The notes beneath the pieces are model-generated. The model was not told the DNA's origin and made no database searches. It saw only the letters and a program-made list of their open reading frames with translations. This document shows, piece after piece, positions 1 through 64,000 of a DNA stretch of 64,000 nucleotides. The DNA comes from Amphiscolops sp. MND2022. Its lineage: Eukaryota. The number at the start of each line of letters is the position of its first letter. The stretch's first letter is position 1. Made by a program: the position numbers and the translations under genes. The stretch lies in assembly GCA_964187785.1 (NCBI GenBank), contig OZ076409.1, positions 65,784,001 to 65,848,000 of the forward strand, written 5' to 3'.

Positions 1-685
1 TATTATTCACGTCAGTTACTTCAGTTTTTATGTTTGGCTTGTCTAATGTGCCAAATGATTGTTGTCTCAATGTGCCTTCTTCATACGCAACTGCAAATTG
101 AATTGTTTCAGCCGCTGTTGGTTTTGGTTCTGTGCACAGTTTTTGTTGAATTTCTTGATTTATCATGTTCACAGTGAAAACATCTTTCACTAAACTATCT
201 GTTATTGCGCCAAAGTTGCACTTTGCGGCTAACCCATTTAGTTCGTTCCAGAAGTTCTTCAATGATTCGCCTTCTTTTTGCTTTCTGGATAGAAATTTGA
301 AACGATCAAGAGTTTCATTTTTCGGCTTCTCGAAGCAGTCTTTGCAGTTCTTTAACAGATCGGGGAGTGATATGGTTGCTATGTTGGTGGTGGGAAACTT
401 GTCAGCGATTGATTTGCGTCCTGCTGATCCCAGTGCAAGGTAAAGTATACTGATAGCTTGCTTGGTAGCTGGTATTTCGTCGAGATCTCCCATTAAACTT
501 TTTTCTTTATTTCCCGTTTTGATCAATTCTGCGATTGATATGTTGTTTTTGGCCATTAATGCCACTTCGAATAGATCTCGCCATTTTTCCCATTCTAGTG
601 TAGGGTTTTTGGAGGCATCTTGCCAATAAGTTGGAAGTCCTGCTATTGCCTGGGTTCCCGTAGAAAGTTCGGCTCGCAGCGCCAT
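1..685 (-). CDS. gag: Gag, N-terminal part (open to the window edge)
   Basis: Manual translation MALRAELSTGTQAIAGLPTYWQDASKNPTLEWEKWRDLFEVALM...ILYLALGSAGRK...FLSRKQKEGESLKNFWNELNGLAAKCNF, containing the QxxGESxxxF Gag motif. Absent from the ORF track because it has no stop in the window. Confidence 0.85.
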   Translation of the reverse strand, partial: MALRAELSTGTQAIAGLPTYWQDASKNPTLEWEKWRDLFEVALMAKNNISIAELIKTGNKEKSLMGDLDEIPATKQAISILYLALGSAGRKSIADKFPTTNIATISLPDLLKNCKDCFEKPKNETLDRFKFLSRKQKEGESLKNFWNELNGLAAKCNFGAITDSLVKDVFTVNMINQEIQQKLCTEPKPTAAETIQFAVAYEEGTLRQQSFGTLDKPNIKTEVTDVNN

Positions 686-953
686 GTTATAGGGTTTCTT
701 TATACTCAGTAACTTGTATTTCTTTTTAGATTACAAAGAGGAGAGCAGAGCAAGAATCTATTCATTAACTAGACCATGTGATGAAATGGTTCACCGTTTC
801 TTTTGGTGGTCTACGATTCTGCTGGTACTATTGACAATGTTGATAAATATATAAATAGACAACACAGTTTTGATAATTGAACATACTATGATTGACAGTT
901 GTATATATGTTTCAAATAAAGTTTCTTTTAGTCTTTTTGTCAACCCTGTCACA
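1..953 (-). mobile_element. 5' end of a Ty3/Gypsy (Mag-like) LTR retrotransposon, truncated by the window edge
   Basis: LTR 685-953 with inverted ends (TGTTATAGGGT...ACCCTGTCACA). On the minus strand it is followed immediately by PBS TGGCGCTGCGAGC (tRNA-Ser-like) and an open gag frame. Confidence 0.85.
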
Positions 954-3509
954 CGAGGAAGAACCATTAAATTTCGCGCTAATTTCACGCATTTTCTTGT
1001 CCAAAATTTGAAAAACTTTTTCGTTCGGCTTTGACATACAAAAAGAACATTTTTTTTCAGAGTTGCTAAATCTAAATATTGACTCAGTTATTTCACGCTT
1101 TTATCTTCGGTCATAATAATACCACATAATTGATCTAACTTAACATCGTTTTGCATTTTTTTTCAGTTTTCTGAGAAATTCGACAACTTTCATTTCCTCG
1201 AGACATTTATTTCATCGATGATCATTTAAAAATCAATCATTTTTCTGCTGTTGCAGCCATAATGTCTCATTCTATGCATGCTCTTAAACTGAAGCTGAGT
1301 TTCACCATTAATATTTTTTCCTAAAGCTTTCCTTTCTCACTTGAAATTTTATCCACGCGCTTACTTTCTCATTGTTTGTATTCCTTTTACGTCGAAACAG
1401 TGGAAAAAACTTGAATAGGCTGCCATTATGTCAAAAAGCGATGACTGCTTTAAGATGAAAGAAAATCAAATTCAATAACTTAATAAGTCAGAAAAACGTT
1501 AGTAAGAGAGTTTTAAAATTTCAGAGCCGTGATTTTTCAGGGGCCTTAGATCTACTCAAAACTGACTGCGCTTGGGGGAAATCCTTCAGCCTAATTGCGT
1601 TTTCAATATAAGACTTATAATACATTGAAAATACAGAACAAGCGCTTAAGTAAAATTTAAGAGTTTTCTTAGATTAATCTAACAATATTTTCATTGTTTC
1701 ATCAGGGAAGACGAAACTAGAATTTTCCATGATGAACTGTGTAAGTAATCTAACGCTGGTAATCCGCAGGTGGTAACCGTCCCCAGTAAATATTTAAATT
1801 TAAAAAATCATGGTGCCGATATTCTGCAAAAAATCAAAACTTTCTTTTTATTTCAACCCAATAATCCTATAACAAGAACAATGTTTCGATGAATAATCTT
1901 TTTACATATAAATCGAATACTTTTATTATGCTCTTTGCTACGATGCTTGCAACAAATCCAAAAAGTTTCGAAGAAATAGCAAAAAAAGTGTTTTAATAGC
2001 ACTTATTGATTTCAAATTACTACATTGTAATCGAAGTAGACGTTGTGGAAGCCTAATTTTGCATCTATCAATCCTGCTTTCTCACTTCCAATTGAAGTTC
2101 GTTCAAGCCTGTCTAATTGAAGTGAACTAGATGTTTCCTTCAATGAATTTGTTCCAATTAAAACTCCATGTTTCTTTTTTTTTCAATTCCCAGGTTTTTT
2201 CTAACCAGGTTCATAGTCACGATGGCCATTCTGTGCTTTTCTTTGAGTAAACACCTTTTCATTCCAACGAAACGAAGAGAGGGCAACGAGACCTTTCTTT
2301 TTGAGCAAACTTGAGTGGCTCTTAAAGGCTCAAGTAAAGATGGAAAACTAGAAAATAAAGTATTTCATTTTCAAAAATAAGTACATTCAGGAGTGTAATA
2401 TTTCAGAGCAGATGCTTCACGGGCATTTTCAGAGTTTTCGGAAGTGTCCTGTAGAAAAATAAGGTTTTTTATACAAATATATTGATTCGATTGATGAAAG
2501 AATTGTTCTATGGAATGACATATCGAGGCAAATTGAATTGCTAGAAAAAAATGTCAGAAACAACTTACGCTGGTCTCAACCTTGATATGTCATGAAATCA
2601 AAAATTGAACAAAAGTGGTTTATTGCACATTTTGGCCTATATTTTCAATAAAGTAGGCAGCAGACTTCAAAGATCTATAAAGCCTATTCGGTACTTTTCA
2701 ATTCTTCAAGCCGCCAGCTTTTACACTCTACATTGGATTTGTACGGCTTATATCTCTGTTTTAATATATTTTAAGGTTATTTTTGCTGGAAAACATCCAA
2801 TACAGCAGAAATGCAGAATTTAATAACTTCTTTCGCTATATGTGAAGGTTTAATATACAGAGAATGCTCTTTAATTGAAGTTTTTCAAGTCAGGCCTCTT
2901 TAAAAACTAGATGCGTCTCTGAAAATGAAAAAGATTGCTCGCTTTAGCTAGTTTTGGTGCGGACTATATGTTGAATAAAACCCGGTCATTTATTTGTCCA
3001 AATCCAATATTTTTGAGGTAATTCCTTGGAATGAAATGTTTCAGTAAAACTGTGATGCTGAAATGACAATATTCTACGGTTCGGACACTGATGAATTTTA
3101 TTCGATATAATGAATGGAACGTCACAGGCAGCATCAAAGTTTCTAAAACTATCAGGCGTAGCAAAAGCCTGTGGCTAAAACCTCGCTTTTCATTGTCTTA
3201 TTTTAGTACAATAGCCCGAGAAACAGGCCAAAAATATTTTGCTGACGTTCAAGAGACTTTCTGTTGGACTGTCTACTGCATCTGGACAATTTTTCTATGT
3301 TTGCGTACCTGGGAGCTGGAATTCTGCTTCTCCCAAGGCTGTTTTTTTTCAGCGTCTCTATTGGGCGGGATCTCTTCAAGATACACAGACACTCTTGTAT
3401 TATCATATAAAGATACATAAAGATCTTGCATGGGTATGCATAAGGTCGTACCATTTCTCGCAAGGTCTTTGAAAACGCTTGTGAATTGAGTAATTAAACG
3501 TTTACTAAC

Positions 3510-3641
3510 CCCCCGCATATCATTTCGAAGTTCATGGCCGACCACAGGGTTGTGACACCGAGCCAGATGGCTGCAATCTGGAACTTGAACGTCCTCTGGA
3601 TTAGGTTATGATACTTCATCGGGTACTCAATGAAGATAAAC
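3510..3641 (-). CDS. Class A GPCR exon (ICL2 and TM4)
   Basis: Acceptor tacgcttcag| then (R)FIFIEYPMKYHNLIQRTFKFQIAAIWLGVTTLWSAMNFEMICG, donor |gttagt. The phase-2 start completes the Arg of a DRF motif from the 4367-4485 exon. The conserved TM4 Trp is present. The donor position is less certain. Confidence 0.8.
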
Positions 3642-3859
3642 CTGAAGCGTACAAATAAGATCGCACTTCTGTCAATTAAAATTCACACGTGTGCGAGGAT
3701 GGGGGGTTGTCATGGTTGAAAATTTTGCTAATGTTTTTGAACTCTGTCGGCCAGATTTATATTGACCTCAAAAGTCAACTTTTTTTAAATACAAGTGACT
3801 TTGGATTATGTTCTTTTGTTTTGTACTCTACATTGTAAAGTGCAGAACCGGACTTGAAC

Positions 3860-4239
3860 TAGGCTCTGCAGAAATTCTAGCGGCGTGAAATCGTGTAATC
3901 GAGTGAATTATCTCCCTGTCAAATTTCAGCGTGTCACCGGAAATCGAAATTGGAAAAACCCAGAAAGATACGCAATATGGCAAAAAAATCAATTTCGACC
4001 TAAATTTTTTCGTTGTTTCTTAATCAAAACCGAAAAGTACGTTGTTTACATCCATTTAAAAATGCCCATTAATGAGTGTCAAAGTTTTCATTTTAAACTC
4101 CGAAGCAATTTTTGTTCTCGTATCTCAACCAAGCTAACGAATTTATCCATGTTTTTAGGGCAGGAAGTCAGCGTGAAATTAGCGTGACACAGAAGCGTGA
4201 AATTAAATGGTCGTGCACACGGAATTTACGCGAGGCCTA
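3860..4239. mobile_element. Putative MITE with imperfect TAGG-starting terminal inverted repeats
   Basis: Left TAGGCTCTGCAGAAATTC versus right GAATTTACGCGAGGCCTA. Several GCGTGAAAT motifs lie near the ends. No clear TSD. Confidence 0.4.
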
Positions 4240-4366
4240 GTTGTTGGTAAACAACTCATGCTCAGTTTGAGTTTGACTGAGTTCTCGTTGACCAAAGGTC
4301 AGTTGCTTTCTATCTCTTCCTTGTATTTTCTCTTGGAGAAATCAGCAGACTGTTGCTACCACGTAC

Positions 4367-4485
4367 CTGTCGGTGCTGATTGCGACCAGGAAAAAGACGG
4401 AAATGGTGGTCAAAGTGTTGCCAATCATCTCCACATTGCATGGCACACTGTTCACTTCCAGCAGTCCAAACAGTTTGGGAAAAGC
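4367..4485 (-). CDS. Class A GPCR exon (ECL1 and TM3)
   Basis: Acceptor gtgttttcag| then AFPKLFGLLEVNSVPCNVEMIGNTLTTISVFFLVAISTD-AG, donor |gtacgt. Shows the TM3 Cys and the SxxxLxAISxDR motif; phase 0 start, phase 2 end. Confidence 0.85.
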
Positions 4486-4729
4486 CTGAAAACACACGTG
4501 AATTGTTCGTGATCAAAATCGAGTATATTGCATAACAGAAAATTGTTCAAACCCTGATAAATTTACGACATTGAGCAACTCTCATAAAAAATTGAAAGTG
4601 ACATACGGAATAAACTAACAAACGCGAATAATCTTCATTGTAATTACTGAGAAGGGGCCCTTTTGATAAACTAGTTCTTAATTTTTTTGGAGCACATGTA
4701 CCACAGAAGCACGAGAGCACAGAAAATAG

Positions 4730-5275
4730 AAACAAGCCGGGAACGGCCCAAGTCGGCGCCGTATCTAAGCCTCAAAAATAGCAAAAGGACTTCAAAGTGT
4801 CAAGTATTCTCTTCTACAGAACCCGCGTGAGCAAAAAATTGAGAAAAAAAATCCGATTTTTTTTTGAATTTTTTCGAATTTTTTTTTGGTCTCCGGTAAG
4901 TCGCATAGTGCCGAAAAATGTAAAAGGGGGGCCTTGGGAGTTTTTGAACATCGATTCTTTTGCGAAATAGAAAAAAGGAAGGGGAGCCCTTTGGAGACAT
5001 TAAAAATATTTGAAAAAAAGTCTCACAAAGCCGAAAAAACCTGCATAAAAAATTTTTGGTCATGGGCGGGACTCGAACCCACGTCTTTCTGCTTGGCAGG
5101 CCTCAAAAAAACCTAATTTACCTCTATGCCAAGTGCCAGTAGTCTTTGCGCAGTTAGTGAAAGCCAGCTTATAAAGCTTATAAAATCTGTCACTTCGTTG
5201 GTCTTAAAAAAAGAAGAAAAAAAGAAAAGTCACTTTTATAGTCTGCGTTTTTCTACGAAAAGCGCCGACTAAAAA
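4730..5275 (-). mobile_element. Non-autonomous Helentron-like (HINE/DINE-1-like) element, family A
   Basis: Subterminal inverted repeats AGTCGGCGC...GCGCCGACT, a GCCG-GGAA-CGGC stem-loop at one end, a partial inverted repeat next to the other subTIR, and A/T-run boundaries. Related copies lie at 11270, 18088/33666 and 56878. Confidence 0.7.
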
Positions 5276-5434
5276 TGGAAAGAAAAGAAGCTCACTATAA
5301 TTTATCTGAGAAAAGTCGAAGAACTCAAAGAATTCAAAATTACAATATGAAGACTTTATTTGCTTTAGAGCTCTGATGGTTATCGAAAGGTTTGTATTTA
5401 ACTTTTACCACAACTATTTTTTTTACTACAACTA

Positions 5435-6193
5435 CAGTAGCGTTCTAAAATATCGCAACCTCATAGCATAAAATGGCAAAATTCAAAACCAAATATCTCA
5501 TAAACTGTCACGAATACAAAATTTTACCAGCTAGAAAAGTTTCTTAGAATTTTATCTAGTTTACAAAAATGTTTGTTTGAAATTTCTACGACCGTTACCA
5601 AAAAAGTTAAAAATTGCAAATTTTAGTAAATTTTAATTGAAATTTGAGTTTTTTCGAAAATTGAGTAACTTAGAATAAACTTTTTTGGATTTTTTTTTCA
5701 TTGGGAAACTTCCTACAATCTCCCGAACCTACTGAATTGTTTTGATCGAGAATTTTTTTCGAATCAGAAAAAATACACTATAATTTGTGTCTATGAGCAC
5801 TGAAGTACATGTATTAAGATAGGCTATAAGAATTGTATTTAGAAAATTGATGATTTTTATTTGAAATCGAAAATGTTTTCCGATGAAATTATATCAGCAT
5901 CCTCAGGAGATTTGGGGGCAAATGATTGACTGAAAATTTTTCAAAAATATATTTTCAACTTTGTGAAAATCCAGAAAAAATACAAATTTGATTAAATTTT
6001 GTCAAAATTTCCAATTTCTAACTTTTGTAATTTTTGTCGCAGAAATTTCAAACAAACATTTTTGTAAACTAGATAAAATTCTAAGAAACTTTCCTAGCTA
6101 ACTTTTTTTTGTATTTGTGACAGTTTTCAATAAATTCGGATTTGAAATTTGCAATTTTAAGCATTGGAGTTGCGATATTTTAGAACGCTACTG
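5435..6193. mobile_element. Tc1/mariner-type MITE with long imperfect TIRs
   Basis: TA|CAGTAGCGTTCTAAAATATCGCAAC ... GTTGCGATATTTTAGAACGCTACTG|TA. Inverted similarity extends about 200 bp; TA TSD. Confidence 0.85.
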
Positions 6194-6614
6194 TATTTTC
6201 GATTGGCAGTAAATTTATTATCAACAATTTGCATGAACGGCGTCATAAGATACGCATCAATGGTATTGATAGTTTGGATGAAACCTAATTGGATTTCGTA
6301 TGCTGATTTTGAAGGTTCTTTTCGATTAATTTCGTGAATCATAAAAATTTATGGAATATTTACTCAACATATCAGACAGATTACAACATCATGTTCATAA
6401 GGGTACCAAAAAGCTATAACATCGATTTTGCTGACAAAAAAGTTTAATTTCATTGGATATTAAAAGCAAAACATATCAGTAATGAATCACTTTATTTATA
6501 TATAATATCCAATAGGATGAGAAATGAGCTTAGTAGCTCTTCGAGTTCTCACCCCGGAGAATCAACTAAAAGGCATACTTTTATAAGACATCGATGCGTG
6601 GAACACGGAGATAC

Positions 6615-9455
6615 TTAGAAGAAAAGTTTAAAAAGTTGATAATTGTCAACGATATAGAGTCTTTCTAGTTTTTTTATATACGTGTGTATTTGTGATTTGG
6701 TCATCAAATGCATGTCACATGGTAAAAGATTGAATTGACCTAACCAATTGTAACTTTTGCAAAGTGCATTTTGAAGGCATTTTCTTTTTATTAACGTACG
6801 TCCTCTAGCCAGTGGTAAGGAATGATTCTTCTGATACCTTGTGGTTATGCTTCTACTAACATTAGTTTCAAGTTGGGGCAGAAAACTTGTTGGGGATTTA
6901 TTTTGAAACTGTTTAAACAATTCTTTGATTAGTTCAACTAAATAGAGTTCAAAGACAGAGAGAATGTTATTTTTCTGCAGAACATTTACCAAAGAATCGT
7001 ACTTTCGTTTGAAAAAAATAGCTCTAAGTATACGTCGCTGAGCCATTTCTATTTTTCTCAAATTGCTTTTAGCAGCTGCGCCGTAAATCAATAGACCATA
7101 ACAGATAACAGTTTTTGCAAACGAGTTGTAGAACATTAAAAGGCATTTTATGTCGTAAAAATGTCGAATTCTATAGATCAGACCACAAAATTTGTTTAAC
7201 TTCTTCACTACATATTCAATATGATGATTAGATCTTAACGAACTATCTAAATGAATGCCTAAATATTTGCACGACTTTTTGTACGGTATGGTATTATTCA
7301 TCATTTTGATCTCATCTGGTTGTCCTGAACCGAAAGGCAAAATTTCACATTTGTCTAGATTGACAGAGAGCTTATTCGCTGTGTACCAATTAATTAACTC
7401 ATTTACATCTTGTTGAATACCCGTATCGTTTTTCCGATTTGTTTTCAAAATACTGGTGTCGTCTGCAAATAGTGATATCTTGCAGTTGATATCGCATTTC
7501 GCTATATCGTTGATGTAAAGTAAAAACAATGATGGCCCTAGAATTGACCCTTGAGGTAAGCCAGTTTCAATTTTTTGACAGCTGGTAGTTTTACCTGATA
7601 TACTTATGTATTGAACCCGGTCACTTAAATAGCTTCTCAAAAGGATATTGACTTCACCTCTAAAACCATATTCATACAATTTCATCAGTAAGATATCATG
7701 ATCAAGTGTATCAAACGCTTTCTGTAGATCTATAAAACAAGCCTGACCGCTAGATTTTTTATCAATCTCATCCCTCATGTACTCAGTGACTAACATTATT
7801 GCGTCAGCACAAGATTTTTTTGATCGAAAACCAAACTGTGCAGATGTGAACAATTGATTTTTTTCGCAGAAATTAATCATTCGTTGATACAAAAGTTTTT
7901 CAAAAACTTTGCTTAGGGAACTTAATAAACTAATCGGGCGGTAATTTTCCAATTTAGCTCTATCACCTTTTTTAAATAGCGGAATAATTTTTGCAATCTT
8001 AAACGCACTCGGAAATTTAGACTCCTCAATGGCTCTGTTGAAAGCATTCGCTAAATATGGTTCAACTATTGGTGAACAGCATTTTAGGATTTCATTACTA
8101 ATACCGTCATGTCCGTGACTTTTCTTGTTTTTTAAATTTGAGATAATTTTCCCGATTTCTAGTTCGTCCGTGGGAAAAATGACCATAGAGTTTTCGTTAG
8201 CTGGCATGTTCAATGTTAAGTTTTCTATAGGTAACTTGGATGACAGACGCGATCCTATAGTAGCGAAATGTTTATTCAAGCTATTTAGTTCTGGGTAATC
8301 CTGGAGTCCGAGGACTTCATTTTTATGCGTTTTCAATGTTCTGTATATTGATTTAGCAGTTGGATTGCTCCCAAGTTTTTTAAAATTGTCATCTCTTTTA
8401 GCCTTACGAATAATCGCTGTAACATTATTGCGTTGCGTTTTGTATAAACGATGATTTTCATCGCTTGGATTTGACACCCATTTTTGGAACAATTTGTCTC
8501 GCTTATTGATTGCATTTTTAACGCTATTTGTAATCCAAGTATCAGAATTGTTGATTGGATGATGACACTTCTCGGGGGCAAATTTGTTCACACTTTCGAT
8601 AATACTATCAGCAATAGAAGTACTCAGGTCGTCAATATCCAAATTCAGCGGAATTTTTTTCAAATTTTGATCCAGCACGAATAGAAAATTTAATCTGTTT
8701 TCACCCTTCAGTTTCTTCAAATTCCGACTCCTAAATGTATCATCATGCATTTCTTTTTTTGCATCTGGAATTTCTAATAAAACAGAATAATGGTCGCTGA
8801 TCGTTGTTTTCAATGTTTTAGTTGAAAAATAATTACTCGATATGAAATGGTCTAGGCATGTTTTAGTTTTGGGAGTTACTCGTGTGGGCTCAAAATTACG
8901 AATCTGAAAATTAAATGCAGTAAGGATTGACTCATATTTCTTTTTCTCTGTACTATCTTTTAGAGTATCTATATTGAAGTCGCCAAATAAAATAGTCTCC
9001 TTATTGAATGCCTTCAGGTTGTGAAGTAATTCCTCGAACTCAGGGAAAAATTGCGGCAACCGAAATTTTTCATTCCGGTAAACGATGCAGATAACAATCG
9101 TTTTGACAGAAAATTCAACTTCAAAAATACAACATTCAATTGCAGTTTCAAATAAAATGTTTTTGTAACGTATTCCTGTCTTAACATATAACGCTACACC
9201 CCCTGAGCGGCGTTTCGCGTCTTTTCTGGGAAATGACTCTATTGGCTGATATCCTTCTAAATTATAATTATCAGGATCGTCGTTTTCTGTCATCCAAGAT
9301 TCGGTGATAGCTATTATGTCCGGTTTATTCGCGAAGCTTCCTAAAAATATTTTCAATTCGTTTAGATGAAGTCCCAAAGATCTTATGTTCATTCCGAGTA
9401 TGCTCCTTAAAAAAGACGGTGTTTGGCCTTGTAATTGATTCTCATTGTTATTCAT
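6615..9455 (-). CDS. LINE ORF2: apurinic endonuclease plus reverse transcriptase (946 aa, uninterrupted)
   Basis: APE motifs ITESW, GGVALY, GDFN, LDHF, SDH. RT motifs YRPISLL, QFGFR, DLQKAFD, PQGSILGP, FADDT, KYLG. Confidence 0.95.
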   Translation of the reverse strand: MNNNENQLQGQTPSFLRSILGMNIRSLGLHLNELKIFLGSFANKPDIIAITESWMTENDDPDNYNLEGYQPIESFPRKDAKRRSGGVALYVKTGIRYKNILFETAIECCIFEVEFSVKTIVICIVYRNEKFRLPQFFPEFEELLHNLKAFNKETILFGDFNIDTLKDSTEKKKYESILTAFNFQIRNFEPTRVTPKTKTCLDHFISSNYFSTKTLKTTISDHYSVLLEIPDAKKEMHDDTFRSRNLKKLKGENRLNFLFVLDQNLKKIPLNLDIDDLSTSIADSIIESVNKFAPEKCHHPINNSDTWITNSVKNAINKRDKLFQKWVSNPSDENHRLYKTQRNNVTAIIRKAKRDDNFKKLGSNPTAKSIYRTLKTHKNEVLGLQDYPELNSLNKHFATIGSRLSSKLPIENLTLNMPANENSMVIFPTDELEIGKIISNLKNKKSHGHDGISNEILKCCSPIVEPYLANAFNRAIEESKFPSAFKIAKIIPLFKKGDRAKLENYRPISLLSSLSKVFEKLLYQRMINFCEKNQLFTSAQFGFRSKKSCADAIMLVTEYMRDEIDKKSSGQACFIDLQKAFDTLDHDILLMKLYEYGFRGEVNILLRSYLSDRVQYISISGKTTSCQKIETGLPQGSILGPSLFLLYINDIAKCDINCKISLFADDTSILKTNRKNDTGIQQDVNELINWYTANKLSVNLDKCEILPFGSGQPDEIKMMNNTIPYKKSCKYLGIHLDSSLRSNHHIEYVVKKLNKFCGLIYRIRHFYDIKCLLMFYNSFAKTVICYGLLIYGAAAKSNLRKIEMAQRRILRAIFFKRKYDSLVNVLQKNNILSVFELYLVELIKELFKQFQNKSPTSFLPQLETNVSRSITTRYQKNHSLPLARGRTLIKRKCLQNALCKSYNWLGQFNLLPCDMHLMTKSQIHTYIKKLERLYIVDNYQLFKLFF

Positions 9456-9479
9456 TATAGGTAATGTAATGTTATGGAG

Positions 9480-10385
9480 TTAGTCAGTCATTGGAGTACC
9501 ACTGCTGCTGGTTTCGTCTTCATGGCTTTTATTACACGATTTTGCTGGAGGGGAGTCGCCAACTAGCATATCAATGTATTGTTTTAGTTTTCCAGGGTCA
9601 GATTCATTTCGAAGCATTTTCAATTGATTCGTTATTTCTGCATCGAATGTAGGTTTAGCTGAATCTGGTCTGTTTCGTTTAGCATTTGGTGTTTTCGAAG
9701 TATCATTCGAGTAGCTATGGGTATTCATTGGTATCTTCTTGGATTCTTTCATAAGCACTGCTTTGCCACTTTCCAGAATTTCGTCAGCATCGGCTGCATC
9801 GACCACGTTATGCTTGCGAATACCGTTCTGTGTCTTTATCAAAATTTGGGGAACACAATTGTTGGTAGCGGTTTTCAGTCCAAGCCCATGCATGTAATCC
9901 ATAAGATCTCTGTCACTTTTCGTTAATCGTTCCCTGAAATATACAGGGAAGCCATTAACGGGATTCGTGTAATTTTGCAACCAATATTTACGAGACCAAA
10001 CTCTATCTTTTTGCCAGAAATAGACGAATTTTACAATTACGGGTGGTGGATCTTTAGTACCTTTATATGGCGCTAGGAAATGACAGGCTACTATATCGGA
10101 AGACATAACCTTTATTTGGAGTTGTTCGTTGAGTAATCGTACCACGTCCTCCACTAAGCTCTGCTTCGGCGACAAAAGAGGTAAATTCTGGATGATAATG
10201 CAATCTTTAGATGAATAACGTTCTAGCTCGTTCACTTTTTTGTTCAAATAACAGACTTCTTTTTGTAATGTTGTGATAACTTGGTCCTTCTCATTGATAT
10301 TTGAAACTAATTTTGATAGAAATTCGAAGAGTTTTGGATCAAGAGAGCTTTCAATTTGTTGAAGTTTTTCATTCAATGAAGCCAT
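9480..10385 (-). CDS. LINE ORF1 (coiled coil plus RRM-like domain)
   Basis: Directly upstream of ORF2. N-terminal heptad region, then IIIQNLP, ACHFL, PVIVKF and FRERLT motifs typical of LINE ORF1 proteins. Confidence 0.85.
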   Translation of the reverse strand: MASLNEKLQQIESSLDPKLFEFLSKLVSNINEKDQVITTLQKEVCYLNKKVNELERYSSKDCIIIQNLPLLSPKQSLVEDVVRLLNEQLQIKVMSSDIVACHFLAPYKGTKDPPPVIVKFVYFWQKDRVWSRKYWLQNYTNPVNGFPVYFRERLTKSDRDLMDYMHGLGLKTATNNCVPQILIKTQNGIRKHNVVDAADADEILESGKAVLMKESKKIPMNTHSYSNDTSKTPNAKRNRPDSAKPTFDAEITNQLKMLRNESDPGKLKQYIDMLVGDSPPAKSCNKSHEDETSSSGTPMTD

Positions 10386-11269
10386 TATTACGTAATCGGT
10401 TCAATTTTGATCTTGCAGCGCGTGGTGGTAAACACGACTGTTCAGCAATGCATTTCTGAATCGCAAAAAAACTTCAAATCGCAATTAATTCTTTATATAT
10501 TCAATTGACACGAAAGTCTCAGGCGCAAAAGTTACTCAAATTTTGATCAGAATTACAGGGGCATGTTTTGTTTTGAAATATATTTTTGGTAATTCTCGCA
10601 ATTTATCATAAAATATCTCGCAAACTGCTGTTCTAAACGAAAAAAGTCTCGGATAAATTTTGTTCCTTTGATTGAAATTTCTTATTTTTTAATTTAAGGT
10701 TTTTTCTGGAAACGCCTTATTTTACAGTTTATATCGCGATATGATCAAAAAATTTGATTTCTACAAATTTCACTCTTTAAAAAACTATTGCTTCGACGCA
10801 ATTTCCGTTTTCGACTGTTCCTTTTTCAAGAGCGCATTTTCAGGAAACATGTCCAAATGCAAAAATAACGAACTATGTCTAGGCTACAAGTTGATCAAGG
10901 AAGGTTTTCCTCCTGACCAATAGTTTTTGCGACATTGTAGTGAAAAATTCTAAAAACTCCAAAATTTCTAAAACGAACAAGGACATACTTTTTTTATATT
11001 CCAAATAGAGTTTCAAAACAAAAAATACTGTTGCAACAGTGATCAACATATGAAAATTTCGCTCCTCCGACTTTTTGTCCAATTTTTATCTTAAAAAATA
11101 ATGTGCTTTCACAAGCAATTTCAGCTGTCTTTAGTTTTTTGGAACCTTAGTGAGTGAAAACTCGAGTGTTTGGTCTTTGTAAACAAAAATCACTCGAATC
11201 GCATGTAATGGAAAATAGCTATCTGCAATCGAGTTCCTCAAGATCAAAACTTTGTATTTGTATAAAAAC

Positions 11270-11767
11270 AACAAGACGAGAACGCCTCAAGTCGGCGCTA
11301 TATCTAAGGCTCAAAAAGCGCAAAACATTTTTTTGGAAAAAAACTTGAAACTTTCGAAAAAAAATTCTTTCGGAAAATGTCGCACAGTGCCGAAAAATGT
11401 AAAAGGGGGGACCCTTTTTGATTTATAAACACGCATTCTGTAGCAAAATAACAAAAAACTCAAAGGGGGGACCCTTTGGGAACATTAAAAAAAATTCGAA
11501 AAAAATCTCACAGCGCCGAAAAAAAATCGAAAGGGGGGGGGGGGTACGAAACTTTAGTCCCGTCCGGGCTTGTATGTAACGTTGAAAAAGTAAATGAATG
11601 CGCTCCCCGTTTGCCTTTAGCGGTCCAGTAGTTTAGTACTTATTTAGTAGTTGAACGTTAATTTTAACGTTCGTCGCTTCGAGTCTGTCTTAAATAAAAA
11701 AAAAAGAAAAAAAAACGAGTGACCGTAATAGTCGGGCTCTTTTCTTAAGAAAAGCGCCGACTAAAAA
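11270..11767 (-). mobile_element. Helentron-like non-autonomous element, family A
   Basis: AACAAGACGAGAACGCCTCAAGTCGGCGC start and AAAGCGCCGACTAAAA end. The interior (cagtgccgaaaaatgtaaaagggggg) is shared with the 4730 copy. Confidence 0.7.
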
Positions 11768-12495
11768 AGGAGGATTTGACTGTATCAATACGCTGTTGTG
11801 GTCAAAACTTAGTTTCGGAATTCAAGCTGACTATTCGAAAGTGTTTTTGAGGAAAAATTTGCTATAATCTTTCAAGGAAAACAGAAAAGTCACACAAAGA
11901 TCGTGTATGATAAACATGAAATTTTGGAATGACCATAATTTTTTTTCATTTATTGGAAAATTGCATAAACGACACGTCACGTCAAACAGGGTTGCTATAG
12001 GTATGAGAAGTTTATGAAGTTTGGTTCTGTTAGATAAATAAATTAACTATGATAACATAAACTTCATATTTGGCAAAACTTTTGGTCTCAAAAAATTGAT
12101 TCAACCCAAGTGACATCTGCTCGTTAATTTTGAGCTGAGTATTCATTCATTCATGTTTGAATCTGTGGCATCAACAAGTGAAACGTATCAACAGTGGATT
12201 TTCAAGGAAAAAGTTTTCCTCTATTTCCTCTATTTCCTAGGCTACTCATACTTGAATGAGACAGCATTGGGCTGTGCTAAGGGCAATCTGCCTGTATTGG
12301 TGCGGTAAGATTCTAAGAAAACTCGTCAAAGCGAACTCACCGGAAACAGCTGGTGTAAAATACGAGGCTGAAAACTCGGCAAAACCAACTCGGCGAAAAT
12401 TCGGCTGCGGAAAACTTGACTTGCATTGACAGAAAATCATCCCAGTCAAGTATAGTGCTTATTTTGTGATCGTATTGCATTACGAATGGAAGTAT

Positions 12496-15400
12496 TGTTC
12501 AACGGTACACATACCGAACCGATCTTTTGGTGACATTGTCAATCAAACTTAGATCTTTTCTTAAAGTACCAAACATAACTTTATATCAACTGAGATACTT
12601 ATGTTTATATATATTTGTAAACATCATACTTTTGTTTCGTACTGAGATTATATCATTTGATATAGAAATACAGTTAGAGAAAGATCGCTTCGGCAATATA
12701 CGAAGAGAAAACACAAAATGGACATCACCGAACTAATACGGGGAATCGAAATAACAGAAACCGGTTGGTCCGGAAGAGAAGCAGAAATCCAAGAAGATTT
12801 CATGTGGGGGATCGGTCCCGAAGCATTATACCAGATGACACGGGCGGAATACAAAACAGAACCCGACAAAATAGCGGTGAATTTACTAGTTTCAAAATTT
12901 ATGACCACAATTATGGACACAAAACTCCGGGACAAACTGATGAAAGAGAAGAAGCTCGAATTGAAGAAAACAATCAAAGTGATTAAACAAAACACATGCG
13001 AAAAAAAAACCGAAAAAACACCATACCGGAAGCTCTGATTTCAAACCAAGAAAAAGAAATAAAACTGGAGCCAATACAAAGAATGGAAAGATCTGATAAA
13101 AGAGCGAATAATATAATTACAATTGAGAAACTATGTAAGTTTTGTAACGCACCGAACTGGAACCCCACTCACAAATGCCCGGCATTGGGAAAACTTTGCA
13201 ACAACTGCAGAAAGAAGGGACATTTCGCACGCGTATGCAGACAAAGAGAAAGCTACAAACGCAAAGTACGCAATGTAACCGAAGACGAAATAGAGGTAAT
13301 TGGAGGAGAATCCGACGAATCAAGGACAAGCATACACAGAATTGAAGGAATATATAGAATCACTGACAGAAACAAATATCTAACAACAATAGTGAAAGTA
13401 AACGGAATTGAAAAAGAATTCATAGTGGATACCGGATCACCATTTTCAATAATGCCCGTAGACGAAAACATTATGAAGCGAACCGAGATACTGCAAGTGG
13501 AACACCGGTATCAAGACGTAAACAAAAATGAAGTGAAATTCCGGGGGAAATTACAGGCGGATATTGAAAACGAGAACAACAAACAGAAAATGCAAATTCT
13601 GATTACCAAAAGAAACAACATCTCACCGCTACTCGGAATGGATTGGTTGAAAAAATTCAAATTAACAATTGGAAACATCCGAGTGCAGGACAGTAACCAA
13701 TCATAAAAGAGTCAAACAATCAAAAATTCCCGGATCTATTCAAAAATAACACCATCATTAAAGATACTGAGATCAACATGCAACTAAAACCGGGACATTA
13801 TCCGCTGAAACAAATAGCAAGACCGATCCCACTACACCTACACGAAGACGTCGGGAGAGAACTGGAGAAACTAATAAAAACCGGAAACTTGGAGAAAGTG
13901 AAACATGTAGATGAAGACTGTTTTGTTTCATCGGTAGTATTTACGGTAAAAAAATGACAAGTCGGTAAAAATCGCATTAGATTCGAGAAAACTGAGCGAC
14001 AGTTGCATAAAAATCCGACCATCTATGCCAAATATGGAAGAACTGTTAAATCAAATTTCGGTAGAAATTACAAGAGACCAAACGAAAAAACTAATCATAT
14101 TGAAAATTGATCTCGACGATGCATATGACACGAAATCGATTAGACGGAAATCAACTCGAAAAAAAGTGAAAACAATCTTGGATTTGAACCACCCAGAAAA
14201 TCAAAAACAACTGACGTCATTCCTCGGTGCAATACAAAACCTTGCGGAATTCTTACCGAGACTATCGGAAAAAACGGAAAAACTTCGAAACTTCCAAACA
14301 AAGACTCGGTATGGAACTGGGGGAAACAACAAGACGAGGATTTCAATAACATAAAAGAAATGCTAACCAAAGTACCCTGCTTGGCACACTGTGCAAAGGA
14401 CAGAGAAAACATCGTTACAACCGATGCTAGTAAAACCGGACTCGGAATAACTTTATGCCAGAAACAGTCGGATGGAAAAATAAAACCGATAGCATTCGGT
14501 AGCAGATACCTAAATGATAGCGAAAAGAATTACACAATCGGAAAAATTAGAACTACTTGCAGTAGTTTTGGAGGATCAGAGAAACTCCGATTTTGTTTAT
14601 ATATATATTTTTCTATATAACGGTCACCAAGCACTTGAACCCTTGACGAAAAGAAACCGATGTAATAGACAATACAGCGCAAGGCTGACTAGATGGTTAG
14701 ACCGACATGCGCACTTTGATATTGCCATCCAACATATCGCAGGAAGCAATTTAAAACTCTCCGACTTTCTAAGTAAAAATCTGGTAGAGAAAGCAACGAG
14801 CGAGGAGGTATATGACGAGCAATACGTAATTAGCATCCTTTTAGAACAAGCCGAATTAAACGTAAAATACGGACCACTATTCGTTGACCAGTCACAAAAC
14901 CCACCGGTAAGAATTAAAACAACCGAAGAAAATAAATCTAAACAACCAATCACATCGGAGTAGAACATTCGAGAAAAACCGAGACGTGAACAAAAATTGC
15001 GAGCAAGCGAAAAGCGCATCGAACAAACAACGACAAAAAGCTAAAACGGAAAGTTCAATCCGACACTTAAATTCAAATTCGATTCCAAATTCAAACTTAT
15101 CAAACTAATTACTTATGTTTAGGAGTGAAATGGACAGAGATTACTTCCATTGGAGCGCAACTGCCGACATAATGGAGATAATGAGAAGACAAAGAAAGAG
15201 CCCAGAAACCCTCAGACTCGTAGAAAGACGGTTGGAAATCTCCCGACCTGGAACAATGCGCCGAAAATTCGACATGAACGCGCAAAGACAAGTTTGGGTC
15301 ACCTCAAGACCGAACAAAAGAAGCTGCGAAGAAATCGCAGAGATCGACGGTGAATTGTTATCGAGGGCGAACAGATTCGGCGGGGGATTTCAACACCTTG

Positions 15401-17680
15401 AAGAACGAAAAGAAGAGGAACAAGAAGTTCAACAGCCGGAAATAATCGAGGACACCGAACAAGAAACCGAAGGCGAAAGCCAAGTAATCCGGGGCGACAA
15501 CTTTGCTATCGTCGACTTAAAAGCATACAATACAGAAAGAAAAGAAGCCCAGTTCATACAAAGAAAACAAGTCCTTAAAAAAATCACCGCCCACAAGAAG
15601 AGCACCAAAAAGGCCGAGTTTAATTTTATGCTCCACTTGAAGACATTGATTGCAAAATCATCAACGGATTCCGAACTCAACCGAGTACGAGACGCAATGA
15701 GACGGGGAGAAAAAAACACGGTTCCGGACCAATACTGAACGATATTCGAGAAGCTAAACAACAAATGGGGGCGACATTCAACGATGACCGAATAGTAGTA
15801 ACTACCGAACTGAGAAAGAAGTTGCTGATACACTACATTTCGGACACGCCGGAGCTACCAAAATGACAGCAGAGGCCGAAATCTTTTGGTGGCCGAACAT
15901 GCAGAAAGAAATAGAAGACAAAACAAAAAATTGTGTGGCCTGCATGTCATCGGGTGAGAATTCAAAATACCAAATACCGAAAAACGAGTTCGGAAAATGA
16001 AAAAACAATGACAGAACCGGGACTTGAAATTTAAATTGATTTTTCCGCTAAACTAAGCAACAAAAAACTAAACGGAGACCATCAGATACTTATCGCAATA
16101 GATAGATTCAGTAAATGGCCAACTGCCAAAATTTGCAATTCATCGGAAACCAAGGAAGTATTAAACTTCCTGAAACAAATTTGTAATCTGTACGGATTAC
16201 TGGAGAAAATTAAAACCGACAAAGGTGGGTGGCGTTTGTCTCAAAAGAATACAGGGACTTTTGTATCTCAAAAAACATCGAAAGTGAACATAGCACACCG
16301 CGAATGCATACCGATACGGTAGCAGCAGAACGCGCGATACAAACATTGAAGAACCTAATTATTGCAAACTTGGAAGACGACATGTGTTTAACCGAATAAG
16401 TAAATAGAGCATTGAACGTCATGCGGTTCACAATACATACGGGACTAAAAACAACACCACGGTTTGAATTACACCACGGCCGGAAACCACGGACCGAATT
16501 AACAAATATAATAAAGGACGGAAAATCCTTCCTTTCTAATTGGTCGGAACTACCTGTTTTAGCCAACAACCGACCAAAGATACCAATCTACGTGACCAGA
16601 AATGGGGAAGAAGAAGTATCCAACTATATTATCATGACCTGAACAAAAACGGAAGAGAAGGCAATAACCGAAAAAACGCCAAAGAAGAAAAATTTGGTTG
16701 GTAGATATGCTTTTCAATTCCTTTAAACCATAATAATCATAACAAGAAAACATACATAAGAAAACCATAAAAAGAAATCATTGGAAGTAAGACTTCAGAA
16801 AAACATAGAAACCGCAGAAAATGGTACAGAACACACCGTAACCACCCATAGCGGAAAAAAATATCACCGAAAATTTATTTCGGACCCGATTGTATTTCAG
16901 AAAGAAAGAAAGACAGCGCCGAATATCGGAGACACCATCACTCCAAAAAACCGACACTGCCCCAGAGGAGTCGATGGAAAATACATTTAATGGAATGAAA
17001 TCCTGAGAGATGTACTAAACGGAAAGCTGAAAATTGTACAAAATCAGCGAACCGAATCTGACTCCGAAAGTGAGAAAGTCGAAATAGATGATGAAGAAAG
17101 TGATTTCGAGAATCACGATATCTCCGAAAAAGACGGCCGCTATCGACCAATAACAACATCCCCCGAGGACGAAATAAATCTACATACGGACGGAGAGATG
17201 AACCCGAATGAGAAACAAACAAATAATAAAATAACCGAAAATGAAAAAATAAGATGGTCCAACCGTGAAAGCAGACAACCGAATAGATACCGGGGATTGC
17301 ATATACAAAAAATTTTTGGGTGTGAATCAAAAAATTAATTGTTACAGGTGTTACAGTCGAAAAATGGAACAACCGAAAAGAAGCCTCCAAGCTGCTAACG
17401 AAGCCTACAGACTTCATCCGTGAGAAAACCTCAACACCGGGGACATCAAAACTGTAACTGAAGAAGATCCAGAAGGGAGAAAATGTTATATGGTACACAT
17501 ACCGGACCGATCTTTTGGTGACATTGTCAATCAAATTTTGATCTTTTCCTAAAGTACCAAACATAACTAGATCAACCTAGATACTTACGTTTTTATATAT
17601 TTGTAAACATCATACTTTTGTTTCGTACTGAGATTATATCATTTGATATAGAAATACAGTTAGAGAAAGATCGCTTGACA
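12496..17680 (+). mobile_element. Decayed Ty3/Gypsy (Mag-like) LTR retrotransposon
   Basis: Diverged LTRs of about 200 bp at 12496-12695 and 17484-17680, with PPT AGAAGGGAGAAAA before the 3' LTR. Fragmented gag, two Cys/His knuckles, protease VDTGS, partial RT, RNase H (TTDAS) and integrase. The PBS and gag N-terminus are missing. Confidence 0.9.
12718..17330 (+). pseudogene. Disrupted gag-pol of the 12.5-17.7 kb element
   Basis: Many stops and frameshifts across ORF-track pieces from 12718 to 16990. The RT core is deleted near 14128. Confidence 0.85.
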
Positions 17681-18087
17681 ATCTTTCTTTTTCAAAAGAG
17701 ATTTTAGATAAGAAAAAACAATTTTATTCAACCAAGAAACAGAACAAGTATTACACTGTCAACGTTAAAAGTAAGATCTTTCAAGCAGTTATACAACTAA
17801 AAAGACTATGAGTAAAAATGAAATTCGCGCAGCAATTTTTCAAACTTTTAACTATAAAAGCCCTTCTCAATAAATTTTTTATAAAGCAATTTTCTGGTGG
17901 GTTATTAACGTTCGATTGGTAATCCGTACATTTTTGACAAGTTAGTTTCAACCAGTTTCCCGTCCTTTAACTTCGTGGCTTTTTTCGACAAGTTTCACGC
18001 ATAGCTTGCAGTATCAGGCTCAAATCTTCCAACTCTCACCATTGTAGGAAGTCAAGCAAGTCCTTCATCCCTAGTATTGTTGTATGG

Positions 18088-18310
18088 TTCGGATTTTTTA
18101 ACATTCTATGTTGCAAAACATCAACAAATTAGAAGGGGACCTTTTGGGAATTTTTTTTCGAAAAAAATGTTTCACAATGCCGAAAACACCCTTTAGTCTC
18201 GCCCGGTACTGTATGTTACGCAGAAAAACTTTTTCGGTTCAGTTCGCTAAGCCAAATGGTTCAATTTGACACCATAAAATTTCGTAGAACTTTGTAGAAC
18301 TACTTTGGTC
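18088..18310 (-). mobile_element. Family A Helentron-like fragment, left half, split by the large Gypsy insertion
   Basis: Shares gaaggggacctttt, tcacaatgccgaaa and ctttagtctcgcccgg with the 11270 copy. Continues at 33666. Confidence 0.55.
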
Positions 18311-19084
18311 TGTAACGGCAAGCTGTTATCGGTCGCTTAACACGTTAACAGAGGTGGAGGAACCTGCAGGAATGGGTGAATCGCTCGGGACAGGCGCCCA
18401 TCGCCACAGATCCATTTTGCCTCCAGGGGTGAAATACGTCCCGGGGCCGCGGGTGCTTCGACAAATACTGTCCAACCGGTCCTAGTCTTTGATTGCTAAT
18501 AGTAACGGGCATCTTTCTGACTCTCTAAAGACCACCGCTTAACTAGCATATAAAAACAATGCCAAGAATAAGGTAAATTTCCAGTTCCAGGGTGACATGT
18601 GAATAAGATCTAAAATTGGGGAATAAGATCTAAACTAGCGCTAGCGCTACTGAATACAGCCAAAATCACTGAAAATACATGAAAACAGGCACGAATATGG
18701 CAAACCACACAGCTAAAAAGCTGGGGCGCAGGGGCTCCAAGCACCAAACAAGGATCTTTATGCGAAAAGACTCATTTTTACGGTTTTCGCTACATAGGGT
18801 AGCATAATGCTGAAAATCATTAAAAACCGGTGTTAGCACCTCAAAAAGAGTCTATTTTCGGTCGTTCTCGCCGTCTCTGGCTTCTGTCATGGCGGCGCGC
18901 CCGTATTTTTGCTCGTTCTTGCTCTTTGTTGTCGAAGTACCTGCCAATTTCGTGGAAACAGCGAAAAGAGCAATCACATGCTCAGTGCCACGTCACACAT
19001 CGGATTAGAATTTTTGACAAAATTTCTGAACATGTCAAAGTTGCAAAATCGGTTGATATTGCTGTACCAGAGCTTGCCGTTACA
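18311..19084 (-). repeat. 3' LTR of the large Gypsy
   Basis: 774-bp direct repeat of 32893-33665 with TG...CA ends. Confidence 0.95.
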
Positions 19085-20205
19085 TCACTCCCCGGGCTTT
19101 ATGCATGACGTCCCTGTCATGCGGAGAGGCTGGCATTGAATACATCGCCACATCATGAGTGCAATCCACTAGGGTCTCAAACTGGTGATGTTGCAACGGT
19201 CCAGTGGCACTGTCATCTTTTGCAGATTGGGCAACCATGAGGTCTTGCTTCTAGCCATCCAGAGAACCTGCATCGTCCAGAAACTGTTGAAACAGAGCTA
19301 GCTCGAGAGCTAGAAAACCAGTACTCAAAAATGCACCTTGAAATTGATCAAATCCAAGATTCCATACATCAATCAAAAAAGCACCACTTTTTTAGCACGA
19401 GTTTTCAGTTTTCTGCAAAAGTCTGAATAGGATACTGCTAGCACTTTGGTTTTTGGACGTCTAAAATTTCTTTTACGGAGCGCTAACGCTCCAAAGCGCA
19501 CGTGGTTCTCAGCAAAACATCTTTTCCACGGCAATGAAATTTCTGTTTGCAGCACAGTTAAAAGTTATTTTCGCTAAAACTTCTTTTCAGCAGTAAAACC
19601 ACTGTTTAAAAGGAAGACAAGCTGTTTCTTTGATACTTTTTTGTACAGTTCGGTTTGGTTTGGGCAGTACGCACTGATGTGCAGCTCCATACCTGTATAG
19701 AGTTCAGTAGCATCTGTCAAGGAGCGCATCAGAAGCAAACTACGAACTGCTCATAAGCATAAGCACTGGAGTAAAGTGGACAAAGGTAGATCAAATCTTG
19801 CTATTTGCAGATCAGGAGCGCGCGCGCTCCTTATTTTTCCGGATATCACGTTGGAATCTGGAGGAAACTTCTGGAAATCTTGGAAAAGAAAAACAACAAT
19901 AGCACCTTTCGGGCGTAGCGATACATGTAGAGTTTCTGGGTTATTTATTGCACTGGGGCTCCCCGGGCTTTAATCGTTGAGCACCTTCATTAAGATAAAG
20001 ATAGCAATGACTAACAAAAAATGCAAAGAAAATGCGAGAGGATGGATTGGGCGTTGAAGACACCCCTTCCCCCCTTGAAAAGAAGTGGAGTGTGGTTCTG
20101 GCAATGGATTTCAACGCATGCTACCACAAGGTAACCAGCAAGGCGTATTAAGCATGAGATATCAGGATAGCAAATAGAAACTTAACAAAAAAATTTACGT
20201 TGAAG

Positions 20206-22416
20206 CTAAGTGATGCCAGGAAATTGTTCAATACTGGCAATGGAGACATAAACGCGATCATGCAGAAATACAGTGATATCAGTTCCTGCAAAAACGTCCA
20301 TGACATTATGATAAAAATTGTCCAAACTGCGAAGTGGGCGTTCAGGGTCCACTATGGGGAAATGAATATCAGGGGTTTCGTTGGACAATAATGAAGCTTT
20401 CAAGTGCTCCAAGCATAAGACAAAGTCATCGGTGATTTGTGGTGAACGCTGGGAGGGGCGTGTTATCATTAGGTGAATAACTTGATTATCCATAAAAGAC
20501 AATGAGGATGGGAGAGTTAGGACTTCACCAACTGTTGGGCGAAGTTGGAATATTTTGTCGCTGCCACACTCGCGAAGAATGTAGCGCAAGGCAGCAGAAT
20601 TGGTATTAAGGTCTGCAGGGCAGCAAATTGCTACGTGGCCCTGCACCTGCAAGAAATCAGTTTGGTCGTAAACAATGTAGTCGACCAAATTTGGTCGCAG
20701 GGCACCAGGAAACACAATCTGACGTCCGGGACCTTTTTCATCAGCTGGGTCTATATGGTTCTGTCCACGAATAGCAGATAGATCCTGCCATACGGACCTC
20801 GACAGAGACTGATTATCCACATTTGCTGTTGACCATGAATCCAGGATACCAAGTGCAGTGTGGATCGTTACAGGCTCGGTGAAGGAATGGGTCCAATCAT
20901 CCAAAAGGCGGATACGAGGGAAGCTGGCGAACAAAGTGATAATCAGCTCTAGCCACCATCGGAACCGTAGTTTTCCACGATAAAGATCGACGATGTGGAA
21001 GCACAAAATGAGTTCCTCAGTGACAACAGTCCGCAAACTCTCTAGACAGCTCCGCAAGCTGTCAGGCTGGACCAAAGAGTGAGCATGTGGGGCAGTTACA
21101 AGCAACCACCAATATTGGGCTGGGCGATACACTTCACCAGGCTGACAGGTGATGCCGTATTTGTCAGATAGGAGGTCAGCGGTGATACAGCGGACCATTT
21201 GGATGGGTTCCCTCTCATAATTGAAAGGTCCAAATACAATGTTAGGAGTGACAGGAGGCACTGTGACGGCAAGTGTGAATTCCAATCCACGGAGATCGCT
21301 TGTCCACTTCTTGAAGCGGGGACAAGGTTCCTCAGCAATCTTGGATTTAGATAATTCTTCCAGCACGACGTCTACAGGGAAGATACGTTCTCTTTCTAGT
21401 CCGGTGTATGTCTTCTCTGCGCGGATGACAACGCGACTGACAAGAAGTTTACCATTGTGAATAAAAGGTTGAGGCTTTGGATCCACCGGAGCTTTCACAG
21501 GTCCAAGTGGGATAGTGGGAGATTTGTTCAAAGCCATTACACAAGTGCAATCGCGGAACCCACAGGTTCCACATCGATATCGAGGTACTCGATTCCGGCG
21601 TAAGCCATAGTGTGGGTTAACCTGCGTTGCGCCTTGGTCAACATCGGATGTAAGCTGCGCGGTGGGCGCATCAGAGTCAGAATCCGATGTAATTGAAGGC
21701 TGTGTGACAATTTCACGAGCTGTTTGCCGTGAAGAAATAGTGCGTCCTCGTGGCCTCCGAGGAGGTCGTCCTCGAGGACGTCCTCTGCGACTGGGAGTCC
21801 TTTGAGCGCGCACGCTCACGTTCTGCGACCGGGAATTTGTTGCTCGTGTCGAACAACGAGATAGAGCAGCTCGCGATCTGCCCCTGCCGCGCGTGCTAGG
21901 GACATTGTTCCGAGCAGTTGGCTCGTTGGTGTTGGATAACTCGGTATCACGGGTTTCAGTGTTTTGGAGGTTGGAGGTACCATTCGGCAATTGGGGAATA
22001 CTAATAGGCACATCCGTCAATGTAGGATTCGTCAACAGAGGAGCAGATGTACCCGCTAGTGATACTTCGGCTTCTCCAGTTGCAACGGGATTATCTTGCG
22101 ATTGAGGTATTTCCGGAATAACTTCAGATTCGGATAAAAATGGAAGCTCGTAGTCATCGGCAGGTTCAAATGACCGAGGTTGTTCATCGGGAGGCATTGA
22201 AGCTTTGAATAGCGCCGGAGGTTCTGCCTGGGAATGATCTCGGGCATCTGACAGTAAGTCGTTAGAGCGCGAACGCTCTGGGTCGGAACTGGAATAGTCA
22301 AATTGCTGGTAGTGGAGACGACTGCCTCCAGCTCGCATTCTGGTACGCAACCTGGTGTCCATCCAGTGGCGTCTCCTTGATGGTAGCGATACATCTGATG
22401 CTTCAGAGAGCGGTTC
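20206..22416 (-). CDS. In-frame C-terminal extension of Pol: disordered region with AT-hook-like motifs, Cys cluster, tandem TARG1/OARD1-like macrodomains
   Basis: Same frame as Gag-Pol after a single TAA (SYRE*EPLSEASDVSLPSRRRHWMDTR). The last domain matches the TARG1-type pattern: IVYDQTDF, AICCPADL, VGEV, IHLMIT, LEHLKASL, IHFP, VMDVFAGTDITVF. Confidence 0.75.
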   Translation of the reverse strand, partial: EPLSEASDVSLPSRRRHWMDTRLRTRMRAGGSRLHYQQFDYSSSDPERSRSNDLLSDARDHSQAEPPALFKASMPPDEQPRSFEPADDYELPFLSESEVIPEIPQSQDNPVATGEAEVSLAGTSAPLLTNPTLTDVPISIPQLPNGTSNLQNTETRDTELSNTNEPTARNNVPSTRGRGRSRAALSRCSTRATNSRSQNVSVRAQRTPSRRGRPRGRPPRRPRGRTISSRQTAREIVTQPSITSDSDSDAPTAQLTSDVDQGATQVNPHYGLRRNRVPRYRCGTCGFRDCTCVMALNKSPTIPLGPVKAPVDPKPQPFIHNGKLLVSRVVIRAEKTYTGLERERIFPVDVVLEELSKSKIAEEPCPRFKKWTSDLRGLEFTLAVTVPPVTPNIVFGPFNYEREPIQMVRCITADLLSDKYGITCQPGEVYRPAQYWWLLVTAPHAHSLVQPDSLRSCLESLRTVVTEELILCFHIVDLYRGKLRFRWWLELIITLFASFPRIRLLDDWTHSFTEPVTIHTALGILDSWSTANVDNQSLSRSVWQDLSAIRGQNHIDPADEKGPGRQIVFPGALRPNLVDYIVYDQTDFLQVQGHVAICCPADLNTNSAALRYILRECGSDKIFQLRPTVGEVLTLPSSLSFMDNQVIHLMITRPSQRSPQITDDFVLCLEHLKASLLSNETPDIHFPIVDPERPLRSLDNFYHNVMDVFAGTDITVFLHDRVYVSIASIEQFPGIT

Positions 22417-25400
22417 TTACTCGCGATATGAGGGTTGTGAGCAGTCATCTCGGATCTCTTCAGCAGAGTGCTCAGGCTCAGGATCCATGACAACGACCAC
22501 ATCGCCACTCCCCGAGGGAAGCGCAACAAACTCCGTAGGGCCACCATGATGAGGTTTCAGCCGCTCAAAGTGCACTTTTTGTCCTGAGTCCAGGATATAG
22601 ACGCGGCCATCTTGTAGTACATGGACAACCTTGTGCGGACCACGCCAAGCTCTCATCAACTTCGGTGATCCTTTTTGAGGTACATAGCGGCAGAATACCC
22701 AAACGGGGTCTCCCACATTGTATGCGTTTGCACGAATAGCTCGATCGTACTTTAGCTTTTGACGTTGTTGCGCCTGATGCGTGTTTCTACGCACCAAGTC
22801 ATGAATCTGTTGCTGGCGAGCAGGAATATGCTCCACATAAGCTCCATGCGATTCAAATGATCTGGCTGCGAACTCCGGATACAGATAGGTGAGAGGAATA
22901 GCCTTTTCGGTCCCTCGGGTCAGCATGTAGGGTGAAAACCCAGTCGTGGCATGGCGTGTTGAGTTATACGCTCCCATGACTTCATCCAAATGCTGGTCCC
23001 AATCTCTCATGCGACGCGAGCAAAATACCCGCAACAAAGTCAGCAAAGTCCGATTTTGTCGTTCAACCAGACCTTGGGTGCGCGGATGACCCGCCGTAGA
23101 GGTAACTTTTGTGACCTGAGATGCCCTCATGAACTCATTGGATACCTCTGCAGTCAAGTTGGGGGCATTGTCTGACTGCATCCGCGTAGGCGTGCCGTGT
23201 CTGGCAAACCATTTCTGCAAAAGCAACCTAGACGTGGTCACTGCATCGTAATCCTCATGGCTGCAGGGTACGGCCTCCGCAAACTTGGAGAAATGGTCAA
23301 TTATCACCAATATGCCGGTGTTATTGTTATCGGAGGGGCATATTTTCAGATGGTCATACTGGACCAATTCATTGAAATACCCACTTTGGATATTTTTCAA
23401 GTGAAACCGAACGTCTCCCGGTCTGTCACGTACTTGCTGGCACGTGAGGCACTGACTCACGTACTGACCAACGCTGCGGCGAATACCTGGCCAGGTGTGG
23501 CGTTCCTGGATTCGCGAAACCACCTTTGCAATGCCTTGGTGGCCCATGGCATCATGAGCACGAAACAAAATTTCATGCTGGTACAATTGTGGCATTACAA
23601 TCATGCACGGACGTTCGTGCAATGGACGTTGCTGAGGTGGATACTTAACACAAAGAATTCCATTTTGGTTCACAAACAGGAGATCTTTTTTCTGCTTGTA
23701 ATAGTTACGTGCGAACGCACGCACGTCGTCAGGAAAAATGTCATGATCAATAGACTCTTGTGCTACCAACTTCTTTATGGCTAGAACATGCACATCACGA
23801 TTCTGCGCCAAAAGCAGATCCTTGATGCCATGCACCGTGTTGGCATGTTCATGAAGTTCCGTGTCTATGTCTTTGATGGCTAGGGCAGCTTGCCTAACCA
23901 CCGTTGGAGCGGAAGCCATGGCTTGCTCCACTGTTTCGTCAAGGGCATATGTCATGCGTGAGGGGATATTTGCCACATGTGTAGGCAGCAAGTAATCTTG
24001 CCTAGCCTCTTCAGTGACGTCAATCCAGTCCTCAGGATAATCTGGATAGAAGTCTTCGTGAGCTTGCAATGTAGGCACTGGTGCCTCAGGTAGAGGAGCG
24101 CGTAGCGCCCTCTCCCTTTTCTCAGCGACCTGACTGCGCTTACGCCGTCGTGCAACTCGACAAACTGCTTTTGTGGGGTCTGGTTTAGTGTTCCGCAAGT
24201 GAGCGGGCAATTGGGGGTGATTGGGCATCACCCGACCATGCAAATCGAACCAAGGTGCAACGGGCAGCTGGTCAAACTCCTCCTGTGAGAGGAAATTCCA
24301 TTTGTCTGTCTTAGCTGGCAGCTTCTCGAGCTGCTTCTCTCGCCACGGATAATCATTGGTTCGTTTACTGAGGATATCGGCATTCCTATGCTGTGTCCTG
24401 GGACGATGCTCCACTTTGAAATGGTACTTCTCGAGTGCCATAATCCATCGTCCAATCAATGCCTGATCAGTGGAATACGTTTTGAGCCAAGAGAGAGCTT
24501 GATTGTCAACCCGAAGGATGAACTTTCTGGAGCAGAGATAACTGTGATTCTTCAAGACGAAATAATAAGCTGCGTACATTTCAAGCTTGGGAGCGCCATA
24601 CTTCGCTTGAGTGGCATTCAACTTCTTGCTACCATACACAGTTGGTCTCAGGCGCTTTTCGCCCGGAGGACCCTGCCACTGATGCAAAATGCCGGAAATT
24701 GCAACAGCACTGGCATCAGTGTCCAGCACAAATTCGCCCTCCGAGTCCGGTTGCGCCAAGGCAGTTGCCTCGATCAAAGCCAATTTGACGGCGTTGAAAG
24801 CCTGTTGCTGCTCATCCCCCCAGGCGAAAGTCGCGCCCAGGCCGGTAAAAGCATGCAAGGGAGCCACAAGCTTGGCGTGCCAAGGAATAAACTCTCGATA
24901 ATAGTTGGCGAAGCCCAAAAAGCTTTGCATCTCTGTTTTGTTCCTCGGTACCTCCCAATTGCGTAGTTTTGCTACTGCTTTAGGATCAGGTTTGATACCT
25001 TCGGCAGAGACCACACGCCCCAGGTACTTGATTTCCGACTTCATAAAGTCACACTTAGCGACTCTCATTTTGAAGCCAGCTTCGCGCAGACATTCAAATA
25101 CCTCGCGTAAGCGTACCATGTGGTCCTCGACTGTCTCGGTAGCAATGACGATGTCGTCAATATACGCCATCACCATGCTTCCTTCCCGGTTCACAATTTT
25201 CCGTAGCGCTCGCGCTATGGCTCGCTGGAAAGTAGCTGAAGCGTTACACATCCCAAAGGGCATACGTCTCCACTCTAACAAACCCAGCTCGCAAGCAAAG
25301 GCCGTTTTCTGCCTATCTGCTTTGCGCACTGGTATCTGCCAGAAAGCCCAGGTCAAATCAATACTGGTGTAAATCTTGGCCTTACCCAAGCGTGAAAGGC

Positions 25401-28344
25401 TTTCATCGATGCGTGGGAGGGGATACGCGTCCTTTATTGTGACAGCGTTGAGGGGGCGAAAGTCGCAGCAGAATCGCAACTCCCCATTTTTCTTTTTTAC
25501 CATCACAATCCCACTCGCCCAAGGTGATAGCGAAGGTTGGATCATGCCCAAAGCCAGGAGATTGCGTACTTCTTGATTGGCGCGCTCCGCCTTGTCAGGC
25601 GACATTCTTCTCGCGCCTTCACGGTGCGGTGTAGCCCCAGGCTCCAACTCAACAGGATGCTTGGCTATTGTGCAGCGACCAATGTCTGCTTTGTGCTTCA
25701 TGAATAGGTCATCAAATTCCGTAAGGATGTTGTTCAGCGAGTCGCGGGCAGTCTTCCCCCACAACTTTTGTACCTCCTCTAACTGAGATTCGGGTACAGG
25801 AATAGGGGCCAAGAGATCAGGGTCAGTGCGCTTTCTGATCTCGCGCTCTGACAACCCCTCCTCCGATGGGTCTGTAGAGGAGAGAAACTCAAACTCCGAC
25901 GACGACGAACATTTTGAATGCGAGTTCAGGTCCATTTGAGAATAGACCCTGTTGACGAACTCATTTGGGGAGTCCGATTTTTCGTCACTTTCGCCTTTGT
26001 GCGCTAGCGCACATTGGGGAACTGCATGGTAGACTAGGCGTACTGGCGCAGCAGTGCCAAGCATGGTGCCGCACTTCACTTTCTGGGCATTGCTTGTCAG
26101 ATTGCCAACAGAGACATAGAACGAACCTGTCTCTCCAACAGTGGCTATAGTGTCTTCCACGAATATAGTGTTCTTCAGCAATCGGTTCGGTGTTGCAAAG
26201 TTAATCACAACATTACTGAAAGCAAAAGCTTCCAAGTTCGAAGTGACCACCTTGGCACGTAGAAGAGCACGTTCAAATGGCTGGAGCACTACGTCTTGAT
26301 CCAAGACTACTGTGCTGGATAAAGCTTCGTCACTCGTCTGGGCGTGTGCGTGATGCCACACAGGCTTAGCCGGTGCTCGCACCACAACTTTCATGGAGGT
26401 CAGATCTACCAGCACGTTGTATGTTCGCAGAAAATTCCTACCCAGCAAGAAATCTTCCAAGCCATGTGCGTCATCAACGACCACGAAATTTGTTTCGAGC
26501 TCATATCCACCAAGTTGGAAGCGCACACGCTCCGCTATTCCAAAAGTTTTCATCGTCTTCCCATTAGCAACATACAAGTCGATTCGGTAAGGTTGTAGCG
26601 CTACACCTGTCCGCAAGGCTACACGGTTGAAGGCTGAGAAACTCATGATTGATACGCCTGACCCTGTGTCGACCATTCCTCTCAGTGGAATAGGGTTGGC
26701 ATCTGGCACTGCAAAAGATACTACGAGCGACGCACGCTCATCTATGCGGGCCTCACCTGTGGGCTCCTGCTTGCTGATGCTATAGCAGCGTAATTCATGT
26801 GGCCCTAGACACACTCCTTGAGGGAACACACCTACTACCACGCTAGCATCAAATTTCATGTCCACGCCATCTATGTTAGCATGCACCGGAACAGGCGAGT
26901 ATGCCGTGCATGTGCTAGCTTCGCCTTCAGTGTACCATTCCTTTGGCAGTGGCAAGGAGATCTTTTTGACAGCCGAATTGCTAGCTAACTCCAGCTTCAA
27001 TTTTTCCAAAGTCAAATCTGGGCGTATTTGTTGCTCAGAGGCCAGCACTAGGTGTACAGACAATAAAGTCCGGCCACTAGGGTCAAACGTTGTGGACTCC
27101 AAACCTGTCTGCACCTGCTTTGTGCCACAGGTGACAGTCAATGGAGCATTTACGGTGGCTTGGTCAGCTGGGCGTAGCATTAATACCCTGCCAGAGGCAG
27201 TAGACAGGGTTTGCGTTGCATCCGTTTTCTTCTTTTCTTCAGCCCTAGGGCTGGAAGTTTCTGACTGGATTGATAATGTTGGACAACCTGCAGGCACCTC
27301 AGTTGTGCACGATTTCACTGGGACAGCAGGCGCTGGAACCGCTGCTGCAGCACCTTGCTGAGACTCACCATGTGGGTCAAGAATATGCTCCGGGCGATGC
27401 ACCACCAGCTTGCGTCTCGCGCAAGCACTCTGCAAGCAGCGCGCGGATTGCTCTAAGGTTGCGGTCTGTCTGTATTCAGGGGTTGTGTGTACTGACGCAG
27501 CCGGCATCGGCAATCGCGCCGACCGGCGTGCAAGGGGTGGCAGCGATTCATACTGCGGAGCCACTGGTGACCCCGGCACTTGGTTGCTCTGTAGGCACTG
27601 GTAAGGTAAAGTCTCGGTGCACCCTGGGTCACGAGGCTGTTGTTGGTGACGACTCCTTTGGAGTTCCTGTACAGTGAACCGAAGTGATTCTACGGTAGGT
27701 GGGTCGGCTAGATATGCCTCAGTCGCAAACACTACCGTCAGTTCTCGTTGCAACACGGGATCGCTGACCCCATCCGTGAACCGATGCAAGATTTCATAGC
27801 GTCGGGTTGTGATAGGCTCATCAGGAAAACCCTGACTCCTCAGACCCTCTAATGCATCTAAATACTGCATCAGGCCCTCTTTCTCAAGCTGATTTCGCAA
27901 CCTGAAAGCCTGCCTCACTGGCCAGCGGCTTTTCCCAGTCCCAAATCTGCTGGAGAGCAAGGTAGTCACCTTCTCGTGAGAATCCCGTTCGGACTCCGGT
28001 TTGTTGATTATAAAACTCCGAGCTTCATCACCTAAGTGATCGATTATCGCCCAGGCCTTGTCGACAGGTGAAGCATTGGAATAAACTCGCTCCAAATATC
28101 GTTTCATCACGAGCAACCACTCTTCAACAGTCCCGTCTTTCGAACCTCTGTATAAGGTTGGTCGAACAGCGGTTTGATCACGATTGGCAATCAAGGGAGC
28201 CAACACTTTAGCTATAGTTTTGGTTATCGCCTCCGTGAATTTCAACTTTTCTGGAGATATCAATTCATCTTTTGGGTCATCAGTACCATGATTGCTCTCG
28301 AGCAACCCGCCTCGATCCATAGGCGACGTGTGAGCCATGCCCAT
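22417..28344 (-). CDS. Gag-Pol polyprotein (capsid, protease, RT, RNase H, integrase), 1975 aa
   Basis: Capsid-like EEWL...AIIDHL, protease VDTGSG, RT DFRPLN and YIDD, RNase H DTDAS, integrase HxxxGH..CxxC, D..D..E and the WRGP motif. Gag probably begins further upstream, beyond frameshifts near 28440-28545. Confidence 0.95.
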   Translation of the reverse strand: MGMAHTSPMDRGGLLESNHGTDDPKDELISPEKLKFTEAITKTIAKVLAPLIANRDQTAVRPTLYRGSKDGTVEEWLLVMKRYLERVYSNASPVDKAWAIIDHLGDEARSFIINKPESERDSHEKVTTLLSSRFGTGKSRWPVRQAFRLRNQLEKEGLMQYLDALEGLRSQGFPDEPITTRRYEILHRFTDGVSDPVLQRELTVVFATEAYLADPPTVESLRFTVQELQRSRHQQQPRDPGCTETLPYQCLQSNQVPGSPVAPQYESLPPLARRSARLPMPAASVHTTPEYRQTATLEQSARCLQSACARRKLVVHRPEHILDPHGESQQGAAAAVPAPAVPVKSCTTEVPAGCPTLSIQSETSSPRAEEKKKTDATQTLSTASGRVLMLRPADQATVNAPLTVTCGTKQVQTGLESTTFDPSGRTLLSVHLVLASEQQIRPDLTLEKLKLELASNSAVKKISLPLPKEWYTEGEASTCTAYSPVPVHANIDGVDMKFDASVVVGVFPQGVCLGPHELRCYSISKQEPTGEARIDERASLVVSFAVPDANPIPLRGMVDTGSGVSIMSFSAFNRVALRTGVALQPYRIDLYVANGKTMKTFGIAERVRFQLGGYELETNFVVVDDAHGLEDFLLGRNFLRTYNVLVDLTSMKVVVRAPAKPVWHHAHAQTSDEALSSTVVLDQDVVLQPFERALLRAKVVTSNLEAFAFSNVVINFATPNRLLKNTIFVEDTIATVGETGSFYVSVGNLTSNAQKVKCGTMLGTAAPVRLVYHAVPQCALAHKGESDEKSDSPNEFVNRVYSQMDLNSHSKCSSSSEFEFLSSTDPSEEGLSEREIRKRTDPDLLAPIPVPESQLEEVQKLWGKTARDSLNNILTEFDDLFMKHKADIGRCTIAKHPVELEPGATPHREGARRMSPDKAERANQEVRNLLALGMIQPSLSPWASGIVMVKKKNGELRFCCDFRPLNAVTIKDAYPLPRIDESLSRLGKAKIYTSIDLTWAFWQIPVRKADRQKTAFACELGLLEWRRMPFGMCNASATFQRAIARALRKIVNREGSMVMAYIDDIVIATETVEDHMVRLREVFECLREAGFKMRVAKCDFMKSEIKYLGRVVSAEGIKPDPKAVAKLRNWEVPRNKTEMQSFLGFANYYREFIPWHAKLVAPLHAFTGLGATFAWGDEQQQAFNAVKLALIEATALAQPDSEGEFVLDTDASAVAISGILHQWQGPPGEKRLRPTVYGSKKLNATQAKYGAPKLEMYAAYYFVLKNHSYLCSRKFILRVDNQALSWLKTYSTDQALIGRWIMALEKYHFKVEHRPRTQHRNADILSKRTNDYPWREKQLEKLPAKTDKWNFLSQEEFDQLPVAPWFDLHGRVMPNHPQLPAHLRNTKPDPTKAVCRVARRRKRSQVAEKRERALRAPLPEAPVPTLQAHEDFYPDYPEDWIDVTEEARQDYLLPTHVANIPSRMTYALDETVEQAMASAPTVVRQAALAIKDIDTELHEHANTVHGIKDLLLAQNRDVHVLAIKKLVAQESIDHDIFPDDVRAFARNYYKQKKDLLFVNQNGILCVKYPPQQRPLHERPCMIVMPQLYQHEILFRAHDAMGHQGIAKVVSRIQERHTWPGIRRSVGQYVSQCLTCQQVRDRPGDVRFHLKNIQSGYFNELVQYDHLKICPSDNNNTGILVIIDHFSKFAEAVPCSHEDYDAVTTSRLLLQKWFARHGTPTRMQSDNAPNLTAEVSNEFMRASQVTKVTSTAGHPRTQGLVERQNRTLLTLLRVFCSRRMRDWDQHLDEVMGAYNSTRHATTGFSPYMLTRGTEKAIPLTYLYPEFAARSFESHGAYVEHIPARQQQIHDLVRRNTHQAQQRQKLKYDRAIRANAYNVGDPVWVFCRYVPQKGSPKLMRAWRGPHKVVHVLQDGRVYILDSGQKVHFERLKPHHGGPTEFVALPSGSGDVVVVMDPEPEHSAEEIRDDCSQPSYRE

Positions 28345-29199
28345 GGTTGCGTTGTTCGAAGATATCGAGGCCGGTTCATCGATTGGTTGTGCTGCGCTGG
28401 TGCCCTCTCCCCCTTCAAAAGGAAGCAGTGGCGTTGGAATTTTTCCGAAGGTTTCATTCCAGCGTTAGATGTAGCAGAATGTGGCTCAAAGGAGTCTTTC
28501 AGCAAACTCGGTAGAGATTTGGGTATTTTGCAATTGCCCAAAAAAAAGTTCTCTGCAAATTTGGCGTAATATTCGGCGTTGATGCTACTCGATACAGCAA
28601 AATAACACCAAAATGAGGCACCAGAGTGTTAAAAGGGTGTCACACTCGGGCAATCCGCTCAAATTTGTCGTCACTAGGAAGTTGCTCCTCTCAAAATCTC
28701 GTGATTTTGGCTAAGTCGGAACTCACAGGGTCTCTTTTGGATATCGAAAACCCTGCTCAAGGTAACTCCTAGAGATTTTCGTTTGGAAAAATGTAGTCCA
28801 GAGTGCGTCGCAGGCACTTAAAACTGCTGCCTTGAACTGTTCAGGATCAAATTTCAAGGTTCCAGAGGAGTCCAAAATTTATGACCCCTGCCTTCAATTT
28901 TTTTGAACCGTGGGATTTGCCTCGTTTGCACCCAGGAAGGTCTACTGGGCCCCTTCCGTTGGAAAATGAAGGCTTTTTGGGTCTGCCTCCTGTACAGCGG
29001 AAGTATTGACGATTTACAATGATAGATTTTCCGGTGTTTTTTGGAATTTTGTTCAAAACGTGTGTCTGAACAAAGTCAAATTCAGTTTTATCAATCGTAC
29101 TGGGTACAAAATGACACAGCACAATTTGTCAGCCACACAAGTCAGAAAAATAACCTTCCGTAGCTGATAATTGCCTCCAGCTCCAAGCTAGAGCCTTTT

Positions 29200-31470
29200 T
29201 CAACGATTTTTGGATTTTTCAACTTTTTTCGAAAATCACTCAGATGGCTTTTACAAGTGCTGGAAACGTGGTATCGGGCTCAAAATTGGTCACGCGATCA
29301 CACGTACAGCCAGCTACACTACAGTAGCAACCAATGAGAGTTCAGACCACTGGGCGAGATTTAGATCTGGTACGGACGTTCCGTATCACCGTGTTTCGAT
29401 TGACACTATTTTTCACATGCAATCAAAGACTCTCGTCCACAGTGTTGAGCTCTCGAGCTCACTTTTTCAGCAACGGTGCACCAAATGACACTAATAAGAA
29501 TAGTCCAGGGCAATGTAATCCCAACTTCTCAATAAGGTGCGCCGACAATTCCGAAAAAATGATCCAATTCGTTACAATACACAGGATATCACAACTTCAA
29601 GTAATAAAATGCTATGATCCAGCAAGGCAGCCCACTCGATACTGTTCAAATATCACACGCACAGCAATGAACTAACTGCTGGGAGTTCAAACTATGGGTT
29701 TCCACAGGTTTCCAACACGTAGAAATGACTTTTTCTCACTTTCCCTGTTTTCGTCTCGATGAGACCTCTGACAGACACAATGAATATGCTTGTCCGAGAA
29801 GCGTCGAAATAAGTTCCAAGGGTTGTAGCGTGCTGGAAGGTATACAGCACTTCCGCATTGATGCACTGACCCAAAAAGTGAGTCCAGAATCGGGGTAATA
29901 GGATCCAGTCACAGGTCAGAGATTTTTCAGGTATTTTTTGGGTTTTTCAGCTTCACTTGAAAAAAACTCCAGAGGCTAGCGCAAACGCTAGAAACGCAGG
30001 ATCGGCTTCAAAATCAACCACACAGTCCCACGTAAGTTGAGGTACAAGGGACTAATAGCTGATTTGTGCTGAGATGACTAGGTGAAGTTTCAACACAATA
30101 CAGACGTTCGGTATCACCGTGTTCCAATATGCAGTGTTCTTCACGTGTCAACTCAGATTCCGGCAAACTGCAAAGAGCTCGCAAGCTCGTTTTTTCGGCA
30201 ACAATACGATAAACTTGCACTGGTTACGATGGTGGGCAGCAATTTGGCCCCACTCTTTGAATAAGATGTTCAGGCAATCCCACAAGACTTCGTAGAATTC
30301 GCCTTCTTGCGCACCTTCTTGTGCAGTTTGTTTTAGTCAATTTCTCAACAGATATAGTAGCGATTGACACCAAACTTGGCAGACGCTGTCAGTAGGCACC
30401 AACCACGCTGTTAGAGTAGTGAAATAGACGCTGGTAGGCTTCAGGGGGTCTCCTCAAGGGTTTGGCCCTCTGCTCGTCTCGGTGAGGACTTAAGAAAATT
30501 GATGTTTTTTCAACGTCCAAGATTTTTCAAAACACGTTCTAAGGCTCGTAGGCTGTTCAAATTTGCACCGCGCTTTCCCACAAGCACAATGGGCCAGAAA
30601 ATCAACCTGGTTTAGGGCAAAAAGTCTCCAGTCACCCACAGGAAGAAATTCGAACAATTTTTGAATTTTCCAAAAATCGCACCACAACACTCAAGAGGCT
30701 CGTGTGTGCGCTGGAAGCGCTGTATCAAGCCCAAAATTGACCAGCAGATCTTAGGTACACGTAGGTTTACGAAAATGAACACAGAATTGAGCTGCACCCC
30801 TTCTACACAGTTTCACCTAGGTACAGACGTGCGGTACCAGTATGTACCGAAATACACGGTTTTTCACGTCTTTTTCAAGATTGCGGTCCACTGGAAGGAG
30901 CTAGCAAGCTCAAATTCTCTGCAGCAACGTAGGAACTAGCACAAATTACAATAGTGGGCTGCAATATAGCCCCACCCGTCGGCTAAGGTACCCGGGTTAC
31001 TTGGAAAAATTAAGAAAAAACTGCCTTTTTGCGCACTTTTTTGGGCACCGCGTTTTTCCTATTTTCTCGACAAGTATCACACAGATCGGCACCAAACTTG
31101 GTAGTTTATGCCAGTGGGCACCTACAATTCCACTAAAATGGTCGAATTGAAGCGCGAGCGCTTATTTGAGGTTTCGACCCACTATGTACGTTGTACACGA
31201 AAAAACACTGTTTTTGACGACTTTTTTCACAAATTGACCAAGAGGATCACCTCAGAAAGTGATACGGCAGGCAAAATGGGACCAACGTGTTGCCCCACTA
31301 TCCGTAGCACTGGGATAAACCCTCAATTGGTTGTGCCCGTTGGGTATAAGGCACTGACAGTCCTGCAGTTTTGGATTTTTTTGGTCCTTTTACGCTTCTC
31401 TGAAGTCGAAACGTCAGAGAGCTTTTCTCGACTTTGGTGACCGATACGCTCACCAAATTTTCGGCACTAA
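29200..31470. repeat. Degenerate tandem repeat with a period of about 720 bp in the Gypsy leader
   Basis: Homologous blocks at about 29205, 29930, 30655 and weakly 31370. Example: tacggacgttccgtatcacc (29371), tacagacgttcggtatcacc (30099), tacagacgtgcggtaccag (30822). Confidence 0.7.
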
Positions 31471-32860
31471 CGGTAATTTTTGTGGTGGTTACGAAAATGC
31501 AACCACTTTTTGGCTAGGGTTCAGGAATCGATGACCCGACCCTAGCTCAGAGACAGTCTGGTTTTGTGGAAAATTGATCAAATCCAGTGCGTTTTTCCAC
31601 TTTTCTCAGCACTGAAAAGGAATTTTTGCACGCGGTTTTCACCACAATGCGTTATTTTTACTTATAAAAACAGAAAATGAGAGCGCGCGGGCTCCCAGGT
31701 CTCGAAAACACTGAGTGCCCCAGAGGTTTTAATGGTGCACTCTGGCACTCCTGAAACTGGCCAAAAATCAAGGTTTTTCGAACTGTTCTCACCAAGAAAA
31801 CGTTACAAACTCTCTTAAATCCTATTTTCGGTACTGTGGAGTGTGCCCCAAACTAATAGCAGCACGGAAGAGGCAATTACATCACAATCCAGCACTCTCC
31901 CAGTGGCATTTCGTAGTGGTTTTTTGCCAATTTCGCCAAAAACCGGGTTTTTTCATGCCAAATGTGTCTCAAAAAGGACTCCAACGGCCTTTCTGGTTGT
32001 CGTTACATTATGTAGCATAACCCTCGAGGTTTTGGGCTGCTTTCTATTCATTTTTGCAACTGCTGTGGCTAATACTTCGAGCGCTCGCGCTCGTACCAAG
32101 AAAAGTACTCAAAAATGCCAAAAATCACGTTTTTGCGACTTTTGCACTAAAAACCGCACTTTTTTCACTGAAAACAGGTGCAAAAGCACACACTTAGTTG
32201 CAACTGGGTAAAACTAGCATGCACAAATGATTCTCCGTCAAAAAATACACAATCTAAAAATTTTTTCATACCATACTCCGAAAAACTGATACTTCTGGAA
32301 TGAGGGGTGGTACTTTCGTCGTCTTTTTTCTCAACACCCAGACCAGCTAGAGAGAAACGGTTTGCACCGTCGGCAACGTCAGTGCTTGCTCTACTTTTCC
32401 ACCAAAAACCATCCCTCTAGCACGTCTCCACGAGAAATGGGAAAGGAGAGTCGGGAACACTCGTTTCAGCTCATCTATCAGTCAGATGGAATATGGTTCA
32501 ACCATCAACTTCACCTCTCGTACATAGCCAAAAACGCTGAAATGAGCTGTAAAACACCTGTTACAACATGCGTAACGGCTTTCTAGCGGTTCGCTAAGCC
32601 ATTACAAAGGTACCCGCTGATGGGAACGTGCAATTTTAGACGATACCTGTCAACAAATACCTGTTATCAAAACATACCAAAGGTATTCGGAAAAATCCCC
32701 CGAAATACAGGAAAAATACCAAAATATAATGTCATATCATCTAAAAAATTTGGAAAAACTCTGGGTAAACGTCTCCTTCCAGAGTCCAATCGTTCTTGGC
32801 GTCCAATACCAGGGGGTCGGAAATTTTAAAACCATATAATAGGGCAGTAATCGGAAGCGA

Positions 32861-32877
32861 TCCCTCTGTGGTCGCCA
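32861..32877 (-). promoter_or_regulatory. Primer-binding site, tRNA-Arg-like
   Basis: TGGCGACCACAGAGGGA on the minus strand resembles, from memory, the complement of the metazoan tRNA-Arg(UCG) 3' end. Confidence 0.65.
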
Positions 32878-32892
32878 AAAAATGAGGTCTCA

Positions 32893-33665
32893 TGTAACGG
32901 CAAGCTGTTATCGGTCGCTTAACACGTTAACAGAGGTGGAGGAACCTGCAGGAATGGGTGAATCGCTCGGGACAGGCGCCCATCGCCACAGATCCATTTT
33001 GCCTCCAGGGGTGAAATACGTCCCGGGGCCGCGGGTGCTTCGACGAATACTGTCCAACCGGTCCTAGTCTTTGATTGCTAATAGTAACGGGCATCTTTCT
33101 GACTCTCTAAAGACCACCGCTTAATTAGCATATAAAAACAATGCCAAGAATAAGGTAAATTTCCAGTTCCAGGGTGACATGTGAATAAGATCTAAAATTG
33201 GGGAATAAGATCTAAACTAGCGCTAGCGCTACCGAATACAGCCAAAATCACTGAAAATACATAAAAACAGGCACGAATATGGCAAACCACACAGCTAAAA
33301 AGCTGGGGCGCAGGGGCTCCAAGCACCAAACAAGGATCTTTATGCGAAAAGACTCATTTTTACGGTTTTCGCTACATAGGGTAGCATAATGCTGAAAATC
33401 GTTAAAACCGGTGTTAGCACCTCAAAAAGAGTCTATTTTCGGTCGTTCTCGCCGTCTCTGGCTTCTGTCATGGCGGCGCGCCCGTATTTTTGCTCGTTCT
33501 TGCTCTTTGTTGTCGAAGTACCTGCCAATTTCGTGGAAACAGCGAAAAGAGCAATCACATGCTCAGTGCCACGTCACACATCGGATTAGAATTTTTGACA
33601 AAATTTCTGAACATGTCAAAGTTGCAAAATCGGTTGATATTGCTGTACCAGAGCTTGCCGTTACA
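32893..33665 (-). repeat. 5' LTR of the large Gypsy
   Basis: 773-bp direct repeat of 18311-19084. Confidence 0.95.
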
Positions 33666-33735
33666 GTCAATTCGTGTGGATTGAAAAAAAGAGTCACTAT
33701 ATTAGCTTCGTTTCACTTCATGAAGCGGACTAATA
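33666..33735 (-). mobile_element. Family A Helentron-like fragment, right half
   Basis: aaaaaaagagtcactata...gaagcggacta matches the family A terminus (gtcact...aagcgccgacta). Confidence 0.55.
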
Positions 33736-36563
33736 AACTACGGTGACAAGTCAGACCTTTGTGGTTTTGAGCAAGTCACTTTGAAACCACAGCTTCAAGC
33801 CGACGATTGCTTGACCACATGGTCTACCCCGCGGAATTGGGAAATGAACTTTTTTTTATTTCTTTCTTCATCATTGCTCATTTTTTTTCATTTTGATCAT
33901 TTGAAAATGAACCTCATTAAAAGTTCGCTTCATTTTCGAAATCAATAGCTGCTAGTACCATATTCAGGCAAAGAAAGTTTAGAACCAAGCAGAAGCTATG
34001 TATACGTTCATCCGCTAAAACGTAGCTCAAACATCCTTTTCACAGCCTTTCCAAAAAATAATTCAGTTCACCAAAAACAAACCTCCAGTTTTAGTTGCTT
34101 CCTCATTCTGGATTGCCTTAGTGTTCACTTAATGTGTCTTGATGAAGTGGTGAATATAATTCATCTGGTTCAAAGTAATGTAGAGGAGTTTTCCATGCAC
34201 TTAACATTTCATTAGACACACAATTTATTGGCTGGAAGAGAAACGTCATGAATTTGAGAAAAAAATGGGCTTGAAAATTAATGCAACCATTTCGAGCTTC
34301 CGCCTTCACTTCAAAGGAAAGTTTGCCTACTGAAAAGGCTAAAACATTGATATACTGATTTCTGAGAATTTTATAAAGTTGAAAAATTGAATGAAAAACG
34401 ATATCGAGCAGCTCATTATGAAGTAAACTTTCAGTAAATGTCATGAAATTTTATTCATTTTTGAAACGTACCGAATTGATTTTTCACAAATTTAATTGAG
34501 TCGATTTCAAGTTTAGTTAAGGAATGCCTTCATTATTTTTGCTGACTGAGAAGTCTCTGCTATATTTGCAGACAAAGCATAAAAATAACAAGATCAATCT
34601 AACGACATTGCTGCAAAATGCATCTATTAAGCTACAGTAGATATATTATAAGAAGCAACATAAAACAAATCTCAAAACAGAATATATAACAAAAGCAGCA
34701 GTTATTTTTAAAAGTTGTGTAAAGGTAAAAGTTTCTTTGACTTTCACATAGTTTCAAAATATGTTTGTTTCAAAATTATTTCAAACTATTTTTTTAAAAA
34801 GTGTGGAACAAATGTGGAATGGACATTATTTGCCAAATTCAATTAAAATTTGAAGTTTTTCCCCTTTTAGCATTCTTTACACAAAATCTCGAGATGTCTT
34901 GTGTTCAATTGACCCCTCTGAGCTTATCAAAAATAAAAACTTCTGATAGGTTTTGATTTCGAAAGCATATGATGTCTTGAAAACAAACCTATATAAGCAG
35001 GCTTTTCCGAAATTACATGAGTCAAGATACGATTCTGTAAATCAATGATTTAAAACAAGCTCGTACTAATACAATTTACAGTATTTCCGAAAAAAAGTTC
35101 TCTTTGTTCTGGAGAATTTTCAATCAAAATCTCACTGAAGTGGAATGAGTGTAAGTGGGTCAAAAAGTTTGAAAAACTAAAAAATGATGTTTCAAATTTA
35201 CCTCTCGACCAATAAAATGAGCGCGTGAGACCTTAATGAGCGCGCAATGTATTGAAATTTTTTTACTTTGGAAATATAATTTTATTGAGAAAACACTAAC
35301 GCGCATGTCATCTCAAGATCAGGCAATTTTTAATGCGATCACCAATTTGTGAGTCCATAAAATGTTTTCTAAAAACACATTTTTGAGCAATTTTTGCCTA
35401 TTTTTAGTGGTGTGCCTTCTTTTGAACGAAGCAACCCGTTTACTAGTTCATAATAAACTTCAACATCAAAATTTTGAAGCATTTTGATTCAAATTAGCAT
35501 TTTATATATAGTTGTAGAAGAATTTTAATCTATAATTTGAGGCTTTTCGTGTTTGCAGAAGTCAGTTACAAAAATAGCTGCAATATAAGCTTTTTTTGAA
35601 ATAAGTTGGTATAATTTCGTGCTCCACGTTAACAATCGTCATTAATAAAGAGAAAATGACTTTCCCTTGACTGGTTGAAACAAGACGTCATCAGATCATG
35701 ATTATAACATCTCAAGGCCATTTCTTTCTGTCAAGATAAGGAGCTTGAATGATGATGATCATTATCTGTGAAATGAAACTTCTTCCACAGAAGATTGCTC
35801 AGATAATCTTTTTCAATGCCTTCCTTAGCTCCCTTATCAAAATGTTTATGGAAAACTTTTAATCATCACCCTTGATAAAATTTCTTGAATGGTAATCCCG
35901 AGAGGAAGAATAAATATCGTCATTGATTAGAATTGAGTGCAGCTAATTAGTGTGTTTTTAAGTTAAGCTTTTTCTATTTTAGCAAGTTTTTTTCATGGCT
36001 TTTGAATAAACACTCAAGATCGACAAGCGATTCAACTTCGTCTCGTTTTGTTGAGCTCAATTTTTTTGTGCAAAAATGCGTCAGACGAACAGAAAATTTT
36101 AACGTTTGCAATTTCGCAAAACCATTTGACTTAAAAGTGATGCTCAGTAACTTGACAGTTTGCCTTCGAGCTCGCAGGGTTTGAAACTAACAAACGTTTT
36201 CTAAATTTGTACTAAAGTTACATAAAACAGTCAAAATATGTAATGATTTTGTAATTTCAGGGACTTTTTTTCAAAAAATTCAAACATCTTTTCCAATACC
36301 TATGCTGCGAACCCTCTTGTATTATATAGATAACCTCGGGTGTACTGAAAAAGTCGATGTAAAACAGATGACGTCATTACTGACAAAAACTGATTTGGCA
36401 AAACACGGAAAATGAGGAAGAAAACGCAGAAAAGCGAAAATGAAAGCGAGAACACCACAGTGCGTATATTGAAAAAAATCTACCACTCCAAAAAGGACTC
36501 AAAAACACACCTCAGATGCAGTGCAGTACTATCATTCTTGTATATTAGCGAGACGCTATCTAG

Positions 36564-36928
36564 TGTAACGAATACTGTAGGAAAAGGTCCTATCGCCCCA
36601 TTACCCATAACAGGTACACGGAGCCCCGGCTTCTGAGCTGTGTCGTCCGCCATGTGGTGCTTTTATATTGAGTATCCTGTATAATTTTAGGTTAGGAACG
36701 TGAGCTGCTGATATGCGTACTATACCCTCGTGCTGTTAATTACCTACCCAGAAAATTGAAATATAATTTCTTGACACACACTGTTTTTTAAGGCTACAGG
36801 AACTGTGGTTCTGGGCAGGCAAACTACCCATTGCCATTTGCAGTTACGGACTGATCGATTGAAGGATATCCATCGCTTAAGGCTTCCCCAGCTTGCAATG
36901 GCAAGCTACGCGGCAATTTGTCGTTACA
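36564..36928. mobile_element. Putative solo LTR (365 bp)
   Basis: Starts TGTAACGA and ends TCGTTACA (8-bp inverted ends); more GC-rich than the flanks; no exact TSD. Confidence 0.6.
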
Positions 36929-38417
36929 TATGTTAGTTGAATAGTGAAGGAGAATCTCGTTAAAGTGAAAAGATAGCAAAATGAGGAAAAAAAACGAGAT
37001 TGTTTTGGTCATTTTTATACAAAAAATTATGGTTCGAAAAACTGAAAACATGAAAAGATGCCACAAGTTTATTGGATAATTAACCCTTTTCTTCATGGTC
37101 ATTTTAAATGTTTTTTTTCAGCACATAGCTGTCATGTCCTCTGGTTTCATTTCCCCCTTGCAAGTTTGAAATTCGAACGTATCAAAGGTTGACGTTTTTT
37201 GTATTGCGAACAATACGAAAGTGTAAACTGTTTTGGGATTCTTGATTTAATACATTGTAACAAAATATATATTGGAAGGTTCGAGTGAAGCTAGAATAAA
37301 CAAGCTTCTATCAAAGTTTTCATGAGTGAGCAAACGTTTTTGAGAAATGCGAGATCAAACTTCATTGACACTTCGCACTCGGTAGACTGTACGCCTGACT
37401 ATTTCACATTTTTTACTTTGTGTTACAGACTTTGACTAAATTGGAATATAACTTTTGTAGTACTAATTAAAGTTTTTTAACAAGGCAAAAATGTTACTTC
37501 GTATTTCAGAAGATTTTGGCTGCGATAGAAAAATCTGAAAGTTGGTTCTCCTAACAACCGTCTTTTCAGGACTAAGCACAACTCTTCTTCTCTTTTGATG
37601 TTGACGAAACTCAAAATATTTACCCACTGTTAGATTTATTGAACGCCAGAAAATCGAACTAAAAGATTGGATGTATTTTTCGTGTATTACCTGGAAAAAC
37701 TTGGGAATTGGAATTATTATTTTTTCATTGCACGAGAAAGTGAATAACTTTCATTTTTAATATCGAGTATTCCTAAAATAGCTGCGTCATCTTTAGTGGT
37801 TGAATTCCACGTCTTTAAAAAAGGTTTTTGATCTAAGGAATATATATTTTTTTGAAATTCAATTTGGCAGTTTACCTAATGGAAATTCAAAAGAAAAATG
37901 GCGTAACTCACAAATCAGAGAAAAGATTCATGGTACTTCACAGCAAGAATGAACATCATCTTAAAACTAATCGTCAGATGCTCGAAAGCAATCCATTTTT
38001 ATTGGAGCTTCGATTTGAGAACGCTAGTTTTTAAAGATAATTCAGCCACATTCTCATGCGCGGAAATAAATTCTACGGAGCGACCAAAATGTCTGGAATA
38101 AACCTACTTGAATAACATAATCCTTAAGGAACACTATACACGTGTACCATTGCAAAAACTATTAACTAGCTTACGGTAACAATACACAAAACATTTCAAG
38201 TGATATTTAACGGTGTTTGAAAAGTCAAGTTTTGAAGTGTCCATAAACTTCAGAATTTGAAATGAAAAACAATTTCAGGTTAGGGTCCTTTTTATTCTTT
38301 GTTGAAGACCAGTTTGCTTTTTCGGCAAAAGACGACATAGATTTTGTTCAATGAAGGCTGAGGTTCAACCTCATTTGAGCGTTCAATTGAAACTTGGGAA
38401 AAGAACTCTTTACTGTA

Positions 38418-39703
38418 CAGTCATCGGAATTGAAATCGGGACAAACATTGAACAACGACGCACGAACAAAATAAAATGACAATGAAATTAATTAAACAAC
38501 CAGTCAAATCGAAACAGTCCAACTGTTCAGATATCATTTTTGTCACTCGTGATCTCAAAAAAACAGTTTATTACTTCGTTTCGAGTAAATTTTCATGGCT
38601 CCTCATACTACGTATTCTGTTCAAAAACCTATTCTTCGTTTTTTTCCAATGAGGCAAAACGCAGCGTGAAATTGCAGACTTGACAGATACCAGCAAGAGT
38701 TCTGTTATTCGAACCATTGTCAATTTCAAAAAAGCTGACAGCATAGGGCCTAAACCACGTACAGGGAGACGACCCAAAGCTAACGAAAGATCGATTCGCA
38801 ATTTGTTAAGGATGGCAACTATTTGCCCCCGTTTTTCAGCCAGAAAACTGAAAAATGATTGCACAGATGGTCATCTGTATACAGTTGATGGCGTATGAAA
38901 AGTTCTAAATAAATATGGCTTGAAAAGACGCGTAGCTCCTAAGAAATTAAAGGTTACCGCAAGACATCGCCTTTTAAAAAAAAGCGGTGCAGGCAGAGGT
39001 TAAAAAACCTTTGAAAAGGACCCACAGATTTTTCAAAAAGGGTCGAAACTGACGAATCAATTTTTGAGCTGGATCCTAGACGGCAGGAGTTTGTTTGGCG
39101 ACCGAAAGGACTCGCTGACCTTAGTCACCGCCCACAGTACTTAGCCAGAAGTACCAACACTGGCAGCCCAAAGTTGATGGTCTAGGGGACAATTTGGTCT
39201 TCGGCGTTCCGAATTCTATTTAGAACTCTTTAGATGGACTAGCGTACCAAGCACTCCTCGACGAGAACTTGTTACCAATTTGGGACGAAGACTTCTTACT
39301 GCTCCAAGACAACGCGCCTCCTCATAATGCAGCTTCAACAATGTCGTTTTTGGAAGAAAATGGCATAATGGTAGTTAACGACTGGCAACCTCACTCATTC
39401 GACCTGAATGTCATTGAAAACGTATGGAAGATGCTCGGTGACAAGCGGGAGGGCAAGGAATTCATGAATTTGAACGATTTGTGGAGTTTTTTGAAGAATT
39501 TTAGTCCATTCCGGACAACTACATTCAAAAATTATTTGAATCCATCCCGAGACGGATTGGGGCCGTTCTCAAACATCGAGGCTATCCCACTGAAATTTGA
39601 CTTTCTTTCTGTTTATTTCATCAGTTTCTAGAAAGTCTTTAGCTCTAACCCTTTTGTTTTATCTACAAAAAACTCATTGTCCCGATTCCTTTTCTAGTGA
39701 CTG
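38418..39703 (+). mobile_element. Tc1-like DNA transposon (decayed)
   Basis: TA|CAGTCATCGGAATTGAAATCGGGACAA ... TTGTCCCGATTCCTTTTCTAGTGACTG|TA, about 1.29 kb. Confidence 0.9.
38595..39600 (+). pseudogene. Tc1-family transposase pseudogene
   Basis: HTH region (QREIA...SKSSV), GRRPK, TDES, QDNAPPH, SFDLNVIENVW; multiple stops and frameshifts. Confidence 0.9.
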
Positions 39704-41689
39704 TAAATTTATCAGCAGTAGCCAATTATTTTTACAGCTTCAATAAGCACAGGAACCTAGAAAAATGTTCAAGGAATGAATCAATGACTAGATTTATTTC
39801 GAACTTGAAGATATTAACAGAAAGTAGGTCCCAAATTTTATGGCAAGATCATTGTCCAAAACCAAGAAAATTTGTGGTTTCAAAGGTTTGTTTGATGATT
39901 GGTAAAACAGTTCATTTATATACTTAACTAAGTTTTTTGATTGGCCACTGAACTTTTATGATTAATTGAAACGTTTTATCCCAAAACACTAAAACATCGA
40001 AAGTTCCTGCAGTCTGGAACAAGCGACTCCGGCAACGATTCAAATTATTCACGCCTTCAATTGTTCATTTCATCTAAAAATTATTTGGCTCTACCAATGT
40101 GCGGAAAAAAGATTTCCGAGAAAGCTTTGACTTCGAAACGATAGCAGATCTTTACTTTTAAATACAGGTCAAACAATGTTTCGAAAACATTGAAATATAT
40201 TCTTGGAACTCTGGATGAGAATATTGACTTTTTGTGAAACCATCGCGATGAATCTCGACAAGAACGCCAAGAATATGTACGCTCTTGCAAGATCTTACCA
40301 TGAGTTTCAAGAAAAAGGCAAACAAAAGTGAATGGAACCGAACAAAAACAGACGACAACTGTGGCTTGATGAATGTATCTATTATGCTGCGGCCGTTTAC
40401 TCTACCAACCAAGCTGTCACGTCTGGAATTTACTTCGCGTTGTCTTGTAACCAACACTTCCAGGTTGATAGCGTAGCTGGTAGTGCGATGAAAAGTAATT
40501 GTAAACATAGTTGTTTGTTTTGCAAGTTTTTATTTTCTTGGCACTCTCGACTAGACTCTTACCAAGATTCTAACAAGAAATTCAAGAGTTTTGTGTGAGG
40601 CAAGAATAAACAAAATCTTGTCAAGGTTTTCCAGAGTAAACGGGAATGTGTAAGAATATGCAAGATATTAGCAAGAGTTTCCAATTTTTTTGCACTGTGG
40701 TAGGATATTTGTCACTTTTCAAACATTTCATGAGTTTCTCGTGAGACAAAAAGGATTGAAAAGGTTTTGTTTATTGTTTTGTCGTTTGATAATGTAAATC
40801 AACACACTCATACTTTCAATTTAGGACACAAAATAGTCTATTGGCTCAATTTGTTGAACCCCTGAGAACTTATTGAAGCATTGAACAAGACATACACAAG
40901 CTACTAAACAGTTCGAAGAGCTTTTAGCTATCTACAACATACAAAAGACAACGCTTGCTGACAAAAGTTATAGTTTGAACAATAGAGAGTTGGTGTAACT
41001 TCTATGGAATTCATGAGTTTTTAGTACATCAGTTAGTCATAGGAACTTCCTCAAATTAAATTTGGATGCGTTCGTTGGTTTTCGTCAATGACTCTCGGAT
41101 TTTTTAAATCTATTCCATAGACTGAAAAATATCGATCTTGTGAAAATTTTGCATCAATTGTCTAATCACGGAGCCTATTATTCATTTTTGGGTCAAAAAT
41201 GCTGGGTTTCCAGTTTTGTGTCTGTTTACCACTTGATTCTTACATGAGTTAAATTCCTAAGTTCGTTCTTTTCTTTCCATGCACGGGTAGACTTTTACAA
41301 AAGTGTCATCACCAAGAGTCAAAATATGTAAACTATCTGTTGTAGACTCGTGGAAAAGATAGAATTAAGAAGTTCAAATTAAGAAGATAACGTTCTCAAT
41401 AGTATAGAGTACTAGAGTATCAGTATCTATCCGTATAGCATCGAAGGCAATAACTAAATGGTGGGGATGTACTTTACAGTTCATAGGCAGGTACTTGAAT
41501 GTTCAATTAAGTCTGTCTAGACTATATAACTTTCACCTCTACATTCCCCCCTCTTCGGGATTGTGGGAGCCCTTCTTGAATGTCTCAGGCGTTCTTGTTT
41601 CCGGCCTTCTGTTTGTTGGCTGTGCTCCGGATGAAGTGTACGATCTTCTTCTGGCTTTTTGGCTTTGGATCTAGAATATTCGAAAGTTG

Positions 41690-44600
41690 TCAAAAATATT
41701 CTATGCTGCCCATTTTATTTACCCTTTTTGCGTTTTTGATTCTATTGGATCTACGGATCCCTTTTCCCCCCTCTACGATTTTTGGCTTGTTCTCTTCGAC
41801 CTCTATATTAAATTCTACTACACCTTTATTTACTGAATTTGGGCTTTTTTGTGGTGATCCAGTTGGGGTTTGGTCAGGGTCCTTGTTGGTTCGGTGTTGT
41901 GCCAGTTCTGTACTGCAACTGACGGGTGGTAAGATTTCGGGTGTTTGGCTTTTCTCTGATTTGGCCACTGTCTCGTCCGTATTGTACTTTATGTCTGCCG
42001 TGACGGTGATTTCAGTGTCGGTGTTGTCCGTGAGCGGTGGTTCCTCCGCTTGGGATGACTGACTATCGGAGATTATGGTGACGTCCGGGTTCTTTTCGGT
42101 CTGTTTGGCGGGCATCATTGGGAACGTCTCCGAGCTGGTCGATTGTTTTTGTAGCTCTGATTTTATTCTTTTGTGTGTGTCGCATAGTTCTTCATTACTG
42201 AATCGTCCACATCTTGTGCACCGTTTGGTCGGTTTTCTGATCTCCTCGTTTTTCTTCAGTGGCTGAAATTTTAAAGGGTTAGATGCCAGTTTCTTATGAA
42301 TGGTTTTACCGTCCGTAGTTGTTATGGTATGTTTAGTCTCTCTGGCTGCAGTTAAAATTTTATCGGTTTTAAATCTACATTTTAGTGCATTGGGTTTGTT
42401 TTCTTTTTCAAAAAATTGGTAACTTTTAAAACTGTCGCTTACCGATCGTCCCTTCTTTCTTGACTCATTGAGTATCAAATAATCGGCCAATTCTCCATCT
42501 GAGTCGTGTATCGTAAAGACTTGTAATTCGGCAGGCTGGGCTAAAATGTAATTTGTTAGTGTTTTCTTCCAATTCGTTAATAGGCAATTTGGTTGGCCAA
42601 TCAGATTGGTTATCGGCGTGCGTGGTTTTCTCCCGTAGTGTAATTGGAAAGGTGTCATTTTCAGAGTACTGTGTTGTGTTTGTCTAATGGTTTTAATTGC
42701 CTTGTTGACACTTTCTTCAAAAGTTAAATCGTCTTCTAAATTAGCTCTAGTTAGCGACTTAATTGTGCGAATTGTTCTTTCGACCAATCCGGTTCCCGTA
42801 TGTAATTTCGGTGTACACCGTATTCTTGTAATGTTTTCGCCGTTACAGTATTCTTTGAATTCTTTGCTTTTAGAACAGCTACCGTTGTCGGTACGTATTG
42901 TTTGTGGCGTTCCGTTATCGGCACAATATTTCATTAAAAATTTTATTACGGTTTGAGAGTACGTGTTTTTACAAATTTGGACCGTTGGCCATTTGCTAAA
43001 ACGGTCGATTGCAACTAAAATATAGACGTTTCCGCGTGATTTTGATCTTATCGGGCCGGCAAAGTCTATCTGGATTTCTTGTCCAGGTTCAGTTAAAATT
43101 TCGAGTCTATTTATCTCCGATTGCGGTATTTGTGTTTTTAAGTTCTTACCTGCGGTTCGGCAGCTGGGGCAGTTCTCAGCTTTGTCTCTAATCTCACGAT
43201 GGATACACGGCCACCAGAACGCCTCCGCGGACTTGTCCATCTTGTTTGTTGATACATGGCCGTTGTGTAGCATGGTGATATTCGTCGGTCTCATCGCTTC
43301 TGGGATAACTATGCGGTCATTATAAAAAAGTAATCCGAAGCGAGTTTCAAGATGGGCGATATGGACAAGGTGTGGGCGATATGGATAAAAGATGCCGTCG
43401 CGGTTCCCAGTTTCCAGGGCGATGATAGCGTCTAGTATCTTGGCATCTTGTGCCGTTTCCTCGACCAGCATTGGCAGATCCATTGCGAATTCTCTTTCGG
43501 CCTTTTTGATCATTTCTGCCGTTTTTTCGTTTCTTTCTTCTGGCAGCGTATTACGTTTGGCGGTCTGTTTTAGTCGTATAAGATTGACGCTTTCGTGTTT
43601 TTTGAACTTTTTCAGAATGTTTGTTGGACATTTCTCCGTTTTTAGATGGCTAATTTGGCTTTCGTTGTCGGAGGACACATTGATCCAAGATTCATGAATG
43701 TTTTCGTTAAATTCTTTCAGGGGTGTGGTCCCCAGGCTCTCGCAGTAATTGAAGAATCGATTGTAGATCATTATATTGATTCGTTCGATTTCTTTCCTGT
43801 CTTGTTGCGAAGGACGATATTGTTGTATGCGTTCGTTTTCGCTGCCTTTTCCTACGATTCTGGAACGATTCGGTTGTAGGATTTTATTTCTTTCGGAGCG
43901 AAGTTTGTTTGTTTCCGGGGAATGTCCCCGTTTTTTGAAAATAAAATCGATGTCAATTCCATTGACTTTATCCATTTTTGACATTCGCGGTACTTTATTC
44001 TCAAGATTTGTGTTATTTGACGGTTCAATGTTGTTTCGCGGTGAGAAAGTTTGGATTGAGTCTCTGTTGTTGGTTTGTTCACGTGTTTGTTTTGTGCGAT
44101 GTGATTGGTCGGATTTTGTTGCCGATTGCTGTCGTTGGATGTGTTGCGTAATACTACCGTTCGTGCGATTAAACTCGAATAGGCCGTATATCTGATTTAT
44201 TACGAATTCCTCTTCGGCTTCTTTTTCTTCGTTCTCGCATGATGTTTCCGCTTGGTGTTCAGTGAGTATCGGATGTCGGTAGATAGTCCGATAATGGAAT
44301 GTTCTTGCCTGCGGTGTATTGCACATTCACATCGAAATGGCTCAGACGGTCTAACCACCGTGTGAGTCTTGCACTGTATTGTTTATGGGCTCGATTGCGC
44401 TTTAATAATGGTTGTAACGCTTGGTGATTGGTCAGAAGGTTAATTTTTTTCCGTATACGTAATACCTGAAATATTCGAGGCCCCATAGGACGCCTAATAA
44501 TTCGAGTTCGTTTATGGCGTATTTTCTTCCACAATCAGTGAGAAATCTGCTGGCAAAGGCTATTGGCCTGAAGTTTTCATCCTCTTTCTGCCATAGGGTA

Positions 44601-46357
44601 GCCCCTAGTCCGGTATTACAAGCATCAGTTGTTATGAAATTCTCTTTTTTTTTGGATCAAAGTGTGCTAAGCATGGTGCTTCCGTTATTTCTTTTTTTAA
44701 TTGTTCGAAATCGTCATTTATTTCTTTTGTCCATTCCCATTTTGTATTTTTTTTCAGCAATCTTCTCATTCTGTCTGTTTTTTTTTTGGATAGATTGTTC
44801 AAAAATTTTGACAAGTGTTGTATCGAGCCCAGAAATTATTTCAGTTCCTTGGTGTTTGTGGGTGCTTTCAATTTCGTTATCGCTTCTGTTTTATCTTAAT
44901 TGGTTTTACCCCGTTTTGGTTTATTTCGTATCCCAACCAGGTTAGTTCTTTTTTAAACAATTCTGTTTTTTTTCGCTCGCTCGGTAACCGTTTTCTTGTA
45001 GTTTCGACAGTATTTCGCGTAACTCTTCTTCGTGTTCCTCTATTGTTCCGTTGGTGACACAAATGATGTCATCTAGCCAGACTGGTGTTTTGAATTCTAG
45101 GACTTTATCGATGTGTTCTTGAAACACGGTGGGAATATCCGATAGTCCGTAAAATCCTTTTTTAAATCGGTAGAGTCCGGTAAAATCACCGCCGATAATT
45201 GAAAACACGCAGTGCCGTGACGCTTCTGGGGATAGTTTTGCCTGTCCATATGCATAATCTAGGTCGATTTTGGACATCCATATCTCGCCATTGTTTTTTG
45301 TGATTTTTGCGGATATTTTGCTGATTAGTTCTTCCATGTTTGGCATTGTTGCCTTTCTTTTTATGCAAGATTCGTTTAGTTTCCTTGAGTCTAGTGCGAT
45401 TTTTACTGATTTATCTTTTTTGATCGTTATAAGCGCGGGTGAGACGAAGCAATTTTCGGTCGTTTTATCGGCTTTTTCCAGGTGTCCTTTTTCAATTAAT
45501 TTTTTCAACTCGTTTTTTACGATGTTTTGGAAATGTATGGGTACCGGTCTCCCCTTTTGTTGAATAGGTTTTGTGTCTTTTTTCAACTGGATGTCTATTG
45601 TCAGGTCTTTTATTGTGTGGTTGTTTTTAAAAAGGTTTTCAAATTCTTTGAAAATTTTCTCACCTTTTTCGCTTGCAGTTATGTTTCGGATGATGTTTGT
45701 TTCCAGATTTCCTTGTAATCCGATTTCCAGCTTGTCTAGCCAGTCCAATCCCAGAAGGGGTTGTGTGTTTTTCTTTTCCGTAATTAGGATGGGTAGTACT
45801 GTTTTTGTTTTTTCCGTTTTGACTTCTACCATCGCTTTCCCTTGGATGTTGATTGGATTTTTGTTTACGTCAACGAAACATTTTGAGGTCGCTTTGATTT
45901 CTTTTGGGTTGATAACTGGCGGGATTATCGTCACTGGAGAGCCTGTGTCAATAATGAATTCTATTGGTTGTCCATGGACCAATAGAATTGTTTTGTAGAA
46001 ATCCACTCGATTAATACCGTTGACGGACTGGATGTGGTCAATTTCTGGCCATGGTTCGGTGTTGCTGCCCGAGGATACTGCTTCGGTTATCCGGCTGACG
46101 GTCTTAGATTTGCAGACTTTGGCAAAGTGCCCCATCTTTTTGCAATTGTTGCATTGTGATCTCCGTGCTGGGCAAACGTGTTCCATAGACCAGTTTGGTT
46201 TCCCGCAGAAGCGGCAATTTTTGTTTGAAATTTTTCGTTTCTCGTTGAAATGTGTTTTTCGCTTCCGTAGTTGATTAGTGTTGGCCGACTTGTTCAGACG
46301 ATGTTGAACTGCTTGTGAATTCTCTTTTGGCTTTTTTGATTTTGGGTTTTTTGTCAC
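41690..46357 (-). pseudogene. pol: Zinc knuckles, protease, RT, RNase H and integrase, broken by frameshifts
   Basis: CRFC..H.C and CNNCKKMGHFAKVC, IDTGS, WLDD, RNase H fragments, HNGH..CPSC, QIDF, TDN, GLVER. Split over ORFs 44942-46357, 44259-44814 and 41690-44326. Confidence 0.9.
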
Positions 46358-47054
46358 CGTATTTTCTGTTGTAGTTGTCTAGTTCTATGGTTTCTAATAC
46401 CAATTGTATTTTCAGTGGGCCTTTTATGAATTTATCACGGGCTCTTTTGTCCTTTATGGTGGCTGCGAACTTGTATGTGATGATTTCTTCCGGTGTGACG
46501 TTGTTGAAATCACACTTTCTTTCGATGTCCACCAGCCTTTTCCAATATTCATCCAGGGTCTCGTTTTCCTCCTGTTTCATGTTGAAAAATTGTGCCCTGC
46601 TGTGGAATACATTTCTCGCTGGGAGGAAGGTTTTTTTGAATAATGTCAGCAGTTCTGGTAATTTGACATCTTTTAACTCTCGACCCCATTGACCTCTCAT
46701 AATTTCATGCTTGGCCTTTGGGCCCAGTACCCAGATAACATCGCCTTTTATGTGGTAAGCTGTATGTTGGTCCATGTACTCGATCCCCTCTTCGGTAATC
46801 TCGTCTAGATTTCGGTCGTAAGTCAGGTGGATATATTCCGATATTTGCTCCCACCACATCTTGGGATTAATCTTGGTGAGATCGGTGTCTCTGTCTGATA
46901 AGATTGGGATCTTGTACTTACTTTTTTCGGTTCTCTCGGCCATTGTTTGGTTGTTTATTGTTCTCGTTGACTGTTCCGATGTCATCGGTTCACCTTCCAT
47001 TGGGTTGGGGTCGGTGTTGTTGATTTCGGTGTTGTTGATTTCCAGCATGTTCAA
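46275..47054 (-). CDS. gag: Gag (capsid region)
   Basis: Starts just after the PBS; FFNMKQEENETLDEYWKRL Gag motif. Confidence 0.85.
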   Translation of the reverse strand: MNMLEINNTEINNTDPNPMEGEPMTSEQSTRTINNQTMAERTEKSKYKIPILSDRDTDLTKINPKMWWEQISEYIHLTYDRNLDEITEEGIEYMDQHTAYHIKGDVIWVLGPKAKHEIMRGQWGRELKDVKLPELLTLFKKTFLPARNVFHSRAQFFNMKQEENETLDEYWKRLVDIERKCDFNNVTPEEIITYKFAATIKDKRARDKFIKGPLKIQLVLETIELDNYNRKYGDKKPKIKKAKREFTSSSTSSEQVGQH

Positions 47055-49896
47055 ATTGCTGACTGCGCCATGTTGTAGACTCGTGGAAAAGATAGAATTA
47101 AGAAGTTCAAATTAAGAAGATAACGTTCTCAATAGTATAGAGTACTAGAGTGTCAGTATCTATCCGTATAGCATCGAAGGCAATAACTAAATGGTGGGGA
47201 TGTACTTTATAGTTCATAGGCAGGTACTTGAATGTTCAATTAAGTCTGTCTAGACTATATAACTTTCACCTCTACACTATCCTTCTTCAGTTTTGTTCAA
47301 TCTGTTTTCACCTCTGGGAATGACTGGCGGAAGTTTTCTATGTGCTCTTTGAATGTTCCCTTTGTTCATTTTTCACATTCTAAGAGTGAAATGTTTCTGG
47401 GATCGATCCTTGTGATACGTTGATTTGGTGTAAATACCACATTTTTGATTCCTCAATTTCTGTTTGAACAAATGTGTCAATCGTTACATTCTAAATCAGA
47501 AGGCAGAGGTGTCCTTTGCTAGTTTTGTTTGCTTTGATCTCCCAAAACTTCTATCATTTCATTGATTGTACTTTCACGGAATACGCTTTCGTGGAGAACT
47601 TTTCCGTTTGATTAAAACCTTCACTTTTCCTGAAATTATTTACCAATCTTTCATAAATAAAGGACTTCAAAAATCTTCTGATTCCATAAGTGTGCCACAG
47701 TTCTTAGGTTTATCTATCAATTTTTGTTGGGAAGTGCAGATCAAGCTGGAAAAGTTATGAAGAAGATTTACTGTATTACAGTTGTGGGAAACATTCACCA
47801 GGTTATTCCCAATTAAAAAGAAGCCTCATTTTAAATTTTTATATCTGATTTCATCTCTGCCGTTTTTATTTTGGGAAGAGGCAAGGAAGACTTCAATAGT
47901 TGACGTTGGATGAGAAACTTTTTCATGGGACGTCTTGAGCAAAGCGAGCTATTTTCATCTGCTCCTTGAAACATTTGAGCTAGATTTGCTCCAAAACGAC
48001 ACGAAACCTAAATATTTTCTTTCATTCTGTAGCTTTTCTTTTCGGTTTTTGAATAACTTTAGCTTACGGATACTCTCAATTCTTTCCATTGTGTCTGAAC
48101 TTTTCTTTTGAAATTGCGTTTGTAATTGATTTTCAGTTATGTTGAACACGAGCAAAATGGTTCTTTCTTTGTTCAGGTTTTTTTCTCAATTGCGAGTCGA
48201 GCTATTCTTACTTTTTTCAAAACATTTATGTTGTCTTTTGATACATTCAACTTTTGTTTAAAATTATTTTGCAGTAGGCATTAAAATTGCAAGCATTTCA
48301 TCGCGGCAATTGCTTCAAATTTTTACGTGATGTAGACGTTGTTAGAGAAATTGCATAAATTATCGACAAAATACACCCTGGTCTCTATTAAAGTTGTTGG
48401 AAGCGTAGTTTTGTGTGGTAAGGTTGTTGACGCTGAAAAAATCTTCCAAGTTGCAATCATGTTGAGCAATAGTCTGGTCAATTTTTTTCTTCTTTCACAC
48501 ATTCTTTATTGGACTTTAATTGAAATAATTCCCATATTCTGAAGTAGCAATTCTGCTGACAAAACTTTTTTGATGAAATGATGGCTGATTTATTCTGGTC
48601 AAAATGTTAAATTCATATTTTTCAAGCATCGTTTCCATTCCTTGCTGAAATTGCTTGAACTTCTTGCGTGTTCTTTAAAGTTGCCAGCAATTTTATCATG
48701 ATTTTCTAAAACTCTCACGGAAACTTTCATGCGAAAGTAGTTTTCAGTGAAACTTTCATGCGAAAGTGCTTCCTTGTTGTATCAGACTTTTATGAAGCGG
48801 CTTTAAAGAATCATCCCAAATTAGGCGGCAATTTCAAGCCTTGATGTTTTGCAGACTTCATTAGGAAACAGCTCTATGTTTAAATGCAACTGAGATGTTA
48901 TTTTTTACCACCATTTTAACGCAAAACAACTTTTCTTACGTTATGCAAGTTAGCTTTATCTTCAGCGTGGATTTTGACAGGCGGTCATTACATAAGAAGT
49001 GTATTTGAGAAGTCCAACTGCGAATAAAACGTGATCGTGTCGGTAACGAAGTGGGATCTTTTCAATAGTGGAAACTGCACTGTTATTTTGCAAGATTTAC
49101 CACTGGAAGATTACTGAATTTTTTAGGTTTCAATAAAAATTACCCTGCATGTAACAAGTTCCAGCAGTCTGGACCTAGGGATTGTCAGTCTTGGCTGCAA
49201 TTTTTTGTTCGCCTCATTTAACGCAACCGCAAAAGTTGTTTTCAAGTGAACCTGACTGTAATGGATGAATGCAATTTTTTAATGTTTTTGTTTTGATGCG
49301 TTGTGACCCGATACAAGTTTTTGTTGGACTTTAGTTAAAGCTTTAGGACGTGCCATTTCAATTTTCGAAAGACAACAACAATTCCCTTGTCAGTTTTTCT
49401 GACTTTTGTTTGAGGAAACGTGTATGATGTATTTGAAGCGCTCGTGGAGATTTTATTCCAATGATCAAGACTTGCCAAAGCGCTTTCTTTTTTGGAAGTT
49501 AAATCTAGCCAAATGGCTGAAAGGTCCTTTCGAGGATATTGAATGGTTTCATGACGATGTCGAATTACGAAAAAGACTATGTCTTTGTTCACCATGCTTT
49601 TTCGCTTCAACCTAGAAGCAGCTAAGTGGTTTAGTATTGTTAGTTCTACAGTGCAACTAAGTAGTTCTTTTTTGAGATTGCATGAGTTTATTGGTCCTTG
49701 TTGCCCAATTTACTAATCAACTTTATCTGCTAGCGAGTTCTACTAGCTCATTCTTGGACGAAAATGGCTTGAATTTTTCGAAATATTCCTTTCGAGAAAG
49801 CGCTCACATAGGACTTTGCAACTCAAATTGCACAACTAGTCAATACAACGAAAAAAAACGTGAAAATTTCAGACGATTTTCGAACAAGCAGTGGAG

Positions 49897-50315
49897 AAAC
49901 CAGAGCCGCATATGCTGTAAAGGAGTCGGATTAGGTCTTCTTCCTTCTGACTCGCTCGAATCCCAGTCATACCAATTTATTGAAATTGCACACATAGGAC
50001 CATATTATGGTGTAGAAAATGACTGTAGAAAATTTCGTTCGAATCGTATGGACAGTTTTTGCGAAAATCGAAAAAAAATCAAAAAATGACTTTTTTGGCC
50101 ATTTTTGGGCTAATTTTGGCTATATTTCTCACATTTCAGTCATACAATTTTAATGCCTTTGCGCATGCAGGGGCCCCTTTGGGTGTAGAATGACTTTGCA
50201 AAATTTTATAAAAATCGTATGGAGTTTTTGAGAAATATGAAATTTTCAGGAAAGGTTGGGAGAAAAAAAACGACACGATTGCATACGTAGTCGAAAATTT
50301 TTTCCGACTCCTAAT
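49897..50315 (-). mobile_element. Helentron-like non-autonomous element, family B (copy 1, two internal repeats)
   Basis: SubTIRs AGGAGTCGGA...TCCGACTCCT, hairpin agtcg-aaaatttttt-ccgact at one end, internal repeats of about 172 bp. Confidence 0.6.
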
Positions 50316-52222
50316 AAAAACGAACAAACTTAATGATCTTGAATTGAGTCATAAAGTGCGCTGTATATCAGTTGATCGTAGAAGTAATTTGTTTAGTATA
50401 ACAATAGACATTTTTCCAAAAAAGTAAGGGGCGTTATTTGGCTCCACAATAATCTACTGTAATAGTTGTAAATGCTTGCTTACTTGTTAGGTTCAGCTGG
50501 TAATAATTCAATTATATTTCAATTCATATGAACATGTATATATTTTTTGAATCTCGAATTCAATAATTCTTCCCCGCGGTTATTTGAAAGCATGCATTCA
50601 AATAATTGCGGGGAAGTATTGTAGACCTTAAGTTTTAAAAATTTGTTTCAAAAATTGTTGTTTCAAATTTGCGTGATCCGCCGATTCAGTCAATTTTTTT
50701 TCGAGTTTCTGGTTACTTCTCTGGTAGATTTGAAACAAAAATGCTGTCAACTTTTACTCACTACTACCCGGGTTGGCCCTTAGTAACACCTTGTGTGCAG
50801 TGGCAAGATCTTGTAAATGTCGAACTATACCAAGTTGGATAAAATCTAAAATTTGAACTTTCGCCAGAGAATTAAAAAAAAGGTTCATTTGAGCGAAATA
50901 TCAGTTGAGACTCGACTCTAAGTCTTTTGTCGGGTATGAACTGTCTTTTCTCTGTTTTGATTTTCTGTTGAAATGGCAAACTTCTTTTTTTTCAAACTTT
51001 TTCAATCTTTTTCAATTGGAATAGCTTTACTTTCAGACCTTAAATTTGTGTTTTTTTCATGGAAACATGTCTGTTTTGATGAGATCCTCACCATGACAAC
51101 ATATGTACTATGGCAAGATCTTTGCAAGAGAGAGTCCATATCCACAGAGAGTATTTATTTTTGAAATAAACTGAGTACGTTATGGGCTCCTATTGTTGGA
51201 ATATCCCTATTAAAATGTCTGTCTACTCGGGGAGTAGAAATGTCTTGATCACAAACGGATAGTCTGATAAAGATGGGCTGTATCGTCCAGTCAAAGTTAT
51301 TTCCAGAATTAATTGTTTTTGTGATCAAATTTATTCAAGTGCTTGTTTTTAAGGGAAAACAAATAGTTGAAGTACTTTAACCTATGCTGTAATTAAATTC
51401 TGGAATTACTTAGACTTGTTGAGTTGAACCCCAAACTGGTGAATGGTTGAATGTTTGAAAACTGACCACATTAAGAGAAAATTATGTAGCTACCAACCAC
51501 ATCAAATAGAAGAATGACCTAAACCCAAAAAGTATGTTGAAAATGATGTTAGTTATATATAGTTGTGATTAGTTTTTGGGAAAATTCAAATTCACGAAAC
51601 ATGTTTTGATTGGGAAATTCCAAAAGAAATTAGAATTGCAACGCAAGATTTTTCTTTCGTTTATTTGAAGCTCCAGCTACATTTTTAACGTGAAACGGGC
51701 CAAAACCAAGTGGGAAGTAGAGTATTCCAATTTGTTATAAAAATTAGGGATAAAATATAAAGATAAATTGAAAGTTATCGGGAAAAAGCTGTGCAAATAC
51801 CCGCTTCCCCTCAATATAGATGTACTGTGGTGTTCTCAAGAAACGTCCTCATCAAATCCAGATAATGAACTTTCTCATTTCAGTTGAACAAGCCGGAAGC
51901 CGGGAACGGCCCAAGTCGGTGCCATATCTAAGGCTCGAAAAGACTTTAAAACGAAAACCACTTTTTCTACAACTGGAGACAACAAAAGCTCTCAAAAAAC
52001 TAAAAATTGATAAAAAAAATTCCGAATTGCCCAATTTACTAATCAACTTTATCTGCTTGCGAGTTCTACTAGCTCATTCTTGGACGAAAATGGCTTGAAT
52101 TTTTCGAAATATTCCTTTCGAGAAAGCGCTCACATAGGACTTTGCAACTCAAATTGCACAACTAGTCAATACAACGAAAAAAAACGTGAAAATTTCAGAC
52201 GATTTTCGAACAAGCAGTGGAG

Positions 52223-52812
52223 AAACCAGAGCCGCATATGCTGTAAAGGAGTCGGATTAGGTCTTCTTCCTTCTGACTCGCTCGAATCCCAGTCATACCA
52301 ATTTATTGAAATTGCACACATAGGACCATATTATGGTGTAGAAAATGACTGTAGAAAATTTCGTTCGAATCGTATGGACAGTTTTTGCGAAAATCGAAAA
52401 AAAATCAAAAAATGACTTTTTTGGCCATTTTTGGGCTAATTTTGGCTATGTTTGTCACATCCCAGCCATACGATTTTGATGCCATTGCACATATAGGACT
52501 CTAATATGATGTAGAACGACTGTAGAAAATTTCGTTCGAATCGTATGGACAGTTTTTGAGAAAATCGAAAAAAGTCAAAAATTGGCTATTTTTTGGCCAT
52601 TTTTGGGCTAATTTTGGCTATGTTTCTCACATTTCAGTCATACGATTTTAATGCCTTTGCGCATGCAGGGGCCCCTTTGGGTGTAGAATGACTTTGGGTG
52701 ACTTGGGTGTCGTATGGACAGTTTTTGAGAAATTTGAAATTTTCATGAAAGGTTGAGAGAAAAAAAACGACCCGATTTCATACCTAGTCGAAAATTTTTT
52801 CCGACTCCTAAT
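52223..52812 (-). mobile_element. Helentron-like element, family B (copy 2, three internal repeats)
   Basis: As copy 1, with internal units starting at about 52288, 52461 and 52632. Confidence 0.6.
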
Positions 52813-54716
52813 AAAAACGAACAAACTTAATGATCTTGAATTGAGTCATAAAGTGCGCTGTATATCAGTTGATCGTAGAAGTAATTTGTTTAGTATAACA
52901 ATAGACATTTTTCCAAAAATGTAAGGGGCGTTATTTGGCTCCACAATAATCTACTGTAATAGTTGTAAATGCTTGCTTACTTGTTAGGTTCAGCTGGTAA
53001 TAATTCAATTATATTTCAATTCATATGAACATGTATATATTTTTTGAATCTCGAATTCAATAATTCTTCCCCGCGGTTATTTGAAAGCATGCATTCAAAT
53101 AATTGCGGGGAAGTATTGTAGACCTTAAGTTTTAAAAATTTGTTTCAAAAATTGTTGTTTCAAATTTGCGTGATCCGCCGATTCAGTCAATTTTTTTTCG
53201 AGTTTCTGGTTACTTCTCTGGTAGATTTGAAACAAAAATGCTGGCAACTTTTACTCACTACTACCCGGGTTGGCCCTTAGTAACACCTTGTGTGCAGTGG
53301 CAAGATCTTGTAAATGTCGAACTATACCAAGTTGGATAAAATCTAAAATTTGAATTTTCGCCAGAGAATTAAAAAAAAGGTTCATTTGAGCGAAATATCA
53401 GTTGAGACTCGACTCTAAGTCTTTTGTCGGGTATGAACTGTCTTTTCTCTGTTTTGATTTTCTGTTGAAATGGCAAACTTCTTTTTTTCAAACTTTTTCA
53501 ATCTTTTTCAAATGGAATAGCTTTACTTTCAGACCTTAAATTTGTGTTTTTTCATGGAAACATGTCTGTTTTGATGAGATCCTCACCATGACAACATATG
53601 TACTATGGCAAGATCTTTGCAAGAGAGAGTCCATATCCACAGAGTATTTATTTTTGAAATAAACTGAGTACGTTATGGGCTCCTTTTGTTGGAATATCCC
53701 TACTAAAATGTCTGTCTACTCGGGGAGTAGAAACATCTTGATCACAAACGGATAGTCTGAAAAAGATGGGCTGTATCGTCCAGTCAAAGTTATTTCCAGA
53801 ATTAATTGTTTTTGTGATCAAATTTATTCAAGTGCTTGTTTTTAAGGGAAAACAAATAGTTGAAGTACTTTAACCTATGCTGTAATTAAATTCTGGAATT
53901 ACTTAGACTTGTTGAGTTGAACCCCAAACTGGTGAATGGTTGAATGTTTGAAAACTGACCACATTAAGAGAAAATTATGTAGCTACCAACCACATCAAAT
54001 AGAAGAATGACCTAAACCCAAAAAGTATGTTGAAAATGATGTTAGTTATATATAGTTGTGATTAGATTTGGGGAAAATTCAAATTCACGAAACATGTTTT
54101 GATTGGGAAATTCCAAAAGAAATTAGAATTGCAACGCAAGATTTTTCTTTCGTTTATTTGAAGCTCCAGCTACATTTTTAACGTGAAACGGGCCAAAACC
54201 AAGTGGGAAGTAGAGTATTCCAATTTGTTATAAAAATTAGGGATAAAATATAAAGATAAATTGAAAGTTATCGGGAAAAAGCTGTGCAAATACCCGCTTC
54301 CCCTCAATATAGATGTACTGTGGTGTTCTCAAGAAACGTCCTCATCAAATCCAGATAATGAACTTTCTCATTTCAGTTGAACAAGCCGGAAGCCGGGAAC
54401 GGCCCAAGTCGGTGCCATATCTAAGGCTCGAAAAGACTCGAAAACGAAAACCACTTTTTCTACAACTGGAGACAACAAAAGCTCTCAAAAAACTAAAAAT
54501 TGATAAAAAAAAATTCCGAATTGCCCAATTTACTAATCAACTTTATCTGCTTGCGAGTTCTACTAGCTCATTCTTGGACGAAAATGGCTTGAATTTTTCG
54601 AAATATTCCTTTCGAGAAAGCGCTCACATAGGACTTTGCAACTCAAATTGCACAACTAGTCAATACAACGAAAAAAAACGTGAAAATTTCAGACGATTTT
54701 CGAACAAGCAGTGGAG

Positions 54717-55307
54717 AAACCAGAGCCGCATATGCTGTAAAGGAGTCGGATTAGGTCTTCTTCCTTCTGACTCGCTCGAATCCCAGTCATACCAATTTAT
54801 TGAAATTGCACACATAGGACCATATTATGGTGTAGAAAATGACTGTAGAAAATTTCGTTCGAATCGTATGGACAGTTTTTGCGAAAATCGAAAAAAAAAT
54901 CAAAAAATGACTTTTTTGGCCATTTTTGGGCTAATTTTGGCTATGTTTGTCACATCCCAGCCATACGATTTTGATGCCATTGCACATATAGGACTCTAAT
55001 ATGATGTAGAACGACTGTAGAAAATTTCGTTCGAATCGTATGGACAGTTTTTGAGAAAATCGAAAAAAGTCAAAAATTGGCTATTTTTTGGCCATTTTTG
55101 GGCTAATTTTGGCTATGTTTCTCACATTTCAGTCATACGATTTTAATGCCTTTGCGCATGCAGGGGCCCCTTTGGGTGTAGAATGACTTTGGGTGACTTG
55201 GGTGTCGTATGGACAGTTTTTGAGAAATTTGAAATTTTCATGAAAGGTTGAGAGAAAAAAAACGACCCGATTTCATACGTAGTCGAAAATTTTTTCCGAC
55301 TCCTAAT
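54717..55307 (-). mobile_element. Helentron-like element, family B (copy 3)
   Basis: Near-identical to copy 2. Confidence 0.6.
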
Positions 55308-56877
55308 AAAAACGAACAAACTTAATGATCTTGAATTGAGTCATAAAGTGCGCTGTATATCAGTTGATCGTAGAAGTAATTTGTTTAGTATAACAATAGA
55401 CATTTTTCCAAAAATGTAAGGGGCGTTATTTGGCTCCACAATAATCTACTGTAATAGTTGTAAATGCTTGCTTACTTGTTAGGTTCAGCTGGTAATAATT
55501 CAATTATATTTCAATTCATATGAACATGTATATATTTTTTGAATCTCGAATTCAATAATTCTTCCCCGCGGTTATTTGAAAGCATGCATTCAAATAATTG
55601 CGGGGAAGTATTGTAGACCTTAAGTTTTAAAAATTTGTTTCAAAAATTGTTGTTTCAAATTTGCGTGATCCGCCGATTCAGTCAATTTTTTTTCGAGTTT
55701 CTGGTTACTTCTCTGGTAGATTTGAAACAAAAATGCTGGCAACTTTTACTCACTACTACCCGGGTTGGCCCTTAGTAACACCTTGTGTGCAGTGGCAAGA
55801 TCTTGTAAATGTCGAACTATACCAAGTTGGATAAAATCTAAAATTTGAATTTTCGCCAGAGAATTAAAAAAAAGGTTCATTTGAGCGAAATATCAGTTGA
55901 GACTCGACTCTAAGTCTTTTGTCGGGTATGAACTGTCTTTTCTCTGTTTTGATTTTCTGTTGAAATGGCAAACTTCTTTTTTTCAAACTTTTTCAATCTT
56001 TTTCAAATGGAATAGCTTTACTTTCAGACCTTAAATTTGTGTTTTTTCATGGAAACATGTCTGTTTTGATGAGATCCTCACCATGACAACATATGTACTA
56101 TGGCAAGATCTTTGCAAGAGAGAGTCCATATCCACAGAGAGTATTTATTTTTGAAATAAACTGAGTACGTTATGGGCTCCTTTTGTTGGAATATCCCTAC
56201 TAAAATGTCTGTCTACTCGGGGAGTAGAAACATCTTGATCACAAACGGATAGTCTGAAAAAGATGGGCTGTAACATCCAGTCAAAGTTATTTCCAGAATT
56301 AATTGTTTTTGTGATCAAATTTATTCAAGTGCTTGTTTTTAAGGGAAAACAAATAGTTGAAGTACTTTAACCTATGCTGTAATTAAATTCTGGAATTACT
56401 TTGACTTGTTGAGTTGAACCCCAAACTGGTGAATGGTTAAATGTTTGCAAACTGAACACATTAAGACAAAATTATGTAGCTGCCAACCACATCAAATAGA
56501 AGAATGACCTAAACCCAAAAAGTATGTTGAAAATGATGTTAGTTATATATAGTTGTGATTAGATTTGGGGAAAATTCAAATTCACGAAACATGTTTTGAT
56601 TGGGAAATTCCGAAAGAAATTAGAATTGCAACGCAAGATTTTTTCTTTCGTTTATTTGAAGCTCCAGCTACATTTTTAACGTGAAACGGGCCAAAACCAA
56701 GTGGGAAGTAGAGTATTCCAATTTGTTATGAAAATTAAGGATAAAATATAAGGATAAATTGAAAGTTATCGGGAAAAAGCTGTGCAAATACCCGCTTCCC
56801 CTCAATATAGATGTACTGTGGTGTTCTCAAGAAACGTCCTCATCAAATCCAGATAATGAACTTTCTCATTTCAGTTG

Positions 56878-57398
56878 AACAAGCCGGGAACGGCCCAAGT
56901 CGGCGCCATATCTAAGGCTCAAAAAGACTCGAAAACGAAAACCACTTTTTCTACAACTGGAGACAACAAAAAACTAAAAATTGAGGAAAAAAAATTCCGA
57001 ATTTTTTTTCGAAATTTTTTTGAAGTTTCCGGTAAGTCGCATAGTGCCGAAAAATGTAAAATGGGGATGCTTTGGGATTTTTTGAGCATCGATTCTATTG
57101 CAAAATATCAAAAATTGATAGGAGGAACAATAAAAAAATTTCGGAAAAAAATCAGTCTCACAGTGCCGAATAAAGGAGGAAAGTCTCATAGTGCCGAAAA
57201 AAGTGGACCCTTGTGCTTTGGAATGGCTTTTTATCTCATGTTAGAGGCTTTGGATGCGTTGAAAATGAAGTACTAAGTACATATGGTAAAAGTTGGTAAA
57301 TGTGCATTAATGCACAAAAAATGGACGTTTCGCGTTGAACTGACGAAAAAAAAGCCACTGCAAGAGTCAGGATTTTCTTCGAAAACGTCGACTAAAAA
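56878..57398 (-). mobile_element. Helentron-like non-autonomous element, family A
   Basis: AACAAGCCGGGAACGGCCCAAGTCGGCGCC start, as in the 4730 copy; end gaaaacgtcgactaaaaa. Confidence 0.7.
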
Positions 57399-58309
57399 TG
57401 ATGCCGTATTAATTGGTTGAATTTTACATTAGATGGCTTTTTATTCATACCAGACTTCATCAAGCTCAACAAGCTTGAGCTGCGTTTACAACAATTATAA
57501 AGTAGAATCGTAGCCCATGCGCTGACCGGTCTGATCGAATACTTTTTTTTGAAAAAAAAACGCATACAAAAAGTACCTCAGAATTCCCCAAAGTGAACCC
57601 AAAAAAGCTAAAAAATTTTCTAACGATTCAATTGACCAATTTGATGCATTTTCCGAATGTTTTCAAGCGTCGGAAAATCTAGAGTTCAACGACGGAACAA
57701 TTAGCTGAACAACACGGTTTTTAATTGTTTTGTTCGTTCGAAAATGCCTCAAAAACATCCCGAAAAAATTTATAAAATTTTTGACCGCGTTACGCAATCA
57801 TTGTACAAATTTACAACGTTTTGACTAAAATTAACATCCTCAGAGTGTAAAGACAAAACGAGAACCCTACGAAATTCGAAACTTATCATACGAAAAAGCC
57901 TGATGAGTTCCAGAATAAGTTAGCCATGAAAAGACCTAAAACTCAAATTATTTTGTTTTGCGATACTCTTAAACACCACACAAATGGTGAATTGGTGAAT
58001 TGAATTTAGTTGTTTTGCTTCTAAATAAGACGATATGTCAATTCGTAGCAAGCTTTCTTTTATATAATTACAAAGTTATGATTATGATTTAACAAGTTTA
58101 CTTGAGAACCTTTTGAAAATTTGCCAGATTATCCATATTTTCGCAGGAAACTTTCTAGTAGACAAAGTTCGTTCCGTTCAGATGCTCCTGATTGGTGTTT
58201 GATAGTATGCGCATAACTTATAACAGACTTCCCCTATCTACCACAGAAAGCAAAACATGTAGTTTTATGTCTTGGATCTTCATGGATGAATCATCGGTTC
58301 TCATCGGAG

Positions 58310-58425
58310 TTATGATCAATGCATGATTTCGAATGTAATGGAAACCGCCATGGATGATTAGCCATGGTTCGATTGTGATGAAAATGACCAGGTATGATTA
58401 GTTGTGATTCGATTGTAATGCCATG
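58310..58425. repeat. Degenerate 40-bp minisatellite (about 3 units)
   Basis: ttcga(a/t)tgt(a/g)atg at 58328, 58368 and 58408. Confidence 0.6.
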
Positions 58426-59970
58426 AAAAAGCCATGTTCCTGGATGAAAAGCGACTGATGAGCCATGATGGTCACCCTGGGCGTTTACAAATTCACGATG
58501 CTTCGTAAATTTGGGTCTTCTGAAAAGAAGAGTTTATGAACAAAATCATTGAAAACTTGGCAATCGGTGGTTAGAACAATAGGCCGTTTTGTTCCAAACA
58601 CAATGTTGAAAAAAGTCCAAAAAGTCAAAGTTTTTAAAAATGATTTCAAGTTTGTATGTAATTGGTTACGCTCGAGCCTTAAGAATATGTAGTCGTAAAA
58701 ATAGTTTAGGGGTGAAACTATCCTGCGGCTATGCTCAGCGGCGGCCTTGTTTAATTTTTCAGTCAACGATGATTTTTGTGAAGAAACATTTAAAAAACAA
58801 GAACTTCTTTACACAAATTTTTTGAGGAATTGAAACCTCACTAGTTACCTTGGAAGCAGGTCTTTTCCGTGATTTCATGTTGATACGCTAACATTAGTTA
58901 GTCGAATCCGGAAAATTCATGCATTCCATTTCGGGTATTTAGGATTCCAGACCGTTCGGTGCCTTTCATGCAATCCACTGCCCGCTTTACCGAAATTTTT
59001 GGGAATTTAAGAAAAAATGGTTTCTCCGATGTTCGAATTCATTGAAACAGAAAACATTCTTTAGGAACGTGCGCCGCTGAAGACTTCCATTGCTCGCGGA
59101 AAAGGGATCGCTATGAAATCGTTTCCTCTGTTGTTTTCTACATGTCAAGATGATTTTGAGGCATTAAAAAGATCGCAAATGAAACCAACTCTACTATGAA
59201 TCTTTTTGGAAACCATGGAAATTTTGGGTAATGTATAGTTTTTCAAATACGCAATAGGGTTTGAAAACAATTCACAGGGATCCAAACATATTCCTGAATT
59301 CATAAAAACAAGGTTCTAGTGAAACGACTGTGAATCAGTACGCATCAGCATGCAATTATGGATTTCAAAATTCAAAATCACTTTCTTTGTAATATTCGAA
59401 AGGTGATCTTTCCCCCTAAATATCGTTTCATATTTTTCATGTTTACCGAGTCTTATATCGATTTTGTGTTGATTCCACGGGAAACTAAAAGATACCATTG
59501 AAACCTCGTAATGGATCCACCGAAAAAGTAATTACAACTTTACATTTAAAAGTCAATTTTACGTATACACAAGCGCACTGGATGCGTTTTTGACGTTTAA
59601 AAAATCGTTAAGTAAAGTTTATAAAAACTATGAAGTTGAATTGACCAAGAGGTTTCAACTGAAACATAAGACTGGCCATGCGGTGAAAGAGGATTTACTT
59701 CGATGAGAATTCACGACAACTTGTATACATGTACTTGATTCGCTACATCAACATAGGATACTCTAATACGTAAGTACAGTGCAGAAAACAGTTGTAGGGC
59801 CCCTTCAGTGCAATTGTAAGATACATGTGAAATATGTATGTTACATCGATGATTGGAAAGAAGTCATGAGAAGAAATAGTGAAGCACCAAAACAAAAATG
59901 ATAAACCCGATCAAAAGAAAGATGGTTAGAATTTGTAGAGAATCAGCATGATTAGTAGAATGGAACTTAC

Positions 59971-59991
59971 CTGACACAAGTTCATCCAAAT
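59971..59991 (-). CDS. Candidate 21-nt GPCR micro-exon (IWMNLCQ)
   Basis: tttttcactttgaag|ATTTGGATGAACTTGTGTCAG|gtaagt; phase 0/0, compatible with the neighbouring exons. Confidence 0.4.
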
Positions 59992-60951
59992 CTTCAAAGT
60001 GAAAAACAAACATTTAACAGGAAGGACATTCAATCACAGTGAAACTTTTCGATGTTCTGTGATAAAAATTTGATGAAGTCCTATTGAAGCATAAAATAAC
60101 ATCGATGTTTTGTTTTTTTTTCAGACAAAACAATTACAATAAAAATAATTTATGGAATGCAGTGAGCTTGTTGGAATTATTTCAGCTCAATTTTAAATAA
60201 TAAATAATGGAAGACTTTTATTACAAAAAACCATGTTTTTGATCCGCATTTCAACTTTGAATTTTTGACTTTAATAAAACTTTTGACCTTGTAATTACAC
60301 ACGGATGAATGTTAGAGAAAAGGATCTCCGATTTTTCCTTGAGGCCCATTTGTTCGTTCGCTCAGCTTTCATTCCAAAGGTTAACCCCTAGTGAGTTAAA
60401 CAATTAACAAGAAATGTATCTTTCAATGATATATAGAACAGTTCCAATAACACGCTGTTTTCTGACATTTTTTATAATGGGCGTTTGCAAAAAAGATTTG
60501 GCTTGAATACTCCGAAAATAAATGTTTGAAAATTCTTCAACAGGAAGTTTTTCTCAGGAAGCTTAATTTCAAGAGGAGTCAACGTAAAGGCCCAAAAAGG
60601 AGCATTAAAAATAATCTCTTTCATCTTTTTGTATTACCCTCTTAATCACAGCTTTTTGGAATAAATTTGAGTTAGATCTACCTGACTAAGAGTTTCAAAA
60701 CACGCCGAATTCCGAAATTCAATATATTAAGTTGCTACATTGTTCTAAATCACCAGTTTTCTCTATTACTTATTCTGATTAAAAATCATAGTTTCTTCGT
60801 TTGTTCTCAAAATTAAAAGATACTTTCACTCCAAGAAAAAACCGATAAATTTGATTTCATTTCATTTGAAGAGATCTTGAAATAATTTGGAAAAAGGCAA
60901 GGGTAGAAACAGGGAAAGAAGAAGCAAAACTGAAATTCTCTCTTTACTCAC

Positions 60952-61314
60952 CTGAGTGAGATCGAACAGGGCCGACAATAAATCAGAAAGAGAGAGGTTG
61001 AAAACAAAGTAATTGCCGACATTTTGCAAGTTTCGAAACTTTGTGATTGCGATGCAAACCATGGAATTGGCGACAATTCCCGCCAAAGTGATCACGAATC
61101 GAATTGACGTCACACAAACTATGAGAGCCTGGGGAGCAGCGAACTCGTCACTGGTGCCGTTGTTCATCATCATGTAATCGTATACCTCGATCAACGAGTT
61201 GTTAGACTCCGCTTCGAAGGTTGCGGGTTCGAATCTAGGGGTGGTCGAAAGGGTTGTGACGGGCAGTTGAAGGGCTATAATGGAAATACAAGTGATAACC
61301 AGGGACACGGGCAT
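60952..61314 (-). CDS. Class A GPCR first coding exon (signal peptide, N-terminus, TM1, TM2)
   Basis: Hydrophobic N-terminus, NNS and NGT sequons, GIVANSMV (TM1 Asn), NYFVFNLSLSDLL (TM2), donor CAG|gtgagt in phase 0. Confidence 0.88.
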
Positions 61315-64000
61315 GTTTGTGAATTCTAGTAAATTGTGGATTATAACTCAGATGTTTGTAAAATGGGTTATATAAATGGTTGGTTAGGAGAGGAGAGGTT
61401 AATAACCACTGTAGTTTATGAGTAATATGGAATAATCAATGATAAAATAGCCGTCAAACGATCAATTGACAAAAGGTTCAATTAGTTGCAACTTGGCGAT
61501 TGCCGGTCGATTTAAAACACTTGAACAATAGCAACTATCTCAACTTATGTAATTCCAAATATTTGCGCCCGCTTGTATAGTTGAGTCCAGAGCACACATT
61601 TGACCAAATTTGGAAATTACGGGGAGCTATAATTTTCCAAACTTGTCAGAGGTGTTTGAGCGAAAATAAGTGAGTGTGGGAATTAGTTGCCCGGGGATGT
61701 TTAAGAAGCTGTTCTGATTGGCAAGCAATGAAAGAATAGGAAGCTTGTGGAAAGTATGGAAAAATAAAATGATTGCTTCAAAGCTATTGGTCGCTTGCAA
61801 CAACAGTCGTTTCAAAACTGTCTTCAACAGAGGAGTAAAAAGCGAGAGGAAAGATGATATTTGTGTCTTTTAAGACCAATAAACGCAACGATTGAAAAAG
61901 GAATTCATGTATAAAAAGAAAATTAGAAACGTAGACACTTACTTATAAAAAACTCAAAAACATTTCAAATGTAGAAAAAATTTCTAAGCATTCACATGAA
62001 AGCTGAATTAAAAGAAAGTAAAGCTGAAGAATGAAATAATACGCGCGTTGACGATGGAAGTTAGTCGAAATAAAGTAGTTTAATTTCAAATTTTTCAGAA
62101 TAATCCAAAAAGTTTTCGACTTTTTATATGTGTGAATTTTTATATTGCGATGTGTGAATATAATCGTAACAAATTAAGGTATGGATCAAACCATTTCTCA
62201 GATATAATTTTTTTCTAGGAATGGTTTCGGACAAAAGCTAAAAAATTGAGTTGTATTCAAGGAATACCAAAAGCTGACTCGAAATATGACAGAATTAAAT
62301 GAATGATAACAGCTTGCAAAACGAGAAACTGCTAGTTTCTCCCATTCTCCCATTCTTACTGCTAGTTTTTCAGAGTAATCTACAGATTAATTGAAACTGT
62401 TGAAAAAATTGAATTTTCTACATTTTGGACTAGACCGGCGTCGACATGTTTTTTTTTCAATATAAATAGAGACAGATTGCCGTTGATTCCAATTGGATCT
62501 AAATAGCGGTAACATCTTTTTGCTAAACCTCTAAGGGGAATAGACAAGTTTATGAATTTCATCTCGCTTCATTAATAAAGAGTAACCACAAAGGACTTCT
62601 TGTCGTTTCATTTCATTGGGTTTCGTCACTTTTTGGTACGTAGTTCCGGCGACTCCCTCTCAAGTCTGAGAACTTGAAATAAATTGGTCACTTTTTATAA
62701 TTTAAGCTCGGTTTACGTTTGTCTGCAGTTCAAGTCCGCAAATACATGTACCATTTTCCAACTCAAAACTTATCATCGGATCAATCGTTCATACATGCTT
62801 GTCTGTGTTACTTTAGAAAAGACGATTGAAAACTGAAAGTTTTTAAGACTCAAACAAACTGAAAATTTAGGCTTCGTTGAAACTTTTCCATTGAAGTTCA
62901 TGCACGGTTTGAAAGAATTTGAAAGAATTGAAAGGATTTTGTCTTTATTCAGCCTTTTCACTAGTTCTCCGCTGAGTGGCGATTTAAAAAATCGAAATTT
63001 AAAATTTCAATTCAGAATATGACCATGTTGTCAAATATTAAATTAGTAATACCAAAAATGCCCGTAGTCCTAAGTGTCCGTACCTTCACTTTTTCAAAAT
63101 CAAAACGAATGTGAACAGACTACACTGTTGACCATTTTTCCTCAGAAGTTTTAAAGAAATACGACTGTGAGTTTACCTTATAGATTCAGTTTAACGTTGA
63201 AGGAAACTAGTATAGTCGAGGTACCAATAAGTGGAAAAATAAATTGTAGCGAGTATCCTTATATACAATTTCGTACAGAATCAAGCATGCCTATTGTGCT
63301 GATTTTTAACAGGAACCTTCTCTACACAATTATCACAAAGATATCACCAACAGTATGATTTCCTCAAGGCTCCCATCAATTTTCTGAAGTGTTCAAAATT
63401 GAGGGTTGATCGTTGTTAGCTATTTTGTTCACAATAGTTAACGCAATAATGAGCAATTTAAGCGCAACATCAACACATGAGAAAGTAATGCAATGTCAAG
63501 AGATGTTGTTTGTAAGGAGTGGCGACGTTTCGGGAGACTTCAGATTGTCAATCTATGCTGGGGCAAGTCAAAAATGCATAAGCGATTCAAATATGCTCAC
63601 GCGAGACGAGACATGCTTTGCGGGAGGAACATACGACGTAGAAGCTCTGAAAATACTGCTCTCCAATCTGTATTATTCACATATTGGTGTTTAGAGTCAT
63701 TCGAATTTCCAACCTAATTTAGACAGCTACCTTGCCGTATAAGTGGAAAACCAATCAATTAAAAAAGGTGGTGGATGTCTAAGAAAATGAACCAAATTGT
63801 CAAAGTTTGACGAAGTAGCCTAGGTTTGCTAAATCATTTCAGTACATTGTAGTACTCTCAAGTTGCAAAAACACTATTTAAAAAAGTAGAGGGCGCTTTA
63901 TTGCTTACATTGAAAGAAATTGTGAAAACATGCATTCCGTAGTACGATTCGAGCTACAAATCGTAGTAAAGTAAAATAAATCTCTATATACCAAACCCTC

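Follow-up and report, generated by a model that had tools for sequence, protein, structure and literature searches.

The integrase of a young, high-copy and very active Gypsy retrotransposon family in Amphiscolops sp. MND2022 continues into a C-terminal tail whose two domains, as judged from predicted models, carry the fold of TARG1-class macrodomains. Both folds evolve under purifying selection, and the ADP-ribose pocket is predicted to be blocked in each. We suggest, with a probability of roughly 0.45, that this tail is a repurposed tether to chromatin or nucleic acid. The window, a stretch of 64,000 nucleotides of contig OZ076409.1, holds a complete 15.4-kb element on its minus strand (18311-33665), which is laid out as follows in window coordinates:

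33666..33668, no strand: 3-bp target-site duplication, copy adjoining the 5' LTR
32893..33665, minus strand: 5' LTR, 773 nt, TGT...ACA with 12-nt inverted ends
28500..32892, minus strand: 5' leader of ~4.4 kb with no ORF of at least 150 aa, common to non-coding 5-8 kb derivative elements
22420..28464, minus strand: Gag-Pol frame of 2015 aa between stops
26425..26688, minus strand: aspartyl protease (PF13975, E 4.9e-8)
25018..25500, minus strand: reverse transcriptase (PF00078, E 1e-34)
24424..24822, minus strand: RNase H (PF17919, PF17917)
23083..23592, minus strand: integrase zinc-binding and core domains (PF17921, PF00665)
22417..22419, minus strand: nonsense codon private to the window copy
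20206..22416, minus strand: integrase tail, 736 aa, with a ~270-aa low-complexity linker, a motif cluster and a globular tandem unit
22351..22368, minus strand: HxMxTR-like motif, resembling the CMV IE1 nucleosome anchor H481/M483/T485/R486
21760..21789, minus strand: AT-hook-like RGRP repeats
21595..21609, minus strand: YxLR motif, resembling the foamy-virus Gag anchor pattern Y537/L539/R540
21541..21573, minus strand: CxxC-x4-CxC cluster, a putative zinc site (model confidence low)
21259..21450, minus strand: beta-rich subdomain before macrodomain 1 (pLDDT ~70-90)
20896..21252, minus strand: pseudo-macrodomain 1 (upstream), predicted TARG1 fold with G43 loop and helix missing, and with D-x-Y-R-G where TARG1 has its G121-D125 loop
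20251..20685, minus strand: pseudo-macrodomain 2 (C-terminal), complete TARG1 fold as predicted, with R for K84, A for G43 and DPERP as the GCGLD loop
18311..19084, minus strand: 3' LTR, 774 nt, same as the 5' LTR at 771/776 aligned positions
18308..18310, no strand: 3-bp target-site duplication, copy adjoining the 3' LTR

The pair of TG...CA-ended LTRs and the domain order PR-RT-RNase H-IN mark the element as Ty3/Gypsy, the trees being built from relatives in this genome and in databases only. Relative to one sister, the window copy shows small indels close to the gag start.

The tail frame (736 aa stop to stop, 718 aa from the first Met) and the 2015-aa Gag-Pol ORF (22417-28464) lie in the same frame with a single TAA between them, just as the preliminary description of this DNA had read it, and its estimate of about 2710 aa for the joined product from the first Met fits the 2752 aa obtained stop to stop with the TAA read as X. 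In sister copies, Gag, Pol and tail form a single frame of 2750-3060 aa. The TAA had been attributed to either a nonsense change or a readthrough stop, to be settled by whether it is fixed among genomic copies. It is missing from 20/20 long-frame sisters, but as these were chosen for their long frames they are uninformative on the stop, and we used a genome-wide search with an exact 30-nt pattern instead. The TAA form occurred once, in the window copy, and forms with a non-stop first base 147 times. Hence, the stop (1/148) is a private nonsense change, and programmed readthrough is ruled out.

Pfam gave no match for the tail, no macrodomain emerged when alignments A1 and A2 were searched as profiles against Pfam and PDB, and phmmer returned TARG1 as its only match at E ~2. 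The assignment therefore rests on the predicted folds and on a profile-profile match to the intact macrodomains of this genome, which reached a probability of 95% for domain 2 and only 3.5% for domain 1. Structure prediction for both segments, as had been proposed, yielded a macrodomain fold for each. The AlphaFold model of domain 2 matched TARG1 at a Foldseek E of 7.2e-10 (VIA Z 15.9, rmsd 3.5, 140 aligned), bearing out the earlier reading of the C-terminal segment as TARG1-like, while domain 1, folded without domain 2, matched TARG1 at E 4.1e-5 (Z 10.5, rmsd 3.0, 116 aligned), with DarG tying. For domain 2, the ESM Atlas placed a Macro cluster only 19th (score 0.88), and domain 1 had no usable match there; a viral fold library gave matches only to generic macrodomains. 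A macrodomain tree grouped the two domains with a long-branch warning and was given no weight. With both folds predicted and a single frame shared by sister copies, the proposed tandem of TARG1-class folds in frame behind the integrase held. No Chromo match was found in the tail with Pfam, its globular part being of predicted macrodomain fold, with residues ~54-117 of the second model folded and searched only as a part of it.

As dS was saturated among families A, B and C, dN/dS was taken only from family C versus C2 and from within-family variants, covering the comparison across copies that had been called for. Between C and C2 it was 0.046 for domain 1, 0.12 for domain 2, 0.09 for the beta-rich subdomain and 0.17 for the linker; from variants common among 20 family-A copies it was 0.07, 0.22 and 0.36 for domain 1, domain 2 and the linker, respectively. 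Identity between families was likewise higher for the upstream than for the C-terminal domain (70% vs 51%; 47% vs 42%). The low dN/dS of the upstream domain and its higher identity rule out its neutral decay. Its reading as a more decayed second copy thus stood as to the fold and fell as to the decay, since the domain is reduced structurally, yet better conserved.

The TARG1 T83-K84 and G121-D125 regions, the latter including D125, a member of the catalytic dyad, align to domain 2 without gaps, and in this alignment domain 2 reads TRP for TKK and DPERP for GCGLD, as first described. Among its relatives, domain 2 has R at the K84 position in 123/128, D at G121 in 117/117, E at G123 in 102/117, A at G43 in 128/136 and R at L124 in 115/116, with S or P at D125 in 103/116 (D in 2) and the first-strand-motif aspartate retained in 128/133. 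Domain 1 has S or A at K84 (146/150), D at G121 (142/148), Y/H/F at G123 (142/146) and G at D125 (142/146); its G43 loop and helix are deleted, and the D and R of the domain 2 pocket recur at the same positions. The residues of a TARG1-class hydrolase (K84, D125) and the glycine-rich diphosphate loops (G43; G121-x-G123) are accordingly absent as such. K84 is the catalytic lysine of TARG1 (PMC8501950), and its suspected loss was confirmed in the alignments of both domains, for which we predict that catalysis is lost. Human TARG1, as described in PMC5928194, loses its ADP-ribose binding upon either of the engineered changes G123E and G43E; the G123E protein is more stable, retains RNA binding via surface patches and fails to gather at sites of damage, and PAR competes it poorly. 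From the residues at these positions, we predict that the pocket is blocked and ADP-ribose binding lost in both domains.

Several short motifs precede the globular unit. RGRP, YxLR and the Cys4 cluster are conserved in 9/9 clade representatives although the surrounding linker diverges, with RGRP present in 0/5 outer relatives and the L and R of YxLR invariant across 35 rows. Pfam AT_hook scored at best E 0.26, in 10/35 rows, and stayed below the Pfam cut-off throughout, and distant relatives retain only the TR core of the HxMxTR-like motif. A predicted complex between H2A-H2B of this genome and the YxLR/Cys peptide scored 0.29 against a mark of 0.34 and counts neither way. Overall, the charge of the macrodomains themselves is neutral to acidic (K+R 12 vs D+E 13; 10 vs 19), and a C-terminal HxxYY/HxRVY strand is conserved and specific to blocked forms. 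Single-domain relatives and P0271 are without RGRP, YxLR and Cys4, which indicates that the blocked domain had its job before the motifs arose, perhaps one unconnected with them.

The integrase relatives form a graded series with one intact macrodomain, one blocked or two blocked, and in the integrase tree all blocked forms together had the intact P0280 as their sister (95/94 and 98/98). Single blocked domains scored 18-22 bits with the domain-1 profile, and intact domains -1 to 7. The elements P0266, P0271 and P0280 come from outside this genome. At least five other elements in the genome (L086, L087, L089, L090, L096) have intact TARG1-like domains, which in these other retroelement types occupy at least three different positions within Pol; in L086 and L087, as in P0280, the domain lies behind the integrase. 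We infer that an ancestor would have captured an intact TARG1-like eraser behind its integrase, as in P0280, that the pocket would then have been remodelled to the form seen in P0266 and P0268, with R for K84 and D-P-x-R for GCG, that the remodelled domain would have been duplicated, and that the AT-hook-like, YxLR and Cys4 motifs would have been added in the clade of the window element.

Upon scoring insertion sites (38 rows, with five pair members typed as solo dropped to leave 33, and two pairs without a scorable end), we found a 3-bp target-site duplication at 30/33 sites and no match at 3, whereas shuffled pairings matched at 1.3 sites on average and at 7 at most. Among the controls, a duplication could be scored in two elements, family E at C8 and the window element at 41338-47276, with 5 bp each, and in none of families D, F and G. 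Duplications described for LTR elements and retroviruses span 3-6 bp, which puts 3 bp at the low extreme, and retroviral integrase has a spacing of 4-6 bp (PMC10045372). The flanks of 30 insertions had 36-38% GC vs 35% in nearby window DNA, only one pair among 60 flanks had a repeat in common, and LTR density in the first 42.5 Mb of C1 (100) was the same as over the genome as a whole (2523 in 1067 Mb). We thus saw no sign of regional or AT-rich targeting in these flanks and densities. The suggested role in targeting integration thus survives as plausible tethering through other surfaces and motifs, without regional preference in the 30 flanks.

We hypothesize that the pseudo-macrodomains, together with the neighbouring basic motifs, would keep the integration complex bound to chromatin or nucleic acid as a broad, sequence-independent tether that reads no ADP-ribose mark, and we propose that the tail would stay attached to the integrase. 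The tail occupies the same position as Gypsy chromodomains, in line with such a role, as are the retention of RGRP, YxLR and Cys4 within a divergent linker and the likeness of YxLR to the foamy-virus anchor pattern. Against it, relatives have a blocked domain but lack these motifs, the insertion flanks show no regional preference, the neutral to acidic charge weakens direct nucleic-acid binding by the macrodomains, YxLR and RGRP are short and the AT-hook falls under the Pfam cut-off, protease cleavage may occur between integrase and tail, and the conserved D and R residues with the retained first-strand aspartate could mark a new ligand site. The charge also speaks for a rival in which the domains bind a host factor involved in silencing, translation or nuclear import and act as an accessory or counter-defence protein that may be cleaved from the integrase. 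Non-canonical viral macrodomains bind proteins, SARS-CoV macrodomain II with Paip1 (PDB 6yxj) is among the fold matches, the C-terminal strand is confined to blocked forms, and P0266 and P0268 have a blocked domain without the basic motifs; yet selection is strongly purifying with no arms-race acceleration at the domain level, and there is no candidate partner, so that we consider host-factor binding unlikely.

The preliminary description had favoured a non-catalytic ADP-ribose reader that targets integration, for which ADP-ribosylated chromatin would be the destination, or a decoy against ADP-ribosylation defence. The TARG1 ancestry, the first-strand aspartate of domain 2, the five other elements with intact domains, through which ADP-ribosylation plausibly matters to retroelements here, and the ability of PAR to contact macrodomain surfaces away from the pocket (PMC5928194) all speak for it, but the G121, G123 and G43 replacements in domain 2, their counterparts and the loop deletion in domain 1, and the binding-dead human G123E make this reading improbable. 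The RNA binding kept by TARG1 G123E (PMC5928194), a family-A Gag without CCHC knuckle, the arginine-rich linker and the 4.4-kb leader common to many non-coding derivatives would agree with an RNA-binding or particle-assembly module that packages or chaperones the element's long RNA. The sister-family polyproteins P0203 and P0207, however, combine a PF00098 knuckle annotation with the same integrase, and it is integration cofactors that more typically sit behind the integrase, leaving that role quite doubtful. Most improbable of these is that the conserved R, D and R (at K84, G121 and L124, the D and R shared by domain 1) have rebuilt the pocket to take another ligand or carry out another reaction, as the same residues may form an internal salt-bridge plug, G123E stabilises TARG1 (PMC5928194) and no candidate substrate emerged. 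A bolder form of the tether, in which the plugged, duplicated pseudo-macrodomain would be a new integrase cofactor that holds on to nucleosomes or target DNA and alters the intasome so that it cuts with an unusually short stagger of 3 bp at A-N-N-[NWN]-N-N-T sites, is unlikely; if true, it would make this macrodomain an equivalent of the chromodomain of chromoviruses, with evolutionary intermediates still living.

Both domains resemble in predicted fold TARG1/OARD1/C6orf130 (PDB 4J5Q, 4J5R, 2LGR) and the DarG/Poa1p group, with TARG1 the top Foldseek match, but differ from TARG1 in the replaced K84, D125, G121, G123 and G43, in the missing G43 loop and helix of domain 1, and in standing as two copies within a retrotransposon polyprotein. 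Fish epsilon-like endogenous retroviruses carry an intact macrodomain, described in PMC4977317 as an additional ORF. These fish elements, P0280, L086, L087, L089, L090 and L096 likewise have a macrodomain in a retroelement, which in them is single, with TK and GCGLD-type motifs and a Pfam Macro match, whereas that of the window clade is tandem, pocket-blocked and without Pfam match. The SARS-unique domain of coronavirus nsp3 has lost ADP-ribose binding and binds G-quadruplexes. It also consists of tandem repurposed macrodomain folds in a viral polyprotein (PDB 6YXJ, 8UFM, 2JZF; weak fold matches, Z ~7), yet belongs to another macrodomain lineage and virus class, which makes it an analogy and not a homology of function. 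In chromoviruses such as MAGGY, the integrase ends in a folded chromodomain (bioRxiv 2021.11.30.470311); the window element has a folded accessory domain at the same place, but no chromodomain match in Pfam and no regional insertion bias in 30 flanks. The foamy-virus Gag chromatin-binding sequence, an acidic-patch anchor, and the CMV IE1 tethering domain place their anchor residues in YxLR and HxMxTR patterns (PMC9040877) that the window tail appears to share, here in short, putative motifs on Pol behind the integrase. The literature that we searched on macrodomains or TARG1 with retrotransposons or integrase, and on 3-bp target-site duplications, which excluded subscription journals and Repbase reports, held no description of the module.

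LTR finders require by default a target-site duplication of at least 4 bp. The 3-bp duplications would be missed at such settings, and the clade also escapes Pfam Macro detection. The series documents a route from enzyme to pseudo-enzyme in a mobile element, with intact, single blocked and tandem blocked forms as living intermediates, and in the blocked domains selection has kept a natural equivalent of the binding-dead TARG1 mutant made in the laboratory. At least five retroelement types with intact TARG1-like domains in one genome suggest that ADP-ribosylation acts on retrotransposons, which is directly testable, and if the tail is a tether, it would represent a new type of integration cofactor.

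The Gypsy element of the window, from family A, carries behind integrase a tail with two predicted TARG1-like domains, the upstream domain 1 and the C-terminal domain 2; they are listed here with the other features of the window.

Features of the window (coordinates, strand, description)
18311-33665 (-), complete Gypsy element
32893-33665 and 18311-19084 (-), its LTR pair, identity 771/776
between 5' LTR and Gag-Pol frame (-), long, non-coding leader
upstream of the stop (-), Gag-Pol frame of 2015 aa with PR, RT, RNase H and integrase domains
22417-22419 (-), TAA, the one stop splitting Gag-Pol from the tail frame
beyond the TAA (-), tail frame of 736 codons, in frame with Gag-Pol
upstream of domain 1 (-), beta-rich unit in the predicted model
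20896-21252 (-), domain 1, predicted TARG1 fold
20251-20685 (-), domain 2, predicted TARG1 fold
5430-6198, MITE-like inverted repeat
6615-10400 (-), LINE with ORF1 and endonuclease-RT ORF
~12484-17676 (+), broken LTR element with short LTRs
41338-47276 (-), broken LTR element with short LTRs and a 5-bp duplication
49700-57000, 2.5-kb unit in three tandem copies, 97-100% identity

The sequence-level evidence for macrodomains was thin, with no Pfam match for the tail and TARG1 alone recovered by phmmer (E ~2). Structure prediction pointed to a TARG1 fold twice: the AlphaFold model covering the final 471 aa (alignment of 35 rows; pLDDT 73) had TARG1 as its best match (Foldseek E 7.2e-10; Z 15.9 over residues 286-456), and the 284 aa upstream, modelled by themselves (pLDDT 79.6), returned TARG1 again, with DarG tied (Foldseek E 4.1e-5; Z 10.5 over residues 120-238). 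Both predicted models thus agree with the tandem TARG1-like macrodomains of the preliminary description, whose segment bounds lay close to the model-based ones.

The stop codon separating tail and Gag-Pol is a mutation private to the window copy. A 30-nt pattern with the stop matched the genome once, at the window itself, whereas with a different base in first position the pattern matched 147 times and, among the matches listed (100 of 147), every one had a sense codon; in addition, 20 sisters, picked for their long frames, hold a single frame of 2468-3052 aa through the stop position with the same tail at its end. From these frames and counts, the predicted family product is one Gag-Pol-tail polyprotein, and of the two origins first considered for the TAA, the base change stands while the readthrough stop is rejected by the pattern counts. 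Small indels also lie close to the gag start of the window copy.

Family A is large. In the 1.07-Gb Amphiscolops genome, all 150 scored matches to the last 184 aa of the tail showed 95-100% identity, 23 of them falling inside frames of at least 2750 aa, and exact LTR starts numbered 2523 genome-wide. Two gag versions, in frames of ~2770 aa versus ~3050 aa (L012 versus L013), share the same pol and tail, and a CCHC knuckle is absent from both. Contig C1 holds a head-to-tail array of the family (34.04-34.11 Mb; LTR spacing 14.05-14.2 kb) and non-autonomous derivatives of 5-8 kb (L137, L138, L141, L142, L145, L146), which have family LTRs and the 5' leader without a coding match to Gag-Pol references. 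In the 18-kb elements of sister family B (L135-L136, L139-L140, L143-L144), the LTR matches family A at 86-93% identity over its first ~100 nt (window 33565-33665), and a 1.3-kb leader block is common to both at ~91% identity. Synonymous sites between the families are saturated; these likenesses suggest recombination between A and B. An internal polypurine-tract-like run followed by TGT lies ~130 nt past the tail stop (window ~20062-20076, -), and the AAAGCCCGGGGAG motif preceding the 3' LTR has a second copy (window ~19960-19972, -); the two are possibly relics of an earlier LTR. A primer-site-like TGGCGACC (window ~32870-32878, -) is offset inward from the 5' LTR end by ~15 nt instead of adjoining it, in the window copy and in sister copies alike.

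The tail is under selection. It is carried, in frames of 3009-3225 aa, by sister families B, C and C2 of the same genome, and dN/dS between C and C2 was 0.046 for domain 1, 0.12 for domain 2 and 0.17 for the linker, with a range of 0.017-0.10 across the Pol core (PR, RT, RNase H and the core of integrase), bearing out a constraint on both domains in sister copies. Shared variants among 20 family-A copies gave 0.07, 0.22 and 0.36, respectively. The upstream copy had been described as more decayed; yet it has the lower dN/dS and is the better conserved between A and B (70% versus 51% identity), and by these comparisons domain 1 is reduced, not decaying.

Substitutions in the predicted ADP-ribose pocket run through both domains. 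With TARG1 numbering taken from the phmmer alignment (chain position + 6, so that K84 and G123 fit published names), the ungapped loop alignment of domain 2 places R at K84, D at G121, E at G123 and P at D125, a residue of the TARG1 catalytic dyad. Among proteins matched by profile (143 rows for domain 2, 162 for domain 1, gaps excluded; many rows are near-identical copies and so not independent), domain 2 reads D at G121 in 117/117, E at G123 in 102/117, R at K84 in 123/128 and A at G43 in 128/136, with D125 kept in 2/116; domain 1 reads D at G121 in 142/148 and Y, H or F at G123 in 142/146, and its G43 loop and the accompanying helix are deleted. Since K84 is the catalytic lysine of TARG1 (PMC8501950), the previously proposed loss of catalysis fits the alignment. 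In human TARG1, ADP-ribose binding is abolished by G123E and by G43E, and the G123E protein is more stable and keeps RNA binding (PMC5928194). As the element, by alignment, has fixed the same G123E change that abolishes binding in TARG1, the non-catalytic ADP-ribose reader or decoy suggested before is unlikely.

Macrodomains in retroelements were already known (PMC4977317), and our searches of an open-access collection turned up no account of one that is fused to integrase, pocket-blocked or in tandem. Intact TARG1-like domains occur in at least five types of other elements in this genome: L086 (which also has a weak dUTPase match) and L087 have theirs after integrase, L089 has it between RNase H and integrase, L090 between protease and RT, and L096 after a protease. 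Two adjacent host-like TARG1 sequences whose motifs are intact lie at C1 46.43-46.44 Mb (L094 and L215); one is apparently an exon, the other a 315-aa frame that lacks introns and has an additional N-terminal region.

Database proteins related by integrase form a graded series from intact single to blocked single (pocket residues replaced, by alignment) to tandem domains. In P0280 (integrase 37% identical), a single intact TARG1-like domain follows integrase; in P0264, P0266 and P0268 (48-50%) the one domain reads TR and DPNR, and in P0270 it is truncated. In P0271 a weakly similar second domain precedes the C-terminal one, which is blocked (DWDR), and the window's clade carries two domains. 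The integrase tree places P0280 as sister to all blocked forms (support 95/94 and 98/98), with the branching order within the blocked forms poorly supported. Remodelling probably preceded duplication, as single blocked domains score 18-22 bits with the domain-1 profile and intact ones -1 to 7. For the macrodomains of P0266, P0271 and P0280, the Amphiscolops genome has no close counterpart (nothing above 31%, 36% and 45% identity, respectively; top-ranked matches at 31%, 31% and 45%), so that the lineage, judged by sequence, extends to other assemblies. P0266, P0287 and P0288 are annotated with a GDSL-lipase-like domain (PF13472), upstream in P0266 in a polyprotein ending in a single blocked macrodomain.

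The clade is further marked by added motifs and by its target sites. RGRP, YxLR and CxxC-x4-CxC each occur in 9/9 clade representatives, versus 0/5 outer relatives for RGRP and the Cys4 motif and P0280 only for YxLR. The foamy-virus Gag anchor that binds the nucleosome acidic patch (Y537/L539/R540) has the YxLR pattern, and the tail's HWMDTR resembles the IE1 anchor (PMC9040877, PMC6042332); we regard both as resemblances to known chromatin anchors. Target-site duplications (window 18308-18310 and 33666-33668; loci L105-L186) are 3 bp at 30/33 scorable sites (shuffled mean 1.3), namely 17/18 with A-type and 13/15 with shorter LTRs. Families C and C2 likewise gave 3 bp in 3/3 scorable copies, whereas two control Gypsy elements have 5-bp duplications. 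The target preference is palindromic, A-N-N-[NWN]-N-N-T, with A or T at the centre in 29/30 and, four bases to either side, A in 23/30 and T in 20/30. Duplications of 3-6 bp are reported for LTR elements, and of 4-6 bp for retroviral integrase (PMC10045372), so 3 bp is a low extreme with precedent; a single coincidence at the level of the clade is what links it to the tail.

Several roles for the tail can be weighed against this evidence. An accessory role, in which the tail binds a host protein, seems rather unlikely, and retained binding of ADP-ribose or PAR, which the pocket replacements speak against, is less likely still. RNA packaging by the tail is improbable, and a pocket rebuilt as a new ligand site slightly more so. 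The most likely reading, tentative at a probability of roughly 0.45, is a broad tether on chromatin or nucleic acid. Counting against a tether, no AT enrichment or common repeat was seen in the flanks of 30 insertions, insertions are dispersed across the genome, the macrodomains are not basic, and the blocked domain is older than the RGRP, YxLR and Cys4 motifs. A tether is favoured by the selection on the tail, the predicted pocket loss, the added basic and zinc-like motifs and a chromodomain-like position, chromoviruses having a chromodomain (bioRxiv 2021.11.30.470311) where these elements have a blocked macrodomain tail. The tail would then hold the integration complex broadly on chromatin or nucleic acid.
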